DNA from: Bacteroidales bacterium
GTDB lineage: Bacteria; Bacteroidota; Bacteroidia; Bacteroidales; F082
Assembly (NCBI GenBank): GCA_017537965.1
Contig: JAFYJV010000021.1
Coordinates: 2,132 to 66,131 of the forward strand
Length of the DNA stretch: 64,000 bases
Reading direction: 5' to 3'
Below are positions 1 through 64,000 of this stretch, piece by piece. Under the pieces are notes generated by a model, which worked only from the letters and a program-made list of their open reading frames with translations, ran no database searches and was not told where the DNA came from. The translations under genes and the position numbers were made by a program. How positions within the stretch are numbered: position 1 is the first letter of the stretch; each line of letters starts with the position of its first letter.

Positions 1-717
1 GGCTTCGGCCACCGCTTCTGGGTCATCGACGACAAGGCAACCATCGCCGAACTCGTTGAACTCTTCGCCACCAAGGTCCCGGCCATGTACATCGCCGACG
101 GTCACCACCGCAGCGCTGCTGCCGCCCTCGTCGGCCAAGAGAAAAAAGAGAAGAACCCTGCCCACACCGGCAAGGAGGAGTACAACTACTTCATGACCGT
201 CATCTTCCCTGACAACCAGCTGAACGTCATCGACTACAACCGCGTCGTCAAGGATTTGAATGGCTTAAGCAAAGACGAGTTCATTAAGGCCCTCGACAAG
301 ACCTACGTCGTCGAAGACATGGGCACCGAGATCTACAAGCCGGCTAAGCTTCACGAGCACAGCATGTACTTGGATGGTCACTGGTACAAGATGAGCGCAA
401 GACCTGGCACCTACGACGACAACGACCCCATCGGCGTTCTCGACGTGACCATCTTGAGCAACAACGTCTTGGACAACATCCTGGGCATCAAGGACCTCCG
501 TACCGACAAGCGTATCGACTTCGTTGGCGGTATCCGCGGCCTCGGCGAGCTGAAGCGTCGTGTTGACAATGGTGAAATGAAGGTTGCATTCGCAATGTAT
601 CCTGTTTCGATGAAGCAGATCATCGACATCGCCGACACTGGCAACATCATGCCTCCCAAGACCACTTGGTTTGAGCCGAAACTCAGATCAGGACTGGTGA
701 TACATACGCTGGATTGA
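1..717 (+). CDS. DUF1015 family protein (5' end outside window)
   Basis: Frame 1 is open from nt 1 (GFGHRFWVIDD...). ADGHHR motif and overall sequence are typical of DUF1015. The stop is followed by a hairpin terminator. Confidence 0.8.
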   Translation, partial: GFGHRFWVIDDKATIAELVELFATKVPAMYIADGHHRSAAAALVGQEKKEKNPAHTGKEEYNYFMTVIFPDNQLNVIDYNRVVKDLNGLSKDEFIKALDKTYVVEDMGTEIYKPAKLHEHSMYLDGHWYKMSARPGTYDDNDPIGVLDVTILSNNVLDNILGIKDLRTDKRIDFVGGIRGLGELKRRVDNGEMKVAFAMYPVSMKQIIDIADTGNIMPPKTTWFEPKLRSGLVIHTLD

Positions 718-738
718 TTCGGGCAGATGCCTAAAGAA

Positions 739-776
739 AAACCACGGGGCAAAAATTTGTTCCGTGGTTTTGTTTT
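739..776. terminator. Bidirectional rho-independent terminator
   Basis: AAACCACGG-N14-CCGTGGTTT with a T-run on the right and an A-run on the left. It lies between the DUF1015 stop and the distal end of the cassette array. Confidence 0.6.
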
Positions 777-779
777 ATA

Positions 780-803
780 CCCTCAATCCGTGTCGGGCGC
801 AAC
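780..803 (-). repeat. Array repeat copy 1 (orphan distal copy)
   Basis: CCCTCAATCCGTGTCGGGCGCAAC. It lies 9 nt beyond the stop of the last cassette gene. No ORF lies to its left before the terminator. Confidence 0.9.
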
Positions 804-812
804 TATTTGGGT

Positions 813-1865
813 TTATTCTCTTTTTTCTTTCTTCAACAAATCGACAATGAATTTAGTTGAAAGGTCCTTCAGCTTTACAGGATAGTCATTCCATGTGTCC
901 GCATAATCCGTCTCTTCTTTGCTGGTGGTTCGGGGCAGCAAAGAATATGTTTCCCACAGATGTCCCGTTTCGCGTGTAAATACTACTTTCCTGGCACAGC
1001 AGGTCTCCAGCCCTCCAATCAACTCCTCACGGCTCACATCCTCGCCTTTTTCATCAAGAATTGACTGCATCTTGCGGACATCGCTTCCGTTCAGATACCT
1101 GAATTCGGAAAGAATCCTGTGGTACTCTCCCGAAGCAAGATCCACATCCACGCTAACACCCAATTCAATAGGACCGTATGTTTTTCTCAAAGCCTCTTTT
1201 CCTTTAGGCACAAATTTTATAACCGGATACAACTTTTTGTTAAACAATTCGTCTTTCAGCGATTCAAACTCCTCTTCGGTGAGTGGTAGCGCAAACTCCA
1301 AAGGGTCAAAAAAGCCTCTCAACGACCTTCCCATTTGCCAATAATTCGCCACTAATCGCACATAGGGTCCTTCAACGGGTTGCTCAGTATTAGCAGTTTT
1401 GCTTCTCTCCATCAATGTCGATAGCAACAGGCGCAGTTTACATAATGAGCCATCTTTGGCGGTGACAACTTTTCGTAAATCATTTTCTTCAACCACTATC
1501 ACTTCAAGAGAATCACCCATGGCAATATACACATCAATGCGAGCCCAATGTAATACTACCTTTTTAAATGGTTCATGATTGTTCTTGATGAGAATCTCGT
1601 TTTCGATATAATCTATGAGATACCCTCGATTCTTTTTGACATAGGGAGCTCCATCGTTATTAGGAACTGATACGGGAATGGGAATCCGCATAGGGAACGT
1701 CTTTAGTCCATCTATGAACTTCTCTTCCAGCTCATAACAATTGTTCTTGACAGCGGCGTCTCCTTCATTGATGTCATATCCAATGAAATACTGGTAACCG
1801 AGAATCATCTCTGGTGTCACTACTTTGCCAAGTCTCTCCTCAAGGAACAATGTTGTTTCTTCCAT
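813..1865 (-). CDS. Cassette protein, 350 aa, no recognisable family
   Basis: Long ORF starting 9 nt after repeat copy 2. No signal peptide or TM segment seen. Confidence 0.8.
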   Translation of the reverse strand: MEETTLFLEERLGKVVTPEMILGYQYFIGYDINEGDAAVKNNCYELEEKFIDGLKTFPMRIPIPVSVPNNDGAPYVKKNRGYLIDYIENEILIKNNHEPFKKVVLHWARIDVYIAMGDSLEVIVVEENDLRKVVTAKDGSLCKLRLLLSTLMERSKTANTEQPVEGPYVRLVANYWQMGRSLRGFFDPLEFALPLTEEEFESLKDELFNKKLYPVIKFVPKGKEALRKTYGPIELGVSVDVDLASGEYHRILSEFRYLNGSDVRKMQSILDEKGEDVSREELIGGLETCCARKVVFTRETGHLWETYSLLPRTTSKEETDYADTWNDYPVKLKDLSTKFIVDLLKKEKRE

Positions 1866-1874
1866 CGTTTATTG

Positions 1875-1898
1875 CCCTCAATCCGTGTCGGGCGCAAC
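1875..1898 (-). repeat. Array repeat copy 2
   Basis: Identical core sequence, 9 nt upstream of the ATG at 1865. Confidence 0.9.
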
Positions 1899-1936
1899 TT
1901 CTACAAAACTCCTTTTACACTTGTCCGTTTGTATGA

Positions 1937-2383
1937 TCATTGGAGATGAATCTGACGCCATTTCTTTCCCTTTCTTACCTTAATAGAGTTGGGAGTTTCA
2001 ATTACGATTTCATCGTACTTATAAGGCACGACAATCTTGCCGCGACCATTTATAACCCCATACTTAGATTCATGAATTCTTCCAACTGGCACCCACTTTT
2101 CATCAATCACAAGTTCATCTGGCGCAATTTCTGTAATGGAGTATTCAACGTCATACGATTCCACATCCTCATTCACACAGCCGTTAAAGTGTACGGAACG
2201 TATAACACGTCGATAAAGTTTGCCATTCTTTTTAATAATCTCACAATCGCCCACCTCTGGTTCTTTATTACTATCAAATGACGATCCATACGACGACCAT
2301 CTCTTTGTGGGATAGCCTCTTGAATCACATCCTTCAAAATCATAATATTCGTGTCCTGGGTGGATTTCATATATTGTTCCCAT
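1937..2383 (-). CDS. Cassette protein, 148 aa, N-terminal YYD...CDxRGYP module plus WG-like repeat C-terminus
   Basis: The ORF-track start at 2449 reads through the repeat. The internal ATG at 2383 (MGTIYEIH...) has the same spacing to the repeat as the other cassettes. The C-terminus KYGVINGRGKIVVPYKYDEI resembles WG/KWG repeats. Confidence 0.75.
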   Translation of the reverse strand: MGTIYEIHPGHEYYDFEGCDSRGYPTKRWSSYGSSFDSNKEPEVGDCEIIKKNGKLYRRVIRSVHFNGCVNEDVESYDVEYSITEIAPDELVIDEKWVPVGRIHESKYGVINGRGKIVVPYKYDEIVIETPNSIKVRKGKKWRQIHLQ

Positions 2384-2393
2384 ATTCTCAATA

Positions 2394-2417
2394 CCCTCAA
2401 TCCGTGTCGGGCACAAC
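2394..2417 (-). repeat. Array repeat copy 3
   Basis: CCCTCAATCCGTGTCGGGCACAAC (one G to A change), 10 nt upstream of the ATG at 2383. Confidence 0.9.
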
Positions 2418-2421
2418 TTTT

Positions 2422-2859
2422 TTAGGTTAAATCCGTCAAGTATTGCCATGCTCGCAGGTATTTCCGAAGCCGTTTCACATCCTCGTCAGTAATTTCCTTT
2501 AAGCGACGAATGTCCATATTATCCTCTAAATCAGCCCTTTTCACTTCTTTGCCAATGGGATTTATCGAGGCACGACGTACAAATTCTTCATAGGTTTCCC
2601 CTTCATGTTTTGTCACAGATAATATTCCTTCGACAATTTCTTCAGGAAACCCTTGTTCTTGAAGATATTCTCCCGTTACATCAGTATCCTCTAGGGTGTC
2701 GTGCAACAATGCCACAATTTTTGCCTTCGGATCCTTGCATCGTTCAGCCACACGTATCGGATGCATCACATACTCACGGCCCAATTTGTCCTTTTGTCCC
2801 TCGTGTGCTCGGATAGCAATCTTAAGAGCAAGGTCAACTAATTCGCTATAGTCTTTCAT
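2422..2859 (-). CDS. HD-domain small alarmone hydrolase, (p)ppGpp/(p)ppApp hydrolase family (RelA/SpoT hydrolase-like)
   Basis: AHEGQKDKLGREYVMHPIRVA and LLHDTLEDT motifs match the SpoT/Mesh1-type HD hydrolase domain. It is a single domain of 145 aa and the second gene of the cassette behind repeat copy 4. Confidence 0.8.
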   Translation of the reverse strand: MKDYSELVDLALKIAIRAHEGQKDKLGREYVMHPIRVAERCKDPKAKIVALLHDTLEDTDVTGEYLQEQGFPEEIVEGILSVTKHEGETYEEFVRRASINPIGKEVKRADLEDNMDIRRLKEITDEDVKRLRKYLRAWQYLTDLT

Positions 2860-2872
2860 TTTATATTCTTAA

Positions 2873-3160
2873 CTAATGTGCATAATATCCGTGTCTTATA
2901 CCGTTATCATCCAAGAAATATTTAAGAGAGTCAAAATGAAAGCGTTCCTTTATAACCTTGAACAAACCTTCAATCGTATCAACTTTGAGCGCTTTCATCA
3001 GTTCATACACATCAACATTGAAAATGTCTCGTTCAATACTAGCGTCCTCCCAGCAACTGAATTCGCCATTTTCCACAGCAGCACCGTAACCATGGGAGAA
3101 TATCTCACTTTTATTTTGCAATTCCTTAACTTGAGACTTATCCTTTCCTTTTTCTTCCAT
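2873..3160 (-). CDS. Cassette protein, 95 aa, unknown
   Basis: ORF starts 9 nt after repeat copy 4 and lies 13 nt upstream of the HD hydrolase gene. Confidence 0.65.
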   Translation of the reverse strand: MEEKGKDKSQVKELQNKSEIFSHGYGAAVENGEFSCWEDASIERDIFNVDVYELMKALKVDTIEGLFKVIKERFHFDSLKYFLDDNGIRHGYYAH

Positions 3161-3169
3161 TCTTTCATA

Positions 3170-3193
3170 CCCTCAATCCGTGTCGGGCGCAAC
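3170..3193 (-). repeat. Array repeat copy 4
   Basis: Identical core sequence, 9 nt upstream of the ATG at 3160. Confidence 0.9.
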
Positions 3194-3203
3194 TGTTAAT
3201 TGC

Positions 3204-3584
3204 CTATTGATTAATACTATAATACCATATCCCAATAATGACCAACAAGTGCAGCAGTTGGTCGAATCCATAGAGCATCCAATAGGGCTTCTTCTGCTGG
3301 TCGGCCAGTAATGGAAAACGGGCTGTTAGAATGCCTTTGGTTGTATCGATAAGGAAATGCGAAACAAGTTCCGCGAGCATGAGGAGCAGCAAGAGTTTCC
3401 ACGGCACGCCAAAAACCAGCAGGCACACTCCCACCAGCAGCGAATGGATACCTGCATGAAGCAAGATTGGCCACGCCTTTCTCCCATCCGCCTTGGCCCG
3501 TATCATAGAGGGCGTGGTGAAGCAGAAATCGGCCAGATAGTGGCCTATCAACAAAAATATGAGCAAGACAGCATTCATATCCAT
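3204..3584 (-). CDS. DUF3307-like small membrane protein
   Basis: Multi-TM protein with HYLADF...HxL...SHFLIDxxK pattern typical of DUF3307. Start chosen at MDMNAVLL (3584). The longer ORF-track N-terminus overlaps the upstream gene. Confidence 0.65.
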   Translation of the reverse strand: MDMNAVLLIFLLIGHYLADFCFTTPSMIRAKADGRKAWPILLHAGIHSLLVGVCLLVFGVPWKLLLLLMLAELVSHFLIDTTKGILTARFPLLADQQKKPYWMLYGFDQLLHLLVIIGIWYYSINQ

Positions 3585-3676
3585 TGCTTTATCAGGTAGT
3601 CCATGTCGGGACACCTTCAGGCTATCCAGACCTACCAATGTATCAAGGTAAACCTTAGTGTTGATGTTCAAAGATT

Positions 3677-3883
3677 TCACCCTTCCCAATCCCGCCACTT
3701 GATTACCGTGTGTATCTCCGTTCCATCTGGACAATATTCAACAAAATCACCACCTGGATCAACGGACGTTTCATACTCTTCGCCTGTATATCTTATTTCT
3801 CTAATTGGATAGCCACGAGCATCGCATTGGCCTGAATCCATATCGTAGTACACTTCAGCTACTCGTACAATATATCTTCCCAT
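3677..3883 (-). CDS. Cassette protein, 68 aa, paralogous to the N-terminus of the 1937-2383 product
   Basis: MGRYIVRVAEVYYDMDSGQCDARGYP aligns with MGTIYEIHPGHEYYDFEGCDSRGYP. It starts 9 nt after repeat copy 5. Confidence 0.65.
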   Translation of the reverse strand: MGRYIVRVAEVYYDMDSGQCDARGYPIREIRYTGEEYETSVDPGGDFVEYCPDGTEIHTVIKWRDWEG

Positions 3884-3892
3884 GTTTTAATA

Positions 3893-3916
3893 CCCTCAAT
3901 CCGTGTCGGGCGCAAC
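3893..3916 (-). repeat. Array repeat copy 5
   Basis: Identical core sequence, 9 nt upstream of the ATG at 3883. Confidence 0.9.
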
Positions 3917-3974
3917 TTTTATTTATCTGATTGATTCCGTTTCTTATTCCCAGACGTATTGAATAGCTGAACCG

Positions 3975-5027
3975 CTACCATTTTTTTGTGGCAACTCTGT
4001 TATCTGATGATTCAATTTCTATCATAGCATTATGGATTTGTTTTTTAATTTCATCAACATTTTTCTCCTCGAAATAGTTTTTGATCCTTTCCATATCTTC
4101 TATAAACGAAGGCTTTCTTTCTATAATATCCCATGGTTTGGAGGCCCTAAGACTGATATCCCCCTGTCTCATCCCAATAATAGAATAATACGCTATATGA
4201 TGTTGATCAAGTTCAGTTAGACCGATTATCTTATCAAGCTTTTGATACATTTCATCCTCTTTGTCGTGGGAAAGTCGTTTGCGCGTTATCCATGAACAAC
4301 ACTCTTTCAATGCGCTATTGATTTCGGAGATTGCATCTGACAACCCCTTGTATTCTTTTCCTAAGATAGTGACACTCTCACTAAGACTGAAATGATCAGA
4401 AACACGAAGATCAAAACCCTCCTCGGATTTCAATTCCATAATCGCATCACGAAAATCCTGACAAGCAGCCATATCTATCAAATCAACGATATGTACATAA
4501 TCATCTGGCTCTGGAATATCGCCTACTGATACGCCTTCCACAATCACACTTGTATTGAATATCCTGCCTTGATATTCAAACCAATTGTGACCAGAACTTC
4601 GAATATCGACAGTCTCCCCTCTTTCCCTTGCATATTTTTCAATCTTACATGCCACTTCACCGACAAAACACTCTTCCTTCCAGTCATCCAACTTTTTATC
4701 ATAAAAATCATAACATTCCACTTTGACAGATTCGGTTTTAGTGGGCTCTTCTTCCACTTCCTCAACTTCATCATGATTTTGCGGATTTCTATAAACGTCT
4801 GTCTTGTCTTTCTTCAATTGCTGCACTTCCTCTTTTGTTTCAATCGCTTTTTCGTCCTTGATCTCCACCCCCTCATCCTCGGTGACGAGCATACTTGACG
4901 GACCGGGATTGGGAACATCGGTTTGGGAATCCTTTTCTCTTTTGTTCTTTATTCTTGCGGCAAAAACAACCATAATCGCAAACAAAACCGCCGCCGTGAT
5001 AAGTAATAACAATTCTATTGTATCCAT
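3975..5027 (-). CDS. Cassette protein, about 350 aa, N-terminal membrane anchor and acidic/lysine-rich linker
   Basis: ATG at 5027 (MDTIELLLLITAAVLFAIMVVFAA...). The ORF-track TTG start at 5042 lies inside the repeat. Confidence 0.8.
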   Translation of the reverse strand: MDTIELLLLITAAVLFAIMVVFAARIKNKREKDSQTDVPNPGPSSMLVTEDEGVEIKDEKAIETKEEVQQLKKDKTDVYRNPQNHDEVEEVEEEPTKTESVKVECYDFYDKKLDDWKEECFVGEVACKIEKYARERGETVDIRSSGHNWFEYQGRIFNTSVIVEGVSVGDIPEPDDYVHIVDLIDMAACQDFRDAIMELKSEEGFDLRVSDHFSLSESVTILGKEYKGLSDAISEINSALKECCSWITRKRLSHDKEDEMYQKLDKIIGLTELDQHHIAYYSIIGMRQGDISLRASKPWDIIERKPSFIEDMERIKNYFEEKNVDEIKKQIHNAMIEIESSDNRVATKKW

Positions 5028-5035
5028 ATTCCATA

Positions 5036-5059
5036 CCCTCAATCCGTGTCGGGCGCAAC
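5036..5059 (-). repeat. Array repeat copy 6
   Basis: Identical core sequence, 8 nt upstream of the ATG at 5027. Confidence 0.9.
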
Positions 5060-5066
5060 TGTTATA

Positions 5067-5870
5067 TTAATCATATTTTGATTTCAACTCAAGCAATGTC
5101 TTTGATTCTGGATGCCAACTAAGTCCAGACTTGATGTAGTCTTTTATCAGAGCTTCCTCGTCGCCACCAAACAAGGGCTTCCCCAAGGCGAGAGCCGCCT
5201 CAAACGCCCTGATGCAAATGACGTATGACCTTTCTGGAGGATTGGATCTCATCACTTTGTCCAAGCATTCATGAGCCCCCATCCAAGCTGTTTGGATCAA
5301 ACCTGGAATCGTGTTTTGCAAATCAAGCATCGACTCGCTATACTCAAGGACCAGAGGTGTCCTGTTCAATTCGCTGAAAAACGCCAAATCAGATCGTTTC
5401 GTGTTGCCAAAGGTCTGGGAACAAGCGCTGAAATCACCTTTGCGGTGTTGCGCTTCGAGCAGCAACAAATCTGGCATCATAGATGTGGGAAACTCCTCAT
5501 GGAACTTTTTCGCTTTCTGTTCCGCTTCTTCGTACTTTCCTTGCTTCAGCAGCGCATGTATTTCATCCCAAGTGTTTTCGTGAAAGATAAAGTCCCACCC
5601 CATTGTACCTAATTCTTGCTTGTCAAACAATGGCCACCGTCGGTTCTCTTCGGTGACTGTCTCAGGTTCTTCCTTTCTTGTCAACGGCTCTTTCTTCATT
5701 GGCTTCTCTTTTGTTTTCACAGACTCTTGCTTGACAGGAGTTGCCTTATCGACCTGCCGTTTATTAGGCTGTTTATCGCCTTTAGCATCCTTTACAATCT
5801 TACATATCGCTCCAATAATAGGAAGCAAAAAAGCCGCAATACCAATAGCAATGATCACAGTATAATCCAT
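5067..5870 (-). CDS. Cassette protein, 267 aa, N-terminal membrane anchor, K/E/P-rich linker, helical C-domain
   Basis: MDYTVIIAIGIAAFLLPIIGAIC... TM segment. It starts 9 nt after repeat copy 7. Confidence 0.8.
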   Translation of the reverse strand: MDYTVIIAIGIAAFLLPIIGAICKIVKDAKGDKQPNKRQVDKATPVKQESVKTKEKPMKKEPLTRKEEPETVTEENRRWPLFDKQELGTMGWDFIFHENTWDEIHALLKQGKYEEAEQKAKKFHEEFPTSMMPDLLLLEAQHRKGDFSACSQTFGNTKRSDLAFFSELNRTPLVLEYSESMLDLQNTIPGLIQTAWMGAHECLDKVMRSNPPERSYVICIRAFEAALALGKPLFGGDEEALIKDYIKSGLSWHPESKTLLELKSKYD

Positions 5871-5879
5871 AATTCATCA

Positions 5880-5903
5880 CCCTCAATCCGTGTCGGGCGC
5901 AAC
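5880..5903 (-). repeat. Array repeat copy 7
   Basis: Identical core sequence, 9 nt upstream of the ATG at 5870. Confidence 0.9.
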
Positions 5904-5912
5904 TTTTAGTTT

Positions 5913-6497
5913 TCAGCTAAAGATATCTAATCCCTTTAAAATCACGTAAATAATAGTCGTAAGCGCAGTAGCGGCTCCAACAGAAGTTAAAATCTTTTCT
6001 CCCAATCCCACACCGGATGGTAATCCAAAAACAACACAGACGGTTATTGCAATCGCCTCAAACACCACCCATAAACCACATATGATCCAAAAAGTTTTTG
6101 TTAATGACAAAGTTTTCGGCCATCCGATGCGTTCCAACGGCTTTCTGATGCGATCCAAAGTGGCATCCACCTTGTTGAAAAGCTCCTTTCTGCGGTAGGC
6201 TCTTGCTGCAGCTTTTTTCTGTTTGTCTGCTTTTTTGGATAACCTATTGTATTCCTTCCATGTAATTTTTTTAAGATCATAAAACACGTCCAAATCTAAC
6301 GTATCTTCGTATGTATAATGTTCAGATTCACTAGCCCGACATGTAAGGCGGTACGGAGACCCCTTAAAGACAACCGCGCCTTTTTCAAGACTTGAACTGA
6401 AATTCCATTCTTCATCTCTATCCAAAGGCCAATATTGTTTCTGAGCACCATCCTCTGGCACTATCCTATAATAACACGTTTCATAATATCTGTCCAT
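5913..6497 (-). CDS. Cassette protein, 194 aa, C-terminal double TM segment
   Basis: Starts 9 nt after repeat copy 8. Hydrophobic stretches are FWIICGLWVVFEAIAITVCVVFG and VGAATALTTIIYVIL. Confidence 0.8.
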   Translation of the reverse strand: MDRYYETCYYRIVPEDGAQKQYWPLDRDEEWNFSSSLEKGAVVFKGSPYRLTCRASESEHYTYEDTLDLDVFYDLKKITWKEYNRLSKKADKQKKAAARAYRRKELFNKVDATLDRIRKPLERIGWPKTLSLTKTFWIICGLWVVFEAIAITVCVVFGLPSGVGLGEKILTSVGAATALTTIIYVILKGLDIFS

Positions 6498-6506
6498 GGT
6501 TTAATG

Positions 6507-6530
6507 CCCTTAATCCGTGTCGGGCACAAC
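6507..6530 (-). repeat. Array repeat copy 8
   Basis: CCCTTAATCCGTGTCGGGCACAAC (two changes), 9 nt upstream of the ATG at 6497. Confidence 0.9.
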
Positions 6531-6557
6531 TTTTATTGTTAATAAACAATTAGGCTG

Positions 6558-8480
6558 CTATTTGTTTGTTTTCTCCTTGATTAGCGGAACTATCACTTCC
6601 TCAATAGCCTGTCTACTCAAGCGGTGCTCGCCATGGAAATGAACGACATTTTTGTAATGCTGCATGAAAATGTCCTCGCAGTTCACCGTGGTATCGTTGT
6701 CGGCGAAAAGACCATAGACGTTTTCTTTATCCTCTTTTGTAATGTCGTCAAATTGCCGCGCTTCCATGTCAACAAAGTGTTGGATGATTTCGGGCGTGAT
6801 GGTGAAGGTCTTTTCTCCATCACGGCGCGGGTTCAGGAACTCGTACGTACCTTCTTTCAACAAGTGCTGACCTGATTTCTTGAAAAGCCAGCTTAATAAC
6901 GTTTTCTTTCCAGCATCCTCAGTGACTTTCGACAGATAAAACGCCGGATTGATACAGATGCGCTTGTACACGCCCCATTCCTGCCCCATGTGTTCGTTGA
7001 GGACAATGTGTCGACATGCGTTTTGCGACATCATCGCCGCATACATGCCACCCATGCTGGTGCCCACGATCACTTCGGGTCTCAAGTTGGTGGATAGTCC
7101 TTTCAAAAATGGCAATGCCGTTGTTGGATCAATCGGAATGTCGGGAGCAAGGACAATCCAATCGGGCAACAATTCACGAAGTGTTTTCACCGTACTACCT
7201 TCTCCTGAAGAACCAAATCCATGGAAATAAAGCAACAACTTATCGCTTTCTTTGTCAGCTCTACTATATTCAATCCGTTTCTTTTCGAGGTAGGAACAAA
7301 AATCATCAAGCGAATTGTATCTTTGGTACCAGGCCACTTTAAAACGTTTTTTCATCATTTCAACAAAACCAGCCATAGTATTCACAGCATAAATCTCTTC
7401 GTGGCTTAAGAATGAAACCATGTCAACACCTGAAACTTCACAATAGCGGTGCTTTCCCGTGAGCCAATTCCATTTATGCTCTCGTAGACCCATCTTTCCG
7501 TCCAATATACTCAAGAACAGAATGTAGTTTCCGCCTGCACCACCCGTGTTCATTCTTATAGCTCCATTATAACCAGTCATCCAGGCACTGCATTCTCTTT
7601 TTTTATAATAGGTGGCAAAGGCGCTTTCAGGTATTCCCGATTTATAACGGTTAATGTCAGATACTGATTCAGGTATGACGGTTCCTTTGCATCCTACCAA
7701 AAGCTTATTTGTGGCAGTTTCAATAATGGCATTGCAATTGTCACGAGAATCAAATACTTTGTTTTGCTCATCCACGGTAATGGTTGTCAGACTGTCACAT
7801 CCATCAAAAAGATGCCATATAGTAGCACCTGATATTTCCTCCAATGAAGCAGGAAGATGTATGGACTTAAGGCTTTTGCAGTTTGTAAAAGCATTAGCAG
7901 CGATTCTCTTCACTGTTTCAGGAATATTTACCTTCTCCAAAGCCACACATCCATCAAATAGATCGTGAGGTATATCTTCCAAACCCGAGGGCAATATCAC
8001 TTCCTTCAGGCGAGTACAGTTCGCAAAACTTTCTTCCTTCAATTCTCTCACAGAGATGGGAATAGTGATACTTGAAATGGTAGCGTTGCCTTTGAAAGCA
8101 TCGGCATTTATGGCTACAACAGGCTTCGCACCGATCTCACAAGGAATCACTACAACCGCATTGCTGCCGATATACTTTATTATGGAGCAGGTACCCTCTT
8201 CGTGGTTTACCGCTAACCTGAAATCTTGTGTTGATACGACTTCGCCAATTCTCTTAACAGTTACTATCGCATATTCATCAACATCCGAACCACCATGTTC
8301 CTTTATCTCGCGAATGGTGAAATCCTCATGAACGCTGTCAATACGATAGGTTATTCCACCATTGAATGACAGCACATCGCCATATTCTGGGAGATGCCCC
8401 ATACTATAAAAGTCGGGTTTCAACTTTTGACCCGTATCTTTATCATAGTATTCGATATAATCATAGCTTTTGTGATACAT
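6558..8480 (-). CDS. Fusion protein: BspA-type leucine-rich repeats plus C-terminal alpha/beta-hydrolase (YqiA/UPF0227-like esterase)
   Basis: Repeated IPxSVxxIxxxAFxxCxxLxxI units (LRR_5 type). The C-terminal part has LLYFHGFGSSGEG and a GTSMGG nucleophile elbow. ATG at 8480 (MYHKSYDY). No signal peptide. Confidence 0.8.
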   Translation of the reverse strand: MYHKSYDYIEYYDKDTGQKLKPDFYSMGHLPEYGDVLSFNGGITYRIDSVHEDFTIREIKEHGGSDVDEYAIVTVKRIGEVVSTQDFRLAVNHEEGTCSIIKYIGSNAVVVIPCEIGAKPVVAINADAFKGNATISSITIPISVRELKEESFANCTRLKEVILPSGLEDIPHDLFDGCVALEKVNIPETVKRIAANAFTNCKSLKSIHLPASLEEISGATIWHLFDGCDSLTTITVDEQNKVFDSRDNCNAIIETATNKLLVGCKGTVIPESVSDINRYKSGIPESAFATYYKKRECSAWMTGYNGAIRMNTGGAGGNYILFLSILDGKMGLREHKWNWLTGKHRYCEVSGVDMVSFLSHEEIYAVNTMAGFVEMMKKRFKVAWYQRYNSLDDFCSYLEKKRIEYSRADKESDKLLLYFHGFGSSGEGSTVKTLRELLPDWIVLAPDIPIDPTTALPFLKGLSTNLRPEVIVGTSMGGMYAAMMSQNACRHIVLNEHMGQEWGVYKRICINPAFYLSKVTEDAGKKTLLSWLFKKSGQHLLKEGTYEFLNPRRDGEKTFTITPEIIQHFVDMEARQFDDITKEDKENVYGLFADNDTTVNCEDIFMQHYKNVVHFHGEHRLSRQAIEEVIVPLIKEKTNK

Positions 8481-8489
8481 TTCCCTATA

Positions 8490-8513
8490 CCCTGATTCCG
8501 TGTCGGGCGCAAC
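8490..8513 (-). repeat. Array repeat copy 9
   Basis: CCCTGATTCCGTGTCGGGCGCAAC (two changes), 9 nt upstream of the ATG at 8480. Confidence 0.9.
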
Positions 8514-8521
8514 AATAAGTG

Positions 8522-9874
8522 TTAATCCTTGAAAACTATTTTTACTCCTCTCGGAAGGCAACTTTGAATGTTTTCATATAATTTACGACTGATGACGATA
8601 CTTAGGTTTTTGAGCATGTCGTTGTGTAAAAAGAAAATCTCGCCTACGGCATACTGAATATTGTCAGGCATCACCACCTCTTTTAGGCCATCGCAGCAAT
8701 AGAAGACGCTTTCGGCGAAACTAGTGACCGAGTCTGGAATGACAACCTTCTCCAAATGATCATTCATATTGAACGTGTTGCTTTCCAACTTGTGGATGGT
8801 ATCTGGAACGACAAACTCCTTGGCCTCCTTGTTGATGGGATACAACAACAAATGCTCCCCTGCCTTGTCATACAAAACCCCATCAAGCGAAGAGAACACG
8901 TTGTTCGACGGAGACACCTCTATCTCTTTCAATTTCATGCAGTTGTAGAAAGCATACCGGTCAATGCGATTGACAGAAGCAGGAATGACGACTTTTTCAA
9001 GGTGCTCGCATTCGCGAAACGTATGGCCATAAATGGCATGGATGGTATTCGGAACAGAAAACGCTTTTGCTTCCCTGTTCATGGAATAGGCGACCAACTC
9101 CTCAACTGACTTGTCATACAGGACCCCATCAATCGATGCATATTGTTGGTTTGCAGGATCAACAACGATCTCTTTCAGGTTTTTGCACAATATCAGTCCT
9201 CCCCCTGATTCGATTTTAGTCACTGATGCGGGGATAGTGATCGTCTCCATTGAGTCACAGCCTGTAAATGCGCCGTCGCCTATCGTTTCCAAGTTCGGGG
9301 ACAGATCGATATGGGCAAGCGATTTGCAATTACAGAAAGCGCCACTGCAGACGGCCGTTACACTGTCAGGGATTTCAACGTGTTCAAGCGACTCACAGCC
9401 CGTGAACATCCCCTTTGAAATGCATTTATGTTTTTCGCAGTTGGTGATGTGAACGGTTTTCAAGTTCTTGCAATCCTCGAATATCCCGTATGTATTTTTG
9501 TCAAGCCAGACATGGTCTGGGATATCCACCTCTCTCAGTCCTTCTATTTCTTTGTATTGACGAGAGACAAGGAAACTGGAATCGATCGCAATCCTTCCGC
9601 TACGATGCACTTTGAATTTCGTATCGTAACCTATTTTGGCACTCGCATACCCATCCTCGTCAAAATCCGACAACTCCTCGAACGAAGGAGAGACTACTAT
9701 ATGGAATTTGTCGTCGAAGTACTTCAAGATGCCCCACAGGCCATATTTTCGGACCTTGATATAGGACACCTCGGTAGTTTTCTCGATGACATCACACCGT
9801 GACACCCACGAATCGCTCACTTCCGGGTATTCGAGGGTCTCACAGTCATTATTGATCAGTTCGGTTGTGCTCAT
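8522..9874 (-). CDS. Cytosolic BspA-type leucine-rich repeat protein (first gene of the array)
   Basis: Many IPxSVxxIxxxAFxxCxxLxxI repeats and no signal peptide. It is the only array gene without a full repeat upstream. Confidence 0.85.
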   Translation of the reverse strand: MSTTELINNDCETLEYPEVSDSWVSRCDVIEKTTEVSYIKVRKYGLWGILKYFDDKFHIVVSPSFEELSDFDEDGYASAKIGYDTKFKVHRSGRIAIDSSFLVSRQYKEIEGLREVDIPDHVWLDKNTYGIFEDCKNLKTVHITNCEKHKCISKGMFTGCESLEHVEIPDSVTAVCSGAFCNCKSLAHIDLSPNLETIGDGAFTGCDSMETITIPASVTKIESGGGLILCKNLKEIVVDPANQQYASIDGVLYDKSVEELVAYSMNREAKAFSVPNTIHAIYGHTFRECEHLEKVVIPASVNRIDRYAFYNCMKLKEIEVSPSNNVFSSLDGVLYDKAGEHLLLYPINKEAKEFVVPDTIHKLESNTFNMNDHLEKVVIPDSVTSFAESVFYCCDGLKEVVMPDNIQYAVGEIFFLHNDMLKNLSIVISRKLYENIQSCLPRGVKIVFKD

Positions 9875-10012
9875 TTTATTAATCCTCTATGAATTCCATC
9901 TTGACATCTTCGTCAGTGAACAACCTTTTGTTTTCTTCGTAGGTTTCCTTGGTTGTTTGTATTGTTTTCAAATTCGGAGTATCTTCCCATTTTGTATTGT
10001 TTTTGAGATGGA

Positions 10013-10020
10013 CAAAGATA
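10013..10020 (-). promoter_or_regulatory. Candidate -7 box (TATCTTTG) for the cassette array
   Basis: Plus-strand CAAAGATA reads as the Bacteroidetes TAnnTTTG consensus on the minus strand, about 140 nt upstream of the first array ATG. Confidence 0.35.
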
Positions 10021-10032
10021 CCGCTTTTTTCT

Positions 10033-10040
10033 TACTTTTG
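10033..10040 (+). promoter_or_regulatory. Candidate -7 box (TACTTTTG) for xerD
   Basis: Matches TAnnTTTG but sits only 10 nt before the ATG at 10051, which would give a very short leader. Confidence 0.3.
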
Positions 10041-10050
10041 CAAGACAAAG

Positions 10051-10998
10051 ATGAACAAGTCTTCTGCAAATATCAGCCCCAATCTCATCAAGCACTACGC
10101 CGACCATCTGCGGCTAGAACTTTCATTGTCCGACAACAGCGTGGATGCCTATCGCCATGATGTCAACCTATTTCTGCAATATCTTGAAAGCCAGAGCTAT
10201 CCAACTGATATCAGCGCCATCACACAAGACACCATTGAGAATTTCTTCGCCTATCTCTATGACTTGAACATCGGCGCCACGTCGCAAGCCCGTATCCTAT
10301 CAGGCTTGAAGTCGTTTTGGCGCTATCTGATCCAAGAAGACCTGGCTGAAAAAGACCCTTGCGAACTCATCACCTCTCCTACGCTTGGCCGTCATCTTCC
10401 TGAAGTGTTGAGTTTCGAAGAGATTCAGAAAATGATCGACAGCATCGACCTCAGCCAGCCCACAGGCCATCGCAACAAAGCCATGATCGAAGTGATGTAC
10501 GGCTGCGGCTTGCGCGTTTCCGAGCTCATAGGACTACAAATCAGCAACATTTACCGCAAAGACGGATTCCTCCGCATCACCGGCAAAGGCAGCAAGGAAA
10601 GGCTCGTCCCCATCGGCGACAGCAGCTTGAAGATCCTATATCAGTACATTGAAGGCGCCAGACTTCACATCACACCGAAACCCAAATACACCGACACCGT
10701 CTTCCTTAATAGTCGCGGCACAGGCTTGACGCGACAAACAGTCTTCCTACTGGTAAAGGAACTCGCTGAAAAGAACGGCATCAAAAAGGCCATCAGCCCG
10801 CACACCTTCCGTCACAGCTTCGCCACGCACCTGCTCGAAGGCGGTGCCAACCTTCTGGCCGTACAGCAGATGCTCGGTCATGCCAGCGTCAGCACCACCG
10901 AGATCTATACGCACATTTCAGATGATCTATTACGGGAAACCCTAACGGAATTCCATCCGCGACTTAAACACAGACAGAAGATAACTCCTAACTCCTAA
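10051..10998 (+). CDS. xerD: Tyrosine site-specific recombinase XerD
   Basis: The N-terminal SAM-like domain and the catalytic motifs GLRVSEL, HTFRHSFATHLL and LGHASVSTTEIYTH fit the XerC/XerD family. Start taken at MNKSSANI; the ORF-track TTG at 9949 is unlikely. Confidence 0.85.
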   Translation: MNKSSANISPNLIKHYADHLRLELSLSDNSVDAYRHDVNLFLQYLESQSYPTDISAITQDTIENFFAYLYDLNIGATSQARILSGLKSFWRYLIQEDLAEKDPCELITSPTLGRHLPEVLSFEEIQKMIDSIDLSQPTGHRNKAMIEVMYGCGLRVSELIGLQISNIYRKDGFLRITGKGSKERLVPIGDSSLKILYQYIEGARLHITPKPKYTDTVFLNSRGTGLTRQTVFLLVKELAEKNGIKKAISPHTFRHSFATHLLEGGANLLAVQQMLGHASVSTTEIYTHISDDLLRETLTEFHPRLKHRQKITPNS

Positions 10999-11009
10999 CT
11001 CCCAACTAA
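10982..11009. repeat. Heptamer tract (TAACTCC x3 plus CAACTAA)
   Basis: Tandem 7-nt units contain the stop codons of both convergent genes (xerD TAA at 10996-10998; minus-strand gene stop at 11006-11008). Confidence 0.8.
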
Positions 11010-11455
11010 ATTATGTTTCCTTGGTCATCGACAAGGACTCCCCAGCTTACTGCTGTCATCGTCTCTCCATCAAAGAAAAAATCGATCATGGCGTCCTCGA
11101 AGGAGACTCTATGCTCGCCATCCTCGTCTTCCTCTTCCAATTCCGAGAAGCCATTTTGGCGCATCAACTCGATCACCTGGGCGCGACTAAGGTCGAAAAC
11201 CTTAGTGCCATACAACACCGAATCCTCATTCTCAGTCTCAAAGCAAGCGGCAACCGACTTGGTGATGCCCTCAAAATAGATGCTGGTGGCCAAAGCATCG
11301 TATTGATAGTATATGGAACGGTTCCCAGTCTCCTCCATATCGTTGAGTTCTTCATAAAAATCGGGCATTCCCAGCATTTTCACTGCATCGTCCAAAGGCA
11401 TTCCGAAAGGTATTTGGCCGAAACCTTTCAACGGCTCAATCAGATAGTTTTCCAT
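11006..11455 (-). CDS. Hypothetical acidic protein, 149 aa
   Basis: Clean ORF convergent with xerD. No family recognised. Confidence 0.7.
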   Translation of the reverse strand: MENYLIEPLKGFGQIPFGMPLDDAVKMLGMPDFYEELNDMEETGNRSIYYQYDALATSIYFEGITKSVAACFETENEDSVLYGTKVFDLSRAQVIELMRQNGFSELEEEDEDGEHRVSFEDAMIDFFFDGETMTAVSWGVLVDDQGNII

Positions 11456-11549
11456 TAATCAACATGTTTTTTTTCGTGCCGTGAAAATAACCCTTTTTAT
11501 TGACATGGAAGCGCAAAAAGAAATTTAAATTGATTCTAAATTATTACCA

Positions 11550-12773
11550 TCATTCGAATCGAATGGATCTTGACGGACGGATCCTGTTGATAATGGCAGT
11601 GGGAATCAGAAGCAAAAGCATCCAAAGAACAAAAGCACCGATATTCAAGGCAAGCACAGTGGACAAGTGTAACTCAATAGGAACTGCGGAAAGGTAATAC
11701 GTAGCAGGATTCAGATGGATAAAGCCTGTTGCTTGTTGTAAAAGACAGAATCCAAGTCCAAGGGCATTGCCGATAAGCATCCCAATTAGCAAGATACGGA
11801 TGGCACGGTGCAAGAACACCCGACGCACGAAACGGTCAGATGCACCCATTGCCTTCAAAAGGCCTACAGTGGAGGTCTTCTCAATGATGATGATCAAGAG
11901 CATGGAAACCATGGTAATGCCGGCAACAAGAAACATCAAGGCAAGAATCAGCCACACGTTGGTGTCGAGCAGATCGAGCCAGTCGAAAACCTGTGGATTG
12001 GAATCGCGCGCCGTGTAAGAGGCGAGTGTCGGTGGAATGTTATAATAGAGCGAAGCGTTCACGGCATCCGTCTGTTCCCAGCTGTCAGTCCACACCTCAA
12101 CGAGGCCAGTCTCATCCCCTTCCCAATGGTTGAGTTTCCTGATCTGGTTCAGGTCGCAGAACACATAACGCTCATCGAATTCAGAGAAACCTGTCTCAAA
12201 GACACCTGTGACATTGAATTTTCGGCCTCTTGCCTCCATGTCCTCATCGATGAACCACACTCTCATGGCATCGCCCACCTTCAGCAGCATTTTGTCGGCG
12301 ATGCTTTTTGAGATCAGCACCGCATCCGAACGGCCCTCGTCTTCATACTTCGGAACCTCACCTTGAAGCAATGCTTGCTCGAAATAAGACCAGTCATAGT
12401 CGGCTCCAACGCCTTTCATGACCACACCTTGAATCTCTTCGTCGGTCTTGATCATGCCCGCCTTGTTGGCAACACATTGATAATGACGGATTCCATCGGT
12501 ATGCTCCAAACAATTGCGAAGGCGTTCGTCCAGGCCGAAAGGTGTCTCTTCATAGGACTCATTCATGTCGAGCGATTGAAGATGAATGGGAGCCACAAAG
12601 CCAACCACTTTGGCGCGGATCTGGTTTTTGAAGCCAACGACCACTGCCAGGGAGATGATCATCACGGTAATCGCCAATGCCACGCTGGTCACGGCAAGAC
12701 GCATCACCGTCGAAGAGAGATGATCTTTCGAGAGTGAAAACAGCCTATCGGAGATGAATTTGGAGCCTGACAT
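11550..12773 (-). CDS. ABC transporter permease, FtsX/LolE family
   Basis: N-terminal TM, large periplasmic MacB-like domain and a C-terminal FtsX-type 3-TM bundle. 407 aa. Confidence 0.8.
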   Translation of the reverse strand: MSGSKFISDRLFSLSKDHLSSTVMRLAVTSVALAITVMIISLAVVVGFKNQIRAKVVGFVAPIHLQSLDMNESYEETPFGLDERLRNCLEHTDGIRHYQCVANKAGMIKTDEEIQGVVMKGVGADYDWSYFEQALLQGEVPKYEDEGRSDAVLISKSIADKMLLKVGDAMRVWFIDEDMEARGRKFNVTGVFETGFSEFDERYVFCDLNQIRKLNHWEGDETGLVEVWTDSWEQTDAVNASLYYNIPPTLASYTARDSNPQVFDWLDLLDTNVWLILALMFLVAGITMVSMLLIIIIEKTSTVGLLKAMGASDRFVRRVFLHRAIRILLIGMLIGNALGLGFCLLQQATGFIHLNPATYYLSAVPIELHLSTVLALNIGAFVLWMLLLLIPTAIINRIRPSRSIRFE

Positions 12774-12795
12774 GCGTTTTAGAAAGATTTTGCAT

Positions 12796-12811
12796 TATTT
12801 TTGCAAAAATA
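12796..12811. promoter_or_regulatory. Back-to-back divergent -7 boxes (TATTTTTGCAAAAATA)
   Basis: A perfect 16-bp palindrome made of TAnnTTTG on each strand. It is about 25-30 nt from the ATGs at 12829 (+) and 12773 (-). Confidence 0.5.
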
Positions 12812-12828
12812 CGAATCATCAACGAAAT

Positions 12829-14025
12829 ATGAATTGCAAAATGAGAAATAACATACGATTCATCTTGTTTTTAATGTTTGGAATGAGCCTTTCTTTCCAA
12901 GGCAATGCCCAATCAATCAAGCTGATTCCCAAGGAACAATATGTTTATGGGGCACTTGACACGGAGAACTATTTCCGTCTGCTCACCGACCAAAACGTAG
13001 GCGTGGTGGCCAACCAAACCAGCATCGTGGGAGACACCCATCTCGTCGATACTCTTTTAGCCGTCGGCATCAACGTAAAACGGATCTTCACCCCGGAACA
13101 CGGCTTCCGGGGCGCCGCTGACGCCGGCGCCAAGGTCATAGGTGGCAAGGATGAAAAGACCGGTATCGAAATAGCCTCGCTGTACGGCAAGACCAAGAAA
13201 CCCACGCCCGAGATGCTCAAGGATATCGACGTCATGCTCTTCGACCTTCAAGATGTGGGCGTGCGTTACTATACCTACATCTCCACCTTGACATACGTCA
13301 TGGAGGCCTGCGCCGAGCAAGACATCCCCGTCATCGTACTCGACCGCCCCAACCCCAATGGATTCTATATCGACGGACCCGTTTTGAAGGCTGAGAACAA
13401 ATCGTTCGTAGGTCTCCATCCCGTCCCTGTTGCGTATGGCATGACCATCGGCGAATACGCCAAGATGGTGAACTGTGAAGGCTGGATGAAGGATGGCGCC
13501 CACTGCGAGCTCACCGTTGTTTCCATCGCAGGTTACGATCGCAACGCCATCTACGAATTGCCTGTGAAACCGTCACCCAACCTGCCTAACTGGGAGTCAG
13601 TGTACCTCTACCCTTCCCTCTGCTTCTTCGAGGGCACCATCGTCAGCGTGGGACGCGGCACCGACAAGCCATTCCAGATATTCGGCCATCCCGATTTGAG
13701 AGGCGACTACAGTTTCACACCAGAGAGCAAGAGCGGCGCTTCCAAGCCCATGTTTGAAGGCCAGCGTTGCCGAGGCTTGGATCTGACCGACTATGCCCAC
13801 GACTACACCATCAACCCCGCCCAACTCCAACTGGAATGGCTCATCAGCGCCTATCATCAACTGAAGGACAAGTCGTTTTTCACAAATTACTTCCGTTTGC
13901 TCTCAGGCGACAATCAGCTTCAACGCGACATCGAAAACGGAAAAAGCGAGGAAGAAATCCGTGCTTCGTGGCAGGACGATATTGAGGCGTTCAAGGAAAT
14001 TCGGACGAAGTATTTAATATACTGA
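12829..14025 (+). CDS. DUF1343 family protein (NamZ-like exo-beta-N-acetylmuramidase)
   Basis: Signal peptide followed by VGVVANQTS...FTPEHGFRG...LDRPNP motifs typical of DUF1343. The start is 12829 or 12841. Confidence 0.8.
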   Translation: MNCKMRNNIRFILFLMFGMSLSFQGNAQSIKLIPKEQYVYGALDTENYFRLLTDQNVGVVANQTSIVGDTHLVDTLLAVGINVKRIFTPEHGFRGAADAGAKVIGGKDEKTGIEIASLYGKTKKPTPEMLKDIDVMLFDLQDVGVRYYTYISTLTYVMEACAEQDIPVIVLDRPNPNGFYIDGPVLKAENKSFVGLHPVPVAYGMTIGEYAKMVNCEGWMKDGAHCELTVVSIAGYDRNAIYELPVKPSPNLPNWESVYLYPSLCFFEGTIVSVGRGTDKPFQIFGHPDLRGDYSFTPESKSGASKPMFEGQRCRGLDLTDYAHDYTINPAQLQLEWLISAYHQLKDKSFFTNYFRLLSGDNQLQRDIENGKSEEEIRASWQDDIEAFKEIRTKYLIY

Positions 14026-14055
14026 GGTTCTGTTCAACTTCAACCACGACCCACT

Positions 14056-16671
14056 TTACTTGTTCCTTTCTAAGACGGAGATTTTTTGGATCTCAATCGT
14101 GCCAGCCTTGGAATTGGTTGAGGTATATTTCACAGCTAAAGTGACAGTTTGACCGATATATTCCGCCAATGATATCTCCGAAGTAATAAAGTCGTTCCAA
14201 TTGCTGCCTTCAGACAAAACTGCAGGCATCTGCTTCCAAAAAGCTGTATATGGATTTTCTCCCCATGTATAATTGGTTGATGCCCAAATGGTAACATCAT
14301 TATTAATGTTGTTAAAGTAACGCCCGATATACTCAATGACCATCTTGGCATCGCTCACTCCAGTAATAGCAATAGGAGAAGAAATCAGCCAATCCTCGTT
14401 GGCGTAATTCACACTATTCTCATAACCACTCATCTTAGCTGTACGATAGTCAATTTTCCATGACTGTGCACCTAATACATCGCATGTCATATATGAGCCA
14501 AAATCTGTATTAAACGACTGGACGTATGGCAAGTGTTGAACCTCTCCAGCATTGCCAGAGCCAGGCAATGGATCGCCAAATTCCTCAATGTCATTCTTCG
14601 AACGAAGAATCATCTGCCATGTATTATTATAGATTGAGGCGATAGCAGTAATGTTACAAGCTCTATTAGGCAATGAGTCACTAGCAAAATAGGCATAAGG
14701 ACTTGTTCTCAATAAAGTATTATTATCGGGATTGTTTACATCCGCAAGAATGCGGTTGCCGTATGAGCCATACCCCAAATCGGCAAATGTGGTATGCTCG
14801 GTAAACATCACATTCTCAAGGCGCACCAAACTGCCTGCCGGGAACAAACCTGCGTTTATCCCTGAAATCGTGGCAAGGGTAGGTTCAACAGGACGATGTG
14901 AAGCAAGAACAATGAAATGCTCCTCTGGATAGAGGCAATAGGACAATTGAGGTAGATTGTGGTAATTGGCAAACATCACGCCCTCCAAACAGACTCTGAT
15001 AGAATCCCCAACACGGATGTTTGAAGGATTATTATACCAAAGTTCTATGGCCTTGCCTGTACGACGGTCTTGAATGAATGAAGCTTTGATGAGATTCCCT
15101 GAAGCTTCATCGGCTGTAACAATACCATAGACGGATGCCGGTTCCTGAAATACAAAACCAGGTTCAAGATTAAGGATTTCGTCTATAGTGTACACCCTTC
15201 CAATTGGAATGTCCTGACCATCTCCGCCACCTGTTCCCGTTGTGAATACTTTCTGTTCTCCATAGCCGACTCCCGTATCATTCATGGCAAATGCCCTAAC
15301 ATAATAAGTCATTCCTTCTTCAAGTCCTGTAATCAAACAAGAAAACTGGTTCGCCGTCGATCCTTCAGAATAAGCAAAGTGGTCGCTCAGTGTAGGATTC
15401 TGTTGCAGGCTCCAACAGACACCACAATAGGCTATTTCAGAGCCTCCGTCATCAATAACAGAGCCCCCACAGCGGGCAGAATTGTTAGTAATTTGACTGA
15501 CATCGGCTGTAATCACAGTGGGCGCTCCATCATCTCCTCCAATTATATCTCCATAATGGTTCAACATCCTTACAAATTCTCCAGCTGCAGTTTTCATCAT
15601 GCCGAAATCACCGCCTAACGATGTTGTGCAGTCAAGCACCAATATTACCATCGCACTTTTGCGCTCCACTTGCACGTTGCTATAGCTCGACGGAGCAAAC
15701 TCACTTTCCGACTGCCATTCTGCGGTTGAACTGATATAGCGCCATAACTTCATGTTCGAGGTGTTGGCAACAGGGATCCCGTTAGGTGTCTTCAGGTCTG
15801 AAAATGTGTACCAATAACATGCCCCTTCCTGTCGATCCGACAACACCACCGATCCACTCGTGGACTGCAAGCCACAGTAGTTGACATTACTTAATTTGCC
15901 CTGTCCATTCTCGCGAGTATAAATGGCCTCAATGTACTTGCTAGAGCTGTTGGCATTATTGACATCGTCGAAAGTGATACGGATCAATGTATTATTGTCA
16001 TAGCCACCCGGCACCTTAATCATTGTTCCGACAATGGTAGTCGTTTCATTATTCAAACTACCTGCAATCTCTCTAAACTTGAGGGTGACGTATTCCATAT
16101 TCTCCACCTCGAAAACATTTGCAGGGCTACTCGACAGTTTCTGTAGATTCTGCCTAAAGCTGGCTTCGTCTTGCACGTCATTGCCTTTCATGCCAATAGC
16201 GTATGCATCGATATTCAATCCGCCCACTTTGTCCGTCTTAATACGGTTATTAATCGCATTGAGAAATTCGGCTTGGGAGTTGTAGTTGTCGTTCAACATC
16301 ATAGAGGCGTTGTCGAGGCCGTCTGTAAATGTTACAATGGAGACATTGATTAGATCCGAAGGCAAGGTGGCAGTTTGAAGCCAATTCAATGCAGTATAGT
16401 CTGCATGGTATAACGCTGTTCCATCACGCATATCCAAACTGTTGATGAAATTGATGAAACTAAGTTCCGTTGAACTACTTAGTATGCCAATAGGTTTGGT
16501 TTTCAGTTGGTCGTTGAAACCAATCACACCCAGATACATCCCTTCGGCCGTCCCTCCTCCACTATCGCCACCGCCTTCATTACCGTTTCCATTAGGATCT
16601 TTTTGACATGCAGCAAAAAGCAACACTGTCAATAACAATACGGCTGACATAGCCTTCATGAATCTTTTCAT
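14056..16671 (-). CDS. Surface lipoprotein with VWA-like, FN3-like and C-terminal carbohydrate/adhesin-like domains
   Basis: Lipoprotein signal MKRFMKAMSAVLLLTVLLFAAC. VSIVTFTDGLDNAS is a VWA-like segment. Start taken at 16671. Confidence 0.75.
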   Translation of the reverse strand: MKRFMKAMSAVLLLTVLLFAACQKDPNGNGNEGGGDSGGGTAEGMYLGVIGFNDQLKTKPIGILSSSTELSFINFINSLDMRDGTALYHADYTALNWLQTATLPSDLINVSIVTFTDGLDNASMMLNDNYNSQAEFLNAINNRIKTDKVGGLNIDAYAIGMKGNDVQDEASFRQNLQKLSSSPANVFEVENMEYVTLKFREIAGSLNNETTTIVGTMIKVPGGYDNNTLIRITFDDVNNANSSSKYIEAIYTRENGQGKLSNVNYCGLQSTSGSVVLSDRQEGACYWYTFSDLKTPNGIPVANTSNMKLWRYISSTAEWQSESEFAPSSYSNVQVERKSAMVILVLDCTTSLGGDFGMMKTAAGEFVRMLNHYGDIIGGDDGAPTVITADVSQITNNSARCGGSVIDDGGSEIAYCGVCWSLQQNPTLSDHFAYSEGSTANQFSCLITGLEEGMTYYVRAFAMNDTGVGYGEQKVFTTGTGGGDGQDIPIGRVYTIDEILNLEPGFVFQEPASVYGIVTADEASGNLIKASFIQDRRTGKAIELWYNNPSNIRVGDSIRVCLEGVMFANYHNLPQLSYCLYPEEHFIVLASHRPVEPTLATISGINAGLFPAGSLVRLENVMFTEHTTFADLGYGSYGNRILADVNNPDNNTLLRTSPYAYFASDSLPNRACNITAIASIYNNTWQMILRSKNDIEEFGDPLPGSGNAGEVQHLPYVQSFNTDFGSYMTCDVLGAQSWKIDYRTAKMSGYENSVNYANEDWLISSPIAITGVSDAKMVIEYIGRYFNNINNDVTIWASTNYTWGENPYTAFWKQMPAVLSEGSNWNDFITSEISLAEYIGQTVTLAVKYTSTNSKAGTIEIQKISVLERNK

Positions 16672-16696
16672 ATAATATTTCTCTTTATTTGATACA

Positions 16697-16704
16697 CAAA
16701 AATA
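16697..16704 (-). promoter_or_regulatory. Candidate -7 box (TATTTTTG)
   Basis: Plus-strand CAAAAATA lies 26 nt upstream of the ATG at 16671. Confidence 0.45.
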
Positions 16705-16732
16705 CAAAAAAAACAGGTAACCAAACAAAAAA

Positions 16733-16760
16733 ATAGAGGGTGACCCAGGTCACCCTCTAT
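16733..16760 (-). terminator. Rho-independent terminator of the aminotransferase gene
   Basis: ATAGAGGGTGAC-CCAG-GTCACCCTCTAT followed by a T-run on the minus strand. Confidence 0.65.
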
Positions 16761-16784
16761 GATAGGAATGTAGTTTTTAATCTA

Positions 16785-18005
16785 TTACCTTCTAATCTTT
16801 CCCGGATATTCCTTCAAGGCTTCTTCAAGGCACTTGATGGCGGCCTTCAGGTCGTCGATGCAGAGGCAATAGGTGATACGAGCCTGATGGCGTCCCTTCT
16901 CTGGATCGACATAGAATCCCGTTGCAGGAGCCAGCATCACGGTAGCGCCGTTGTAGCTGAAATCGGTGAGCAACCACTGGCAGAACTTGTCGCTATCGTC
17001 CACCGGCAGGTCGATGACGGTGTAGAAAGCGCCCTTTGGCATCGGGCAGAAACAGCCCGGGATCTTGTTGATGCCCTCAACGATGACATTACGGCGGGTG
17101 ATGTATTCGTTATAAACTGCATCAAAGTATGATTGCGGGGTATCAACGGCAGCCTCGGCAAAGATCTGACCAAAGCTCGGTGGTGACAGACGGGCCTGAG
17201 CCAGACGCATGGCGATGGCATAGACCTCGCTGTTACGCGTCACCATGCAACCCACACGGGCACCGCAGGCGCTGTAACGCTTCGAGACGGAGTCGAAGAG
17301 GATGGTGTTGCGTTCCAATCCCTCAAGCTGCATCACGCTGAAGTGCTTGTGACCGTCGTAGCAGAATTCGCGATACACCTCGTCGGCAAAGAGATACAAG
17401 TCGTATTTCTTGACCAAACCAGCCACCTTGAGCAACTCCTCTTGGGTGTAAAGATAACCCGTCGGGTTGTTTGGGTTGCAGATCATGATGGCTCTGGTGC
17501 GCGGTGTGATGGCCTTTTCGAAATCCTCAATGGGAGGAAGGGCAAATCCCGTCTTTATGTCGCTCGGGATGGTGACGATCTTGGCATCGCACAGCTTGGC
17601 GAAGGTATTGTAATTGGTATAGTAAGGTTCTGGGATAATGATCTCATCGCCTGGGTTGAGGCACACGGTGAAGGCCATCTGAAGGGCTTCGCTGCCGCCA
17701 GTGGTGACGATGATCTGGTTCGGCGTGACATCGATGCCGTGACGGTGATAGTAGTTACATAGCGCGCGACGATAGCTGGGGATACCGGCAGAGTGGCTGT
17801 ACTCCAACACGCCGTGGCTGTTGGCCATCTTGGCAGCAGTCTCAGCCATCGACTTCAAGGCACCGCTAGGAGTCTCAATGTCTGGTTGACCGATGTTCAA
17901 GTGATACACATGGACGCCACGTTCCTTGGCGGCGTCAGCAAACGGAACGAGCTTCCGAATCGCCGATTGCGGAAGCTCTAAACCTTTTTTCGAAATCTGT
18001 GGCAT
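16785..18005 (-). CDS. Pyridoxal-phosphate-dependent aminotransferase, class I/II
   Basis: Full-length similarity pattern to aspartate/aromatic aminotransferases. SVSKRYSACGARVG holds the PLP lysine. Confidence 0.85.
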   Translation of the reverse strand: MPQISKKGLELPQSAIRKLVPFADAAKERGVHVYHLNIGQPDIETPSGALKSMAETAAKMANSHGVLEYSHSAGIPSYRRALCNYYHRHGIDVTPNQIIVTTGGSEALQMAFTVCLNPGDEIIIPEPYYTNYNTFAKLCDAKIVTIPSDIKTGFALPPIEDFEKAITPRTRAIMICNPNNPTGYLYTQEELLKVAGLVKKYDLYLFADEVYREFCYDGHKHFSVMQLEGLERNTILFDSVSKRYSACGARVGCMVTRNSEVYAIAMRLAQARLSPPSFGQIFAEAAVDTPQSYFDAVYNEYITRRNVIVEGINKIPGCFCPMPKGAFYTVIDLPVDDSDKFCQWLLTDFSYNGATVMLAPATGFYVDPEKGRHQARITYCLCIDDLKAAIKCLEEALKEYPGKIRR

Positions 18006-18029
18006 TGTTTATTGAGTTGTTAGTTTGTT

Positions 18030-18057
18030 GTCTTCTGTCTTCAGACTTCCGACTTCT
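18030..18057. repeat. Heptamer tract (minus sense AGAAGTC GGAAGTC TGAAGAC AGAAGAC)
   Basis: Four 7-nt units directly after the stop of the DUF1573 gene. Confidence 0.7.
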
Positions 18058-18509
18058 CATTTATTGACGGGGCTTCCTGCACCGGCTTCTTTTTCCGGCA
18101 ATGCCTCCTTGGGCTGTTCAAGCACCTTGCCTTTGATTCGCAGCACCACTGTAGAGTTGGTATTGGCATTGGAAGTCACAGTGACGGACTTGTTGATGTT
18201 ACCCACACGAGTGGTTTTGTAAGTCACTTTAATCACATCCGATTCACCGGGAAGGATGGGTTCCTTCGGCCATGAAGGAACGGTGCAGCCACAGCTCGAC
18301 TTGGGCTTCTGGATGATCAAGGGTTCGTTTCCGGTGTTGGTAAACTGAAATTCACATTCACCGTTGCCATTGTAAGGGATCTCTCCATAGTCGTGGACCA
18401 ATTTGGCAAATTCGATTTCAGGACCGTTTTGGCTGGATTTTGCGTCTTGAGCGCTGGCAATTCCTGTGAACATCGCAAGGATGCCGATCAATAATACAAG
18501 CTTCTTCAT
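18057..18509 (-). CDS. DUF1573 domain protein (secreted)
   Basis: Signal peptide and the FxFxNTGxxPL...CGCT motif typical of DUF1573. Confidence 0.8.
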   Translation of the reverse strand: MKKLVLLIGILAMFTGIASAQDAKSSQNGPEIEFAKLVHDYGEIPYNGNGECEFQFTNTGNEPLIIQKPKSSCGCTVPSWPKEPILPGESDVIKVTYKTTRVGNINKSVTVTSNANTNSTVVLRIKGKVLEQPKEALPEKEAGAGSPVNK

Positions 18510-18637
18510 TTTATTCTATCAGTTTAAATGATCTGCAAAAATAGAAATAATTCTTTAATTTGTCACAAAAACTTGAAAAGTTCAAAAACCATACCAAATT
18601 TTTTCCAAAAAAGACTTGCAGGAAAGAAAAAATGTAG

Positions 18638-18645
18638 TACTTTTG
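18638..18645 (+). promoter_or_regulatory. Candidate -7 box (TACTTTTG) for tRNA-Met
   Basis: TAnnTTTG lies 14 nt before the tRNA 5' end. Confidence 0.5.
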
Positions 18646-18658
18646 CGGCTCGAAACAT

Positions 18659-18732
18659 GGCGGGATAGCTCAGCAGGTTAGAGCGTCGGATTCATAACCC
18701 GGAGGTCATGAGTTCAATTCTCATTCCCGCTA
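18659..18732 (+). tRNA. tRNA with CAU anticodon (Met, or Ile2 if lysidine-modified)
   Basis: Manual cloverleaf: GGCGGGA acceptor, GCTC/GAGC D-stem, anticodon loop TTCATAA, T-arm ATGAG-TTCAATT-CTCAT. No CCA is encoded. Confidence 0.85.
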
Positions 18733-18742
18733 CTGAATGATA

Positions 18743-18772
18743 ATAAGGCTGAAAATCAGCCTTATTTTTTTT
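18743..18772 (+). terminator. Rho-independent terminator after the tRNA
   Basis: ATAAGGCTGA-AAA-TCAGCCTTAT followed by T8. Confidence 0.75.
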
Positions 18773-18904
18773 GTCTATACTAAATCTAACTTATTAGTTT
18801 ACAATATTTTAAACAAGAATACTCTTTTCATGATATGAGTTAGATTTTCTTTGGGCCGAAATCGTTTTTATATAAATTTGCCATCGTACTAAACCCAACA
18901 CACT

Positions 18905-20311
18905 ATGAAAAAATTAAAGTATGCAGTAATACTCCTGCTTGGTTTGAGTATGGTGATGATCATGACTTCCTGCAACAAGGAGGAAGATGTAAGTAGTTAC
19001 AAAGACAAAATTGTTGGTGAATGGCAGATGACAAAAGAATACTATTGCCGGTACGACCCAACAGGGGCTATTGATGATGAGAGTGAATACTATGTTCCTA
19101 ATGACGAAGAAATGGGAAAATGGAAGTTCTTTTCTGAAGGTATGGTTAGAATGAGTAATGACTGGTGGCATAAATCTAATTCTGAGTTATCTGAGTTTTA
19201 TAATGTGCCTTATATTATCGATGAAAGCACTCTATACATCGGTGATGGTTCAGATGAATTCACATATACCATCAAGGAATTGACAAATTCAACAATGGTT
19301 TTGGAACAAGAGTATTATTATTCAGATGGTTCCAGAAGTGTTGGGAGATATGAATTCAAGAAAGGGTGGAGTAATAATGGCTATGCGATAAATGTTTATA
19401 AGAGCCCCGATAAATGCGGCAGCGTAACAGGAAATGGCTTCTATCAACAAGGGGAAACTTGCACATTGAAAGCCGTAGCTAACAATGGCTACACTTTCCT
19501 CAAATGGACAGAAAACGGAATAACTGTTTCCACTGACGCCAGCTATTCCTTTACTGTTTCTTCCGACCGAATATTAACGGCAGTCTTCGACGGTGGTGAC
19601 TCTACTCCATCAATTTCAGTTTATCAAGCAGACGGTTGTATTAACGATGGAGATGTGATTAATCTTTACGAATCATATCAGTTTGGTTTCGTGGTTAGTC
19701 TTCAATATGCATGGTTGTCTTCTTTGGAAATTCGAATCGATGATGTAGAATATGATTATGTGGAGTTAGATGATTGGGTGAACTGGGCTGGTACTTATAC
19801 TTATCGAGGAAACGTGGAATATAACACTATTGAAGGCTTGTTTGAACATGAAATAACTGCTGTTGTAACAGATGAGGAGGGCAGAACAAATTCAGCTTCT
19901 ATTCATTTTTATCTCAACCAAGAGTCTCCTCTCCACGTTACCGGTTTTATGTGGTATCGTACTCAAACTGGCCATGGAGTCGGACTTGAGAAGTATGGCC
20001 TCGATTGGCCGGAAAACCACAATGGTAAAGCCAAAATCAAACCCCTTGACGGTGTAACTCTATACAGGTTCAATAGTTCCGCATGGGATGCCACCAACAC
20101 ATACAATGGGAAACTTGTACTATTCGCCAACGATGGTCAAATAATAGATGAATACAACAACGTTTCTACATGGGACAATGCCACATACGATGACGTAATT
20201 GGCACAAAAATGCCCGACGGAACGCTCCACCTAATACATGTGACAGCGTTCACGATTGAAACTATTTCGTACGGGTCTCGAATTTATTATATTGACGGAG
20301 AATCAAAATAA
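18905..20311 (+). CDS. Lipoprotein with lipocalin-like N-domain and InlB B-repeat-like segment
   Basis: Lipobox LGLSMVMIMTSC. GSVTGNGFYQQGETCTLKAVANNGYTFLKWTENG resembles the Listeria-Bacteroides repeat. AT-rich gene. Confidence 0.75.
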   Translation: MKKLKYAVILLLGLSMVMIMTSCNKEEDVSSYKDKIVGEWQMTKEYYCRYDPTGAIDDESEYYVPNDEEMGKWKFFSEGMVRMSNDWWHKSNSELSEFYNVPYIIDESTLYIGDGSDEFTYTIKELTNSTMVLEQEYYYSDGSRSVGRYEFKKGWSNNGYAINVYKSPDKCGSVTGNGFYQQGETCTLKAVANNGYTFLKWTENGITVSTDASYSFTVSSDRILTAVFDGGDSTPSISVYQADGCINDGDVINLYESYQFGFVVSLQYAWLSSLEIRIDDVEYDYVELDDWVNWAGTYTYRGNVEYNTIEGLFEHEITAVVTDEEGRTNSASIHFYLNQESPLHVTGFMWYRTQTGHGVGLEKYGLDWPENHNGKAKIKPLDGVTLYRFNSSAWDATNTYNGKLVLFANDGQIIDEYNNVSTWDNATYDDVIGTKMPDGTLHLIHVTAFTIETISYGSRIYYIDGESK

Positions 20312-20338
20312 GGCACCTCTCATCTCTCGGTAATAATC

Positions 20339-21988
20339 TCAAATGAACTCTCGGATCATCGAGGTCTGCGGGATCTCCTTATCCGGCACCGGTGTGAAAT
20401 AATGGATGAACTTCTGAAGACGTCTGGCTTCGGCATAGGCACGGCAGTTCTTCGGCACCGTGGCGAGGATGACTTCAGCGTGGTTGCGCATCACGGCAAA
20501 CTCCAACAGGTACGATGAGTTGAACATCATGTCGGCGTTCTCCTGATACGGATAGATCCACTTCTCCTCCGCCTCGATCACGTTGGGCCACTGATCGATG
20601 GTTTGGCGTGCCGTGAACGCACCTTTATTATAATCGCGCACGATTCGGCGGAGCAAACGGTTGTCGTATGTCGGGATGATGTTGTGGTCGTCGAGTGAAG
20701 TGCTGGTCAAGGTATTGATGAAGATCTTGAACTTCAGCGTCTCTGGAATATGGTTCGAGAGCATTGGGTTCAAGGCATGGATGCCTTCCAACAGCACCAC
20801 GGTATTGGAATCGAGATGCAGTTTCTTACCGTTGTATTCCTGCCTTCCCGTCACGAAGTTGAACTCGGGGATATCCACCGTCTCACCATTGAGCAGCCGA
20901 AGCAGATCGTGTTGCAACTCCTCGTGCTTCACGGCCTCAAAGTTATCGAAGTCATACGAGCCATTGGGCAACTTGGGGGTATCTTCCCTATTGACGAAAT
21001 AATCATCGGTCGAGAACGACAACGGTCTGAGTCCACAAGCCATCAGCTGCACACTGAGTCGCTTGCAGAAAGTGGTCTTGCCACTGCTGCTCGGTCCTGT
21101 GATCAGCACCAAACGCACCCCGTTCTCCCCTTGGAAACGACGGTCAATCTCCTCTGCAATCTGAACGATCTTTTTCTCCTGAAGGGCTTCCGACACACGG
21201 ATCAACTCGCTGGCATGACCATCCAGGCATGCCTTGTTCACATCACCCACGTTATTGAGCCCCATGATGATGTTCCACTTCAAGTTCTCGTTGAACATCT
21301 CAAAGGTCTTGGGCTGTGGTATGCAAGGCGCCAATTGGTTGGGGTTGTGTCTGTCAGGCAGTCGCAACAACAGGCCTTCGTAATAACGTTCCAGTCCCCA
21401 CACCTTAATATAACCTGCAGAAGGCAACAGTCGTCCATAGTAATAATCGGCTGTGTCTCCCAGCGTGTAATAATCCATATAGACCTGCCCGCTCGACTCG
21501 ATGAGCTTGACTTTGTCGTCGAAACCACGTTCACGGAAGATACGCACCGCCTCCTCTGTCTGCACTTCATGGCGATGGAACGGGATGTCCTTGTTGATGA
21601 TCTCTTGCATCCGCTGGCGGATCTGTTCGATGTCATCATCCGTCACCTGCGACTCATCGGCCTTGTGAAGGTTGCAATAATAGCCATTGGAGATGGGATT
21701 CTCCATATAGATTTTCGATCCGGGGAAGACATCCCTCGCAGCCTTGCCGAGGACAAAACATAATGAGCGGAAATACACTCGGGCACCAGCAGCATCGCGG
21801 ACATCCACAAACTCCACATCGCGGTTGTTATACACGCGGAACTTCAATCCCTGCGATACGTTGTTTACCCTCGCCGACACGATCTCGTACGGCTGTTCAA
21901 AAACGAATTCGGGAAGCATCTCCTGCAAGGTGGTCCCTTCGGGGAAACTCTTGGTGGTCTTGGTGTTGCGGCAATAGATTTGTAACAT
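20339..21988 (-). CDS. Uridine kinase/PRK-family P-loop kinase with TGS-like N-domain
   Basis: GPSSSGKTTFCKRL Walker A and STDDYF. Start at MLQIYCRN (21988). Confidence 0.7.
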   Translation of the reverse strand: MLQIYCRNTKTTKSFPEGTTLQEMLPEFVFEQPYEIVSARVNNVSQGLKFRVYNNRDVEFVDVRDAAGARVYFRSLCFVLGKAARDVFPGSKIYMENPISNGYYCNLHKADESQVTDDDIEQIRQRMQEIINKDIPFHRHEVQTEEAVRIFRERGFDDKVKLIESSGQVYMDYYTLGDTADYYYGRLLPSAGYIKVWGLERYYEGLLLRLPDRHNPNQLAPCIPQPKTFEMFNENLKWNIIMGLNNVGDVNKACLDGHASELIRVSEALQEKKIVQIAEEIDRRFQGENGVRLVLITGPSSSGKTTFCKRLSVQLMACGLRPLSFSTDDYFVNREDTPKLPNGSYDFDNFEAVKHEELQHDLLRLLNGETVDIPEFNFVTGRQEYNGKKLHLDSNTVVLLEGIHALNPMLSNHIPETLKFKIFINTLTSTSLDDHNIIPTYDNRLLRRIVRDYNKGAFTARQTIDQWPNVIEAEEKWIYPYQENADMMFNSSYLLEFAVMRNHAEVILATVPKNCRAYAEARRLQKFIHYFTPVPDKEIPQTSMIREFI

Positions 21989-22015
21989 GATCGATTCTAT
22001 GTGATTATTACAATG

Positions 22016-22023
22016 CAAAAATA
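22016..22023 (-). promoter_or_regulatory. Candidate -7 box (TATTTTTG)
   Basis: Plus-strand CAAAAATA lies 28 nt upstream of the ATG at 21988. Confidence 0.45.
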
Positions 22024-22070
22024 ACATAAAAATTCCTAATTTTACAGCCACATTCCAAAATCAATCAAAC

Positions 22071-24170
22071 ATGAGAAAAAATAAACTATTTCTGTTAGCT
22101 ATGATCACTTGTTCAATTGTATCATGCAACACGCAAAAGCCCGAGACCGAGCCGAAAGACAAAGACAAGATCGGTCCCAAAGAGCTCACCCTTCAATCCG
22201 ATGTCATGACGCCCGAAGTGCTATGGAACATGGGCCGCATCGGTGAGTACAGCCTCTCCCCCGACCATTCACAGGTTGTCTATAACGTCACTTGGTACAG
22301 CGTGGAAGAGAACCGCAGCGGCTCCACCTTGTATATTATGAATGCCGACGGCAGCAACAACCGCGTGCTTTCCGACGCCAACCAAAGCGAATACAGCCCG
22401 CAATGGCGGCCCGACGGCAAGAAGATCGGCTTCCTTGCCCCCAACGACGATGGCGTGATGCAGCTCTTCGAGATTAACCCCGATGGCACAGGGAGAGCCC
22501 GCGTCTCCAACGAAGCCGACGACATCAACGGTTTCCTCTACTCGCCTGACTGCAGCCAAGTGCTGTTCACAAAAGAAGTGAAACTGAAAGAGACCGTGGC
22601 CGACATCTACCCAGACCTGCCGCTCTCCTCGGGACGCATCAATAACGACCTGATGTACCGCCACTGGGACCAATGGGTGGACACCTACGGCCACATCTTC
22701 GTGGGCAACTTCAGCAGCGGCAAGATCGAGAATGCCTTCGACGCCATGAAGGACGAACAATGGGAAGCTCCCGTGCGTCCCTTCGGCGGCATGGAGCAAG
22801 TGCAGTGGCTGCCCGACGGCAAGAGCTTTGTGTATTGCTGCCGCAAGAAGGTCGGAAAGGACTATGCCATATCCACCAACACCGACATCTACCAATACAT
22901 CATCCAAAGCGGCGAGTGCAAGAACCTCACCGAAGGCATGATGGGCTACGACCTCAACCCCGTCATCTCACCCGACGGCAAATACATTGCTTGGGAGAGT
23001 ATGGAACGCGAAGGCTATGAGAGCGACAAACAGCGTCTCTTCGTGATGAATCTCGAGACTGGAGAAAAGATTGACTATTCCGCCAAGTTCGACCAGTGCT
23101 GCACTGGCTTCAGCTGGGCAGATGACAGCAAGACCTTATTCTTCATCAGCGATGCCTACGCTACCGACCAACTCTATGCCCTTAGTCTTGAAAACGGCAA
23201 GATCACCAAGCTGACGGAAGGCAAACACAACTACGTCTCCGTGCAGTTCAACGGCGACAAGCTGATCGCCGGCCGTCAGTCGATGAGCCACCCAACTGAG
23301 TTGTTCACTGTTAACCCCACCACCGGCGAAGCCGCTCAGATCACCCATGTCAACGACAACATCTTTGCCCAACTCACCATGGGTGAAGTCGAAGAACGCT
23401 GGGTGAAGACTACTGATGGCAAGAACATGCTCACCTGGATCATCTACCCACCCCACTTCGACCCCAACAAGCAATACCCTGCCCTGCTCTATTGCGAAGG
23501 CGGGCCACAGAGCACCGTAAGCCAGTTCTGGTCGTACCGTTGGAACTTCCAGATGATGGCTGCCAACGACTACATCGTCGTCGCTCCCAACCGTCGCGGA
23601 CTGCCAGGCTTTGGTCAGGAATGGCTTGAGGAGATTAGCGGCGACTATGGCGGACAATGCATGAAAGACTATCTCAGCGCTATTGATGAGTTAAAGAAAG
23701 AACCTTACATTGATGAGAACCGCCTCGGCGCCGTAGGTGCCAGCTTCGGTGGCTTTAGCGTATATTGGCTGGCTGGCCATCACGACGGTCGTTTCAAGGC
23801 TTTGATTGCTCACGACGGCATGTTCAACTTGGAGGCGCAGTATCTCGAAACTGAGGAGATGTGGTTCGTAAACTGGGATCTTGGCGGACCTTATTGGGAT
23901 TGGAACAACCCGACCGTCCGCAAGACCTACGCCAACTCTCCCCATCTCTTTGTCGATAAGTGGACTGCGCCTATCCTTGTCATCCATGGAGGCCTCGACT
24001 ACCGTATCTGCTTTACGCAAGGCATGCAGGCATACAATGCCGCCATCCTGCGCGGCCTCGATGCTGAATTCCTCTACTTCCCCGATGAGAACCACTGGGT
24101 GCTGAAGCCACAGAACGGCGTGCTGTGGCAACGGAGATTCTATAATTGGCTGGACAAATATCTGAAATGA
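22071..24170 (+). CDS. S9 family serine peptidase (beta-propeller plus alpha/beta hydrolase)
   Basis: PD40-like N-terminal repeats. The C-terminal part has a GASFGG nucleophile elbow and a conserved D/H region. Confidence 0.85.
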   Translation: MRKNKLFLLAMITCSIVSCNTQKPETEPKDKDKIGPKELTLQSDVMTPEVLWNMGRIGEYSLSPDHSQVVYNVTWYSVEENRSGSTLYIMNADGSNNRVLSDANQSEYSPQWRPDGKKIGFLAPNDDGVMQLFEINPDGTGRARVSNEADDINGFLYSPDCSQVLFTKEVKLKETVADIYPDLPLSSGRINNDLMYRHWDQWVDTYGHIFVGNFSSGKIENAFDAMKDEQWEAPVRPFGGMEQVQWLPDGKSFVYCCRKKVGKDYAISTNTDIYQYIIQSGECKNLTEGMMGYDLNPVISPDGKYIAWESMEREGYESDKQRLFVMNLETGEKIDYSAKFDQCCTGFSWADDSKTLFFISDAYATDQLYALSLENGKITKLTEGKHNYVSVQFNGDKLIAGRQSMSHPTELFTVNPTTGEAAQITHVNDNIFAQLTMGEVEERWVKTTDGKNMLTWIIYPPHFDPNKQYPALLYCEGGPQSTVSQFWSYRWNFQMMAANDYIVVAPNRRGLPGFGQEWLEEISGDYGGQCMKDYLSAIDELKKEPYIDENRLGAVGASFGGFSVYWLAGHHDGRFKALIAHDGMFNLEAQYLETEEMWFVNWDLGGPYWDWNNPTVRKTYANSPHLFVDKWTAPILVIHGGLDYRICFTQGMQAYNAAILRGLDAEFLYFPDENHWVLKPQNGVLWQRRFYNWLDKYLK

Positions 24171-24212
24171 TAGAATCTAGAAGTCAGTAGTTAGAATTCA
24201 GAAGTTCGAAGA
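24171..24212. repeat. Heptamer tract (TAGAATC TAGAAGT CAGTAGT TAGAATT CAGAAGT TCGAAGA)
   Basis: Six 7-nt units start immediately after the TGA of the S9 peptidase gene. Confidence 0.7.
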
Positions 24213-24213
24213 C

Positions 24214-24254
24214 AAAAAGTGAGCGGCCATATTGATATGGCCGCTCACTTTTTT
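24214..24254. terminator. Bidirectional terminator
   Basis: AAAAGTGAGCGGCCAT-ATTGAT-ATGGCCGCTCACTTTT lies between convergent genes. Confidence 0.8.
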
Positions 24255-24272
24255 GAACGATGTCAAGAATAC

Positions 24273-25889
24273 TTACTCCTTAACAACAAGTTTGTTGGCA
24301 GTTCCGAAAACGCTTTCCACAGCAACGGTATAGACACCTGCGCTGAGGCCGCCCATATTCAGTTCTACATTGCTGTTGTTATTGCAATCCTCAACGAGGA
24401 CCATCTGACCCAAGGCGTTATAGATCTTCACCGTGAGGAGAGCTTCACCATTAATGGTAAGTTTGTCCTTCGCGGGGTTCGGGTACAGGCTCAGCGTGTT
24501 CAAGAACGATTCAAGGCCAGTGTTGCGGAAGTGGAGCGTCATCGGATTGCTCAATGAGCCAATAACGGCATCGGCGGTGTAGTTGATGTACTCTGCAGCT
24601 GTGCCGAACATGGAATCTGAATTCACATCGTAGAGTTGGAAGTTCACCTTTTCACCCTCATCGCCGCTCACTGAGAGGAAGGCAACATAACGGCCATCAA
24701 CATTTTGAAGACGTGCACTGCCACGGCATTCGCCATTGACAAAAGCACCAATCTCATGGCTACCCTCTCTCATGCCGAATTCGTTCTCGTCAAGAGTCAC
24801 CATCACACAGAGGGTTGTGGGGAAAGCGTTGTGGTTGGCATTCCAATACTTTGGCAACGGGGTGTAGTCCACCACCTCTTTTGAAGAGCTCGGATAGGTA
24901 AATGTAATCGGATCATTGCCTTTATTGAGGTAAAGATAGCCTTTGCCACTTACCATATTGGAGAGGTTGCCATTCCAGCCGTTAGAATAGGTCAAAAAAC
25001 CATCATCAATGTTCTTGATAATGTCTCCTACATTGGGGGTGGTGATTTGCGATAATGCTGTAGCCACTGTCATGTCATTCTGGGAGACGAAGCCTATCCA
25101 GTTCCAGCCAGGAATCAAAGTGATTGGATGGTTAGTTGGGTTGGCAGGATCGCCAGTCAGCGTCACGCTGCCTCCATTAGACTTGATAAGATACATCTGC
25201 TCATTTTGGAGACTGGCTAATGACCCGCTCCAGCTACCATTCGACAAGGTAAGATAACCATCATCCAATGACTTGATCATAGGTGAGGTGGTGGAGGAAG
25301 TGTTAAGAGCAGCAACGCCATCTTTCAATTGACCAAAAACATCATCACTTCCCTCTATAGAGGTTGAGAACCAATTCCAGCCATCAGACAACACAATCGT
25401 TTGAGTCGTAGAGACCGAAGAGGAAACGAAGCTGATGACAGGCGTGGTTTCTTCATCCCAGTCATATACGTCAAAATTATCTTCTCCTGTTAGGCATGGG
25501 ATATTGAGAGTTCCATATCCATAATCAATACCATTAAAATGGTCGTACAACTTGAATGATATCGAGAGGCCCAATTCATTATCCATGTGAAATACGGAAA
25601 ACAATGCCATCGGGTACTGTTCTCCATCATCCCATAAGCCGTCATGACCCCTACATACTTCATTGTCATCAAACGCAGCGAGTTCCAAATATTGCCAATG
25701 GTCATAATCATAAGTTACAATTTCGCCGTTAATTGTAATTATGGCACCAAAAAAAGTATTAGTCTCATATGGACCCTCATTAAAATCAGACCAATGACTA
25801 CTTTCAATAAGATCGTACAAAGGCGCTTGAGCGATACTTGATCCACACATTGCAAGTAATGCAATTAAAATTAGTAATGATTTACGCAT
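24273..25889 (-). CDS. Secreted protein with T9SS C-terminal sorting domain
   Basis: Signal peptide. The C-terminal LYPNPAKDKLTING...VKIYNALGQMV...GVYTV matches the Por secretion tail. Confidence 0.8.
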   Translation of the reverse strand: MRKSLLILIALLAMCGSSIAQAPLYDLIESSHWSDFNEGPYETNTFFGAIITINGEIVTYDYDHWQYLELAAFDDNEVCRGHDGLWDDGEQYPMALFSVFHMDNELGLSISFKLYDHFNGIDYGYGTLNIPCLTGEDNFDVYDWDEETTPVISFVSSSVSTTQTIVLSDGWNWFSTSIEGSDDVFGQLKDGVAALNTSSTTSPMIKSLDDGYLTLSNGSWSGSLASLQNEQMYLIKSNGGSVTLTGDPANPTNHPITLIPGWNWIGFVSQNDMTVATALSQITTPNVGDIIKNIDDGFLTYSNGWNGNLSNMVSGKGYLYLNKGNDPITFTYPSSSKEVVDYTPLPKYWNANHNAFPTTLCVMVTLDENEFGMREGSHEIGAFVNGECRGSARLQNVDGRYVAFLSVSGDEGEKVNFQLYDVNSDSMFGTAAEYINYTADAVIGSLSNPMTLHFRNTGLESFLNTLSLYPNPAKDKLTINGEALLTVKIYNALGQMVLVEDCNNNSNVELNMGGLSAGVYTVAVESVFGTANKLVVKE

Positions 25890-25989
25890 AAGATATAAGT
25901 TTTAATGATTATTAATTGATTTCAAAACATAGTCTGTGTTATTAAGCGTCAAAATTAAGAAAAGTCATTCTGATATTATTCACCTTTAC

Positions 25990-26044
25990 AAAAAAAAAGC
26001 ATTAAAAGTTATCAACAAAAATTAACAAGCTGTTGATAACTTTT
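25990..26044 (-). terminator. Terminator of rlmB
   Basis: 14-bp stem AAAAGTTATCAACA/TGTTGATAACTTTT followed by a T-run on the minus strand. Confidence 0.65.
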
Positions 26045-26791
26045 TTAAGCCATCCGTTGCCGGACTACTTCAAAGCATGCGATACCCGTTGCCACTGAGA
26101 CATTAAGCGAGTCGATTTCACCCGGCATGGGGATCTTCAGATGCTGGTCAAGACGCTTGATTAATGCTTCGCTGATGCCATCTTCCTCAGAGCCCATCAT
26201 CAAACATAGGGGTCCTTTGAGATCGGCTTCCCAAAGGCTAAGTCTCGCCTTCTCAGTAAAACCCACCACACGCAAGCCACTTGCCTGAATGAAATCGACG
26301 GCATCCTTGAGGTTCTCTACACGGCACACGTTGATATGCGAGAGGGCACCGGCAGAGGTCTTCATGGCGTCGCCATTGACCAAGGCTGAGCCTTTCGACG
26401 GAACAACAATAGCATCGACACCGGCAGCATACGCCGTTCGTGCAATGGCACCGAAGTTGCGCACGTCGGTGACCCGATCAAGCATCAGCACAAAAGGATC
26501 TCTCCCCTGCTCATATAAAAAAGGTATCACCTTTTCAAGCGGCTGGTATTCGATGGGACAAACAAAAGCGACCACCCCTTGATGATTCTTCCTTGTGAGC
26601 CGGTTCAGCTTCTCCAAAGGCACATACTGCACAGGAACACCATTAGCCCTGCAATGATTGGCGATCTCCACGATCTCTGGCGATCGGCTACCGGCTTGGA
26701 TAAACACCTTCTCGATCTCCTTCTTCGAACGAATCAGCTCCAGCACAGGATGGACGCCGAAAACCATGTCATTTCTATAATTTGAATCCAT
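26045..26791 (-). CDS. rlmB: 23S rRNA 2'-O-methyltransferase, SpoU/TrmH family (RlmB-like)
   Basis: SpoU substrate-binding N-domain plus the TrmH methylase motifs LMMGSEEDGIS and IPMxGxIDSLNVSVA. Confidence 0.8.
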   Translation of the reverse strand: MDSNYRNDMVFGVHPVLELIRSKKEIEKVFIQAGSRSPEIVEIANHCRANGVPVQYVPLEKLNRLTRKNHQGVVAFVCPIEYQPLEKVIPFLYEQGRDPFVLMLDRVTDVRNFGAIARTAYAAGVDAIVVPSKGSALVNGDAMKTSAGALSHINVCRVENLKDAVDFIQASGLRVVGFTEKARLSLWEADLKGPLCLMMGSEEDGISEALIKRLDQHLKIPMPGEIDSLNVSVATGIACFEVVRQRMA

Positions 26792-26879
26792 AACGATTGT
26801 ATTTATTGCAAAAGTAAAAAGAAAAATCGTATCTTAGCAACGGAAAAACAATTTAATAACAGTTTTTAAAACATTGATT

Positions 26880-27668
26880 ATGAATATAATAAATAAAAAA
26901 TGGCTGTTTCTTGCCATCATCATGACCTTTCTTATGGGCCATAGCAATGCACAAATGAGCCACGCCACACCCCTTTCGGGCAAGCAACTGACACAGGAAT
27001 TCATCCAGCAAAACCTATGCTATCCTGAAAAAGCATTGGAAAGCAACAGCAGCGGTGATGTCGTGGTCGGTTTCCATGTTGATGCCGAAGGAAACGCTAG
27101 CGGACACTATGTGAAGTCCTCTTTCAGCGAGGAAGCCAACCCCATCGCACTCGACCTGGTACGCAAGATCCGTTGGGCTCCTGCGACCCAGAACATGAGT
27201 CCCGTGGACAGTGACATGGAATACACTGTGGAGTTCCGCACCCGCGCCTACCGTCGTTACTGGAAGAAACACCAACGTGTCGTCATGCCATTGACACTCG
27301 ATTTCGACACAAGCTATGCCATCTACGAAACCCGACAGCTTGAAGAGATGGCCAAGCCTTATTTCGAAGAGGGCGGCAACATGGCCCACTACCTTCTCTC
27401 CAACCTGAAATATCCAGAGTCGGCACGTGCCGCTGAGATCTCCGGAACGGTGCGCTTGAGTTTTGTTGTGGAGACCGACGGCAGCGTCTCCAACATCCTC
27501 ATCGACCAGTCGGTGGGCGGTGGCTGTGACAACGAAGCGGTAAGGCTCCTGCAAGAGACGCATTGGATCCCCGCCGTGAAAAACGGGAAATACGTCCGAA
27601 GCCATAACCTTCAGGACATCACTTTCAACATCGGGACAAGAAACTATCAGGATGGGAATGCGTATTAG
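26880..27668 (+). CDS. Protein with two TonB C-terminal-like domains
   Basis: Signal peptide and two YPExAxxxxxxGxVxxxFxVxxDG segments. Confidence 0.7.
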   Translation: MNIINKKWLFLAIIMTFLMGHSNAQMSHATPLSGKQLTQEFIQQNLCYPEKALESNSSGDVVVGFHVDAEGNASGHYVKSSFSEEANPIALDLVRKIRWAPATQNMSPVDSDMEYTVEFRTRAYRRYWKKHQRVVMPLTLDFDTSYAIYETRQLEEMAKPYFEEGGNMAHYLLSNLKYPESARAAEISGTVRLSFVVETDGSVSNILIDQSVGGGCDNEAVRLLQETHWIPAVKNGKYVRSHNLQDITFNIGTRNYQDGNAY

Positions 27669-27673
27669 GAGCT

Positions 27674-27729
27674 TAGAAGTAAGAAGTAAGAAGTAAGAAG
27701 TTAGAAGTAAGAAGTAAGAAGATAGAATT
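27674..27729. repeat. Heptamer tract (AGAAGTA-type, 8 units)
   Basis: AGAAGTA x3, AGAAGTT, AGAAGTA x2, AGAAGAT, AGAATTT. It begins 6 nt after the stop codon. Confidence 0.9.
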
Positions 27730-27737
27730 TTAATACA

Positions 27738-28673
27738 ATGAATATGAAAAAGAAATTATTATTCGTGTTGGTGCTGCTGATAAGTATCGGCGCCATGGCA
27801 CAAGAGACCGTATCGGACACTTCGTATTGGACCAAAAAAGGTAATGTCGGACTGAACTTTGCACAAAGTTCCTACACCAACTGGGCTGCAGGAGGACAGA
27901 ACGCACTTAACTGGTTGGGTAGTTTCAACTATTCCATCAACTACGCCAAAGACAAGTTCAAGTGGGACAACACCCTGAACACTGCCTTGGGCTACAGCTA
28001 TTTCAATTTCAAGCAGAAACCCATCAAGACCGACGACAAGATCGAATTTACCTCACTGGCCGGTCTCAAAGCCGCCGAGCACCTGAACTACAGCTTGGAA
28101 CTTGCCTTCCGCTCGCAGTTCGCCTACGGATTCGACTATACTGTTGACTCCACGAGATACACCTCCAAATTCCTGGCTCCCGCTTACCTTAGCCTGGGTC
28201 TCGGTGTCGAGTGGACGCCAAACGAGCATTTCTCCATTAACTTCGCACCCCTCACTGGAAGACTGACCATTGTCAACGACGAGTATTTGGCATCCATTGG
28301 CGCTTTTGGAGTCAACTCCCTCGACTCCAACGATCCAAACCATCACGTCGCCAACGAAAAGGTTCGTTTCGAGTTCGGCGCACGCCTCACCGCCAAGATG
28401 AAGTACTCGCTCATGCAAAACGTAGATTACGAGTCAAAACTGGAACTCTTCTCCAACTATCTCCACCATCCCGAGCGCGTGGATGTTGACTGGCAGAACC
28501 TCCTGGTGATGAAAGTCAACACATGGCTCAACTGCAGCATCGGCACCCACCTCATCTATGACTATGACATCCCGTTCTACGACATCAACGCCGCTGGAGA
28601 GTCCATCCTCGACCCGAACTCCAAGGTACAGTTCAAGGAGGTATTGAGCGTGGGAATCCTTTTCAATTTATAA
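27738..28673 (+). CDS. DUF3078 outer-membrane beta-barrel protein
   Basis: Signal peptide and the NFAQSSYTNWAAGG motif typical of DUF3078. Confidence 0.8.
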   Translation: MNMKKKLLFVLVLLISIGAMAQETVSDTSYWTKKGNVGLNFAQSSYTNWAAGGQNALNWLGSFNYSINYAKDKFKWDNTLNTALGYSYFNFKQKPIKTDDKIEFTSLAGLKAAEHLNYSLELAFRSQFAYGFDYTVDSTRYTSKFLAPAYLSLGLGVEWTPNEHFSINFAPLTGRLTIVNDEYLASIGAFGVNSLDSNDPNHHVANEKVRFEFGARLTAKMKYSLMQNVDYESKLELFSNYLHHPERVDVDWQNLLVMKVNTWLNCSIGTHLIYDYDIPFYDINAAGESILDPNSKVQFKEVLSVGILFNL

Positions 28674-28689
28674 GAAAAGTCGATGTCCC

Positions 28690-29190
28690 ATGAAAAGGAT
28701 TGGGGTCATATCGGACACACACGGGACCATCATTCCCCAGGTCTTTAGTTTTTTCAAGGATGTTGACGAGATCTGGCATTGTGGCGATATTGGCAACATA
28801 GAGACCGCTGAACAGCTCGAAGCCTTCAAGCCGCTTCGAGCTGTTCACGGCAACATCGACGACCACATCGTCAGGCTTCAATATCCAGAAGACTTGTTTT
28901 TCCAAGTAGAAGACATGCAAGTGTACATGACCCATATCGGAGGTTATCCCGGACACTACCTCCCAGAAGTGCGCTACATCCTTGAAGAGAAGAAGCCCCA
29001 GCTCTTCGTATGCGGCCACTCACATATCCTGAAAGTGATCTACGACCACAAGCTGAACCTGCTGCACATCAATCCCGGTGCCGCTGGAAAGTCGGGATTC
29101 CATAAGATGATCACCATGGTGCGTTTCACCATCGACGGGAAAGAATGCAAGGATATGGAAATATTTGAAAAGGTAAAAGCTAGCAACTAA
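28690..29190 (+). CDS. Metallophosphoesterase, YfcE/MJ0936 family
   Basis: DTHG, GDIG, GNID and GHSH motifs. Confidence 0.85.
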   Translation: MKRIGVISDTHGTIIPQVFSFFKDVDEIWHCGDIGNIETAEQLEAFKPLRAVHGNIDDHIVRLQYPEDLFFQVEDMQVYMTHIGGYPGHYLPEVRYILEEKKPQLFVCGHSHILKVIYDHKLNLLHINPGAAGKSGFHKMITMVRFTIDGKECKDMEIFEKVKASN

Positions 29191-29214
29191 GCGTTAGCTC
29201 ACGACATCCTTTTT

Positions 29215-29721
29215 CTATCTAAGCCGATCAACGGATTTCACTTTTTTGATGTCTTTACGTAAACCTGCAGACGCTAACAACATCATAATCAATCCTAAAA
29301 GAGAAAAGAACGCGCCCCATGAAGGCCATGCAAACGATGGAATAATGGCCAATGGCGAACCCGTCTTCATCACATAATAGATAAAAATGGTGGCAATGAG
29401 GACCACTGCCAACGCGATGTTGATCCGAGAGAGCTTGAACAGTTTCACAAACTGATTCAGCTTCACAGCCCTGAATATCGCCATGCTGAGGTAGAAGTTG
29501 ATGAGAATGACCGCCACCGTGAGAATCAACAGGGGCAAGGTATAGATAGCGCTAAACGACAACTCTAAATTTGGAGCTATAGAGACAATGTTGACCCCAT
29601 GGACGAAAAGCTTGTAATAAGTGCCGTACTCATCGAGATAAGAAGCCAGTGGCATGAAAAACAACAGGCCAAAGACGATGGCCGACAAGAAAAACAGGAT
29701 GGATTGCGCTCTTTGTTTCAT
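29215..29721 (-). CDS. Small multi-TM membrane protein (DUF4293-like)
   Basis: Four to five hydrophobic segments. Family assignment is from memory only. Confidence 0.6.
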   Translation of the reverse strand: MKQRAQSILFFLSAIVFGLLFFMPLASYLDEYGTYYKLFVHGVNIVSIAPNLELSFSAIYTLPLLILTVAVILINFYLSMAIFRAVKLNQFVKLFKLSRINIALAVVLIATIFIYYVMKTGSPLAIIPSFAWPSWGAFFSLLGLIMMLLASAGLRKDIKKVKSVDRLR

Positions 29722-29805
29722 GATTTGTCACGTTTGATTTGGAGGTGCAAAGATATAAAAATAAAGAAAGTCGCAAAAAAAACTTGCACATTTGAAAAAA
29801 ATCCC

Positions 29806-29813
29806 TATTTTTG
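29806..29813 (+). promoter_or_regulatory. Candidate -7 box (TATTTTTG) for rho
   Basis: TAnnTTTG lies about 112 nt upstream of the rho ATG, which implies a long leader. Confidence 0.4.
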
Positions 29814-29931
29814 CATCGCTTTTGAAAGGAAAAACCAAACTGAGTTGTATCATCGCTTTCCAAAAGCAGTTCCCATCACACATTGTTCCATTTATCATCC
29901 AATCCATTTTTCCCATAACTTTTAATTTCTT

Positions 29932-31923
29932 ATGTACAACATTTATGAACTGAATGACAAGACCTTGGAAGATCTGAAAATGATCGCCATCGAGCTTGGA
30001 ATTGATGACGAGGGTAGAAACAAGCAACAACTGATCTACGACATCATCGACCATCAAGTTGAACATCCAGAAGCCGTCAAGAAAAACCCTAAAAAGAGCG
30101 TCCCCGACAACAAGGAATCCAAAGACACTCAGGAAACCGGCCCCAAGAAAAGAGGTAGGAAACGTAAAACGGAAGTGACAGAGACAGTGGAACCCGTAGT
30201 CAAGACAGAACCCAACGACAGCCACGAAAGCGAGAAGCCTGCTACAGCCAAGGAACAGCGTCAACCACGAAAGAAAGCGCAGAACAAGAAAGAAGCGCAG
30301 ACTCCCACACAAGAAACGCTGCCCTTCCCTCCTATCGAAGCACAGGAAACGCAAACTAATATCGAAACGGAACCCAAAAAACGGGAAAAACGCCCAAGGA
30401 TAGCGCGTGACAACAAATCGGAAAACCCTGCCGGATCCAGCAATTTCCAGCCAGAAAACAAGACGGAAATCACAAGGAGTTTCCCTCAAGAAAAAGCCGA
30501 ACAACAGCCCAAGGAACCCGTGATGCCCAAAGAGCCCATGACACCTAAAGAGCCTGTTGCTCTCAAGGAACCTAGAGAGGCCAAAGAGCCCCAACAGGCA
30601 AAAGAACAATCTGAGTCTTGGGCCCAAAAAGAGCATCGCGACAGGGACCATCATCAAAAGCCCAACGGACAGAATAACCAGAATGGGCAGAACAACCAGA
30701 ATGGGCAGAACAACCAGAATGGACAAAACAACCAAAACGGACAAAAGGAGCAACCCAATCCCGAGAAGCAGGAAAGGATACGCCGTGACGAGATCCTCAA
30801 CGAGTTTGACAGCGTAGTGGAAGCCGAGGGTGTACTGGAGATCATGCCTGAAGGCTTCGGTTTCCTGCGTTCTTCCGACTACAACTACCTCTCCTCTCCC
30901 GATGACATCTACGTCTCCACCTCACAGATCAAGCTGTTCGGCTTGAAGACCGGTGACACTGTACTCGGTGCCATCCGTCCCCCGAAGAGCGGCGAAAAAT
31001 TCTTCCCGCTGGTGCGAGTGGATTACATCAACGGTCGTCGTCCAGAGGAAGTGCGCGACCGCATCCCGTTCGACTTCCTGACCCCATTGTTCCCCAATGA
31101 GAAATTCACCATCACAGGCCATAAGGGCGGCACCATCTCGACCCGTATCATGGACATGTTCGCCCCTATTGGCAAGGGCCAACGTGGTTTGATCGTGGCA
31201 CAGCCCAAGACAGGTAAAACAGTCCTATTAAAAGAGGTGGCCAACGCCATCGCTGCCAACCATCCCGAGGTGTATCTCATCATCCTGCTTATCGACGAAC
31301 GTCCCGAGGAAGTCACCGACATGCAGCGCAGCGTCAATGCGGAGGTCATCGCCTCCACTTTCGACGAGCCTGCTTCGAAGCACGTTCAGATCGCAAACAT
31401 CGTGCTGGAGAAAGCCAAACGTCTCACCGAGTGCGGCCACGACGTGGTCATCCTGCTCGACTCCATCACCCGATTGGCGCGCGCCTACAACACCGTCTCG
31501 CCTGCCTCCGGCAAGGTGCTCACCGGTGGTGTGGAGGCCAACGCCCTCCAGAAGCCCAAACGCTTCTTCGGCGCCGCCCGTAAGATCGAGAACGGCGGCT
31601 CGCTGACCATCTTGGCCACCGCCTTGATCGACACCGGATCCAAGATGGACGAAGTCATCTTCGAGGAGTTCAAGGGTACCGGCAACATGGAACTCCAGCT
31701 CGACCGCCGTTTGTCCAACAAGCGCATCTTCCCCGCCATCGACATCGTGGCATCAGGCACCCGCCGCGACGACCTGTTGGTGGACGAGACCACCCTTGCC
31801 CGCGTCTGGGCATTACGCACCCATTTCGCCGACATGACCCCCGTTGAAGCCATGGAGTTCCTGAAGGATCGCGTGGCAAAGACCATCAGCAACGAGGAAT
31901 TCCTCATGAGCCTCGACAAATAG
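29932..31923 (+). CDS. rho: Transcription termination factor Rho with a disordered insert of about 240 aa
   Basis: Rho_N helix bundle ([19 protein letters not shown]), a low-complexity K/E/P/Q/N region, the CSD RNA-binding domain (GFGFLR), Walker A AQPKTGKT and the C-terminal RecA-like core. Confidence 0.95.
30664..30750 (+). repeat. In-frame 18-bp tandem repeat encoding (NGQNNQ)n inside rho
   Basis: AACGGACAGAATAACCAG, AATGGGCAGAACAACCAG x2, AATGGACAAAACAACCAA and a partial fifth unit. Confidence 0.9.
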
Positions 31924-31925
31924 TC

Positions 31926-32528
31926 ATGAAAAAACTAATTACGCTGCTGGCTGTATTCCTTTTTTCCATACAGCTTCAAGCACAGAATATTGCCCTGCTG
32001 AACAGCATCAAAGCCACCAATGGCAAAATCAAGACCTTTGAGGCCGATCTGGCGAACACTTTGGTAAAACCCAAGAAGACCACTTCACAAGAAGGCAAGC
32101 TTTATTTCGTCGCTCCCAAAGAATTCGCCGCGATCTTCACTACGGGAAAATACATGATTGTCAACGCCCAAAAGATCAACATGAACATCGGGCTTTTCGA
32201 CGGCACCTTCAAGCTCAAGGAAGGAGGCATGATGCAATCGCTTAGCAACATCTTCCTATATGGTTTCCAAGGCAAAGTCCAGGATTTGGCCGATGAAAAC
32301 GGTTACAGCCTCACGACAAAAACCGAAGAAGGTTTCCATATCATTACCGGGACCATCAAGAAAAAGAAACTGATCGGCATTGGCTACAAGCAGGTGGTTT
32401 TCAAATACCATACCGACAGCCTGCTGCTCAAGGAGATTGTCTTGTTCGACTACAGCGGCAACATGGATGTCTATACCATCTCAAACGTCAAATACGACGT
32501 GACGGTGGATCCGAACATATTTAATTAA
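31926..32528 (+). CDS. LolA-like outer-membrane lipoprotein carrier/sorting protein
   Basis: Signal peptide and size/sequence pattern of the LolA-like fold. Weakly supported. Confidence 0.55.
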   Translation: MKKLITLLAVFLFSIQLQAQNIALLNSIKATNGKIKTFEADLANTLVKPKKTTSQEGKLYFVAPKEFAAIFTTGKYMIVNAQKINMNIGLFDGTFKLKEGGMMQSLSNIFLYGFQGKVQDLADENGYSLTTKTEEGFHIITGTIKKKKLIGIGYKQVVFKYHTDSLLLKEIVLFDYSGNMDVYTISNVKYDVTVDPNIFN

Positions 32529-32577
32529 GAATTCAGAATTATGAGAGAGACCGTCAATCTCTAAATTCTAAATTCAA
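32529..32577. repeat. Heptamer-periodic inverted repeat between convergent genes
   Basis: GAATTCA GAATTAT GAGAGAG ... ATCTCTA AATTCTA AATTCAA. The two halves are imperfectly complementary, giving a bidirectional hairpin. Confidence 0.6.
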
Positions 32578-33926
32578 TAGATGCTCTTTAGATCCTCCGT
32601 GGTGAGGCCGTTGAAATCACCCGAACTCATGAAAGCGCCAACGACATTGTGCCGTTGGCCTTTTTGTAAGAGATCCATCAGCTCCACCTTGTTGTGCACC
32701 ACTTTCAAGTCGGGACGGCCAAAGCCTTCCACAATGCGCTCATCCTTCATCAGCTCCAGCTTCTTGATGGCCACGGCATGAGGATCGTAGAACACGATGG
32801 CTTGGTCGGCCAGTTTCAAGGCATCGCGGTAGTGGTCGATGAAGACCTCGCTGAGACTGCTGTAAGTATGCAACTCAAACACCGCCAAGAGATGCTTCTT
32901 GGGAAACTGTTCGCGCAAGGCTTTCACGCTGGCGTTCACCTTCGACGGCGCATGGGCGAAGTCGCGGAAAACGAGATTATCGCCATTTTCGAACAGCAAC
33001 TCCAAACGACGCGCTGCGCCTTTGAAAGAGGCAATGGCATTGTAGAACTGCTCATCCGTCACACCTAACTGACGGCACACCAGTCGTGCCGCATTGATAT
33101 TCTTCATATTGTGGCTGCCAAACACGCCCACTTCTCTCCTGCTACCGTCAGGCAATATCAAGGTTGCCTTTAGTCCATCGCTCTCAAAAGGATGCACGCC
33201 ATAGCCGAAGGTCTTGCATTGGGCACCTTGGGCGATCTTCTCGGCTTCCACATCCGTCTGGTCATAGATCAGACAGCCGCCCGGCTCGATGGTACGCACG
33301 AAGATACGGAACTGCTCCAAGTAGTTATCGAAGGTCGGGAACACGTTGACATGGTCCCAGCCGATGCCGCTGATGACGGCGATATGCGGATGGTAATGGT
33401 GGAACTTCGGCACACGGTCGATGGGCGAAGTGAGGTACTCATCCCCTTCCATCACCATGTATTTGGCCGATTCGCTGAGACGCACCATCACGTCGAAGCC
33501 CTCCAGCTGGGCGCCCACCATGAAATCCGTCTCGATACTCACCTGTTTCAGCACATGCAGGATCATCGAGGTGATGGTCGTCTTGCCATGGCTGCCACCG
33601 ATGACGATACGCGTCTTGTCCTTACTTTGTTCATACAAATACTCAGGATAGGAATACACCTTCAGTCCCAGTTCTTGGGCGCGGACCAACTCAGGGTTGT
33701 CGATACGTGCATGCATACCGAGGATGACCGCATCGTATGTATTGTCAAGCTTCTCGGGATACCATCCCCATTGCGGTGGCAGGATGCCCTCGTTGGCGAG
33801 GCGGCTCTTCGAAGGCTCGAAGATCTCGTCGTCCGAACCCGTGACTTCATAACCCTTGCGATGCAAGGCGATGGCGAGGTTGTGCATGGCACTGCCTCCT
33901 ATGGCAATAAAATGTACCTTTTTCAT
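32574..33926 (-). CDS. mpl: UDP-N-acetylmuramate:L-alanyl-gamma-D-glutamyl-meso-DAP ligase (Mpl, Mur ligase family)
   Basis: MKKVHFIAIGGSAMHNLA N-terminus and the GSHGKTTITS P-loop. Start at 33926; the ORF-track N-terminal extension was rejected. Confidence 0.85.
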   Translation of the reverse strand: MKKVHFIAIGGSAMHNLAIALHRKGYEVTGSDDEIFEPSKSRLANEGILPPQWGWYPEKLDNTYDAVILGMHARIDNPELVRAQELGLKVYSYPEYLYEQSKDKTRIVIGGSHGKTTITSMILHVLKQVSIETDFMVGAQLEGFDVMVRLSESAKYMVMEGDEYLTSPIDRVPKFHHYHPHIAVISGIGWDHVNVFPTFDNYLEQFRIFVRTIEPGGCLIYDQTDVEAEKIAQGAQCKTFGYGVHPFESDGLKATLILPDGSRREVGVFGSHNMKNINAARLVCRQLGVTDEQFYNAIASFKGAARRLELLFENGDNLVFRDFAHAPSKVNASVKALREQFPKKHLLAVFELHTYSSLSEVFIDHYRDALKLADQAIVFYDPHAVAIKKLELMKDERIVEGFGRPDLKVVHNKVELMDLLQKGQRHNVVGAFMSSGDFNGLTTEDLKSIY

Positions 33927-33980
33927 AGATGATCGATTAAGAAGCCGTAAAGGTACGAAATTTTGACGTAATTTTGCACC

Positions 33981-34436
33981 ATGAACGAGAAAGAAGAAAA
34001 ATATCGGCTTCTTTTGAAGCAGGCACAGTCGCTGGTCGAAGACGAGACCAACCTCATCGCCAACATGAGCAACCTCACTTCGTTGATCCATTTCACCTTC
34101 GACTTCTGGTGGACCGGATTCTATTTCGTGGACGGGAAACAGCTGGTTCTTGGCCCCTTCCAAGGTCCGCTAGCATGCACTAGAATTCCCTTTGGAAAAG
34201 GCGTTTGCGGCACGGCTTGGGCGGAAAAGAAAACCCTAGTGGTACCCGATGTGGAGCAGTTTCCGGGACATATCGCGTGCAGCAGTGAATCCCGAAGCGA
34301 GATTGTGGTACCCATCTTCAAGGACGGCGAAGTCTGGGCGGAACTCGACATCGACAGCAAGGAGTTGAATACGTTTGACGAAATCGACAGGCAATGGCTG
34401 GAGCAAATCGTGAAGGTCTTAACCCCAGCATCCTAA
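33981..34436 (+). CDS. msrC: GAF-domain free methionine-(R)-sulfoxide reductase (MsrC/YebR-like)
   Basis: The WTGFYxxxxxxLxLGPFQGxxACxxIxxGxGVCG pattern is typical of fRMsr. Confidence 0.8.
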   Translation: MNEKEEKYRLLLKQAQSLVEDETNLIANMSNLTSLIHFTFDFWWTGFYFVDGKQLVLGPFQGPLACTRIPFGKGVCGTAWAEKKTLVVPDVEQFPGHIACSSESRSEIVVPIFKDGEVWAELDIDSKELNTFDEIDRQWLEQIVKVLTPAS

Positions 34437-35722
34437 GGCTGGCGATCCCCAACATCATCAGCAACATCACCGTGCCTTTGCTAGGGCTGGTGGACATGAT
34501 TCTGATGGGACATTTGGACTCGGTGGCATATATCGGCGCCATCGGTTTGGGTGGCACCATCTTCAGTGTGTTGTATTCCATTTTCAGCTTCATGCGAGCC
34601 GGCACTACAGGCTTCACGGCGCAAGCTTACGGCGGCAATGACCATCAGGAAATCTCCTACGCTTTCTATCGTTCTATATGCATTGCCTTGATCGCCACCC
34701 TGCTGGTCCTGTCGTTGCAGCGACCTATTGAATGGATTGCCATGCAGCTGCTTAACGGCAGCTCGGAAGTACTCACCTTCACTTCTGAGTATTACCGCGT
34801 CAGGATCTGGGCGGCACCCGCCGTGTTGAGTCTCTACACCTTCAACGGCTGGTACATCGGCATGCAGAACACCACCATCCCCATGGTCATCGCCATCTTG
34901 ATCAACGTGGTCAACATCGGTTTGAGCGTGCTATTTGTGAATATCTTCTACATGGGTGTCACAGGCGTGGCCTTGGGCACCGTCATCGCGCAATACATCG
35001 GCTTGTTGACCGCCATCATCTTCATGTTGGCGAGATACCGCCAATACCTCATCCCCATTGAGAAGAAGGTGCTCTTGCAAGCCGACAAGCTGAAGCGTTT
35101 CTTCAAGGTCAACGCCGACTTCATGATCCGCAGCATCCTGTTAGTGTTGACCATCGCCTTCTTCACCAACCAAAGCGCCAAGCTCGGAGATGATATCTTG
35201 GCGGTGAACATGATTTTGATGCAGTTCTTCTACATCTTCTCCTATTTCACCGATGGCTTCGCATACGCCGGCGAGGCGTTGGTGGGACGTTTCGTTGGCG
35301 CCAAGGATCCCGTCAACTTGAAGAAAACGGTGAAGTACCTGTTACTTTGGGGTTTGGGCTTGAGCGTTCCTTTCACTTTGTTGTATTGGGCTTTCCCCGA
35401 GACCTTCATCCATTGGATCTCCGACCGTCCCGAAGTGGCTATGCAAGCCCACCCCTACCACATTTATATGATCCTCATCCCCGTGATCACCTTTGCCGCC
35501 TTCATCTGGGACGGCATCTACATCGGTGCCACGGCAGCACGCGGCATCCGCAACACCATGCTCATTGCCTCGGTGGCCGTCTTCCTCCCTGCCTGGTATT
35601 TCCTGACGCCCCTCTATGGCAACCACGGCCTATGGATCGCCTTCCTCCTCTTCATGGTGGCGCGAGGTGTCAGCATGACGCTGATGGCGAGGAAAAGTGT
35701 GTTGTGTCAAACATGTGCATAA
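34394..35722 (+). CDS. MATE family efflux transporter
   Basis: 12-TM protein with the N-terminal ILRLAIPNIISNITVPLLGLVD MATE motif. It overlaps the upstream gene by 43 nt. Confidence 0.85.
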   Translation: MAGANREGLNPSILRLAIPNIISNITVPLLGLVDMILMGHLDSVAYIGAIGLGGTIFSVLYSIFSFMRAGTTGFTAQAYGGNDHQEISYAFYRSICIALIATLLVLSLQRPIEWIAMQLLNGSSEVLTFTSEYYRVRIWAAPAVLSLYTFNGWYIGMQNTTIPMVIAILINVVNIGLSVLFVNIFYMGVTGVALGTVIAQYIGLLTAIIFMLARYRQYLIPIEKKVLLQADKLKRFFKVNADFMIRSILLVLTIAFFTNQSAKLGDDILAVNMILMQFFYIFSYFTDGFAYAGEALVGRFVGAKDPVNLKKTVKYLLLWGLGLSVPFTLLYWAFPETFIHWISDRPEVAMQAHPYHIYMILIPVITFAAFIWDGIYIGATAARGIRNTMLIASVAVFLPAWYFLTPLYGNHGLWIAFLLFMVARGVSMTLMARKSVLCQTCA

Positions 35723-35777
35723 AAAAAATCACAGTTGATTATTACATTTTAAAGAAATGTGCTTATCTTTGCAGCGT

Positions 35778-35880
35778 GAAAAGTTGATGCATGTCTGACA
35801 GGGAGCATTCAACCCACCCAGCGGTCAACTTTCTCATCCCATAAAGCCATCTTCTTTTTAGGAGGTGGCTTTCTTGATTT
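35778..35880 (+). ncRNA. Candidate small RNA (promoter box plus stem-loops plus terminal hairpin)
   Basis: TATCTTTG box at 35764-35771. A GAAAAGTTGA...TCAACTTTC outer stem encloses a CTG-GGG...CCC-CAG hairpin. A second hairpin AAGCCATC/GGTGGCTT at 35844-35871 is followed by a T-rich tail. No plus-strand ORF lies downstream. Confidence 0.25.
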
Positions 35881-36283
35881 CAGTGGTAATTGAATGAAGA
35901 TTTGTGCGGCGTCTTTGCCTATCTTCTCTAAAGTTCAAAAAAAGAGTTCGCCCATTGATATCAATTTGATAATAATGGAATAACACATTCCTAACATACT
36001 TCTTTGTATCTTTTTCAGTTTTAACAAACACCGCTTTAGAAAAATAATCAGGTAAAGCAGGCAGATCGCTAATGTAAAGTACTCCTTTAGCCCTATGAAG
36101 AGCATCGTCAACCAGATGTTCTATGTCTTTATCGGTTACTTTGAACTTGAGCCTCTTTCCCTGATTGTTGGTAACAAAATGAGTTTGCGACATCAATTGC
36201 GAACTACGTGCCTTCACATGATCCTCAATCTCGGTTTGAGTCATGTTATTATATCGCCAATCGGGATTATAAGCTTCGTTCAT
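35858..36283 (-). CDS. Hypothetical protein, 141 aa
   Basis: Clean ORF in an AT-rich stretch. No family recognised with confidence. Confidence 0.65.
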   Translation of the reverse strand: MNEAYNPDWRYNNMTQTEIEDHVKARSSQLMSQTHFVTNNQGKRLKFKVTDKDIEHLVDDALHRAKGVLYISDLPALPDYFSKAVFVKTEKDTKKYVRNVLFHYYQIDINGRTLFLNFREDRQRRRTNLHSITTEIKKATS

Positions 36284-36596
36284 TTTTTCAAATTTCGAAG
36301 CAAATATATAACAAAAAATTATATTTTGATATTCACAACGAAAATATTGTTAATAATATTTTCTTTTCGTTAATATATTTCAAAATTAACACAGACGCAA
36401 TTCACGCATTCGCGTTAACACTCCGCCATCCTTCTCGACGGCAGAATCCTATTCACTACAACATAATCCCCGTCAATATGAAAGACTTCTGTCCAACGGT
36501 GATTCATGATGGATAGCGTTTTGGCTTGGGGATGGATTTCTTGGGCGGTACGATATCGACTATACCGAATGGATCCCGCACAGTTCCGCAAAGAAT

Positions 36597-36869
36597 TCAA
36601 GGTAACTCCGCATACCGTTCCTTTATTTCCTTCTGAAGCAACTTGTCGAATTCTTCCAATGACATACAACCTTCAGGAATTGGATGGCGTGCATGTTCCA
36701 ATCTATCCTCAGCATAGAACGACTCTAATTCCTCACGTAATTGGACAAAGCATTCCTCATTGTCCAAATCATGTTCATCTTCGTCAATAATAGGGTTTGC
36801 CAAATAATCCACTTCCGGTTCCTTGGCAACGTTTTCGTCCTTTTCTTCCTGTTTGTATTCTTCCGTCAT
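36597..36869 (-). CDS. Hypothetical acidic protein, 90 aa
   Basis: ORF with strongly acidic composition. No family recognised. Confidence 0.5.
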   Translation of the reverse strand: MTEEYKQEEKDENVAKEPEVDYLANPIIDEDEHDLDNEECFVQLREELESFYAEDRLEHARHPIPEGCMSLEEFDKLLQKEIKERYAELP

Positions 36870-36952
36870 GGATTTCTATTTTGTTTTACCGTGCAAAAAT
36901 AATCAATATTCTTGAAAAACACAAGAGGAAAAGGCGAAATTCTTTTCAGCCA

Positions 36953-37288
36953 TCAAAACCACTTATCCAGCATCTCCTCCGCCTGTTGATCCATCTCGGG
37001 AGTAACGTATTGGCGGACTTTCCTGAAAGCGATGGCAATCGCAGCCACTTCGTCAGCCCAACCCAAGATAGGATGCCGCTTCTGTGAGATCAGGTTCACG
37101 GGCAAGATCAGATAAGCCAACGCTCCATACACGACCAACTTGGCCGATCTGGGCGTGGTGTCGCTTTTCAAGACATAATACAACAGCAGCGCCTTCTTGG
37201 TGGTATAGCGTCCGAGCCGCTTTGCGCTGTCCTTGATCTTTTCCCATAACGAAGGGAGGTTGAATTCGGAAGTATTGGCGTTTTCCAT
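36953..37288 (-). CDS. DUF1232 (YkvA-like) membrane protein
   Basis: The pattern YVLxxxxTPxxxKxxxxxALAYxxxPxxLI is typical of DUF1232. Confidence 0.7.
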   Translation of the reverse strand: MENANTSEFNLPSLWEKIKDSAKRLGRYTTKKALLLYYVLKSDTTPRSAKLVVYGALAYLILPVNLISQKRHPILGWADEVAAIAIAFRKVRQYVTPEMDQQAEEMLDKWF

Positions 37289-37345
37289 GGTAATCGTTGT
37301 TTAAATTTGGGAGCAAAGATAACGATATTATCGTAACTTTGCAGC

Positions 37346-37621
37346 ATGAAAGCTTATTCAATAAGGATATACGGTCGCGTGTTCAACGTCGGGTTCCGGC
37401 GCTATGTACACCGCTATGCCTTGCAGTGCAACGTCACAGGCTACGTGGAGAACGACCATGCCGACGGCTGCGTCCATATCGAAGCCGAAGGCGAAGAAGC
37501 CGACCTGGTTAGATTCAGCATTCTCTGCGGCGAAGGCACACCCTATTCCAAAGTCCTCGACATGAAGATCGAAGCCAAGGAGGCAACAGGAAAATATGAT
37601 GATTTCCAGCAAATCAGATGA
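37346..37621 (+). CDS. acyP: Acylphosphatase
   Basis: 91 aa with the VxGxVQGVxFR-like motif (IYGRVFNVGFRRY) and GYVENxxDGxV. Confidence 0.8.
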   Translation: MKAYSIRIYGRVFNVGFRRYVHRYALQCNVTGYVENDHADGCVHIEAEGEEADLVRFSILCGEGTPYSKVLDMKIEAKEATGKYDDFQQIR

Positions 37622-38901
37622 TCATGCACATCCTCTCCAAATCGACATACATCAAAGGGCTGCAATGCGAGAAAGCATTGTACATGACCAAGAAGCACCC
37701 CTATCTCCGCGACAAACTCAGCATCGAACAACGGGCCAAGTTCCAGAGAGGCACTGACGTGGGCATCCTGGCACACCAATATTTCCCAGGCGGAGTGAAC
37801 ATGGCTCCCAACTCGCCATCGCAGTTTCCGAAAAAGGTCGTCGAAACCGTGCAAAACCTCAGAAATCCAGCTGTCAATGCGATGTATGAGGCGGTGTTCC
37901 AATACAACGACACCCTGGTAATGGTCGATCTACTGGTGCGCGAAGGCGAACAATGGCGTGCCGTCGAGGTGAAAAGTTCCTTAAAACTATCCCCCACCTA
38001 TTACAACGACGCCGCCCTGCAATACTATGTGCTCAACGGTTGTGGCGTACCCCTCTCTGACTTCCAGTTGATGCACTTGGATCCCGATTACGTCAAGCAA
38101 GGTCCCATCGACGTGAAGCAGCTGTTTAAGCTGGTCTCCGTCATGGATTTCGCCAAGGAGCAGGAAGCCACCATCGCGGCCAATGTAGAGCGCCTGAAAA
38201 ACGTCGTCGCCCTTCCCCATGCCCCGCAAGTGGAAATCGGCCCCCACTGCCACGAACCATACCCTTGCGACTTCCTTGGTCACTGCTGGAAGAACGTACC
38301 GCAAGACGATCCCGACGTCTCCTATACCATCGACTACAAGACGCTGTTTGCCCAGGCACCCAATCCCAAGCCTCGTTCCATAGGCTACCTAAACCTGCTG
38401 CTCTACCGTCCCGCCGTGCCTGAAATAGACGGCACCAATCCCTATCAGGAGATGATGCTTGGCTTTGCCCTCAGTGGAGAGAACGAACCCGACGGACACA
38501 GCATCTGGCATTGTTTCGAGGATCACAGTCGTTGGCACGAAGGCATCGACGTGTTGGAAGAACGCCTCTCACACTACGACCTGGCGGTATGCTTTACGCC
38601 CATTGACATCGCTTCCACGCTGATGCGCCACGACATCCTTCAGAACCAATCCTTCGGCCACAAGATATTCAATCTTTACGAAGTACTCCAAAACGCCCAT
38701 TTGTTACACCCAAAACTCAAATCGGGTTTTAATTTACAACACATCGCGGAGGCATTGTTTCACGATGTCAAACTCTTTGAACACAGTAGGATACTTGTTG
38801 AAGCAACCGCTTTGGAGTTAACAGGTTATGAACAAGCCAAAGATGATTTGCTAACTGAAAACGAAGTGGTTAAGAGAATTTATCAACATTTTTTCAGATA
38901 A
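37618..38901 (+). CDS. DUF2779 protein (PD-(D/E)XK, Cas4/RecB-like nuclease fold with Cys cluster)
   Basis: The N-terminal LSKSxYxxGLQCxKxLY motif and the later CHEPYPCDFLGHC cysteine cluster are typical of DUF2779. ATGA overlap with acyP. Confidence 0.75.
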   Translation: MIMHILSKSTYIKGLQCEKALYMTKKHPYLRDKLSIEQRAKFQRGTDVGILAHQYFPGGVNMAPNSPSQFPKKVVETVQNLRNPAVNAMYEAVFQYNDTLVMVDLLVREGEQWRAVEVKSSLKLSPTYYNDAALQYYVLNGCGVPLSDFQLMHLDPDYVKQGPIDVKQLFKLVSVMDFAKEQEATIAANVERLKNVVALPHAPQVEIGPHCHEPYPCDFLGHCWKNVPQDDPDVSYTIDYKTLFAQAPNPKPRSIGYLNLLLYRPAVPEIDGTNPYQEMMLGFALSGENEPDGHSIWHCFEDHSRWHEGIDVLEERLSHYDLAVCFTPIDIASTLMRHDILQNQSFGHKIFNLYEVLQNAHLLHPKLKSGFNLQHIAEALFHDVKLFEHSRILVEATALELTGYEQAKDDLLTENEVVKRIYQHFFR

Positions 38902-39012
38902 AACCCTGTTTATAACTCACACCGTTTTTCCTGTTGATAAGTTTGGATATGTTATAAATTTGCTTCAGCAAAAAGAGCTGTTTTCTACACTTTTTAATTC
39001 GAGATACACAAC

Positions 39013-40569
39013 ATGCCTACCGATACTATCACCAGACCGTTTTCCAACAATTTACAGAGGAGAACGGCAGCCACTCCCGACCAACTTTTAGCCAATCAAG
39101 GACGCATTCCACCCCAAGCCGTTGACTTGGAAGAGGTGGTTTTGGGTGCCTTGATGCTCGAAAAAGAAGCCGTCAACGAAGTCATCGATATTTTGACGCC
39201 CGAAGCCTTTTACAAGGAATCACACCAGAAGATCTTCAAGGCCATCAAGGACCTGTTTGGGAAGTCGGAACCCATCGACATCCTCACGGTTACCAATGAG
39301 CTGAAGCAGACGGGAGAGCTGGAGTCGGTAGGCGGTGCCTATTACATATCGAAACTCACCAACCGCGTCGTGTCGGCTGCCAATATCGAGTACCACGCGC
39401 GCATCATCATGCAGAAGCACATCCAGCGCGAGCTCATCGTCATCTCGTCTGAGACCATCAACCAAGCCTTCGAGGACACCACCGATGTGTTCGACCTGCT
39501 CGACAACGCCGAGAACAAGCTGTTTCAGGTGAGCGAAAACAACCTGCGCCGCAGCTACAACTCAATGCAAGACTTGGTGAACAAGGCCATCACGGAGATT
39601 CAAAACGCCAAGAACAGCGACCAGAAACTGCGCGGCGTGCCTTCGGGCTACACCGAGCTGGACCGCATCACGCAAGGCTGGCAAAAGTCGGACCTCATCA
39701 TCCTGGCAGCACGTCCCTCCATGGGTAAGACCGCCTTTGCGCTCAACTTGGCCCGCAATGCCGCCGTCGATTTCAAAAAGCCCGTCGCTTTCTTCTCCCT
39801 TGAGATGTCGTCGGTGCAGCTCGTCACCCGTCTGATCTCCACCGAGACTTCGCTCACCGCCGACAAGCTCCGCTCGGGCGACCTGGCGGAACACGAGTGG
39901 CAACAGCTGAACACCAAGGTCACGCCGCTCATCGACGCGCCTATCTTCATCGACGACACCCCACAGCTCTCCGTCTTCGAGCTCAGGGCCAAATGTCGCC
40001 GGCTGAAACAGCAGCACGACATCCAGATGATCTTCATCGATTACCTGCAGCTGATGACCGCTCGCACCGAACGAGGCGGCAACCGTGAGCAGGAGATCTC
40101 CATGATATCAAGATCGCTCAAAGCCCTTGCCAAGGAGCTGGAGATCCCCGTCCTCGCACTTTCGCAGCTGAGCCGTAACGTGGAACAGCGCCCCGGATCC
40201 AAGAAACCCATCCTCTCCGACCTTCGTGAGTCGGGCGCCATCGAGCAGGATGCCGACATGGTCATGTTCATTTACCGTCCGGAGTATTACAAGAACGAAG
40301 CTGAGAATCCCGATCTGCCGCAAGGCTTCACCTGCATCGACATCGCCAAGCACCGTAACGGCAAACTGGGTGAGGTCAACCTGCGCTTCATCGGCCAATA
40401 TGCCCGTTTCGAGGAATTCGGACAGGATCGACTCTCCTCCTCCGACGAGATCACACTCGGTCCCAATCCCAATTTCAACAACACCATGATCATCGGCTCC
40501 AGGATGAACGACGACGAACCGTTCGGGCCGCGGCCGTCAATCACTGAAGACTATAACCCACCGTTTTAA
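39013..40569 (+). CDS. dnaB: Replicative DNA helicase DnaB
   Basis: DnaB N-domain (PPQAVDLEEVVLGALM) and Walker A ARPSMGKTAF. It carries a C-terminal extension of about 55 aa. Confidence 0.95.
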   Translation: MPTDTITRPFSNNLQRRTAATPDQLLANQGRIPPQAVDLEEVVLGALMLEKEAVNEVIDILTPEAFYKESHQKIFKAIKDLFGKSEPIDILTVTNELKQTGELESVGGAYYISKLTNRVVSAANIEYHARIIMQKHIQRELIVISSETINQAFEDTTDVFDLLDNAENKLFQVSENNLRRSYNSMQDLVNKAITEIQNAKNSDQKLRGVPSGYTELDRITQGWQKSDLIILAARPSMGKTAFALNLARNAAVDFKKPVAFFSLEMSSVQLVTRLISTETSLTADKLRSGDLAEHEWQQLNTKVTPLIDAPIFIDDTPQLSVFELRAKCRRLKQQHDIQMIFIDYLQLMTARTERGGNREQEISMISRSLKALAKELEIPVLALSQLSRNVEQRPGSKKPILSDLRESGAIEQDADMVMFIYRPEYYKNEAENPDLPQGFTCIDIAKHRNGKLGEVNLRFIGQYARFEEFGQDRLSSSDEITLGPNPNFNNTMIIGSRMNDDEPFGPRPSITEDYNPPF

Positions 40570-40573
40570 AGAC

Positions 40574-40608
40574 GTATTCTAACTTCTTTCTTCTGACTTC
40601 TTCATTCT
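40574..40608. repeat. Heptamer tract (nnnTTCT x5; AGAAnnn on the minus strand)
   Basis: GTATTCT AACTTCT TTCTTCT GACTTCT TCATTCT, starting 5 nt after the dnaB stop. Confidence 0.7.
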
Positions 40609-40681
40609 AAGAAAAAAATTCCTATCTTTGCAGTCCCAAAGATAAAGGATTTTTATTTAAATAACTGAAATATAGATTTTT

Positions 40682-41620
40682 ATGAAAAAATTAGCCGTTA
40701 TTGCTTTCGGTGGTAACGCCCTTCTGAGAGGCGGACAAAGAGGAACTTACAGGGAACAGATGCAGAATGTGACTGAGACTTGCCAGTCGCTGCTGCCATT
40801 CCTGAAAAACGATTACAACCTGGTCATCGGCCATGGCAATGGTCCCCAGGTGGGCAACGTGATGCTTCAAAACGAAGCAGGAAACCAAGTGTTCAATGTG
40901 CCGGACATGCCTATCGACTTCTGCGTCGCCGAGACCCAAGGCCTGATCGGTTTCATGATCGAGATGGGATTGGACAAGGTCTTTGCCAAGGAAGGCATGA
41001 AACGCAATGTCGTCACTTTGGTGACCCAAGTCATTGTTGACAAGGACGACCCGATGTTCCAGAACCCCACCAAGCCCGTGGGCCCCTATTATACCAAGGA
41101 ACAAGCCGAGCAATATGCTGCCGAGACAGGTGCTGTCTATAAGGAAGACCCCAAGGGTCGCGGCTGGCGCAAGGTCGTTGCTTCTCCCAAGCCTATCGGC
41201 ATCCAGAACATTGACATCGTGAAGCGTCTCGCCAACGAGGGCAACATCGTCGTCACCGTGGGTGGAGGCGGCATCCCCGTCATCGAGAAGAAAGGCTGCC
41301 TCTGCGGTGTTGAAGCCGTCATCGACAAGGACCTCGCCTCGGCCATGACCGCCATCCAGATCCAAGCCGACGAGTTCTACATCCTCACCGACGTGCCGAA
41401 GGTGTATATCAACTTCCGCAAGGAGAACGAGCAGGCGCTGAACACCATCACTGTGGCCGAGGCTAAGAAACACCTCGCCGACGGTCAATTCACCGAAGGC
41501 AGCATGGCTCCCAAGGTTCGCGCTGCCATCCTCTTCGTCGAAGCCACCGGTCACCAAGCCATCATCACCGAGGCCACCAGCCTCACCGACCCGACATGCG
41601 GCACCAGAATCGTCCCGTAA
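40682..41620 (+). CDS. arcC: Carbamate kinase
   Basis: VIAFGGNAL, GHGNGPQVG and the C-terminal GSMxPKV motifs. Confidence 0.9.
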   Translation: MKKLAVIAFGGNALLRGGQRGTYREQMQNVTETCQSLLPFLKNDYNLVIGHGNGPQVGNVMLQNEAGNQVFNVPDMPIDFCVAETQGLIGFMIEMGLDKVFAKEGMKRNVVTLVTQVIVDKDDPMFQNPTKPVGPYYTKEQAEQYAAETGAVYKEDPKGRGWRKVVASPKPIGIQNIDIVKRLANEGNIVVTVGGGGIPVIEKKGCLCGVEAVIDKDLASAMTAIQIQADEFYILTDVPKVYINFRKENEQALNTITVAEAKKHLADGQFTEGSMAPKVRAAILFVEATGHQAIITEATSLTDPTCGTRIVP

Positions 41621-41635
41621 GAAAGAAACAAAACA

Positions 41636-42001
41636 ATGCATACCATGAAAAAAGGATTTCTCATGATGGCCTTGAGCCTGATGCTTAGCTTAGGCTTCAC
41701 CGCCTGCAACAACGCTCCGCTCACTGGCACATGGATTGAACCCGCCGACGAGAACAGCGTCTTCGGCGAGACCGGATTCACCCTCCAAAAAGACGGCACC
41801 GTGATTCCGATCAACATGGGTTACCGCGAATACAACGCATGGGAGAAGGTCGGCGACCAACTGATCCTCAAAGGCAACTACACGGGCACCAACCCACGCG
41901 AATTTGCCGACACGATGTGGATTGACGAAGTGACCAAGGAACACCTGATGCTGAAGGATCTGGGGAACTATTCTGTCACTTACCAGAGGAAGCTAGAATA
42001 G
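41636..42001 (+). CDS. Small lipoprotein (lipocalin-like)
   Basis: Lipobox LSLGFTAC followed by the LTGTWIEP motif. Its 3' end overlaps the convergent ATPase gene by 26 nt. Confidence 0.65.
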   Translation: MHTMKKGFLMMALSLMLSLGFTACNNAPLTGTWIEPADENSVFGETGFTLQKDGTVIPINMGYREYNAWEKVGDQLILKGNYTGTNPREFADTMWIDEVTKEHLMLKDLGNYSVTYQRKLE

Positions 42002-44774
42002 CAGGTGCGTCATTGCGAGGAGTGAAACGAAGAATACGTCCCGCCTCTCCTACCCAAAGGATAACGGAAGTGCCCAGGATAATTCGAAGCCAGTCACCCA
42101 GCGGAAGCGGCACCACTTCGAACATAGCTCCTCCAAAAGTGACAATGAGGATCTGTCCAACAAGAATGATAGCCAAGGTCAAACAAAAGCCCTTGGCTAT
42201 GTTTTTTGCAAACAATCCATGGAATGCCGACCGTCCCGACATGAAAGCCTTGGCATTGAAGATATTCCAAAACTGCATGAACACGAAGATAGTGAAGAAC
42301 AGCGTGAGTTCGTAAGGCGATATTCCCTTGTGGACGTGATTGAAGTTGAAGTAATTACCGAAATATTCTCGCATAGAGAAATCCGCCAAGGAAGTCAAAT
42401 CAACATGTTTGAAATACTGAATCAGGCCAAAGAGCACGATCACGAAGAACGATCCAACGCCAAAAATGCGGTTGGCCATACCACGGTTGATAATGTAGGC
42501 ATTACGTGAACGGGGTTTCTCCTGCATCACCTTCCTGTCAGGCGGCAGCGAAGCCAAGGCTAAGGCCGCGAAGGTATCCATGATCAAGTTGACCCACAGC
42601 ATCTGCGTCACTGTCAGCGGCGACTCCGTTCCCAGCAAGGCCCCCAGCAACACAATCAGGCAAGCCGCCACGTTGATGGTCATCTGAAACAGGATAAAGC
42701 GTTGGATATTATGGTATAGTGAACGTCCCCAGACAACGGCGCGGGCAATGCTATGAAATGAATTGTCGAGAATGGTGATGTCGCTAGCTTCTTTGGCTAC
42801 AGAAGTTCCATCGCCCATGGAGAGTCCTATCTGAGCCGCGTTCAAGGCAGGGGCGTCGTTGGTGCCGTCGCCTGTGACAGCCACCACCTCTCCATTCTGT
42901 TGAAGCAGACACACCAGCCTTTCCTTGTCCATGGGACGAGCCCTTGACATGATCTTGATGTCACCAATTCTTTCCAACAGATCTTCATCGCTCATCTTGC
43001 CGAATTCTTTCCCTGTGATCAAGTTCTTTTCATCCGTGTCCTCCTCGGTCCACAAGCCAATCTGTCGGCCGATCTCCTTGGCTGTACCAGAGGTATCGCC
43101 CGTGACAATCTTGACGTTGATACCCGCCGCAATGCATTCCCTAATGGCATCGGGCACATCTTCACGGACAGGATCCGAGATGGCTGCAGTACCCAGATAG
43201 CAAAGATCTTCCGTGGCCAGCTTCTCGCCATCGAATATCCCCTCAAGATCATTTCGATCAATGTAACGATAAGCAAATCCCAGAGTGCGCATCGCCTGAT
43301 TCTGACAGCGAAGCAGATGTTCTTCCACCATTGCCTGATACGGGACCAGGTCCTCTTCGCCCTCCTGCATCCTAATCTTTGAGCAATGCTTCAATACCAG
43401 TTCAGGAGCGCCTTTCACATACATCAGCAACAACTCGGGATCGTCCGTGCCGACAACAGTAGCCATGTACTTGTATTTCGTTGAGAAAGGCACTTGCTTG
43501 ACGATCTTGGTGTGATCGCGGTAGCTGATGAAATCCACATTCCGCTTGAACAACCACATCAACAATGCCGCCTCAGTAGGATTGCCCACCGACTTGACAT
43601 CCTGTTTGCTGGAGAAGTCGAGAAACGCCGTTGAGTTCATCGCGATGCCTTCCTTGACCAGCATGGAAGTCTGTGAGTCATCGAGCTTGTTGTCGTGCAA
43701 TCCATAAATTTTGAATTCGTTGACGCTCATCTTGTTTTGGGTCAGGGTGCCCGTCTTGTCAGTACAGATCACTGTGGATGCACCCATGGTCTCGCAGGCA
43801 TGCATCTTGCGCACCAGGTTGTTCGTTTCAAGCATCCTTTTCATGCTCAAGGCAAGACTCAGCGTAACGCTCATCGGAAGACCTTCAGGAACAGCGACCA
43901 CAATCAGCGTAATGGCGATCATGATAGTGTTCAAAAGGTATCTCGCAAAGTCCATCCATTCGAAGGGTTGGCAGTCGTCGATGACAAGATACATCAACAG
44001 TCTGAAGCCAATGATCAAGCCGGCAAGGACATAGCTGACGATGGTGATTGCGTGTCCAAGCTTGTCGAGTTGTTCATTTAGAGGTGTCTTTATCTTGTTG
44101 TCGATCTGCGCACCTCGATACACCTTGCCCCATTCCGTGGCGTCACCCACCTTGTCCACCACCATGATGCCATGACCGTCGATGACCGTGCATCCTCGAC
44201 ACACGTAGTTGGAAGGATAGGTAGCTTCATGGTCAAACTCCTCTTCCACCACCGTCTTATGTGCCATAGGTTCACCTGTCAAGGCCGACTCGTTGATTTG
44301 CAATGCTATCGCCTCTTTCAAGATGCCATCGGCGGGGACCTCATCTCCTGGATTGATAAACACCATGTCGCCTACCACTACATCTTTCCGCTCTATTTGT
44401 GTAATGAGGCCGTCGCGCATCACTGTCACTTTCTCCTCATCCTTTGCTTTGTTGAGGATGTCGAACTTACGGTTGGCGCTAAGCTCGAATGCAAATCCCA
44501 CGCAAGTGGCCAGCATCACCGCGATGAAGATGCCTAACGGTTCCAGCAGAATCCTTGCATCAGCCACACCCGTGAAATACTGGTATATCGACACCGCCAC
44601 CGACAGTATCAAGGTGATGAGCAAGATACGGATGATGGGATCCTTGAACTTTTCAAGGAATAGCCGCCACACCGGCTCCTTTTTTGGCGGAGTCAGCAGG
44701 TTGTTTCCGTGTTCGAGACGACTTTTCTCGACTTGTTCGGAAGTGAGGCCTTTCTTTATGTCGTTAGGATCCAT
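41976..44774 (-). CDS. Calcium-translocating P-type ATPase (PMCA type)
   Basis: DKTGTLT phosphorylation site, TGDGTNDAPAL and 10 TM segments. 932 aa. Confidence 0.9.
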   Translation of the reverse strand: MDPNDIKKGLTSEQVEKSRLEHGNNLLTPPKKEPVWRLFLEKFKDPIIRILLITLILSVAVSIYQYFTGVADARILLEPLGIFIAVMLATCVGFAFELSANRKFDILNKAKDEEKVTVMRDGLITQIERKDVVVGDMVFINPGDEVPADGILKEAIALQINESALTGEPMAHKTVVEEEFDHEATYPSNYVCRGCTVIDGHGIMVVDKVGDATEWGKVYRGAQIDNKIKTPLNEQLDKLGHAITIVSYVLAGLIIGFRLLMYLVIDDCQPFEWMDFARYLLNTIMIAITLIVVAVPEGLPMSVTLSLALSMKRMLETNNLVRKMHACETMGASTVICTDKTGTLTQNKMSVNEFKIYGLHDNKLDDSQTSMLVKEGIAMNSTAFLDFSSKQDVKSVGNPTEAALLMWLFKRNVDFISYRDHTKIVKQVPFSTKYKYMATVVGTDDPELLLMYVKGAPELVLKHCSKIRMQEGEEDLVPYQAMVEEHLLRCQNQAMRTLGFAYRYIDRNDLEGIFDGEKLATEDLCYLGTAAISDPVREDVPDAIRECIAAGINVKIVTGDTSGTAKEIGRQIGLWTEEDTDEKNLITGKEFGKMSDEDLLERIGDIKIMSRARPMDKERLVCLLQQNGEVVAVTGDGTNDAPALNAAQIGLSMGDGTSVAKEASDITILDNSFHSIARAVVWGRSLYHNIQRFILFQMTINVAACLIVLLGALLGTESPLTVTQMLWVNLIMDTFAALALASLPPDRKVMQEKPRSRNAYIINRGMANRIFGVGSFFVIVLFGLIQYFKHVDLTSLADFSMREYFGNYFNFNHVHKGISPYELTLFFTIFVFMQFWNIFNAKAFMSGRSAFHGLFAKNIAKGFCLTLAIILVGQILIVTFGGAMFEVVPLPLGDWLRIILGTSVILWVGEAGRILRFTPRNDAPAILASSGK

Positions 44775-45548
44775 TTATGCCATTTGGCCTTGCAGCAGGA
44801 AGGTGACGTCGGTGTTCGGTTCGATCTCGATGGCTTCCTTGCCATATTGCATGACGATCATCTTCTTGCCTCCCTTGAGCATCATCTTGCCATCGGTCAC
44901 CCACAGCGAGGTAGCCTCACGAAGTCCGACCACCACCATCTTTTGGTTGACGGCCAGGTATTCGTTGATACGGTCTTGGCGTGTCTCGCCGCCATGTTTG
45001 ATCATCTTGTCGATCTCAGGATGCGGATCCAGATAGTGAGGGTTGATCTGGAAAGGAACCAGGTTCAATGTCTTGAACGAGGCCGGTTGCACGATAGGCA
45101 TGTCGTTGGTGGTGCATAGTGTGGGGCAAGCCACGTTGCTGCCGGCACTCCAGCCGATGTATGGCACGCCAGCTAGGGCACGTTCACGAATGGCATCCAT
45201 CAAGCCGTATTTGTGCATCTCCGCTACCAGATGGAATGTGTTGCCTCCGCCCACGACGATACAGTCCGCTTCTTTCACTGCGGCCACTTTGTCCTCAAAA
45301 TGATGCACCGAGGTGAAATCCGTGAAGCCGAACTTCTCGAAGAACACCTTTTGAACGCGTGCTTCGTATGCATCGTAGCTGTCGGGATAGGCTTTTCCAG
45401 CGATGTTTACGCCGGCGAAAGGCACGAAGACGATTTTGCTGTTAGGATTCAGGTTGTTTTGCAGGCAGAAGTATTCGATCTGGTTACATGCCCAAGCCAG
45501 ATAGGTCTCCCCAAAGTTGGTGGAGTTGCTGATAAGAAGGAGTCTCAT
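44775..45548 (-). CDS. pepE: Peptidase E (S51 family dipeptidase)
   Basis: MRLLLISNS..., GGGNTF and GWSAGSN motifs. Its stop directly abuts the ATPase ATG. Confidence 0.8.
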   Translation of the reverse strand: MRLLLISNSTNFGETYLAWACNQIEYFCLQNNLNPNSKIVFVPFAGVNIAGKAYPDSYDAYEARVQKVFFEKFGFTDFTSVHHFEDKVAAVKEADCIVVGGGNTFHLVAEMHKYGLMDAIRERALAGVPYIGWSAGSNVACPTLCTTNDMPIVQPASFKTLNLVPFQINPHYLDPHPEIDKMIKHGGETRQDRINEYLAVNQKMVVVGLREATSLWVTDGKMMLKGGKKMIVMQYGKEAIEIEPNTDVTFLLQGQMA

Positions 45549-45676
45549 GTTGTAATTGTGTTAAGTTTGCGCAAAAATACGGAAACTTTTCTTCCCTGTC
45601 AAGCGGCAGGCATCATCGTTTCGCAGCGATCGATAATCTAATTGGCGTCTTTGAAATAAACTTTCCCAGTTCTTTT

Positions 45677-46267
45677 CTAATTCTCTCTCTTAACCCGTTT
45701 CACCGTATGTTTGATCTTACCAATCACAAAGTTAAGTTCCAATGTTGATTCAGTTTCGGCAGTATTTAGCTCTGGCATCACAATATCGGAAAGAACCTCT
45801 CCGAAGTGCTTCATTTTGGAGGCTTGCTTTTGTTTATCAACCTCTTTGTGAAGTTCAACAAGTTCTCTCTTTATGGCTCTAACCTTGGCAAAGGTCTCAA
45901 TTATAGCAAAGGTTACGTCTGTTGCCCTATCGCTTTTTAGAACAGTGGCTAGCATATAAAGTCCTTTTTCAGTAAACACTTTTGTCGCCGAACGGCTCTT
46001 CGATGACACATTTGTGGTCGAAATTTTCGACCGCAAAAGTCGTAACTCACTCTTAGTCAGCTCAAACATATAATCTGTTGGAAACTTGTTCGGGTTGTTC
46101 TTCACCGCTTCATTGATTCTTCGTGTTTCAACATCATACAATTCAGCCACGTCAGCATCGGCAATCACCGGATTACCTCGTATGACAGCAATTTTTGCCT
46201 CAACATCGGATTCGTTTATCAAAACGAGACTATTCTCTCTTGAAATAGGCGGTTTTTTGTTTTTCAT
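45677..46267 (-). CDS. ORF6N (KilA-N-like) DNA-binding domain protein
   Basis: IRGxxVIxDxDVAELYxVETRRINEAVKNNxxKFP is typical of the ORF6N domain. AT-rich gene between pepE and uvrB. Start at 46267. Confidence 0.75.
   Translation of the reverse strand: MKNKKPPISRENSLVLINESDVEAKIAVIRGNPVIADADVAELYDVETRRINEAVKNNPNKFPTDYMFELTKSELRLLRSKISTTNVSSKSRSATKVFTEKGLYMLATVLKSDRATDVTFAIIETFAKVRAIKRELVELHKEVDKQKQASKMKHFGEVLSDIVMPELNTAETESTLELNFVIGKIKHTVKRVKREN
46011..46038. repeat. Internal copy of the ORF6N palindrome
   Basis: TTTGTGGTCGAAATTTTCGACCGCAAAA lies inside the ORF6N coding sequence, with a 17-bp perfect dyad core GGTCGAAATTTTCGACC. Confidence 0.8.
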
Positions 46268-46295
46268 AATATATTGATTATTAGCGTTATACATG

Positions 46296-46324
46296 TTTTG
46301 CGGTCGAAAATTTCGACCGCAAAA
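46296..46324. promoter_or_regulatory. 29-bp perfect palindrome upstream of the ORF6N gene (candidate operator)
   Basis: TTTTGCGGTCGAAA-A-TTTCGACCGCAAAA lies 29 nt upstream of the ATG at 46267. Confidence 0.5.
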
Positions 46325-46440
46325 CGAATTATTTAAACCGCAAATATATAGAAATTATTTAAACTAAACTAGACAAATAATGTTTTTCTACCGAAAAACG
46401 CTTACTTTTGCCTTTAAAATAATCAACGCAACTTCCCACA

Positions 46441-46465
46441 AAAACCATAGACGACATCTATGGTT
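46441..46465 (-). terminator. uvrB terminator
   Basis: CCATAG-ATGTCGT-CTATGG followed by T5 on the minus strand. It overlaps the uvrB stop codon. Confidence 0.6.
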
Positions 46466-48479
46466 GAGGCGCTTGGATCTCCTTGGCCTTCAACTGCAAC
46501 ATCTCGTCGCGATAGGCGGCAGCAGCAATGAAATCCATCTCCTTGACGGCTCTCTCCATGTTTTTCTTTGCCTCCATGATGGCTTTCTCCAACTGCTTCT
46601 TGGTCTTGTATTCTATTTGCTCGGCGGCGATGGCGGCTGGACGTTCATCCTGCTGCGGATAAGCGGTGAAACCTCTCCTGCCAGTGGCTTCGGCAAGCGA
46701 GACATCGATAGCCTTTACGATGGTTTGCGGCACAATGCCATGCGCCTCGTTGTAGGCGATCTGCTTGGAACGCCGACGGTTGGTCTCGTCGATGGTCTTC
46801 TGCATCGACTCGGTGATGGTGGCGGCATACATGATGACCTTGCTCTCCGCATTACGGGCGGCACGTCCAGCCGTCTGGGTCAACGAACGCTCAGATCGCA
46901 AAAAGCCCTCCTTGTCGGCATCCAAGATGGCCACCAGACTCACCTCGGGAAGATCCAAGCCCTCTCGCAAAAGGTTCACACCCACCAGCACGTCGAAATC
47001 GCCCAAACGAAGTCCGCGCAGTATCTCCACTCGCTCCAGGGTATCGACATCGGAATGGATGTATCGTGACTTGATCTTCAGATTGTTCAGATAGGTGTTC
47101 AGCTCCTCGGCCATACGTTTGGTCAAAGTGGTCACAAGCACACGCTGCTGTTTCTCCTTCACCTTCCTGATTTCCTCCAACAAGTCGTCCACCTGGTTGA
47201 CGCTGGGTCGCACTTCGATGACAGGATCCAACAAACCCGTGGGACGGATCAGCTGCTCCACATACACGCCCTCGCTCTGCTGCAATTCATAGTCGGCAGG
47301 GGTAGCACTGACATAGATCTTCTGCCCCGTCAACGCCTCGAACTCATGAAACTCCAAAGGCCTGTTGTCAAGGGCTGAAGGCAACCTGAAGCCATATTCC
47401 ACAAGCGTTTGCTTGCGTGAACGGTCACCCCCATGCATGCCTCTGATCTGCGGCACGGTGACATGGCTCTCGTCAATGACGGTGATGAAGTCATCAGGGA
47501 AATAGTCCAACAGGCAGAACGGCCGTGTGCCGGGATTGCGCCCGTCGAAATAACGCGAATAGTTCTCGATGCCAGAGCAATAGCCCAGTTCACGCATCAT
47601 CTCCAGATCATAGTTTACACGATCCTCCAGACGTTTGGCCTCCAGGTTCTTGCCGATCTCACGGAAATACTCGGTCTGCTTGAACATGTCCTGCTGGATC
47701 TCGTCGATGGCCGATTTCAGTTTGGCCTGTGAGGTGATGAAAATATTGGCAGGAAAGATGGTAACCTCTTGGATCTCTTCGATTCGGTTGCCCGTCACAG
47801 GATTGAAGCTCTCGATGGCATCGACCTCATCGTCCCAAAACACGATGCGATAGGCGATGTCGGCGTATGCAGGAAACACATCCAAGGTCTCCCCTTTGAT
47901 CCTGAACTTACCTTGGGTAAACTCGATCTCATTACGGGTGTAAAGTGAGTTCACCAAAGCCTTGGCCACCTCGTCTCGGCTTAGCCTCTGTCCACGGGTA
48001 ATATAGATGACATTCTCGGTAAAATCATCGGGGTTGCCAATGCCATAGAGGCAGGAAACCGAAGAGACCACGATGATGTCGCGTCTCCCCGACATCAGCG
48101 CAGTGGTTGTGCTCAGGCGCAGTTTCTCGATGTCGGAGTTGATGGACAGGTCCTTCTCGATATAGGTATTGGTCGAAGGGATGAAAGCCTCCGGTTGGTA
48201 ATAGTCGTAATACGAGACAAAATACTCCACGGCATTCTCGGGAAAGAACGCCTTGAACTCGCCATAAAGCTGAGCCGCCAAGGTCTTGTTATGGCTCAAC
48301 ACCAAAGCCGGTCGGTTGAGTTGGGCCAGCACGTTGGCAATGGTGAATGTCTTCCCAGAGCCAGTGACGCCCAGCAGGGTCTGGGCAGGATCGCCGCGTC
48401 GCAATCCCTCCACAAGCTGCTTGATGGCCTCCGGCTGGTCTCCTGTTGGCTTGAAGTCCGATACCAGCTTAAAGTCCAT
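46458..48479 (-). CDS. uvrB: Excinuclease ABC subunit B
   Basis: GVTGSGKT Walker A, helicase motifs and the C-terminal UVR domain (AAAYRDEMLQLK). Confidence 0.95.
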   Translation of the reverse strand: MDFKLVSDFKPTGDQPEAIKQLVEGLRRGDPAQTLLGVTGSGKTFTIANVLAQLNRPALVLSHNKTLAAQLYGEFKAFFPENAVEYFVSYYDYYQPEAFIPSTNTYIEKDLSINSDIEKLRLSTTTALMSGRRDIIVVSSVSCLYGIGNPDDFTENVIYITRGQRLSRDEVAKALVNSLYTRNEIEFTQGKFRIKGETLDVFPAYADIAYRIVFWDDEVDAIESFNPVTGNRIEEIQEVTIFPANIFITSQAKLKSAIDEIQQDMFKQTEYFREIGKNLEAKRLEDRVNYDLEMMRELGYCSGIENYSRYFDGRNPGTRPFCLLDYFPDDFITVIDESHVTVPQIRGMHGGDRSRKQTLVEYGFRLPSALDNRPLEFHEFEALTGQKIYVSATPADYELQQSEGVYVEQLIRPTGLLDPVIEVRPSVNQVDDLLEEIRKVKEKQQRVLVTTLTKRMAEELNTYLNNLKIKSRYIHSDVDTLERVEILRGLRLGDFDVLVGVNLLREGLDLPEVSLVAILDADKEGFLRSERSLTQTAGRAARNAESKVIMYAATITESMQKTIDETNRRRSKQIAYNEAHGIVPQTIVKAIDVSLAEATGRRGFTAYPQQDERPAAIAAEQIEYKTKKQLEKAIMEAKKNMERAVKEMDFIAAAAYRDEMLQLKAKEIQAPQP

Positions 48480-49587
48480 GGCTCAAGTTAAAATCCATCA
48501 TTACCGGATAATGATCCGATCCCTTGTAGCGAAGCCGCTTGAAAGCGCATGGCTTGATACCGTCGTTGCCCCAGATATAGTCGATACGAAGCAGTGGCAA
48601 CTTCCCGGCGTAAGTATGGCCGATGCCACGTCCAGCAACAACAAAGCCGTCGGTAAAACCCGCCCGTTTCACCTGTTGGTAGGTATAGGATATCGGAGTA
48701 TCATTCAAGTCACCGCACAACAGAATCGTCCGCCCATCATTCGGGATGTCCTCAAGCATTTGCCTCACCTCTTTGCTCCTTTCCTTATAGGCACGCTTCA
48801 GCTTGGCTACGATTGACTTGCCATATTCCTGAACCTCGCTCTTGGTATTGCCTGGCTCGGAAAACATGGTGATCTCATCATTGGTCAGCCTAAAGGATAA
48901 CAGATGAGAACAAACCACATAGAAACTCCCTTTCTCTCCTGCATCCACCTTCGCAATCGCGCCATAAATGTTTTCCTTCCCAAAGGCGGTCGTATCCTCA
49001 ACGGGAGTCAAGGGATATTTCGAATAGATCACATTGCCACAAAAATAGGCTTTCGTATGGTAATACTGATACGGCATTCCCGTCATCTCCCCAAAACGAA
49101 GGATACAGTTACGACGGCTGGTCTTTGGCTTGAAAATGTTGAATTCCTGGACGCAAAGCACATCGGGATTCTTCTCCCGGACCATTGCAGCAATTCCTGC
49201 AGCGACATCTTCCGTGCTTTTCTTGGAGTCATTCAAATCATTAAAAAGCTGCACGTTGTATGACATGATACGGAAGTCTCCCCCTTCTATCGACTTTCCA
49301 TTCGAGAAAGACTTCAGCAATCCAGGGATCGAGATGAGCAAAGCCAACACAGCGACCCATACACGTCGTGACCACATCATCAGCAACAGCACCAGAATCA
49401 CCACGTTGAACAGCACAATCTCCCAAAACGCCAAGCCGAAAAACGACGCCCAGACAAACTTTTCCGGGGAGATGTAGCTGCTCATCACGCTCAAAACCAT
49501 GGCAAGGACTCCAACCCAAGCCAGCAACGTCAACAAGCCGACGATCAGCCTACCGAATACACTCCTTCTATTCTTTTCTTTCTCCAT
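48469..49587 (-). CDS. Endonuclease/exonuclease/phosphatase (EEP) family membrane protein
   Basis: N-terminal TM segments and the C-terminal SDHYPV EEP motif. Start chosen at 49587 (TGATG overlap with the rhomboid stop); 49614 is also possible. Confidence 0.75.
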   Translation of the reverse strand: MEKEKNRRSVFGRLIVGLLTLLAWVGVLAMVLSVMSSYISPEKFVWASFFGLAFWEIVLFNVVILVLLLMMWSRRVWVAVLALLISIPGLLKSFSNGKSIEGGDFRIMSYNVQLFNDLNDSKKSTEDVAAGIAAMVREKNPDVLCVQEFNIFKPKTSRRNCILRFGEMTGMPYQYYHTKAYFCGNVIYSKYPLTPVEDTTAFGKENIYGAIAKVDAGEKGSFYVVCSHLLSFRLTNDEITMFSEPGNTKSEVQEYGKSIVAKLKRAYKERSKEVRQMLEDIPNDGRTILLCGDLNDTPISYTYQQVKRAGFTDGFVVAGRGIGHTYAGKLPLLRIDYIWGNDGIKPCAFKRLRYKGSDHYPVMMDFNLSHGL

Positions 49588-50279
49588 CAGTATAAACGTC
49601 CTTTCTTTTTCCAAATCAACAAAATGACAAGACCCACCAACATGCCGCCAAGATGGGCGAAATGCGCCACATGGTCACCCGACGAGAAAATCCCCGTCAG
49701 AAGCTCAATCACAGCATAGCCGATCACGAACCACTTGGCTTTAATAGGCATCACAAAATACAAGTATATCAGCGAGTTGGGGAACATCATGCCAAAAGCA
49801 AGCAACAAACCGTAGATGGCACCGGAAGCGCCCACGGTGGTCATATAATTGAGATACTCCGACATCGGAATGATCATCCCTCCTCCCATATTCACCGTTT
49901 GATAGGCAGACAGTTTAGTAACATACTCGATGTATTGCACCCCTTCCTGGAACAAGCCTGCGCCCAATCCACAAAGGATGTAGTACAACAGGAAACGCTT
50001 CGGTCCCCAGATGTTCTCCAGCGTGTTGCCAAACATCCAGAGGGCAAACATGTTGAAAAAGAGATGGGAGAAGTTCCCATGCATGAACATGTAAGTGAAC
50101 AGTTGGTGAACATGGAAATCGGAGGCCATGAAGAAATGTAGCCCAAGCACGCCGTTCAAATCAATGCCGAAACGGGTCAGGACCACACCAGCCAGGAACA
50201 TGATGCCATTGATAATCAGCAGATTCTTGACTACTACTGGAAGAAACGAGAATCGATTGGGGCTATATTGGTAGTTCAT
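49587..50279 (-). CDS. Rhomboid family intramembrane serine protease
   Basis: HxxxxHxxxN (HGNFSHLFFN) and GASGAIYG catalytic motifs. Six TM segments. Confidence 0.9.
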   Translation of the reverse strand: MNYQYSPNRFSFLPVVVKNLLIINGIMFLAGVVLTRFGIDLNGVLGLHFFMASDFHVHQLFTYMFMHGNFSHLFFNMFALWMFGNTLENIWGPKRFLLYYILCGLGAGLFQEGVQYIEYVTKLSAYQTVNMGGGMIIPMSEYLNYMTTVGASGAIYGLLLAFGMMFPNSLIYLYFVMPIKAKWFVIGYAVIELLTGIFSSGDHVAHFAHLGGMLVGLVILLIWKKKGRLY

Positions 50280-52114
50280 TTTTCTGTCAGTTTGTTCATG
50301 ATTTCATCCATACTCACGATGGCATATACTTTTTTCCCGTCAGGAGCAACCTCTGCAACCGTGCAGCCAAAGAGTTGATCGACCATGTTCTCCATCTCCA
50401 CTTCGGTGAGCGGGGTCATGGCCTTGATGGAAAGCTGTGATGCCATGGTCTTCGCAATATTCAACTTCCGTTCCAGTTGGAGGTCGGAGCGGTTGATCTT
50501 ATAGTTGTCGAGCATCTTCTCAAGCAGCTGGACAGGTTCACACCCCGACATATCAGCCGGAGTGCCGTTGATGACAAAAGTGGTTGCGTTGACCTGTTCC
50601 AAGGCGAATCCAAGACATTGAAGATCCGGCAGCAATTCATGCAGCAGCGATGCATCGTTGACATTCATGGTGAAAGGCTGGGGAAACAGCTCCTGCTGCG
50701 ACTGTCCGCTATGGTTATCCATCTCCTTGAGGAACTTCTCGAAGAGGATGCGGTAATGCGCCAGATGCTGGTCGATGACCAAGATGCCCGACTTGACGGT
50801 AGTGACGATGTAGGAATGGCCCAACTGGATGTAATGGCTTTGCTTGACCGGTTCGGAAGCAGGCGCCTCCACTGGATGCCCGTTGTCAGTCGCTTGGTCG
50901 GTCCGATCTCCGTAAAGCAGTCTCCAGTCGCCAGGATCAGCCTTCTTCTCGAACGGCGTATAGCCTCCGAACGAGCTGTTGGAGAACTCTTTCTTCTGAC
51001 GGAACGGGTTGTAAGTGGGATCGATGGGAACGTCAGGCTGGACAATGGGATTGGACGACTTCACCACCTCTCCGAAATCAATGTTGAGATTCGATGGCTC
51101 TTCAAAGTCGATCAGCGGCGACAAGTTATGTTGCCCGATGGCTTTGCGCACAGCGGCATGAAGGATGGCATACACCAACTTGACATCGATGAAGTTGACT
51201 TCCGTCTTGGTGGGATGGATGTTGACATCGATATCAGCAGGATCCACTTCGATGTTGAGGAAATAACCCGGGAAGCTATCCTTGGGGATCATCTCAAGGA
51301 AGGCGTTCTCGATGGCATGATGCAGGTATGGATGCTTGATGAAGCGTTTGTTGACGAAGAAATACTGCTCTCCGCGGGTCTTGCGGGCACATTCCGCCTT
51401 CATGATATAGCCATGGATGTTGACACGGTCGGTGTCCTGGTTGACAGGGAGCAGCTTCTCGTCGTAGGCGTTGCCAAAGAGTCCCATGATGCGCTGCTTG
51501 AGGTTTCCGGGATAGAGGTGATACAGTTCTTTGCCGTCGCTGGTGAGCGTGAAGGCGATCTCAGGATTCATGAGTGCCACACGGGTGAACTCTTCCACCA
51601 CATGACGCATCTCGGCGGCAGGTGACTTCAGGAAGTTACGACGCGCCGGGACGTTGAAGAACAAGTTCTTCACGGTGAAAGTCGTACCTGCCGCCATGGG
51701 AACCAAGGTCTGTTCCTTGACGACGGATCCTTCGTTGATGATCTTGACCCCTACCTCGTCTTCCTTGCGACGGGTCTTTAGCTCCACCTGGGCGACGGCG
51801 GCAATGCTCGCCAGCGCCTCACCACGGAAGCCCATGGTGCGGATGGTGAAGAGATCCTCCGCCTTGCGGATCTTGGAGGTAGCATGACGCTCGAAACAGA
51901 GACGGGCGTCGGTCTCCGACATACCGCATCCGTTATCGACCACCATGATCATCGCCTTGCCGGCGTCTTTCACCACCAGGTCGATCTGCGTGGCGCCAGC
52001 GTCCAAGGCATTCTCCATCAGCTCCTTGACTGCCGAGGCGGGACGTTGTATGACCTCGCCTGCAGCGATCTGGTTGGCTACCGCATCCGGAAGTAATTTG
52101 ATGACGTCAAGCAT
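50276..52114 (-). CDS. mutL: DNA mismatch repair protein MutL
   Basis: N-terminal GHKL ATPase (QIAAGEVIQRPASAVKELMENALDAG). 612 aa. Confidence 0.95.
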   Translation of the reverse strand: MLDVIKLLPDAVANQIAAGEVIQRPASAVKELMENALDAGATQIDLVVKDAGKAMIMVVDNGCGMSETDARLCFERHATSKIRKAEDLFTIRTMGFRGEALASIAAVAQVELKTRRKEDEVGVKIINEGSVVKEQTLVPMAAGTTFTVKNLFFNVPARRNFLKSPAAEMRHVVEEFTRVALMNPEIAFTLTSDGKELYHLYPGNLKQRIMGLFGNAYDEKLLPVNQDTDRVNIHGYIMKAECARKTRGEQYFFVNKRFIKHPYLHHAIENAFLEMIPKDSFPGYFLNIEVDPADIDVNIHPTKTEVNFIDVKLVYAILHAAVRKAIGQHNLSPLIDFEEPSNLNIDFGEVVKSSNPIVQPDVPIDPTYNPFRQKKEFSNSSFGGYTPFEKKADPGDWRLLYGDRTDQATDNGHPVEAPASEPVKQSHYIQLGHSYIVTTVKSGILVIDQHLAHYRILFEKFLKEMDNHSGQSQQELFPQPFTMNVNDASLLHELLPDLQCLGFALEQVNATTFVINGTPADMSGCEPVQLLEKMLDNYKINRSDLQLERKLNIAKTMASQLSIKAMTPLTEVEMENMVDQLFGCTVAEVAPDGKKVYAIVSMDEIMNKLTEK

Positions 52115-52125
52115 GGCTCAAGCAA

Positions 52126-52434
52126 CTATTTTCCCATCAGCCCTGCAATGAGGTTCGTAAACATCGGGGTGCAGAAGATAAAATAGAAGGCGAATACCAC
52201 CACAGCACCGATGATGATGGCGCGCAGCACCTTGGAACGGCGCTCGGCTGGCGTATCCTTGTCCTTTTCCATCCCCCATTTCTTGCGCATCTCAAGACGC
52301 AACTGCTCCTCGTGACTTAGACTTGAGTCAAGTCCGGCTTCGGCTTTCTTACGCTCCCATTCTTCTTTTTGGGGGTCGTAATATCTTGGGATATAGTTGA
52401 ATCCCTTCGGCTTGTGTTTATAAAAGAATCCCAT
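52126..52434 (-). CDS. Small membrane protein, 102 aa
   Basis: Charged N-terminal half and one C-terminal TM segment. It lies 11 nt upstream of mutL. Confidence 0.6.
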   Translation of the reverse strand: MGFFYKHKPKGFNYIPRYYDPQKEEWERKKAEAGLDSSLSHEEQLRLEMRKKWGMEKDKDTPAERRSKVLRAIIIGAVVVFAFYFIFCTPMFTNLIAGLMGK

Positions 52435-52503
52435 GTCTCTACTATTTTAACCTGCAAATATACTTCTAAAAATCGTATCCCGCACCTGAAAGCCATATTT
52501 TAT

Positions 52504-52511
52504 TATCTTTG
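52504..52511 (+). promoter_or_regulatory. Candidate -7 box (TATCTTTG) for the ABC importer operon
   Basis: TAnnTTTG lies 7 nt before the ATG at 52519. Confidence 0.4.
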
Positions 52512-52518
52512 CATCGTC

Positions 52519-53556
52519 ATGAAAGAGAGAAAACACCGTATTTGGCTGCCCACTTTGCTTATTCTTTGTGCTGGGATAGTGTTGTTTGTCCTCAACCTGA
52601 TCGTTGGGAGCGTCACCATCCCCTTGAAGGAATGCTGTAGTGTCCTTGTGGGTGAAGGCGAAGAGACTTGGCGCACCATCATCCTCGACTACCGGTTGAC
52701 ACAAGCCGTCACCGCCTTGCTGGCCGGCATCGGGCTCTCTGTGTCGGGATTGCTGATGCAGACCTTGTTCCGCAACCCCTTGGCGGATCCTTCCATTTTG
52801 GGTATCTCCAGCGGTGCCAGTCTCGGTGTCGCCTTGGTCGTGCTGCTCACGGGACATCTCAGCGGCATGGCAGTCAGCACGCTGCCTGGTTGGTCCACTA
52901 TCGGCGTCACCCTTGCCGCTTTTGCAGGAGCCTTCCTCGTGCTGTTGCTCATCTTGGCACTCAGCTCACGGCTAAAGAGCATGGTAAGCTTGATTCTGGT
53001 GGGCATCATGATCGCCTACATCGCAGGGTCTGTCACCGACGTGCTGAAGTTCTTCAGCCAGAAGGAAGACGTTCACACTTTCGTCATCTGGGGCTTCGGC
53101 AGCTTCTCCAACGTGGGCAAGTCACAACTGCTATACCTTGCGGCGACCATCCTTTCGGGCACTGTCTGCGCCTTCCTCTTGTCCAAGTCGCTGAACCTCT
53201 TGCTCTTGGGCGAAAGATATGCCGAGAATCTCGGCCTCAATCTCCGCCGCGCCAACCTCCTGACCATCTTGGTTTCAGGCTTCTTGATGGCTGTCATCAC
53301 TGCCTTCTGCGGCCCCATCGCCTTCATCGGCCTTGCCGTCCCCCATTTGGCGCGGTTCACCTACCACACCAGCAACCATTTCATGCTGACGCCTGCCACT
53401 GCCGTCATCGGCATGGATTTGGCCTTGCTCTGCAACCTCATAGCACGGCTGCCCGGCTTCGACGGCAACCTGCCCATCAACTCCGTTACCGCCCTCATCG
53501 GCGCACCAATTGTGATTTATGTCATCTTCCACCGTCAAAAAGTCCTGTCGAGATGA
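52519..53556 (+). CDS. FecCD-family ABC transporter permease (iron-siderophore/B12 type)
   Basis: Multi-TM protein with the FecCD pattern (LLxGxGLSxSGxxMQxxxRNPLADPxxLGxSSGA). Start at 52519. Confidence 0.85.
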   Translation: MKERKHRIWLPTLLILCAGIVLFVLNLIVGSVTIPLKECCSVLVGEGEETWRTIILDYRLTQAVTALLAGIGLSVSGLLMQTLFRNPLADPSILGISSGASLGVALVVLLTGHLSGMAVSTLPGWSTIGVTLAAFAGAFLVLLLILALSSRLKSMVSLILVGIMIAYIAGSVTDVLKFFSQKEDVHTFVIWGFGSFSNVGKSQLLYLAATILSGTVCAFLLSKSLNLLLLGERYAENLGLNLRRANLLTILVSGFLMAVITAFCGPIAFIGLAVPHLARFTYHTSNHFMLTPATAVIGMDLALLCNLIARLPGFDGNLPINSVTALIGAPIVIYVIFHRQKVLSR

Positions 53557-54290
53557 AAGAGATATTGCGCACCATTGGATTAAGCATCGGATATAAAGGC
53601 CAGGCCTTGTTCCCAGCCATCGATGTGACCTTGCACGAAGGTGAACATGTTGCATTGATCGGCGCCAACGGCAGCGGCAAGACCACGCTGTTCAAGACCT
53701 TGACGGGAAGCTTGAAACCCATCTCCGGACAGATCGAACTCTGTGGGAAGCCGTTGGAATCCTATTCCCCCAACGAGCGTGCCAAGCTGTTCAGTCTCGT
53801 GCTCACCGAGAAGCCCGACGACCTCTTCCTGAAGGTCTTCGACATCGTCGCATCGGGACGTTATCCCCATTCGGGACTCATGGCAAGACTCCGAGATGAA
53901 GACTATGAGATGATTCAAGCAAAGCTTCAAGTAACTGGAGTTTCACACCTCATCGACAGAGATTTCGTTTCACTCAGCGACGGCGAGAAACAGAAGGTCA
54001 TGATCGCCAAGGCGTTGGTGCAGGACACGCCGATCATCTACATGGACGAACCCACCGCCTTTTTGGATTATCCCAGTAAGGTGGAGCTAATGCGTCTTAT
54101 TGCCAGACTTGCTGAAGAAGAACACAAGACCATCCTCTACAGCTCACACGACCTGGAATTGCTGATGAAGCACAGTGAGAAACTGTGGGTGGTGGCGAAA
54201 GACAAGCCGCTGGTGGCTGGAAAGCCAAAGGAGGTGGAACAGAACATTGGAGATTATTTGAAAATCAAGAATTTAGAAATAAGAGTATAA
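53553..54290 (+). CDS. ABC transporter ATP-binding protein
   Basis: Walker A GANGSGKTT, signature LSDGEKQKV and Walker B IIYMDEP. ATGA overlap with the permease. Confidence 0.9.
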   Translation: MKEILRTIGLSIGYKGQALFPAIDVTLHEGEHVALIGANGSGKTTLFKTLTGSLKPISGQIELCGKPLESYSPNERAKLFSLVLTEKPDDLFLKVFDIVASGRYPHSGLMARLRDEDYEMIQAKLQVTGVSHLIDRDFVSLSDGEKQKVMIAKALVQDTPIIYMDEPTAFLDYPSKVELMRLIARLAEEEHKTILYSSHDLELLMKHSEKLWVVAKDKPLVAGKPKEVEQNIGDYLKIKNLEIRV

Positions 54291-54294
54291 AACA

Positions 54295-55884
54295 TTGAAA
54301 ACAATAACAACAGCCATTGCAAGCGCAATTGCAACAATCACCTTGATCATGTCCTCCTGCACCTCAAAAAACGCCGTGGATCTCATTGTCCACAACGCCA
54401 ATGTCTATACTGTGGATGCCGCTTTCAGCAAGGCCCAAGCTTTCGCTGTGAAAGACGGGAAATTCGTTGCCGTCGGCAACGAAGGTGATATCATGAACCG
54501 ATTTGTCGCAAAGGAAGTCATCGACGCCGAGGGGCAAGCCGTGTATCCCGGCTTCATGGACGGTCATTGTCACTTCACTGGCTACGGCGAGAATCTCGTG
54601 CGGTGGGCCAACCTCAAAGGCTGCCGCTCTTACGATGAAGTCATCGAACGGCTCAAGGTTCACGACAGCCTCCACCCTTCCGAATGGCTCTTGGGACGAG
54701 GCTGGGACCAAAACCTGTGGACTCCCGCCGAGTTCCCCGACAACGACAGACTCGCCGAAGTCTTCCCAGGCAAAAAGGTGCTTTTGACCCGTGTGGACGG
54801 TCACGCCGTGTTGGTATCCAAAGAGGTGTTGGGACTTGCCGGCATCGATGAGAACTACCATCAAGACGGCGGCATGGTCATCGTCAAGGATGGGCGCTGC
54901 TCTGGCGTGTTGCTCGACAACACCGCCGATGTGGCCAAGGCAATGATTCCTCCCATGACGAGGGAAGAACGCATCCACGCACTGTTACAGGCACAAGAGA
55001 ACTGTTGGGCGGTTGGATTAAGAAGCGTCACCGATGCCGGACTGGACATCGAGACCATCGAACTTATCGACAGCCTTCAGGAAGCCGGCTTGTTGAAGAT
55101 CCATGTGAACGCCATGGTGAATCCCGACGACGAGACGATGGACCACTTCATGAGCCAAGGCGTGATCGACAAGGACAAACTCACCGTTCGCAGCGTGAAG
55201 ATCTATGCCGACGGAGCCTTGGGAAGCCGCGGCGCCAAGCTGCTGGAGCCCTATTCCGACGCACCCGAGACCAGCGGCTTGATCCTCGAAAGTGACGGGT
55301 TTTACAACCATGTCTGCCAAAAAGCCCACGAAGCCGGCTATCAGGTGTGTTGCCATGCCATCGGCGACGGCGGCGTCCATCACATCCTCGACATCTATTC
55401 CCAATACCTAAAAGGCCAAAACGACCTCCGGTGGCGCATCGAACACTCGCAAGTAGTCGCAGAGGACGATTTCGACAGGTACGGCCAGTATTCCGTCATC
55501 CCTTCCATCCAAACCACACATTGCACATCCGACATGGACTGGGCAGGCGAACGCCTCGGTGAAGACCGCATCAAGAACGCCTACGCCTATCAAAGGCTGT
55601 TACAAGAGAACGGCTGGCTCATCAACGGCACCGACTTCCCCATCGAGGACATCAGCCCCATCTACACCTTCTATGCAGCAGTCGCCAGAAAGCACTTGGA
55701 CGGCACGCCTCGAGAAGGTTTCCAGATGGAAAATGCGCTCACCCGTGAACAAGCCTTGCGTTCCATCACGATATGGGTAGCTAAAGGCTGTTTCCTTGAA
55801 GACCGCAAAGGCAGCATTGAAGTCGGCAAGGATGCTGATTTTGTCATCCTCGACAGGGACATCATGACCGTGGAGGAAGACTAA
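54295..55884 (+). CDS. Amidohydrolase family protein (Amidohydro_3, YtcJ-like), lipoprotein
   Basis: GFMDGHCHF metal-binding HxH motif. N-terminal lipobox LIMSSC. Apparent TTG start. Confidence 0.8.
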   Translation: MKTITTAIASAIATITLIMSSCTSKNAVDLIVHNANVYTVDAAFSKAQAFAVKDGKFVAVGNEGDIMNRFVAKEVIDAEGQAVYPGFMDGHCHFTGYGENLVRWANLKGCRSYDEVIERLKVHDSLHPSEWLLGRGWDQNLWTPAEFPDNDRLAEVFPGKKVLLTRVDGHAVLVSKEVLGLAGIDENYHQDGGMVIVKDGRCSGVLLDNTADVAKAMIPPMTREERIHALLQAQENCWAVGLRSVTDAGLDIETIELIDSLQEAGLLKIHVNAMVNPDDETMDHFMSQGVIDKDKLTVRSVKIYADGALGSRGAKLLEPYSDAPETSGLILESDGFYNHVCQKAHEAGYQVCCHAIGDGGVHHILDIYSQYLKGQNDLRWRIEHSQVVAEDDFDRYGQYSVIPSIQTTHCTSDMDWAGERLGEDRIKNAYAYQRLLQENGWLINGTDFPIEDISPIYTFYAAVARKHLDGTPREGFQMENALTREQALRSITIWVAKGCFLEDRKGSIEVGKDADFVILDRDIMTVEED

Positions 55885-56001
55885 ATCCCCGGTTTTTCGT
55901 ATAGTTTATGACAGGCGGATGAAACGTTGGTGCAAATTTGGGGCAAGTTAGGGGCAAATGAAAAGGCCGTATCTTGATTTTCAGCAAGTTACGGCCTTAT
56001 T

Positions 56002-56077
56002 TGGTAGCCCATAGCGGATTCGAACCGCTGTTTTCAGAATGAGGGTCTGATGACCTAGACCCCTAGTCGAATGGGCC
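56002..56077 (-). tRNA. tRNA-Glu (anticodon CUC by position), CCA encoded
   Basis: Manual fold aligns arm-for-arm with E. coli tRNA-Glu: 3-bp D-stem, anticodon stem TCAGA/TCTGA with loop CCCTCAT, T-arm AGCGG-TTCGAAT-CCGCT. Confidence 0.75.
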
Positions 56078-56115
56078 ATCGATAAAAAAAGGCTCGTTTT
56101 GTGGAACCTTTTTTG

Positions 56116-56189
56116 TGAACTAGGCGGGAGTCGAACCCACAACCGCCTGATCCGTAGTCAGGGACTCTATCCAATTGAGCTACTAGTCC
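56116..56189 (-). tRNA. tRNA-Arg (anticodon ACG)
   Basis: Manual cloverleaf: GGACTAG acceptor, GCTC-AATTGGATA-GAGT D-arm, anticodon stem CCTGA/TCAGG with loop CTACGGA, T-arm GTGGG-TTCGACT-CCCGC. Confidence 0.85.
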
Positions 56190-56331
56190 ATTGTCCTTTC
56201 GACGCTGCAAAATTACAGCTTTTTTGAATATCCGCAAGGATTTTTTTCGATTTTTTTTCTCCTCCTTCCACAAACCAATGACAATCAACATGATTGAACC
56301 CCTAACGAGACGTATCATTCCCAACTCCTCA

Positions 56332-57099
56332 CTACTCACTCCGGGCCTTCCGATGCTCCATCCCCATGTCATACAACTCGTCGAGATGCTTCTTCAGCCG
56401 ACGTGCCATCGGTCGGAAAGTATAGTAGGTTATGGTGGCAGAGATCGGTGCACCTACCAAAGGGATCACCTTCCCCACCCCTTTGGCGAAACTTTCCTTG
56501 GTCATGTTGACGCCAATCCACTGGGCGATCTTCACGGCATAATGTGCGATGACCGTCTCCGAGATTTTCACACTCGCATTTTTAGACATCTGGGTCGCTA
56601 GTTTCGCCAACGCCTCGATAGCCATCTTGTTGCCCATCATCACACCCACAAACAGCGTCATGATGTTGAGCGACTCATCGTCCAACTGGTTGTTGATATC
56701 GGTCAGAGGTGGCCATCCATACAGATAGATCAGCTTCTGCATCAACGAGAGGATGTGTCCGTAAAACTGTGTGATATCGGAGGGTATGGTACCCGCCATC
56801 CACCAACCGCCTGGCAGCCCCATGAGTGCCGAGGTGCCGCTAACCATGGTCAGATGGTATTTGATGCACTGGTTGGCCAACTTGTCGATCTCGTTCTTGT
56901 TCAGCACCATGAGAGGCCCCTCTTCAAGAGCAGTCATCACCTCCATGGGAGTGCAGAACTTGGAAAGCTCCTTGCTCAAGAATGCCTGACGGTCCACCTT
57001 CACAAATGGCAGGCGCAGGCTCGCAGAAAGCACTTTACCCCACACCGAGACATTCTTCTCGGTGGGTTGTGACTGCAAATTGTTGTTGTTCTCTTCCAT
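56332..57099 (-). CDS. EcsC family protein
   Basis: Size and conserved GLPGGWWM...IPLVGAPISA pattern are consistent with the EcsC family (from memory). Confidence 0.65.
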   Translation of the reverse strand: MEENNNNLQSQPTEKNVSVWGKVLSASLRLPFVKVDRQAFLSKELSKFCTPMEVMTALEEGPLMVLNKNEIDKLANQCIKYHLTMVSGTSALMGLPGGWWMAGTIPSDITQFYGHILSLMQKLIYLYGWPPLTDINNQLDDESLNIMTLFVGVMMGNKMAIEALAKLATQMSKNASVKISETVIAHYAVKIAQWIGVNMTKESFAKGVGKVIPLVGAPISATITYYTFRPMARRLKKHLDELYDMGMEHRKARSE

Positions 57100-57118
57100 A
57101 GTATATCCGAGTGATATG

Positions 57119-57135
57119 GCACCCCATCAGGGTGC
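57119..57135. promoter_or_regulatory. GCACC-N7-GGTGC dyad, copy A
   Basis: GCACCCCATCAGGGTGC lies 20 nt upstream of the EcsC ATG. Confidence 0.3.
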
Positions 57136-57203
57136 TGGTTGTTGTTTTGTTTCCAGCCATACGTCGCGCTCGCTACGCTCGCTTACCTGGGGATATTGAA
57201 ATC

Positions 57204-57220
57204 GCACCTCTCCTAGGTGC
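57204..57220. promoter_or_regulatory. GCACC-N7-GGTGC dyad, copy B
   Basis: GCACCTCTCCTAGGTGC has the same half-sites and spacing as copy A. The start-to-start distance is 85 bp. Confidence 0.3.
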
Positions 57221-57240
57221 TCCTACCATGAGAACACACT

Positions 57241-57272
57241 CCTAACTCCTAACTCCTAACTCCTCACTTCTA
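57241..57272. repeat. Heptamer tract (minus sense GAGTTAG x3, flanked by AAGTGAG and GAGTG)
   Basis: CCTAACT CCTAACT CCTAACT CCTCACT TCTA. It includes the rarA stop codon. Confidence 0.8.
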
Positions 57273-58553
57273 ATACCCATATTTCTCTTTCCAGCGATCG
57301 CGCAAGAACTTCCTCAACTCACGTTCCCGTGGATTGTCCTGAGGTTCATACAAAACCGTGCCAGAAATCGCCTCGGGAAGGTATTCCAAATCGACAAAAT
57401 TCCCCTCGTACGAATGAGCGTATTTGTAGCCGTCATGATAACCCAAGTCTTTCATCAGCTTGGTCGGAGCATTGCGCAGATGAAGCGGTACGGGCAGATC
57501 TCCAGTTTGACGAACCAAGGCCTGAGCCGCGTCGATGGCGGCCACAGAGGCGTTGCTCTTAGGCGAAGAGGCCAGATAGGTCACCGTCTGCGAGAGGATG
57601 ATCCTGCTCTCGGGCCAGCCGATCTTGTTCACCGCATCGAAACAGGTGTTGGCCAACAGCAAGGCATTGGGATTGGCATTGCCGATGTCCTCCGAAGCCA
57701 AGATCAACATCCTCCTTGCGATGAAGAGCGGATCCTCCCCCGCCTCAATCATTCTGGCAAGGTAATACAGCGCTGCATTGGGATCACTGCCGCGCATCGA
57801 CTTGATGAAAGCTGAGATGACATCGTAGTGCATCTCCCCTTGCTTGTCGTATTTCACCAAATTGCTTTGTATGGTATCGGTAGTGAAGTCGTTGGTCACC
57901 ACCAGTTCCTTGGCTTGGGGGTTCCGGTCGTCCAACGAAGAGACCACCAGCTCGATGGCATTCAAAAGCTTACGTCCATCGCCGCCGCTGATGCGCATCA
58001 AGGCTTCCGGCTCCTGAATTACGATCTTCTTGCCGTAATCAGATTCCAGCATCTTGACGGCTTTATCCAACATCACCTCCAAGTCTTCTTTCTCAAGAGA
58101 TTTCAGCACATAGACCTGACAACGGGAAAGCAATGGCGAGATCACCTCGAAAGAAGGATTCTCTGTAGTCGCGCCGATAAGCGTCACCAGGCCTTTTTCA
58201 ACGGCGCCCAACAACGAGTCCTGCTGCGACTTGCTGAAACGGTGGATTTCATCAATAAAGAGAATGGGTGCCTCAGGTGACATGCGCGCTCGGTCGATGA
58301 CCTCGCGCACCTCTTTCACGCCGCTGCTGACGGCGCTCAGCTGGAAAAACTGCCTCCGCACCTGCTTGGAGATGATATAAGCCAAGGTGGTCTTTCCCAC
58401 TCCAGGCGGCCCCCAGAAGATCATGGACGGGATCCTGCCGCTCTCTATGGCACGGCGCAGCACGGCATTCTCACCGATGATGTGCTTCTGCCCGATATAG
58501 TCGTCAAGCGTCGTGGGGCGTAGACGTTCAGCCAATGGGATGGTCGATTTCAT
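57270..58553 (-). CDS. rarA: Replication-associated recombination protein A (RarA/MgsA AAA+ ATPase)
   Basis: LAERLRP, GPPGVGKTTLA and the MgsA C-terminal domain. Start at 58553. Confidence 0.9.
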   Translation of the reverse strand: MKSTIPLAERLRPTTLDDYIGQKHIIGENAVLRRAIESGRIPSMIFWGPPGVGKTTLAYIISKQVRRQFFQLSAVSSGVKEVREVIDRARMSPEAPILFIDEIHRFSKSQQDSLLGAVEKGLVTLIGATTENPSFEVISPLLSRCQVYVLKSLEKEDLEVMLDKAVKMLESDYGKKIVIQEPEALMRISGGDGRKLLNAIELVVSSLDDRNPQAKELVVTNDFTTDTIQSNLVKYDKQGEMHYDVISAFIKSMRGSDPNAALYYLARMIEAGEDPLFIARRMLILASEDIGNANPNALLLANTCFDAVNKIGWPESRIILSQTVTYLASSPKSNASVAAIDAAQALVRQTGDLPVPLHLRNAPTKLMKDLGYHDGYKYAHSYEGNFVDLEYLPEAISGTVLYEPQDNPRERELRKFLRDRWKEKYGY

Positions 58554-58569
58554 TTTCAAATTGTTTTGG

Positions 58570-58596
58570 CAAAGATACAACTTTTATTTACCTTTG
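58570..58596. promoter_or_regulatory. Divergent -7 boxes (minus TATCTTTG at 58570-58577; plus TACCTTTG at 58589-58596)
   Basis: Both match TAnnTTTG. They sit 17-19 nt from the ATGs at 58553 (-) and 58615 (+). Confidence 0.45.
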
Positions 58597-58614
58597 CCAA
58601 AAGATTTCATCCTT

Positions 58615-60339
58615 ATGAAAAAACTCCAATTCCTGTTTTTAATCGCCCTGCTTGCCACCTTTGGCAAGTCGCAGGCATGTACCAATTTCCTTATTACCAA
58701 AGGCGCCACTGTAGATGGCTCCAACTTCATCAGCTATTGCGCCGACTCGCACATCCGCTACGGCGAGCTCTACTTCACCCCTGCCGCCGACTGGCCCACA
58801 GGCAGCATGAGGATGTGCTACGATCGTGGCACCAACGCACCGCGGGGCAGCGTGCCACAACCGCCGCACACCTACCAAGTGGTGGGTTACATCAATGAAA
58901 ACCAAGTCGCCCTTGGCGAGACCACCTTCGGCGGCCGCGAAGAGCTGATGGACCCCACTGGCATCGTCGATTACGGCAGCCTGATGTTCATCGCCTTGGA
59001 ACGCAGCACCTCAGCCCGCGAAGCCATCAAGGTCATGGCCGACCTGGTGGAAGCATACGGTTATGGCAGCGACGGCGAGTCGTTCAGCATCAGCGACGCC
59101 AACGAGGTATGGTACATGGAGATCATGCCCAAGGGTTACACTCCTCAGATGTCGAAGACCGGCGACACCATCAACGCCGATCGTGGCGCCGTGTGGGTTG
59201 CCATCCGCATTCCCGACGGCTATGTGAGCGGCCACGCCAACGCCGCCAGGATCACCACCTTCACCCTGCGCAACGGCAAGACCTCCATCACCGACAAGGA
59301 CTGGAAAAAGCTTTACAACGAACAGGTCGAGGTCATCTACAAACACGATGTCATCGACTTCGCACGTCGCAAGGGCTATTTCAACGGCAAGGACAAGGAC
59401 TTCGACTTCAGTGCCGCCTACGCTCCGGTGGATTTCAGCGCAGCACGCATCTGCGACCTTCGTGTGTGGACCATGTTCAACAAGGTGTGCGATGGCATGG
59501 ATGAGTACTGGGACTATGTCACCGGCAAGGACTTAAGCCATAGGATGCCCCTCTATGTCAAGCCCAACCGCAAGATCAGCCTCAGCGACATGATGAGCTT
59601 CCAGCGTGACCATTTCCAAGGCACCGAGTTGGACAAGACCTTGGATCCCGGCGCCGGGCCTTTCGGATCGCCTTTCCGATTCAACCCATTGTATTGGAAA
59701 TACGACGACAAGCCATATTTCAACGAACGTAGCATCGAGGTGGTGCAGACAGGATTCTCCTTCATCGCACAGAGCCGCAACTGGCTTCCCAACCCTGTCG
59801 GAGGCATCATCTGGTTCGGCGTTGACGACACCAACTCCACCGTCTATACGCCCTTCTACTGCTCCATCAGCGAAGTACCCATCGAATATCGTGTGGGCAA
59901 CGGCGACATGTTGACCTATAGCGACAATGCCGCCTTCTGGGTCTTCAACCGGCTTGCACATTTCAAGTACCTGTTCTACAACCGCGTCATCGGTGACATC
60001 CAAAAGGTGCAGCTTGGACTGGAGACCTTTTACCAAGAACAGGTAAGCTATGCCGACAACGAAGCTATGAACTTGTTTGCCGACAACCCCAATCGCGCCA
60101 TCGCCTATCTCACCGACTTTTGCGCACAAGCCGCCAACAACACGGTGACCCGTTGGAAAGAGCTGGACAACTACTTGCTGGTGAAATACCTGGACAGCAA
60201 CGTCAAGCAGGAGGAAAACGGCGAGTTCAAACGCAACGGCTACGGCTATCCAGCCAAACCAAAACAGCCCGGTTATCCCGATTCATGGAAGAAACAGGTG
60301 ATTGAAGGTACTGGCGATCGGTTCGAGAGACCTGAATAA
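58615..60339 (+). CDS. C69 family dipeptidase
   Basis: Signal peptide ending ...SQAC with a Cys nucleophile followed by TNFLITKGATVDGS. Start at 58615. Confidence 0.85.
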   Translation: MKKLQFLFLIALLATFGKSQACTNFLITKGATVDGSNFISYCADSHIRYGELYFTPAADWPTGSMRMCYDRGTNAPRGSVPQPPHTYQVVGYINENQVALGETTFGGREELMDPTGIVDYGSLMFIALERSTSAREAIKVMADLVEAYGYGSDGESFSISDANEVWYMEIMPKGYTPQMSKTGDTINADRGAVWVAIRIPDGYVSGHANAARITTFTLRNGKTSITDKDWKKLYNEQVEVIYKHDVIDFARRKGYFNGKDKDFDFSAAYAPVDFSAARICDLRVWTMFNKVCDGMDEYWDYVTGKDLSHRMPLYVKPNRKISLSDMMSFQRDHFQGTELDKTLDPGAGPFGSPFRFNPLYWKYDDKPYFNERSIEVVQTGFSFIAQSRNWLPNPVGGIIWFGVDDTNSTVYTPFYCSISEVPIEYRVGNGDMLTYSDNAAFWVFNRLAHFKYLFYNRVIGDIQKVQLGLETFYQEQVSYADNEAMNLFADNPNRAIAYLTDFCAQAANNTVTRWKELDNYLLVKYLDSNVKQEENGEFKRNGYGYPAKPKQPGYPDSWKKQVIEGTGDRFERPE

Positions 60340-60342
60340 GCG

Positions 60343-61539
60343 TCAAACAGCCAGCAGCACCAACAGCTGCGCCGAGAAGATACGCAGAAACATTGTCAAG
60401 GGATACACCGTGGCGTAACCCAGGTTGGGCAACTTGCAACCTTCAGGCGCCACATTGTTCGCGAAGGCCAACACAGGAGGATCCGTAGTGGCACCACCTA
60501 TCATACCCATCAGCGTGTAATAGTTGACTTTGAAGACCAGCCTTGCGATGATGGCCATGGTCATCTCAGGCACCATGGTAATGATGAAGCCATAAACAAT
60601 CCACATATAGCCACCATCGGCGAGGGTGCTCACGAAACTTCCACCTGCGCTCAAGCCCACTGCAGCAAGGAACAGTGCAATGCCCACTTCACGCAACATC
60701 GAAACGCCTTGGCTCTCGGTGAAATCGGTCCCGAACCAGCCTTTTTTCACACTCAGCCAACTCACGATCAGAGCCATCACCAATGGACCACCGGCAAGTC
60801 CAAGCTTCACTGGAGCCGCCATGCCCACTGGAATCGGGATGGAGCCAACGAGGATGCCCAAGGCGATGATGACGAAGATAGGAATCAAGCGAAGTTTTTT
60901 CGATGCGCCAGACGTCCCCGAATTCGCCTGCGATATAGGTCCTGAGGTCACATCCGCAATGGGTTCCTGATCCAGCTTGATGCGACAGATGGGACGTACC
61001 AAGAGGCAGGTCATGATCAAGCCGACGACTGCCAACGGATAGGCCATGGCATACCCCGCAGCGATGGTGTCGGGTGTTCCAAGGCCCAGCTCCGTGACCG
61101 TTTGTTGCGCTGCCGACATGCCTGGGGTGTTGGTGATGGCACCCGTATAGACGCCCGCCATGACCGCCAAAGACTCCCCTGTCACCTTGCTGATGACGAT
61201 GGTCGTCAACACGCCCAGGACGACGATGGCAACGGCTAGCAGATTCAGCTTCAAGCCCCCTTTCTTGAAGGCCTTGAAAAAGCCCGGACCGACCTGGATG
61301 CCGACACCCGTGACGAACAGGATCAAGCCGAATTCCTTGATCACATGCAGCATGTCGTGGTTCAGCAACACGCCCAAAGCGCTGAGCAGGATGCCAGTGA
61401 AAAGCACCCATGTGATGCCCAAGGAAACACCTTTGACCTTGATTTTTCCCAACAGCATTCCGATGAAGATCGACAATGCCAGATACAAGATGGTCGGGCC
61501 GACACCCGAACCTGAAAACAACGATACAATCCAGTCCAT
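60343..61539 (-). CDS. Putative permease of the YidE/YbjL/AspT (Asp-Al_Ex duplication) family
   Basis: About 10 TM segments and an N-terminus (LALSIFIGMLLGKIKVKGVSLG) typical of this family. No TrkA-C domains. Confidence 0.7.
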   Translation of the reverse strand: MDWIVSLFSGSGVGPTILYLALSIFIGMLLGKIKVKGVSLGITWVLFTGILLSALGVLLNHDMLHVIKEFGLILFVTGVGIQVGPGFFKAFKKGGLKLNLLAVAIVVLGVLTTIVISKVTGESLAVMAGVYTGAITNTPGMSAAQQTVTELGLGTPDTIAAGYAMAYPLAVVGLIMTCLLVRPICRIKLDQEPIADVTSGPISQANSGTSGASKKLRLIPIFVIIALGILVGSIPIPVGMAAPVKLGLAGGPLVMALIVSWLSVKKGWFGTDFTESQGVSMLREVGIALFLAAVGLSAGGSFVSTLADGGYMWIVYGFIITMVPEMTMAIIARLVFKVNYYTLMGMIGGATTDPPVLAFANNVAPEGCKLPNLGYATVYPLTMFLRIFSAQLLVLLAV

Positions 61540-61612
61540 TTCCTAATGCATGATAGGGCAAAAATAATAAAAATTTCATTTCAAGCCCATTGAGGAATCC
61601 CAAAGAGCGGCT

Positions 61613-61951
61613 TCATCCCCACCTCGCCTCGCGAAGCGGCTGGTCCCAGAAGATTTCACCGCCCGCTTTCTCAGCCAGCTCGTCAATATGTGATGGGAGT
61701 TCGTCCATCAGTGCCTGTTCGCGTTTCTTTGATCGGCGCCCTTTGGCGTCGAACAGCACCTTGTTGAAGCAGGCGTCGTACGAGACGGCATAGTCCTCCT
61801 CGTCGTTATGCGGGAAGAACGTCACGACCGCTTCATAGCGGATGTGTCCTGCCTCTGAGTCGACGATGAGCATCACCAGTGCTGCATGACGCGGAACGCC
61901 GTTGTATTCGGCTTGCGCAGCGAAGTATTGTTCATAGATGTTGAGGGTCAT
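61613..61951 (-). CDS. Hypothetical protein, 112 aa
   Basis: Start at MTLNIYEQYF (61951), with a candidate minus -7 box (plus-strand CAAAAATA) about 25 nt upstream. Confidence 0.6.
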   Translation of the reverse strand: MTLNIYEQYFAAQAEYNGVPRHAALVMLIVDSEAGHIRYEAVVTFFPHNDEEDYAVSYDACFNKVLFDAKGRRSKKREQALMDELPSHIDELAEKAGGEIFWDQPLREARWG

Positions 61952-62012
61952 AGGCGAGAATTGTTTTGTTGGGCAAAAATAACGGTTTTTGCTTTTCATA
62001 GGGATAAACTTA

Positions 62013-62347
62013 ATGAAACAAAGAGCAATCAACTCTGCGACTGCAAGATTACCCCCCTAAATTTCAGTAGCTATGATGCAGTGCTAGACAAACGTTATGG
62101 TGCCGTTGGCAGCCCAGAAAGGGAGGCGTTCCGCAAAGAAGCATACGCCTACTATATGGGGCAGGTGATCCGCGAAGCCCGCAGAGAGGAAAAGATCACC
62201 CAAACGGAATTAGGCAAACGGATTGGCGCCAACAAAAGCTACATCTCAAGAATCGAGAACGGGCTTATTGACCCCACTATTTCGACCATCTACAGCATTA
62301 TCACAGCCCTTGGATTGAGGATTGAGATTGTTAGGCCAGTTGGGTGA
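62013..62347 (+). pseudogene. XRE-family HTH regulator, apparently split by a frameshift at a C6 run (or using a non-ATG start)
   Basis: The HTH core QTELGKRIGANKSYISRIENG is in the 61886-62347 frame. The only nearby ATG (62013, MKQRAINSATARLPP) is in the +1 frame and stops at 62058-62060, just after C6 at 62052-62057. Confidence 0.55.
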
Positions 62348-62423
62348 AACGACATGAGCACCGGCCTCTGTGCCGTCACCGTGATGGAGATTGCCACTGA
62401 AACCATTTTGGAGTTGGAGCAAT

Positions 62424-62479
62424 AAAAAAACCGCACTCTACATTACCTCACGACCAAGCGATTTGGAATGTGTACGGTT
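62424..62479 (-). terminator. Long imperfect hairpin plus U-tract downstream of the LMW-PTP operon
   Basis: AACCGCACTCTACATT...AATGTGTACGGTT, with an A7 run on the plus strand (U-run on the minus strand). Confidence 0.45.
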
Positions 62480-62545
62480 ACATGGTGCAAAGATACAACG
62501 TTTTTTTGATTTCGCAATACTTTTGAAGAAAAAAATCCTAAAAAG

Positions 62546-62998
62546 TCACTTGAGGCATTCCAGCAACCCTCGGCACCCTTCCAATACATCGCGCCAGGTG
62601 GCCTCGAAATCGCCTGTATACCAGGGATCGGCCACGTCGCCAGGACGAGCGGTGTAGTCCATCAAAAGGCTGATCTTGTGGTCGGTGTCGTCGCCGAACA
62701 TACGTCGCAGGTTCCTCAAGTTGTTGTGGTCCATGGCGATAATACGGTCATAATGATGGTAATCGTCCAGGGTCATCTGACGCGCCGTCTTTCCCTGACA
62801 GCCAATGCCATGTTCCGCCAACTTGCGACGCGCAGGCGGATAGATGGGATTGCCGATCTCTTCGGTAGAGGTGGCCGCCGAGGCGATCTCGAAACGGTCT
62901 TCGACCCCCTCCTCCTCCACCAAACGCTTCATGACAAACTCCGCCATGGGACTCCGGCAGATGTTGCCGTGACAAACGAAAAGGATCTTGTGTTTCAT
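62546..62998 (-). CDS. Low-molecular-weight protein-tyrosine phosphatase
   Basis: CHGNICRS (C-X5-R-S) P-loop at the N-terminus and a DP motif near the C-terminus. Confidence 0.9.
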   Translation of the reverse strand: MKHKILFVCHGNICRSPMAEFVMKRLVEEEGVEDRFEIASAATSTEEIGNPIYPPARRKLAEHGIGCQGKTARQMTLDDYHHYDRIIAMDHNNLRNLRRMFGDDTDHKISLLMDYTARPGDVADPWYTGDFEATWRDVLEGCRGLLECLK

Positions 62999-63822
62999 TT
63001 CTCTTTCAAAAACCCTATCCTGCCCTTACTCGTGACGAGTACATAGAGGCCGCTTTCCAGGTTGCCGATTTTGAGTTGGTCGTGATAGATTTCCTGAATC
63101 AGCAGGCGACCGTTTACATCGTAAACGCTGACGATTTCGCCGTCTGCACCATCAATTATCAAAAAGTCGTTTGCTGGATTAGGATGAACTGCCATCATAC
63201 TCAATTTGTTGTCAGCCACATCTGCAACGGAACCAAAAACCAGTTTGATATTGGCCCTTTGACTGCCGACTTCCATCATACCCGAGAAAGAACCGAGATC
63301 GTACGGATTGGGATTATCGGTATCGCTACCATAACTGAGCACCGAGTTGTCCACTACTGAATATTTGAAATAACGGATGGCGTAATCATCAGAATTCTCG
63401 TCGATGGCAATTAACAAATTATCGGTGCCGTTGTAATGGAACGGTGTGTCAAAAGTAATTGTAATCCAGTCGTCCACATGTGCTGGGATAGTCCATGAAC
63501 CCGAAAACACCATGTCTTCCTCAGTCACAGGTTCGAAATCGGCCCCGTTGGCGAAGGTATTCCTCGACACATTTTTCATATACACCACAATGTCGCTTGA
63601 ATGTTCGCTGTTGTAGCTATAGGCGATACGGAATTTCACAGCCTTGATATACCCTTCGAATTCGATTTCACTAGCGAGAAAAAGCTGTTCGGTAAACGAA
63701 TAATTGTAAAAAGTGTTGAATGGTACTTGGGCAGTCATCCCCGAGCCTTCACCGATGGTAATGGTCTGCGCTTGAGCCATGAAGCTTATGGCAAGCAGTG
63801 CAATTATTAGGAGTTTCTTCAT
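62995..63822 (-). CDS. Secreted protein with T9SS C-terminal sorting domain
   Basis: Signal peptide MKKLLIIALLAISFMAQA. The C-terminal VHPNPANDFLIIDG...VYDVNGRLL...GLYVL matches the sorting tail. 4-nt overlap with the PTP gene. Confidence 0.8.
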   Translation of the reverse strand: MKKLLIIALLAISFMAQAQTITIGEGSGMTAQVPFNTFYNYSFTEQLFLASEIEFEGYIKAVKFRIAYSYNSEHSSDIVVYMKNVSRNTFANGADFEPVTEEDMVFSGSWTIPAHVDDWITITFDTPFHYNGTDNLLIAIDENSDDYAIRYFKYSVVDNSVLSYGSDTDNPNPYDLGSFSGMMEVGSQRANIKLVFGSVADVADNKLSMMAVHPNPANDFLIIDGADGEIVSVYDVNGRLLIQEIYHDQLKIGNLESGLYVLVTSKGRIGFLKEK

Positions 63823-63892
63823 GTGCATTGAAATTTCGGACAAAAATAGCGTTTTTTAATAAGCTAATCGTTCGCAACTTTGTGGCGCGTTA

Positions 63893-64000
63893 TTATTGGA
63901 GCAATTGCGCTGTGTGATTCTTGGTATCCACCTTGCCGATGGCGTCAACGATGATGCCGTTTTCGTCGATGACGTAGGTGGTACGCAGCGTGCCTTCTGT
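63893..64000 (-). CDS. bcp: Thiol peroxidase Bcp-like peroxiredoxin (C-terminal 35 aa only; 5' part outside window)
   Basis: The reverse strand reads TEGTLRTTYVIDENGIIVDAIGKVDTKNHTAQLLQ-stop, which is typical of a Bcp C-terminus. Not in the ORF track because it is truncated. Confidence 0.55.
   Translation of the reverse strand, partial: TEGTLRTTYVIDENGIIVDAIGKVDTKNHTAQLLQ

Follow-up and report, generated by a model that had tools for sequence, protein, structure and literature searches.

Elements which depend on Xer proteins include IMEX such as CTX-phi and the pdif modules of Acinetobacter plasmids, and the idea of such an element arises for the locus described here because its gene array adjoins xerD. 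Another described system is rAID-1, short for "recombinase-associated acquired interbacterial defence" (bioRxiv 10.1101/471110, Ross et al. 2019; PMC12247911). In the rAID-1 loci used as the comparison set (L314-L316), the array is part of an ICE and lies downstream of the recombinase gene in the same orientation, and Imm and SUKH families abound in its cargo. The recombinase, of 372-376 aa, scores best on XerA and integron-integrase models. The repeat, ~50 nt long and located ~15-30 nt before the ATG, is attC-like, has the make-up TAACAA-hairpin-AACATTA and shows compensatory changes. The array analysed here lies in a 64-kb window, meaning the whole stretch of DNA under analysis, and the host chromosome belongs to a Limimorpha-like member of the Bacteroidales from rumen or gut. 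It resembles rAID-1 in belonging to Bacteroidales, in a content which differs between strains, in a tyrosine recombinase gene beside mostly short, co-oriented and AT-richer genes with a conserved repeat in every intergenic gap, and in one cargo gene encoding a homologue of an Aph1-type enzymatic immunity protein.

Eleven ORFs, all on the minus strand, make up the array over ~9 kb; ten of them fall into eight units bounded by a repeat, hereafter R, and c1 lies outside the units. The array has a GC content of 42.5%, compared with 53.7% for the left flank, 50.6% for xerD and 49.8% for the remaining window. The first gene, c1 (8522-9874), encodes a 450-aa BspA-type LRR protein, has no R upstream and features a leader of 138 nt counted from the promoter box. 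It is followed by c2 (6558-8480), encoding a 640-aa mosaic of an N-terminal module, LRR_5 and a UPF0227-type esterase, the parts of which are separate cassettes in loci L003 and L310. Orphans are encoded by c3 (5913-6497; 194 aa, membrane segment at the C-terminus), c4 (5067-5870; 267 aa, N-terminal membrane anchor, weak TPR signal) and c5 (3975-5027; 350 aa, N-terminal membrane anchor), and neither a family nor a PDB match was found for c5. Two units hold two genes each. The 68-aa orphan c6a (3677-3883) opens the first and overlaps by 22 nt with c6b (3204-3698), a 164-aa DUF3307 membrane protein with no R in front, whose homologue in the L003 array is 74% identical and is preceded by a different partner gene. 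The second is opened by the 95-aa orphan c7a (2873-3160) and continues with c7b (2422-2859), a 145-aa HD-domain protein homologous over its full length to Aph1 (PDB 7SMG). Aph1 is a (p)ppApp-specific hydrolase serving as an enzymatic immunity protein, and c7b is plausibly an orphan detoxifying or immunity enzyme. The last genes are c8 (1937-2383; 148-aa orphan, weak WG-repeat signal) and c9 (813-1865), a 350-aa orphan for which 1.84 billion representatives yielded only 19 clusters; its AF2 model is confident (pLDDT 83) and found no fold neighbour in the PDB. Apart from c7b, the cargo is mostly composed of true orphans, as the first-pass annotation had stated, and the comparison with Imm and SUKH family profiles which it had proposed returned a match for none of the 11 cargo proteins.

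The repeat CCCTCAATCCGTGTCGGGCGCAAC, as matched on the plus strand, occurs nine times in the window on the same strand with 0-2 mismatches, the genes being on the minus strand; no copy is expected by chance, shuffled sequence gave no match, and a search of the 64 kb at up to 6 mismatches found no tenth copy. Copies 1 to 8, all read on the minus strand (8490-8513, in gene sense GTTGCGCCCGACACGGAATCAGGG; 6507-6530; 5880-5903; 5036-5059; 3893-3916; 3170-3193; 2394-2417; 1875-1898), are placed 9, 9, 9, 8, 9, 9, 10 and 9 nt upstream of the ATG of c2, c3, c4, c5, c6a, c7a, c8 and c9, respectively, and the distance from the preceding stop codon ranges from 4 to 58 nt. Copy 9 (780-803, minus strand) is orphaned: no gene lies behind it, and the terminator follows directly. 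Each R consists of an invariant 17-nt core, GTTGYGCCCGACACGGA, a spacer of 3-5 nt, and an AGGG located 8-10 nt upstream of the ATG. No folding is predicted for R (z = +0.65), dyad symmetry and hairpins are absent, Rfam returned no match, and pairing to the tRNAs of the window or to an assumed 16S 3' end was no better than in shuffles.

A -7 box of the Bacteroidetes type (TATCTTTG) at 10013-10020 on the minus strand is the only intergenic TAnnTTTG on the array strand and, judging from the sequence, the putative sole promoter of the array; it is kept in the window and in L003, L004 and L007. Back to back with it, the -7 box of xerD (TACTTTTG) can be read at 10033-10040 on the plus strand. At the other end, a hairpin at 738-771 with a 15-bp stem, an A-run before and a T-run after forms a terminator common to DUF1015 (plus strand) and the array (minus strand). 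Between DUF1015 and xerD, related strains carry 0, 2, 4 or 11 genes with fixed flanks. In L007 the site is empty and features the promoter box, 11 nt, a single R and the terminator, and on its right side this R joins the flank in exactly the way window copy 780 does. The first-pass annotation had anticipated much of this layout: the AT-richer block (42.5% against ~50% GC), the nine-fold repeat unique in 64 kb and unlike attC, its spacing to stop and start codons (upheld on re-measurement), the orphan repeat with a terminator at the far end and the variable content between fixed flanks are all confirmed. Its single promoter for promoterless genes is supported by the box at 10013-10020, and its eleven co-oriented genes in eight cassettes of one or two genes hold with the precision that the cassettes contain ten ORFs, c1 having no repeat. 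The best reading of the array is a set of horizontally acquired accessory genes in the strain-variable hot spot DUF1015-xerD.

Beyond the window, ~70 copies of R were found in Bacteroidales, mostly with no recombinase nearby. They occur behind an upstream gene or within a 5' UTR, including those of single genes far from recombinases, and a co-oriented ORF ends within 90 nt upstream in 38 of 72 copies. All the copies preceding a gene are oriented like that gene; where an ORF lies behind R, the distance to the ATG is 14-17 nt from the core end in 56 of 69 copies and 8-11 nt from the end of the G-run in 60 of 69. The arrays in L003, L004 and L081 match the arrangement (R-gene)n, not (gene-R)n, and R-punctuated arrays with no xerD in the retrieved stretch are present in L310 (6 copies) and L061 (5 copies). 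The first-pass annotation had asked whether R always forms arrays beside a xerD-like gene, and it does not; R ahead of unrelated genes in many Bacteroidales MAGs, with no recombinase in the same stretch, is the very pattern which it had named as contrary to its integron-like reading.

We assign a probability of about 0.5 to the reading in which R is a portable expression leader whose copies double as recombination points. Under this reading, a long operon would most likely start at the -7 box at 10013-10020 and end at the hairpin at 738-771, and each R goes with the gene which follows, on its 5' side, as a leader used across the order Bacteroidales. In its favour are the orientation and spacing of R relative to the next gene, the probable transcription of R, the lone promoter box and the leader exchange in L151; recombination at R is supported by the differing gene numbers in the interval, the block shared with L310 and the core-only remnants, which are detailed below. 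To judge from its anatomy, R would most likely act on the mRNA, so that a promoterless, SD-poor cistron may be translated, processed or stabilised independently; the mean GC content of the region from -35 to -16 is 36% in the non-array ORFs of the window, against 71% in the R core. The copies would also serve as crossover points because each unit has the same 24-30 nt, and exchange between two R copies would add, delete and reshuffle units, with a single R left behind once a site is emptied. The empty site retains exactly one R, which supports gain or loss at R. Against this reading, an expression role alone is insufficient to explain the intact orphan copies at window position 780 and in L007, and breakpoints which recur just past the 17-nt core resemble a defined crossover point more than they do random homologous exchange.

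It is possible, though unlikely, that R is instead the site of a recombinase acting in trans, with order-wide cassettes inserting before start codons or into operons and any effect on expression being secondary. This would fit the invariance of the 17-nt core in Prevotella, Muribaculaceae, Paludibacteraceae, Limimorpha and other MAGs, and the remnants consisting of the core only and joined to unrelated DNA (L310:6092, L312:1648, L305:767 and L162). It would also fit the replacement of a native leader: in seven loci the orthologues of a 214-aa lipoprotein have a promoter and UTR of their own, and the one in L151 has an R leader, after which the native sequence picks up again ~8 nt upstream of the ATG; at the equivalent position in L159, R precedes the gene of a 234-aa lipoprotein. 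Furthermore, the Aph1-like HD, DUF3307 and UPF0227 cargo is found in varying order and with varying partners in the window, L003, L081, L305 and L310. However, no recombinase was found to co-occur with R in the stretches examined, and an identical repeat of 24-30 nt suffices for rare homologous exchange, which makes a special enzyme unnecessary. The 1.2-kb block common to the window and L310 (86% identical) has one end just past the core of R copy 7, where the homology stops, but the opposite end falls inside a gene rather than at an R.

An improbable alternative is a strict integron-like platform, in which R would be an attachment site and XerD, with XerC, would insert and excise circular promoterless cassettes beside its own gene. 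The divergent, back-to-back arrangement of the recombinase gene and the array promoter, the single R at the empty site, the variable cassette number between fixed flanks and the junctions resembling crossovers just past the core are in its favour. In L149 and L152, 108-109 nt separate R and xerD, and R is near xerD also in L117, L151 and L159. R is commoner in the xerD-adjacent interval than in the flanking 10 kb, so that action by Xer proteins is possible. Yet the recombinase gene (10051-10998, plus strand) is a core syntenic xerD: its product reaches 340.8 bits on the NCBIfam equivalog TIGR02225 (cut-off 329.6) and 139 bits on the integron-integrase model (cut-off 265), as expected from the earlier description of it as XerD-like rather than IntI-like, and the gene order DUF1015-xerD-p149-FtsX-NamZ is kept down to ~53% XerD identity. 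R is present in only ~9 of 25 DUF1015|xerD intervals and missing from 16, was not found within 10 kb of xerD orthologues at 49-66% identity, and in the genome scan most copies had no XerD in the surrounding 8-kb stretch, as was the case over 5-6 kb upstream of R in L080 and L083. In addition, R has neither dyad nor hairpin and is unlike the predicted Bacteroidetes dif sites, which are canonical; neither a dif-like site nor a GC-skew switch was found in the window, and a pure DNA site leaves the constant spacing to the ATG unexplained. The proposal that XerD is the integrase of the array is not sustained, and XerD is probably a neighbour outside its mechanism.

A role of R in DNA-level control, whether as an operator or as a promoter read by an alternative sigma factor or a dedicated polymerase, providing a start or control point for each cassette, is very doubtful. 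A long, invariant and orientation-specific element which ends near the start of the gene in the purine-rich AGGG, in gaps too short for standard promoters, would suit it, whereas a start at AGGG would leave a leader of only ~10 nt and a core-AGGG spacer varying by 3-5 nt poorly suits a rigid promoter. A scan for sigma-70-type promoters was not enriched (29 found, 22.4 expected), and 16 of 72 copies have a canonical TAnnTTTG upstream within 90 nt (3 of 72 in the control window), 2-82 nt from R, which implies that R is already in the transcript there. Membership of the rAID-1 family, as suggested in the first-pass annotation, can be set aside almost entirely, as recombinase identity, orientation, repeat type and cargo all differ: the rAID-1 recombinases of the comparison set are 32% identical to the window XerD (E 1e-37) and reach 182-185 bits with the XerD model, compared with its 340.8, the window array is divergent from a core xerD and has no Imm or SUKH cargo (0/11) nor ICE context, and R, an unstructured 24-mer 8-10 nt from the ATG which occurs outside arrays too, is absent from the rAID-1 loci, just as their structured repeat is absent from the window.

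With R regarded as a portable leader and recombination point, the array can be set beside other known systems. It shares with IMEX and pdif modules the placement of modules between short conserved sites and the candidature of host XerC/XerD in place of an element-encoded integrase, but R lacks an 11-6-11 dyad and a XerD arm of the TTATGTTAAAT type, and its copies are all direct, whereas pdif orientation alternates. Shine-Dalgarno or intercistronic leaders offer a different likeness, namely a start codon at a constant distance, a purine-rich AGGG placed where an SD motif usually lies and one element per cistron of a polycistronic unit, in gene orientation. Bacteroidetes generally do without Shine-Dalgarno pairing, so a ribosome site built on AGGG would be atypical; the invariant part of R is a GC-rich 17-nt core upstream of the SD-like motif, and an SD-like 4-mer is rare elsewhere in the window, being found upstream of only 3 of the 43 non-array ORFs of the window. 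The layout recalls integrons in its single promoter beside a divergent tyrosine recombinase gene, co-oriented promoterless cassettes whose junctions are each marked by a conserved site, a lone site in the empty platform and a variable content. It differs from them in the absence of an IntI-type integrase and in a repeat which is unfolded, conserved by sequence rather than by structure, placed on the 5' side of the gene which follows, at a constant ATG distance, and present also in single-gene 5' UTRs far from recombinases. The array is best read as a variation on the Bacteroidales cassette-array theme, with an integron-like layout and distinct from rAID-1.

The 24-nt repeat R (CCCTCAATCCGTGTCGGGCGCAAC) matches the window nine times with 0-2 mismatches, always on the + strand, and shuffled sequences gave zero matches; allowing up to 6 mismatches added no further copy in the 64 kb. 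In the sense of the minus-strand genes, R reads GTTGCGCCCGACACGGATTGAGGG. Eleven co-oriented open reading frames (ORFs) form the array, from the xerD-proximal c1, which has no R ahead, to the distal c9; in eight genes the ATG lies 8-10 nt from the end of R, and 4-58 nt separate R from the previous stop codon. Behind the copy at 780 there is no gene; it borders directly on a hairpin with a 15-bp stem common to the array and the convergent DUF1015 gene. GC content is 42.5% in the array (37-48% in individual cassettes) against 50-54% in the flanks, 50.6% in xerD and 49.8% in the rest of the window. The anatomy described in the first-pass annotation, with nine repeats punctuating co-oriented genes in an AT-richer block, is confirmed down to its coordinates.

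On the array strand there are three Bacteroidetes -7 boxes (TAnnTTTG), of which just one, at 10013-10020, lies between genes; it stands back to back with the box of xerD itself (10033-10040). The gaps between array genes are too short for promoters. This lone box agrees with the single shared promoter region proposed earlier and, at the level of motifs, the array would have the single Pc-like promoter and the promoterless, co-oriented cassettes of an integron. Inside the 138-nt leader of c1, a 25-codon upstream ORF (9900-9977, minus strand) starts with ATGGGAAGATA, the same 11 nt as the start of c6a (3883), and may be the remnant of a former cassette start or a product of chance.

The content of the interval between DUF1015 and xerD differs among the genomic and metagenomic loci (L-numbers) compared with the window. 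Contigs encoding an identical XerD carry the same 11 genes, and relatives with 89-92% identical XerD carry four (L003), two (L004-L006) or none (L007-L009) between the same flanks. In 24 loci the gap measures between 88 nt and 9.3 kb, and the inserted genes are mostly on the minus strand. Comparison of the syntenic interval thus bears out the expectation of variable cassette content (0, 2, 4 or 11 genes) between fixed flanks, and in this gain and loss at the repeat the locus behaves as an integron does. The empty site of L007 consists of the promoter box, 11 nt, one intact R and the terminator. On the right it has the very junction seen at window copy 780, and on the left it opens with sequence resembling what precedes the first R in L003. 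Such a site could be the product of an exchange between two copies of R, or a landing site for cassettes. In L162, whose XerD is 75% identical, a truncated and degenerate R (GTTGCGTCCGGCAC) is fused to the DUF1015 terminator at ~890-910, from which it follows that the terminal R predates the divergence of the two lineages. The left flank (DUF1015, window 1-779) shares 93% nucleotide identity with L004 and L007, and the right flank (xerD onward, compared over 10000-16000) 75-81%; the hot spot also separates two segments of unequal divergence, a pattern expected if recombination or transfer ended within the interval.

Individual units recur in other combinations. The gene for an Aph1-like HD protein (c7b), second of a two-gene unit in the window, is directly preceded by R and last in the L081 array, and DUF3307 has a different partner gene ahead of it in each of the window, L003 and L310. 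A 1.2-kb block common to the window and L310 (86% identical) breaks off precisely where the first 17 nt of R end. The c2 gene (6558-8480, minus strand) is a mosaic of three parts. The first 80 aa of its product correspond to a separate cassette of L003 (57% identity), the central part is LRR_5 as in c1, and the UPF0227 esterase at the C-terminus has stand-alone cassette counterparts in L003 (60% identity) and L310 (4344-4949). The two L003 counterparts lie at 80-520 and 925-1512 of the interval (locus 595-1035 and 1440-2027), and c2 looks like a cassette fusion after loss of the intervening repeats.

Species-representative genomes (596 Gb) were scanned with a degenerate 17-nt pattern, which yielded at least 120 stretches, mostly chance matches in GC-rich non-Bacteroidales; the pattern being this loose, the Bacteroidales sample is small and unsystematic. 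Among the matches listed, about 25 Bacteroidales stretches carry R, originating from Prevotella, Muribaculaceae, Paludibacteraceae, Sodaliphilus, Limimorpha and rumen metagenome-assembled genomes (MAGs), and only one of these listed stretches (L117) also contains XerD. L081 abuts DUF1015, so that its xerD may lie just past the stretch; L080 and L083 include 5-6 kb upstream with housekeeping genes and no recombinase. R was present in only 4 of 80 XerD-centred metagenome loci, always in the upstream interval, and was absent within 10 kb of XerD orthologues of 49-66% identity. Arrays of R with no xerD in the compared stretch were found in L310 (six copies, with multi-copy AAA-ATPase/PDDEXK genes on either side) and L061 (five). 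Five IMG/VR contigs also carry R; PLSDB and INPHARED returned only chance matches, an XerD-profile scan of viral contigs found only distant phage integrases and no R, and a literature search for the repeat sequence retrieved only unrelated primer matches. The recombinase linkage assumed in the first-pass annotation is therefore not supported, since R stands before unrelated genes with no recombinase in the same stretch, an outcome which that annotation had itself named as a refutation. In the loci compared, the repeat is scattered, and is not linked to an integrase locus as in integrons.

Multi-copy AAA-ATPase/PDDEXK_9-type genes or their fragments (N-terminus M..RKYPVGIQ, C-terminus ..WNGKRIFEVI) flank R in L310 (3-1529 and 6223-6346), L151 (3027-4577) and L117 (6870-7335), with R ~10 nt behind the stop codon in L151 and ~140 nt behind it in L310. 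AAA_14/DUF4143 genes have R closely behind in L305 and L310.

Across about 70 copies of R, GTTGYGCCCGACACGGA is invariant and often preceded by TTARAA, and is followed by 3-5 variable nt, AGGG and the ATG. The distance from the core end to the ATG is 14-17 nt in 56 of 69 cases, that from the end of the G-run 8-11 nt in 60 of 69, and every copy with a gene behind it faces that gene. More than half of the copies (38/72) lie at most 90 nt behind a co-oriented ORF, and a canonical -7 box is located 2-82 nt upstream of 16/72, compared with 3/72 in a control window, which places R within transcripts, either between consecutive genes or in 5' UTRs. Seven loci keep the native promoter and leader of an orthologous lipoprotein gene; in L151 this gene has an R leader, and the native sequence resumes ~8 nt before the ATG. 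In L159 the equivalent position is taken by a 234-aa lipoprotein gene that also has R ahead of it. With 71% GC, R contrasts with the AT-rich leaders of the window's genome (36%), and its AGGG stands at Shine-Dalgarno (SD) distance, while an SD-like 4-mer precedes only 3 of the 43 other ORFs of the window.

R has no predicted fold. Together with its flanks it reached -5.0 kcal/mol, a z of +0.65 relative to shuffled sequences, and a hairpin or attC-like structure was rejected for both strands; R is conserved at the sequence level, in line with the earlier remark that it does not resemble an attC. Rfam searches (E <= 5 on 1-12000, gathering threshold on the whole window) returned only three tRNAs and one chance match, and exploratory pairing of R with the window's tRNAs, and with a Bacteroides 16S 3' end, was no better than with shuffles.

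The most interesting result is R itself, an order-wide element whose 17-nt core is invariant across several Bacteroidales families and anchored 14-17 nt before the start codon. Translation-initiation rules in this phylum, and the expression of acquired genes, are poorly understood. Were R a signal for translation or processing, foreign genes would have in it a natural adaptor for their expression, and it would be a useful part for engineering Prevotella or Bacteroides; were it a recombination site, it would define a new gene-capture system.

Among the cargo products, Pfam recognised two BspA-type LRR proteins (one fused to the UPF0227 esterase), DUF3307 and HD_4, and the others belong to no family. 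Immunity families had been suggested as targets of a profile search; in Pfam, none of the 11 cargo proteins matched an Imm or SUKH family. PADLOC gave 0 matches for the 10 cargo proteins scanned (all except c6a), and in PHROGs the HD protein and DUF3307 alone had matches. The c7b product (2422-2859, minus strand) is a full-length homologue of Aph1 (PDB 7SMG, E 8.7e-52), a (p)ppApp-specific hydrolase which, as an enzymatic immunity protein, protects against (p)ppApp-synthetase toxins and is phage-encoded, next to a MuF toxin (PMC10083569). As no (p)ppApp synthetase toxin gene lies nearby, c7b is an orphan, a status that would fit a defensive role for at least this cassette. Elsewhere, c7b-type HD genes share operons with DUF3307, NT5C and a further HD protein. 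In L305 (4687-7815), a single R heads a six-gene operon (130 aa, HD, NT5C, 144 aa, Aph1-like HD_4, DUF3307) on a 224-kb contig with no xerD within 7 kb, and the nucleotide-hydrolase cargo of the window therefore exists elsewhere as a coherent one-R operon. The c9 product is an orphan with 19 clusters among 1.84 billion representatives; its structural model is confident and has no fold neighbour in the PDB. A common N-terminal motif in c2, c3, c6a and c8 is not claimed, the alignment being weak (22-31% identity) and BLASTP giving no matches among them.

The locus is real and uncommon. The reading that we favour, at a probability of roughly one half, is that of a single operon in which R is both mRNA leader and recombination point and XerD is a bystander. 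One polycistronic transcript would run from ~10005 to the hairpin at 738-771, R would act on this mRNA to allow expression of each promoterless cistron, and the copies of R would double as points of recombination, by exchange that may be homologous or enzyme-driven.

Two enzymatic readings can be considered alongside it. The broader one, a previously undescribed, order-wide Bacteroidales cassette system acting at R and distinct from both integrons and rAID-1, is tentative and rather unlikely: the 17-nt core would mark the junctions of promoterless gene units, crossover would occur just 3' of the core, the SD-like tail would stand 8-10 nt from the start codon, and catalysis would fall to a trans-acting recombinase or to host Xer proteins. 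If so, units would land in operons or before start codons anywhere, bringing their own translation signal. The block shared with L310, which ends exactly at the core, would agree with such a crossover point. The other enzymatic reading, a dedicated recombinase acting on R in trans, we also consider rather unlikely. The 64 kb hold no second tyrosine recombinase gene.

XerD-driven, integron-like capture, with XerD as the array integrase as the first-pass annotation had it, would explain the variable interval beside xerD and is improbable in view of the protein and the distribution of R. The 315-aa product passes the TIGR02225 XerD equivalog model (340.8 bits, cut-off 329.6) and fails the integron-integrase models (139 bits, cut-off 265; 82 bits, cut-off 435). 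Its close homologues number in the thousands, the best 120 clusters being 84-100% identical, and metagenomic contigs preserve the order DUF1015, xerD, 149-aa gene, FtsX permease, NamZ to XerD identities as low as ~53%; this is the core xerD of the chromosome. The array lies upstream of it and divergent, and the gene downstream of xerD (11006-11455) points towards it and is conserved throughout the relatives. Together with the occurrence of R away from xerD, these features leave the proposed integrase unsupported, and the adjacency probably reflects a permissive hot spot and not a dedicated integrase. The window contains no dif-like site (two 11-bp arms around a 6-bp centre, with conserved XerD arm) and no GC-skew switch, and R as dif was rejected, as it shares with the predicted Bacteroidetes dif (...ATAATnTATATTATGTTAAAT; Kono 2011 supplement) nothing beyond GTTGCGC vs GGTGCGC.

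Other genes also vary around xerD. An Acyl_transf_3 gene lies between xerD and the conserved 149-aa gene in L007 (10941-11987), L008 and L009, strains with an empty upstream interval, forming a second variable spot across xerD that lacks R. In distant relatives (53-58% XerD identity; L175, L178, L179, L187, L189, L194 and L198), a DUF1015-xerD gap of ~260-320 nt holds a conserved + strand ORF of 58 aa (MExxxxVLExLKxAxKPLKSGEIA...), absent from the window's lineage.

That R is a promoter or operator would suit its fixed orientation and spacing before genes, and is very improbable given its position inside transcripts, downstream of ORFs and -7 boxes.

Bacteroidales gene arrays with conserved intergenic repeats are known as rAID-1, and their biogenesis is unsolved (PMC12247911). 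By their published definition, the 5' recombinase is XerD-like and shares at least 44% identity with BF9343_RS08045 (E <= 1e-100), two or more co-directional genes follow it and the GC content is 41% or less (10.1101/471110); conserved intergenic motifs have also been described (PMC12247911). For direct comparison, a rAID orphan immunity protein of B. fragilis 9343 was rebuilt from a supplementary alignment and its homologues led to three genuine arrays (L314-L316). In these, a recombinase is followed by 11-16 co-oriented genes, many of them SUKH/Imm, among conjugation genes. The surrounding conjugation genes include a Toprim topoisomerase and, in L315, a relaxase and TraG; an IS91-type (Y2 transposase) gene sits right after the recombinase, before the first immunity gene, in L314 (7087-8316) and L316 (7738-8967). 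The recombinases (372-376 aa) score best on XerA/integron-integrase models and far under the XerD cut-off, those of L314 and L315 reaching 182-185 bits on TIGR02225, where the window XerD reaches 340.8. The rAID-1 repeat is ~50 nt long and runs from an invariant TAACAA end through a variable stem to AACATTA, with CATTA invariant; double, compensatory changes affect 4 of 5 predicted stem pairs, in at least three stem-sequence classes, and this repeat is properly attC-like in the structural sense.

That the window array belongs to rAID-1, as the first-pass annotation had suggested, is almost certainly wrong, since recombinase, orientation, repeat and cargo all differ. Identity of the window XerD to the L314/L315 recombinases, used as a proxy for BF9343_RS08045, is 32% (E 1e-37); the array lies upstream of and divergent from its recombinase gene, whereas rAID-1 arrays are downstream and co-directional; the rAID-1 repeat has 0 matches in the window and R-like sequences have 0 in L314-L316; and against a cargo of interbacterial immunity genes (Imm, SUKH, T6SS immunity), the window's sole link, judged by the Pfam, PADLOC and structure matches, is the Aph1-type c7b. 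Its GC content, at 42.5%, is just above the 41% limit and clearly below that of xerD (50.6%) and the rest of the window. What stands of the integron-like logic first proposed is one promoter, cassettes and their gain or loss at the repeat, and what lacks support is XerD as integrase and rAID-1 membership. The array is a parallel solution resting on another repeat: in this locus a repeat type unrelated to that of rAID-1 builds an array of the same shape, with different cargo and probably without a dedicated recombinase.

Follow-up and report, generated by a model that had tools for sequence, protein, structure and literature searches.

What would a small, free-standing hydrolase gene of the RelA/SpoT homologue (RSH) superfamily act on in a rumen Bacteroidales genome, and why is it carried, with a second small gene, in a repeat-bounded array beside a recombinase? 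A first-pass annotation of the 64-kb stretch of DNA analysed here (64,000 nucleotides, hereafter the window) had read the product as a (p)ppGpp/(p)ppApp-type HD hydrolase that shares a cassette with an orphan gene in an immunity-type array, and had suggested that it confers an enzymatic form of immunity. Both open reading frames are present where that annotation had placed them, on the minus strand, which it had left out:

2422..2859, minus strand: Aph gene, second gene of the unit, encoding a predicted 145-aa Aph1-family (p)ppApp 3'-pyrophosphohydrolase
2873..3160, minus strand: p95 gene, first gene of the unit, encoding a 95-aa protein

Family and predicted specificity of the 145-aa enzyme

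The 145-aa product contains the SpoT/Mesh1-type motifs quoted in the first-pass annotation (AHEGQ...HP and LLHDTLEDT), comprises the single HD domain of the RSH-superfamily fold and is indeed stand-alone: Pfam searches and inspection of the neighbouring genes identified no RSH synthetase or regulatory domain either fused or adjacent to it. Profile searches, which had been proposed as the way to confirm HD_4/RelA_SpoT membership, are less informative. NCBIfam and Pfam return just a generic similarity to RelA/SpoT hydrolases or HD_4, with the HD_4 match (E = 1.4e-5, 25.3 bits) falling below the gathering score of 27.2, and it is a phmmer match among PDB chains that settles the family: 7SMG, a '(p)ppApp hydrolase' (E = 8.7e-52). 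The protein also matches phrog_990 (E = 1.1e-48) and has 1194 database homologues at E <= 1e-10.

The 7SMG structure is that of Aph1 (BcSAH, BACCAC_01146) from Bacteroides caccae (Ahmad et al. 2023, PNAS, PMC10083569). Aph1 hydrolyses pApp, ppApp and pppApp but not ppGpp, its cognate toxin makes (p)ppApp, and hydrolysis of ppApp was seen with 12/12 purified Aph homologues from different clusters (PMC10083569). Membership of the family is defined by homology in the last 53 residues of the C-terminal part (Y90-E143), its members being short, single-domain proteins without the extra helices of the (p)ppGpp-hydrolysing small alarmone hydrolases (SAHs), and a six-residue signature (D24, R96, D116, R119, K133 and Y134) separates them from (p)ppGpp hydrolases; hydrolysis of ppGpp by Aph1 takes mutation of D24 and R119 (PMC10083569).

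Aph1 and the window enzyme, both single-domain HD hydrolases of about 145 aa and both from the same phylum, are 57% identical over their full length without a gap, the alignment running from residue 3 to residue 142 of 7SMG, a chain of 149 aa. The catalytic, metal-binding His/Asp residues of the HD motif (H19, H33, H53, D54, D58, D113 and N114) are all kept at their Aph1 positions and are invariant across 57 relatives. The (p)ppApp signature is likewise complete (6/6, with identical numbering), and in the relatives D24, R96, D116, R119 and Y134 are invariant (57/57) whilst K133 is found in 51/57. In the family-defining C-terminal region, residues 90-141 of the 145-aa protein align ungapped and the block DLEDNMDI.RL is conserved. 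An AF2 model of the protein (pLDDT 91.8) matches 7SMG in Foldseek with a TM of 0.94 and an rmsd of 1.3 A, as against TM <= 0.80 for (p)ppGpp hydrolases.

Judged by sequence and predicted fold, it is near-certain that the product of 2422-2859(-) is a metal-dependent 3'-pyrophosphohydrolase of the Aph1 family, with an HD domain. Since none of the six Aph specificity residues is missing, D24 and R119 being among them, the enzyme is predicted to be specific for (p)ppApp and not (p)ppGpp, so that half of the original (p)ppGpp/(p)ppApp label is retained and the other half dropped. A general (p)ppGpp hydrolase that tunes the stringent response would be in keeping with the generic profile similarities, but the presence and invariance of D24 and R119, the closeness of the model to Aph1 and a length as short as that of Aph1 make such an enzyme extremely improbable.

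The SAH antitoxins of toxSAS modules (ATfaRel, for example) and PaSAH of P. aeruginosa are likewise free-standing RSH-type hydrolases that break down what a toxic synthetase makes, and PaSAH has been published as lessening the toxicity of Tas1/Apk1. PaSAH-type enzymes, however, are longer, also hydrolyse (p)ppGpp and are a poorer match to the Aph model (TM 0.79), and toxSAS antitoxins are encoded beside their toxin whereas the window Aph has no adjacent RelA_SpoT synthetase. The earlier comparison with a toxSAS antitoxin fails here, there being no linked synthetase gene. The 64-kb window has no (p)ppApp synthetase, lacks genes resembling Apk2 or Tis1 and contains Aph in a single copy, and a tblastn search with Apk2 gave no match (best E 0.77).

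A variant of the antitoxin idea would have the enzyme act as an antidote to tRNA-targeting toxSAS toxins (FaRel2, PhRel2 and CapRel-type), which pyrophosphorylate the 3'-CCA end of tRNA, by removing that pyrophosphate. Some of the SAH antitoxins of toxSAS reportedly take pyrophosphate off the tRNA 3' end, in work of Kurata and colleagues from 2021. The superfamily and the chemistry, removal of a 3'-pyrophosphate from adenosine, would be the same, and the part of the published account of Aph1 available to us describes no tRNA test. The family signature, however, was defined on ppApp-hydrolysing enzymes, all 12 of the members tested have this activity, no toxSAS gene is adjacent and the cognate toxin of Aph1 is a maker of (p)ppApp; we consider a tRNA antidote very unlikely.

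The two-gene unit and its array

The surroundings of the unit are as follows:

3170..3193, minus strand: copy of the array repeat that bounds the unit on its 5' side (exact 19-mer match; conserved block in the nine-copy alignment)
2394..2417, minus strand: following copy of the array repeat, bounding the unit on its 3' side and beginning 4 nt past the Aph stop codon
780..9874, minus strand: entire array, with 11 genes in one orientation grouped into repeat-bounded units
9949..10998, plus strand: XerD-type tyrosine recombinase (Pfam Phage_integrase, 5.6e-46, and SAM_1), divergent from the array
3204..3883, minus strand: adjacent upstream unit, given as context and not a proven part, with a 68-aa gene and a DUF3307 membrane protein (Pfam DUF3307, 1.2e-18)

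The p95 stop and the Aph start are 13 nt apart, and the pair is bounded by two copies of a repeat whose core, CCCTCAATCCGTGTCGGGC, lies at 3170-3188 and 2394-2412. That the hydrolase shares a cassette with the 95-aa orphan, as first proposed, is borne out by this arrangement and by the recurrence of the unit in other arrays (see below). The core is found nine times in 780-8508, where 0.02 copies would be expected by chance, with repeat copies at 780, 1875, 2394, 3170, 3893, 5036, 5880, 6507 and 8490. Read on the minus strand, the 5' boundary repeat is GTTGCGCCCGACACGGATTGAGGG, with 9 nt between its end and the p95 ATG, a spacing that is the same in other genomes, whilst the repeat at 2394..2417 precedes a 148-aa gene whose true start, from the gene call in an identical contig (L006), is the ATG at 2383. 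Two rumen metagenome contigs (L005 and L006) carry the identical array. Its GC content is 42.6% against 49.7% in the rest of the window (Aph gene 42.9%, p95 gene 37.2%). The recombinase scores above the cut-off of the NCBIfam XerD equivalog (340.3 bits against 329.6), and its true start is probably near 10051, because the gene call in L005 is shorter (315 aa).

The motif is also present in arrays of other genomes. The repeat occurs singly upstream of unrelated genes as well, so that it is at most a candidate recombination site. A structured RNA was considered and rejected, the consensus fold amounting to a 3-bp stem (-1.8 kcal/mol) without covariation, and an Rfam search with the repeat returned nothing at E <= 1. 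When the array strand was scanned over positions 1-10000 of the window, the Bacteroides-type promoter with its TAnnTTTG -7 box was absent from every array intergenic space. The p95 and Aph genes are probably co-transcribed.

[quoted passage not shown] 2019, bioRxiv 10.1101/471110; 10.1101/2025.05.03.651265). As in those arrays, co-oriented genes with conserved intergenic repeats adjoin a XerD-like tyrosine recombinase, GC content lies below that of the flanks and cassette content varies between genomes at the same site. There are differences, however. The GC content of 42.6% is above the limit of <= 41% used for rAID-1, a threshold set on different genomes; the rAID-1 description implies genes that run the same way as the recombinase, whereas the 11 genes in the window are divergent from it; several of these are far longer than 100-300 codons; and rAID arrays were described in human-gut Bacteroides rather than rumen Bacteroidales. 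Aph itself apart, the cargo has no match to known T6SS or interbacterial immunity families, and the portions of the two rAID papers accessible to us (10.1101/471110; 10.1101/2025.05.03.651265) make no mention of enzymatic cargo such as Aph. At the thresholds used, Pfam, PADLOC and NCBIfam place none of the window's other cassette proteins in a known family of immunity or defence, and with zero PADLOC matches among the cassette proteins a known defence system was set aside.

Chromosomal integrons also combine a divergent tyrosine recombinase with promoter-poor, co-oriented cassettes separated by a repeat, and defence genes are reportedly stored in sedentary integrons. In the window, however, the recombinase scores as XerD and falls below the cut-offs of integron-integrase models (138.7 against 265 and 81.7 against 435), and the repeat, whose sequence is conserved and which does not fold into a hairpin, precedes each first ATG by about 10 nt instead of marking the cassette 3' end as attC does. 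On these grounds a classical integron (IntI plus attC) was rejected.

Aph and p95 in other genomes

A new observation is that rAID-like arrays of rumen Bacteroidales repeatedly carry the Aph gene, often together with p95. The repeat-flanked p95-Aph unit is found again in a different array (L376/L377), with Aph 97% identical, and the pair is also present in L001 and L104; in a Ca. Limimorpha MAG (L106) Aph stands alone after a repeat, at the same recombinase...DUF1015 chromosomal site. The first-pass annotation had allowed that orthologues might uniformly be housekeeping genes outside arrays, and this is not what is seen, with array-borne copies turning up in at least six different array settings.

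Nevertheless, the majority of the homologues (45-81% identity) lie outside such arrays, the repeat being near the gene in just 4/80 species-level genome loci with an Aph homologue. This bears on the suggestion that Aph is a housekeeping enzyme clearing endogenous (p)ppApp or pApp, formed as by-product or signal, and that its presence in an array which captures varied accessory genes is incidental. The neighbourhoods of the homologues are highly diverse, no neighbour family occurring in more than 6/80 loci, and a group at 75-77% identity (L008-L014 and L107) has a stable chromosomal neighbourhood after a nitroreductase gene. Signalling roles have also been proposed for non-phage Aph genes (Ahmad et al. 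2023; PMC10083569), and the other array cargo is not recognisable as immunity. Against this, carriage in a repeat-flanked movable unit that is found in several different arrays, and at several positions within them, would be unexpected for such a gene, and neighbourhoods that differ between species mark it as accessory rather than core. It also counts against a housekeeping role that we know of no endogenous (p)ppApp pathway in Bacteroidales. We regard this explanation as unlikely, though realistic enough to carry weight.

The setting of Aph1 itself is different again: a prophage three-gene module in which the MuF-Apk2 toxin is followed by BcTis1 and then Aph1. MuF-Apk2 is present in 148/154 of the fetched viral loci carrying an Aph1-clade gene. 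The window Aph, by contrast, lies in a recombinase-associated chromosomal array, has neither toxin nor Tis1 with it and is preceded by the unrelated gene for the 95-aa protein. It falls within a cellular clade that was absent from viral contigs: cellular Bacteroidales copies are 70-81% identical to it, whereas its closest viral, toxin-linked homologues are 55-59% identical. Capture from the MuF prophage clade is therefore unsupported.

The commonest recurrent neighbour of Aph homologues elsewhere is DUF3307, a domain that has a single passing mention in the literature. Aph might belong, with DUF3307 and, in relatives, NT5C and a UPF0227-type hydrolase, to a multi-gene nucleotide-processing module for phage defence, counter-defence or detoxification of several aberrant nucleotides, with (p)ppApp hydrolysis as one step. 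DUF3307 is directly downstream of Aph in L018-20, L104, L119, L121, L123 and L380-382, two of these (L119 and L123) outside arrays, and in the window and L376 it occupies the neighbouring unit; NT5C accompanies Aph in L018, L376 and L380-382, and related arrays carry AbiEii and Macro-TIR genes. In the window and L376, however, a repeat lies between DUF3307 and Aph, which therefore belong to different units; Aph follows a repeat in L106 without any partner gene; and PADLOC assigns none of these proteins to a defence family. A DUF3307-Aph phage module in particular was rejected, as relatives of this DUF3307 are absent from the phage records and viral Aph1 loci lack DUF3307. We judge a multi-gene module of this kind distinctly unlikely.

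The p95 gene is conserved, with 21 homologue clusters at 59-97% identity. Copies without Aph are also found, as are longer proteins in which it makes up the C-terminal domain, p95 being the stand-alone form of a domain with only 18 database relatives so far. Its model (AF2, pLDDT 79.7) comprises a four-stranded sheet, three helices and a final strand, with a hydrophilic N-terminus; searches with this model found no PDB chain at E <= 0.001 (best E 0.17) and nothing in BFVD, and there were zero matches to Pfam, PHROG, PADLOC or NCBIfam. Among viral contigs, 0/72 pattern matches encode a relative. The Apk2-Tis1-Aph1 gene order raised the idea that p95 is a Tis1-like immunity protein: Tis1 and BcTis1 are cytoplasmic structural immunity proteins, and p95 (95 aa), like BcTis1 (75 aa), is small and cytoplasmic, with its gene immediately upstream of an Aph gene. 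The two share no sequence similarity, however (hhalign probability 0.1), and the idea was rejected, with phmmer giving no PDB match at E <= 10 and no PDB fold match being found. The protein may be carried as an independent passenger, or it may supply a second kind of protection that is non-enzymatic.

A proposed role for Aph at this locus

Our preferred reading, to which we give a probability of about 60%, is that the array-borne Aph is an orphan enzymatic immunity or detoxification factor directed against incoming (p)ppApp-synthetase toxins. From its sequence the enzyme would take the 3'-pyrophosphate off pApp, ppApp and pppApp to give AMP, ADP and ATP; should a (p)ppApp-synthetase toxin, perhaps a T6SS Apk-type effector or phage MuF-Apk2, enter the cell, Aph would convert the toxic product into usable adenine nucleotides. 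The unit that carries it sits in a low-GC array that is associated with a XerD-type recombinase and built like the rAID systems of Bacteroidales. As the target would be the product rather than the toxin protein, we infer that protection would not depend on toxin sequence, which would make the enzyme well fitted to being carried as an orphan.

Aph1 provides enzymatic immunity against Apk2 and against Apk1/Tas1, with partial rescue of E. coli, whilst BcTis1, unlike Aph1, gives no cross-protection (PMC10083569). The enzymatic immunity suggested in the first-pass annotation was consequently right in kind, its extension to this locus being drawn from that relative, but it is not the unusual new catalytic mode that had been supposed, having already been published (Ahmad et al. 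2023). The family and its protective role being known, the window gene is a new example and not a new principle. Protection by the enzyme is probably partial at most, since published turnover is about 478 per minute for Aph1 and 180,000 per minute for Apk1. Several observations count against an immunity role: no toxin is linked to the gene, most homologues lie outside arrays, the group at 75-77% identity fits a physiological role, the other array cargo is not recognisable as immunity and the window Aph is closer to cellular copies than to the toxin-linked phage clade.

The proposed search for RSH-domain effectors in T6SS loci of Bacteroidales did yield a candidate. A Bacteroidetes-type T6SS locus (TssC PF17541, TssD PF17642, VgrG and ClpV) encodes a DUF4280 protein with an Apk-like C-terminal domain sharing about 48% identity with that of the Apk2 toxin, and the next gene encodes a 75-aa protein 48% identical to BcTis1. 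An Apk-like protein is also encoded in a Prevotella MAG, and toxins of both kinds are plausible threats to the array host. A more speculative extension, which we think rather improbable, would make p95-Aph a two-layer orphan immunity cassette that mirrors Tis1 plus Aph1: p95 would be a new type of stoichiometric inhibitor of Apk-type effectors, whether from Bacteroidetes T6SS or phage MuF proteins, with Aph clearing whatever product escaped. In a wider variant, Aph, DUF3307 and NT5C would form a portable 'toxic-nucleotide clearance' kit exchanged by rAID-like arrays among rumen Bacteroidales.

Because Aph enzymatic immunity has already been published, what is gained here concerns ecology and distribution and not mechanism. 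If the orphan immunity reading is correct, recombinase-associated arrays of Bacteroidales would store product-degrading enzymes in addition to orphan immunity proteins that bind toxins, and an enzyme with no need to co-evolve with any one effector would be an obvious candidate for horizontal spread. The DUF4280-Apk-like effector and its Tis1-like neighbour offer a concrete toxin to test. Under the orphan immunity reading, warfare by (p)ppApp, together with its countermeasures, would also extend from human-gut Bacteroides prophages and the Pseudomonas T6SS to the Bacteroidales of the rumen.

The hydrolase gene and its cassette

The first-pass annotation placed a 145-aa HD hydrolase (Aph) and a 95-aa partner protein (p95) in a single cassette. 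This assignment is correct, since copies of the array repeat at 3170-3193 and 2394-2417 enclose exactly these two ORFs, which are separated by 13 nt. The features, taken from the ORF list (p95 and Aph) or from a repeat scan with alignment (repeat copies), are:

3204-3734, minus strand, gene for a DUF3307 polytopic membrane protein, in the unit adjacent to p95 and Aph
3170-3193, minus strand, array repeat copy on the 5' side of the p95-Aph unit
2873-3160, minus strand, p95 gene, 95 aa
2422-2859, minus strand, Aph gene, 145 aa
2394-2417, minus strand, array repeat copy on the 3' side of the p95-Aph unit

Three mechanically called ORFs are over-extended:

1937-2449, minus strand, true start at the ATG at 2383
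3975-5042, minus strand, called from a TTG, true start at the ATG at 5027
6558-8561, minus strand, true start at the ATG at about 8480

All three run 5' through the array repeat, translated as ...RPTRIEG..., with the real ATGs lying ~10 nt past it. The apparent overlap of the first with the hydrolase gene is thus an artefact.

The hydrolase motifs quoted in the first-pass annotation are present in the 145-aa product, as AHEGQ...HP and LLHDTLEDT. Generic profiles match it weakly: NCBIfam returns RelA/SpoT similarity and nothing narrower, and the match to Pfam HD_4 falls under the gathering score. It is the solved structures that decide its identity. Aph aligns with Aph1, the (p)ppApp hydrolase of Bacteroides caccae (PDB 7SMG), over residues 3-142 (E 8.7e-52, 57% identity) and without a gap, so that Aph1 residue numbering applies directly. 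The metal-binding and catalytic residues H19, H33, H53, D54, D58, D113 and N114 are all found in Aph, as are all six of the residues specific to (p)ppApp hydrolases, namely D24, R96, D116, R119, K133 and Y134 (Ahmad et al. 2023, PMC10083569). Across 57 relatives K133 is retained in 51, and D24, R96, D116, R119 and Y134 never vary. An AlphaFold2 model of Aph (pLDDT 91.8) matches 7SMG with a TM score of 0.94 and an rmsd of 1.3 Å, compared with TM scores of 0.80 or less for the hydrolase domains of MESH1, PaSAH, Rel and SpoT. Judged by homology, the enzymatic identity of Aph is close to certain: its sequence and predicted structure are those of a metal-dependent 3'-pyrophosphohydrolase for adenosine alarmones.

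Biochemical work on Aph1 identified pApp, ppApp and pppApp as substrates but found no hydrolysis of ppGpp, an activity gained by the D24R/R119A double mutant, and all 12 purified Aph1 homologues hydrolysed ppApp (Ahmad et al. 2023, PMC10083569). We predict that the window enzyme likewise prefers (p)ppApp to (p)ppGpp. The initial label of a (p)ppGpp/(p)ppApp-type hydrolase would therefore stand for its second half and not for its first, given the complete set of Aph residues and the TM score of 0.94 against at most 0.80. Plain (p)ppGpp hydrolysis, to which the general RelA/SpoT similarity would be open, is accordingly the least probable alternative; action on pyrophosphorylated tRNA is also very improbable.

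Relatives of Aph and of p95

Aph homologues are found in both viral and cellular genomes. The viral Aph1 clade is 55-59% identical to Aph, and of the 154 viral loci examined 148 also encode MuF-Apk2, a prophage (p)ppApp-synthetase toxin, and 119 BcTis1, its structural immunity protein; none encodes p95 or DUF3307. In species-representative genomes we examined the best 80 loci, which come mostly from rumen or gut Prevotellaceae or other Bacteroidales MAGs and whose products are 45-81% identical to Aph. The array repeat lies close to the homologue in only four of these (L104, L106, L121 and L126), and the neighbourhoods of the remainder are extremely diverse, the commonest neighbour family, DUF3307, occurring in six of the 80. 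Array location is the exception, not the rule, and this mixture of array and varied non-array contexts identifies Aph as an accessory gene, mobile from one context to another. A neighbour-joining tree has array-borne and non-array copies interspersed, although with such short sequences it is not robust.

That Aph serves physiological (p)ppApp turnover is an alternative that we consider rather unlikely. One group of homologues (75-77% identity) does occupy a stable chromosomal context behind a nitroreductase gene, but orthologues are not uniformly housekeeping genes outside arrays, Aph being present in several array contexts. In the nitroreductase-linked loci (L008-L014 and L107) the Aph start codon is preceded, at ~40 nt, by the sequence ...CCAACCACGGATTCAGAGG...; to the eye, and as an impression only, CCAACCACGGATTCAGAGG resembles a degenerate array repeat (...GCCCGACACGGATTGAGGG...), a possible hint that these copies derive from a cassette.

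Among the neighbours of Aph homologues, DUF3307 recurs most often (L018, L104, L119, L121, L123, L376 and L380-382). Its gene lies immediately downstream of Aph homologues, sometimes overlapping them, in arrays and at two non-array loci. The window DUF3307 protein yielded no phage relatives, and hardly anything has been published on the family. In metagenome arrays L015/L016, Aph is accompanied by Macro-TIR, AAA_28 and DUF3307 genes, and in L018 and L380-382 a single repeat-bounded unit, near an AbiEii gene, comprises an 87-aa or 121-aa gene, NT5C, a 144-aa gene, Aph and DUF3307. A broader nucleotide-processing module, in which Aph would work with DUF3307 and NT5C, fits the composition of that unit; we nevertheless regard it as improbable.

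The p95 protein is a genuine conserved gene product of a very narrow family, with 21 clusters in 5.8 billion proteins and 18 profile matches among 1.84 billion representatives. The p95 domain also forms the C-terminus of longer proteins of 211-310 aa (P0142, P0146, P0148 and P0150) with unrelated, unannotated N-termini, and a distant copy lies in a 114-aa array protein of L376 (3499-3843), so that it behaves as a shuffled module. The gene order Apk2-Tis1-Aph1 prompted a comparison of p95 with BcTis1, recovered from a viral contig carrying Aph1 at 100% identity; hhalign gave a probability of 0.1, and p95 was rejected as a Tis1-like protein. Its model, of moderate confidence (pLDDT 79.7), has no fold match in the PDB or among viral structures.

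The p95-Aph pair has been inherited together across considerable divergence, as seen in the identities to the window proteins:

Identity of p95 and Aph to the window proteins at other loci carrying the pair
L376/L377: p95 72%, Aph 97%
L001: p95 70%, Aph 78%
L104: p95 65%, Aph 75%

In L376 the pair is flanked by repeats in an array different from that of the window. A functional link is possible; as each gene is also found without the other (p95 in L002, Aph in L106), co-inheritance could simply reflect travel as one unit.

The array, its repeat and its recombinase

The cassette forms part of an array with the following landmarks:

85-717, 3' end of a DUF1015 gene, at one edge
813-9874, minus strand, array of 11 co-oriented genes (ORF list)
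6558-8561, minus strand, recombinase-proximal gene for a BspA-type LRR_5 protein, 667 (or 640) aa
8522-9874, minus strand, recombinase-proximal gene for a BspA-type LRR_5 protein, 450 aa
9949-10998, divergent from the array, tyrosine recombinase gene, at the other edge

The recombinase passes the NCBIfam XerD cut-off, and integron-integrase models stay below theirs. [quoted passage not shown] 2019, 10.1101/471110). The window array has this architecture, with a GC of 42.6% where the remainder of the window has 49.7%, but differs in its divergently transcribed recombinase, in a GC content slightly over the 41% criterion and in several long genes. The two large LRR_5 proteins would be unusual as 'immunity' cargo: the longer ends in an alpha/beta-hydrolase domain (UPF0227-like) that shares 63% identity with a cassette protein standing alone in L376, and the shorter carries a WG repeat.

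Ruminant gut metagenome contigs carry an identical array, and in other genomes the site between recombinase and DUF1015 holds different cargo. In L002 the final gene is a p95 homologue with no hydrolase gene after it; in L106, a rumen Candidatus Limimorpha MAG whose DUF1015 flank is 85% DNA-identical to that of the window, it is an Aph homologue directly after a repeat. Related arrays with the same repeat (L002, L015/L016, L018, L376 and L380-382) hold genes of conflict type or of nucleotide metabolism: AbiEii and its partner gene, Macro-TIR, AAA_14/DUF4143 ATPases, DUF3791 with DUF3990, NT5C, an HD (PF01966) protein, a UPF0227 hydrolase and AAA_28. They may be general conflict-gene stores, not purely T6SS immunity stores.

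The repeat has a 19-nt core (plus strand: CCCTCAATCCGTGTCGGGC) with nine copies in 780-8508 against 0.02 expected by chance, within a conserved block of ~24 nt whose coding-strand end lies ~10 nt ahead of each unit's first ATG. It has no Rfam match and no meaningful RNA fold. At least 120 metagenome contigs, of rumen, human gut and other origin, contain the exact 19-mer GTTGCGCCCGACACGGATT, and most of the stretches examined (L256-L335) have it only once, with no recombinase close by. Of 16 long loci, 15 have the motif beginning ~30-33 nt 5' of an ORF's ATG; several of the ORFs behind it start with a signal-peptide-like N-terminus, and several loci have a Bacteroides-type TAnnTTTG -7 box upstream. 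The repeat may thus act in expression or as a conserved 5' leader, or be a solitary-cassette scar, instead of or besides an attC-like site. No such box lies in any array intergenic space on the array strand (window 1-10000). Ahead of the first array gene, the coding strand of 9875-9948 reads AAGGTTGTTCACTGACGAAGATG...ATAGAGGATTAATAAAATG, which resembles the repeat in degenerate form.

A proposed immunity role and candidate toxins

Expressed in E. coli, Aph1 gives partial protection from both Apk2, its cognate prophage toxin, and Apk1/Tas1, a T6SS effector of Pseudomonas, whilst BcTis1 gives no cross-protection (Ahmad et al. 2023, PMC10083569). From its context, the window cassette would express p95 and Aph together, and upon injection of an Apk-type toxin Aph would lower (p)ppApp and restore ADP and ATP. 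The benefit would be independent of toxin sequence, yet partial, because Aph1 turns over only ~478 times per minute against 180,000 for Apk1. Catalytic immunity, put forward at first pass as an unusual mode, has indeed been demonstrated for Aph1, but was already published, with the enzymes themselves, in 2023 (Ahmad et al., PMC10083569). With rAID arrays also published, in 2019 (Ross et al., 10.1101/471110), the window Aph is a further case of a known type. Its array context is new relative to the literature searched, which held no link between Aph and rAID arrays; the Aph1 paper mentions neither AID nor rAID. This analysis makes three small additions: the p95 family, DUF3307 and NT5C as recurrent companions of Aph, and a candidate Apk-like T6SS effector encoded beside a Tis1-like protein.

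No Apk-type toxin was found in the 64-kb window. When the toxin domain of Apk2 was used as query, 89 relatives were found, among them a T6SS effector candidate, P0205 (314 aa; L383/L384 10001-11182). It joins an N-terminal DUF4280, which we take to be a PAAR-like T6SS spike-tip domain, to a C-terminal domain sharing ~48% identity with that query. Its gene directly follows VgrG, and the locus also has ClpV-like, TssC (PF17541) and two TssD (PF17642) genes but no Aph gene; both Pfam families are presumably built on the Bacteroidetes type of T6SS. The 75-aa protein encoded after P0205 is 48% identical to BcTis1, making the two a candidate pair of (p)ppApp-synthetase effector and immunity protein for a Bacteroidetes T6SS. 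A second Apk-like protein, P0200 (247 aa), comes from a Prevotella MAG, where Fic and SocA_Panacea genes lie near its own in surroundings that resemble a mobile element. To judge from such sequences, Bacteroidetes have (p)ppApp-synthetase-like toxins at their disposal via T6SS as well as prophages, and an immunity role for the window Aph is thus ecologically plausible.
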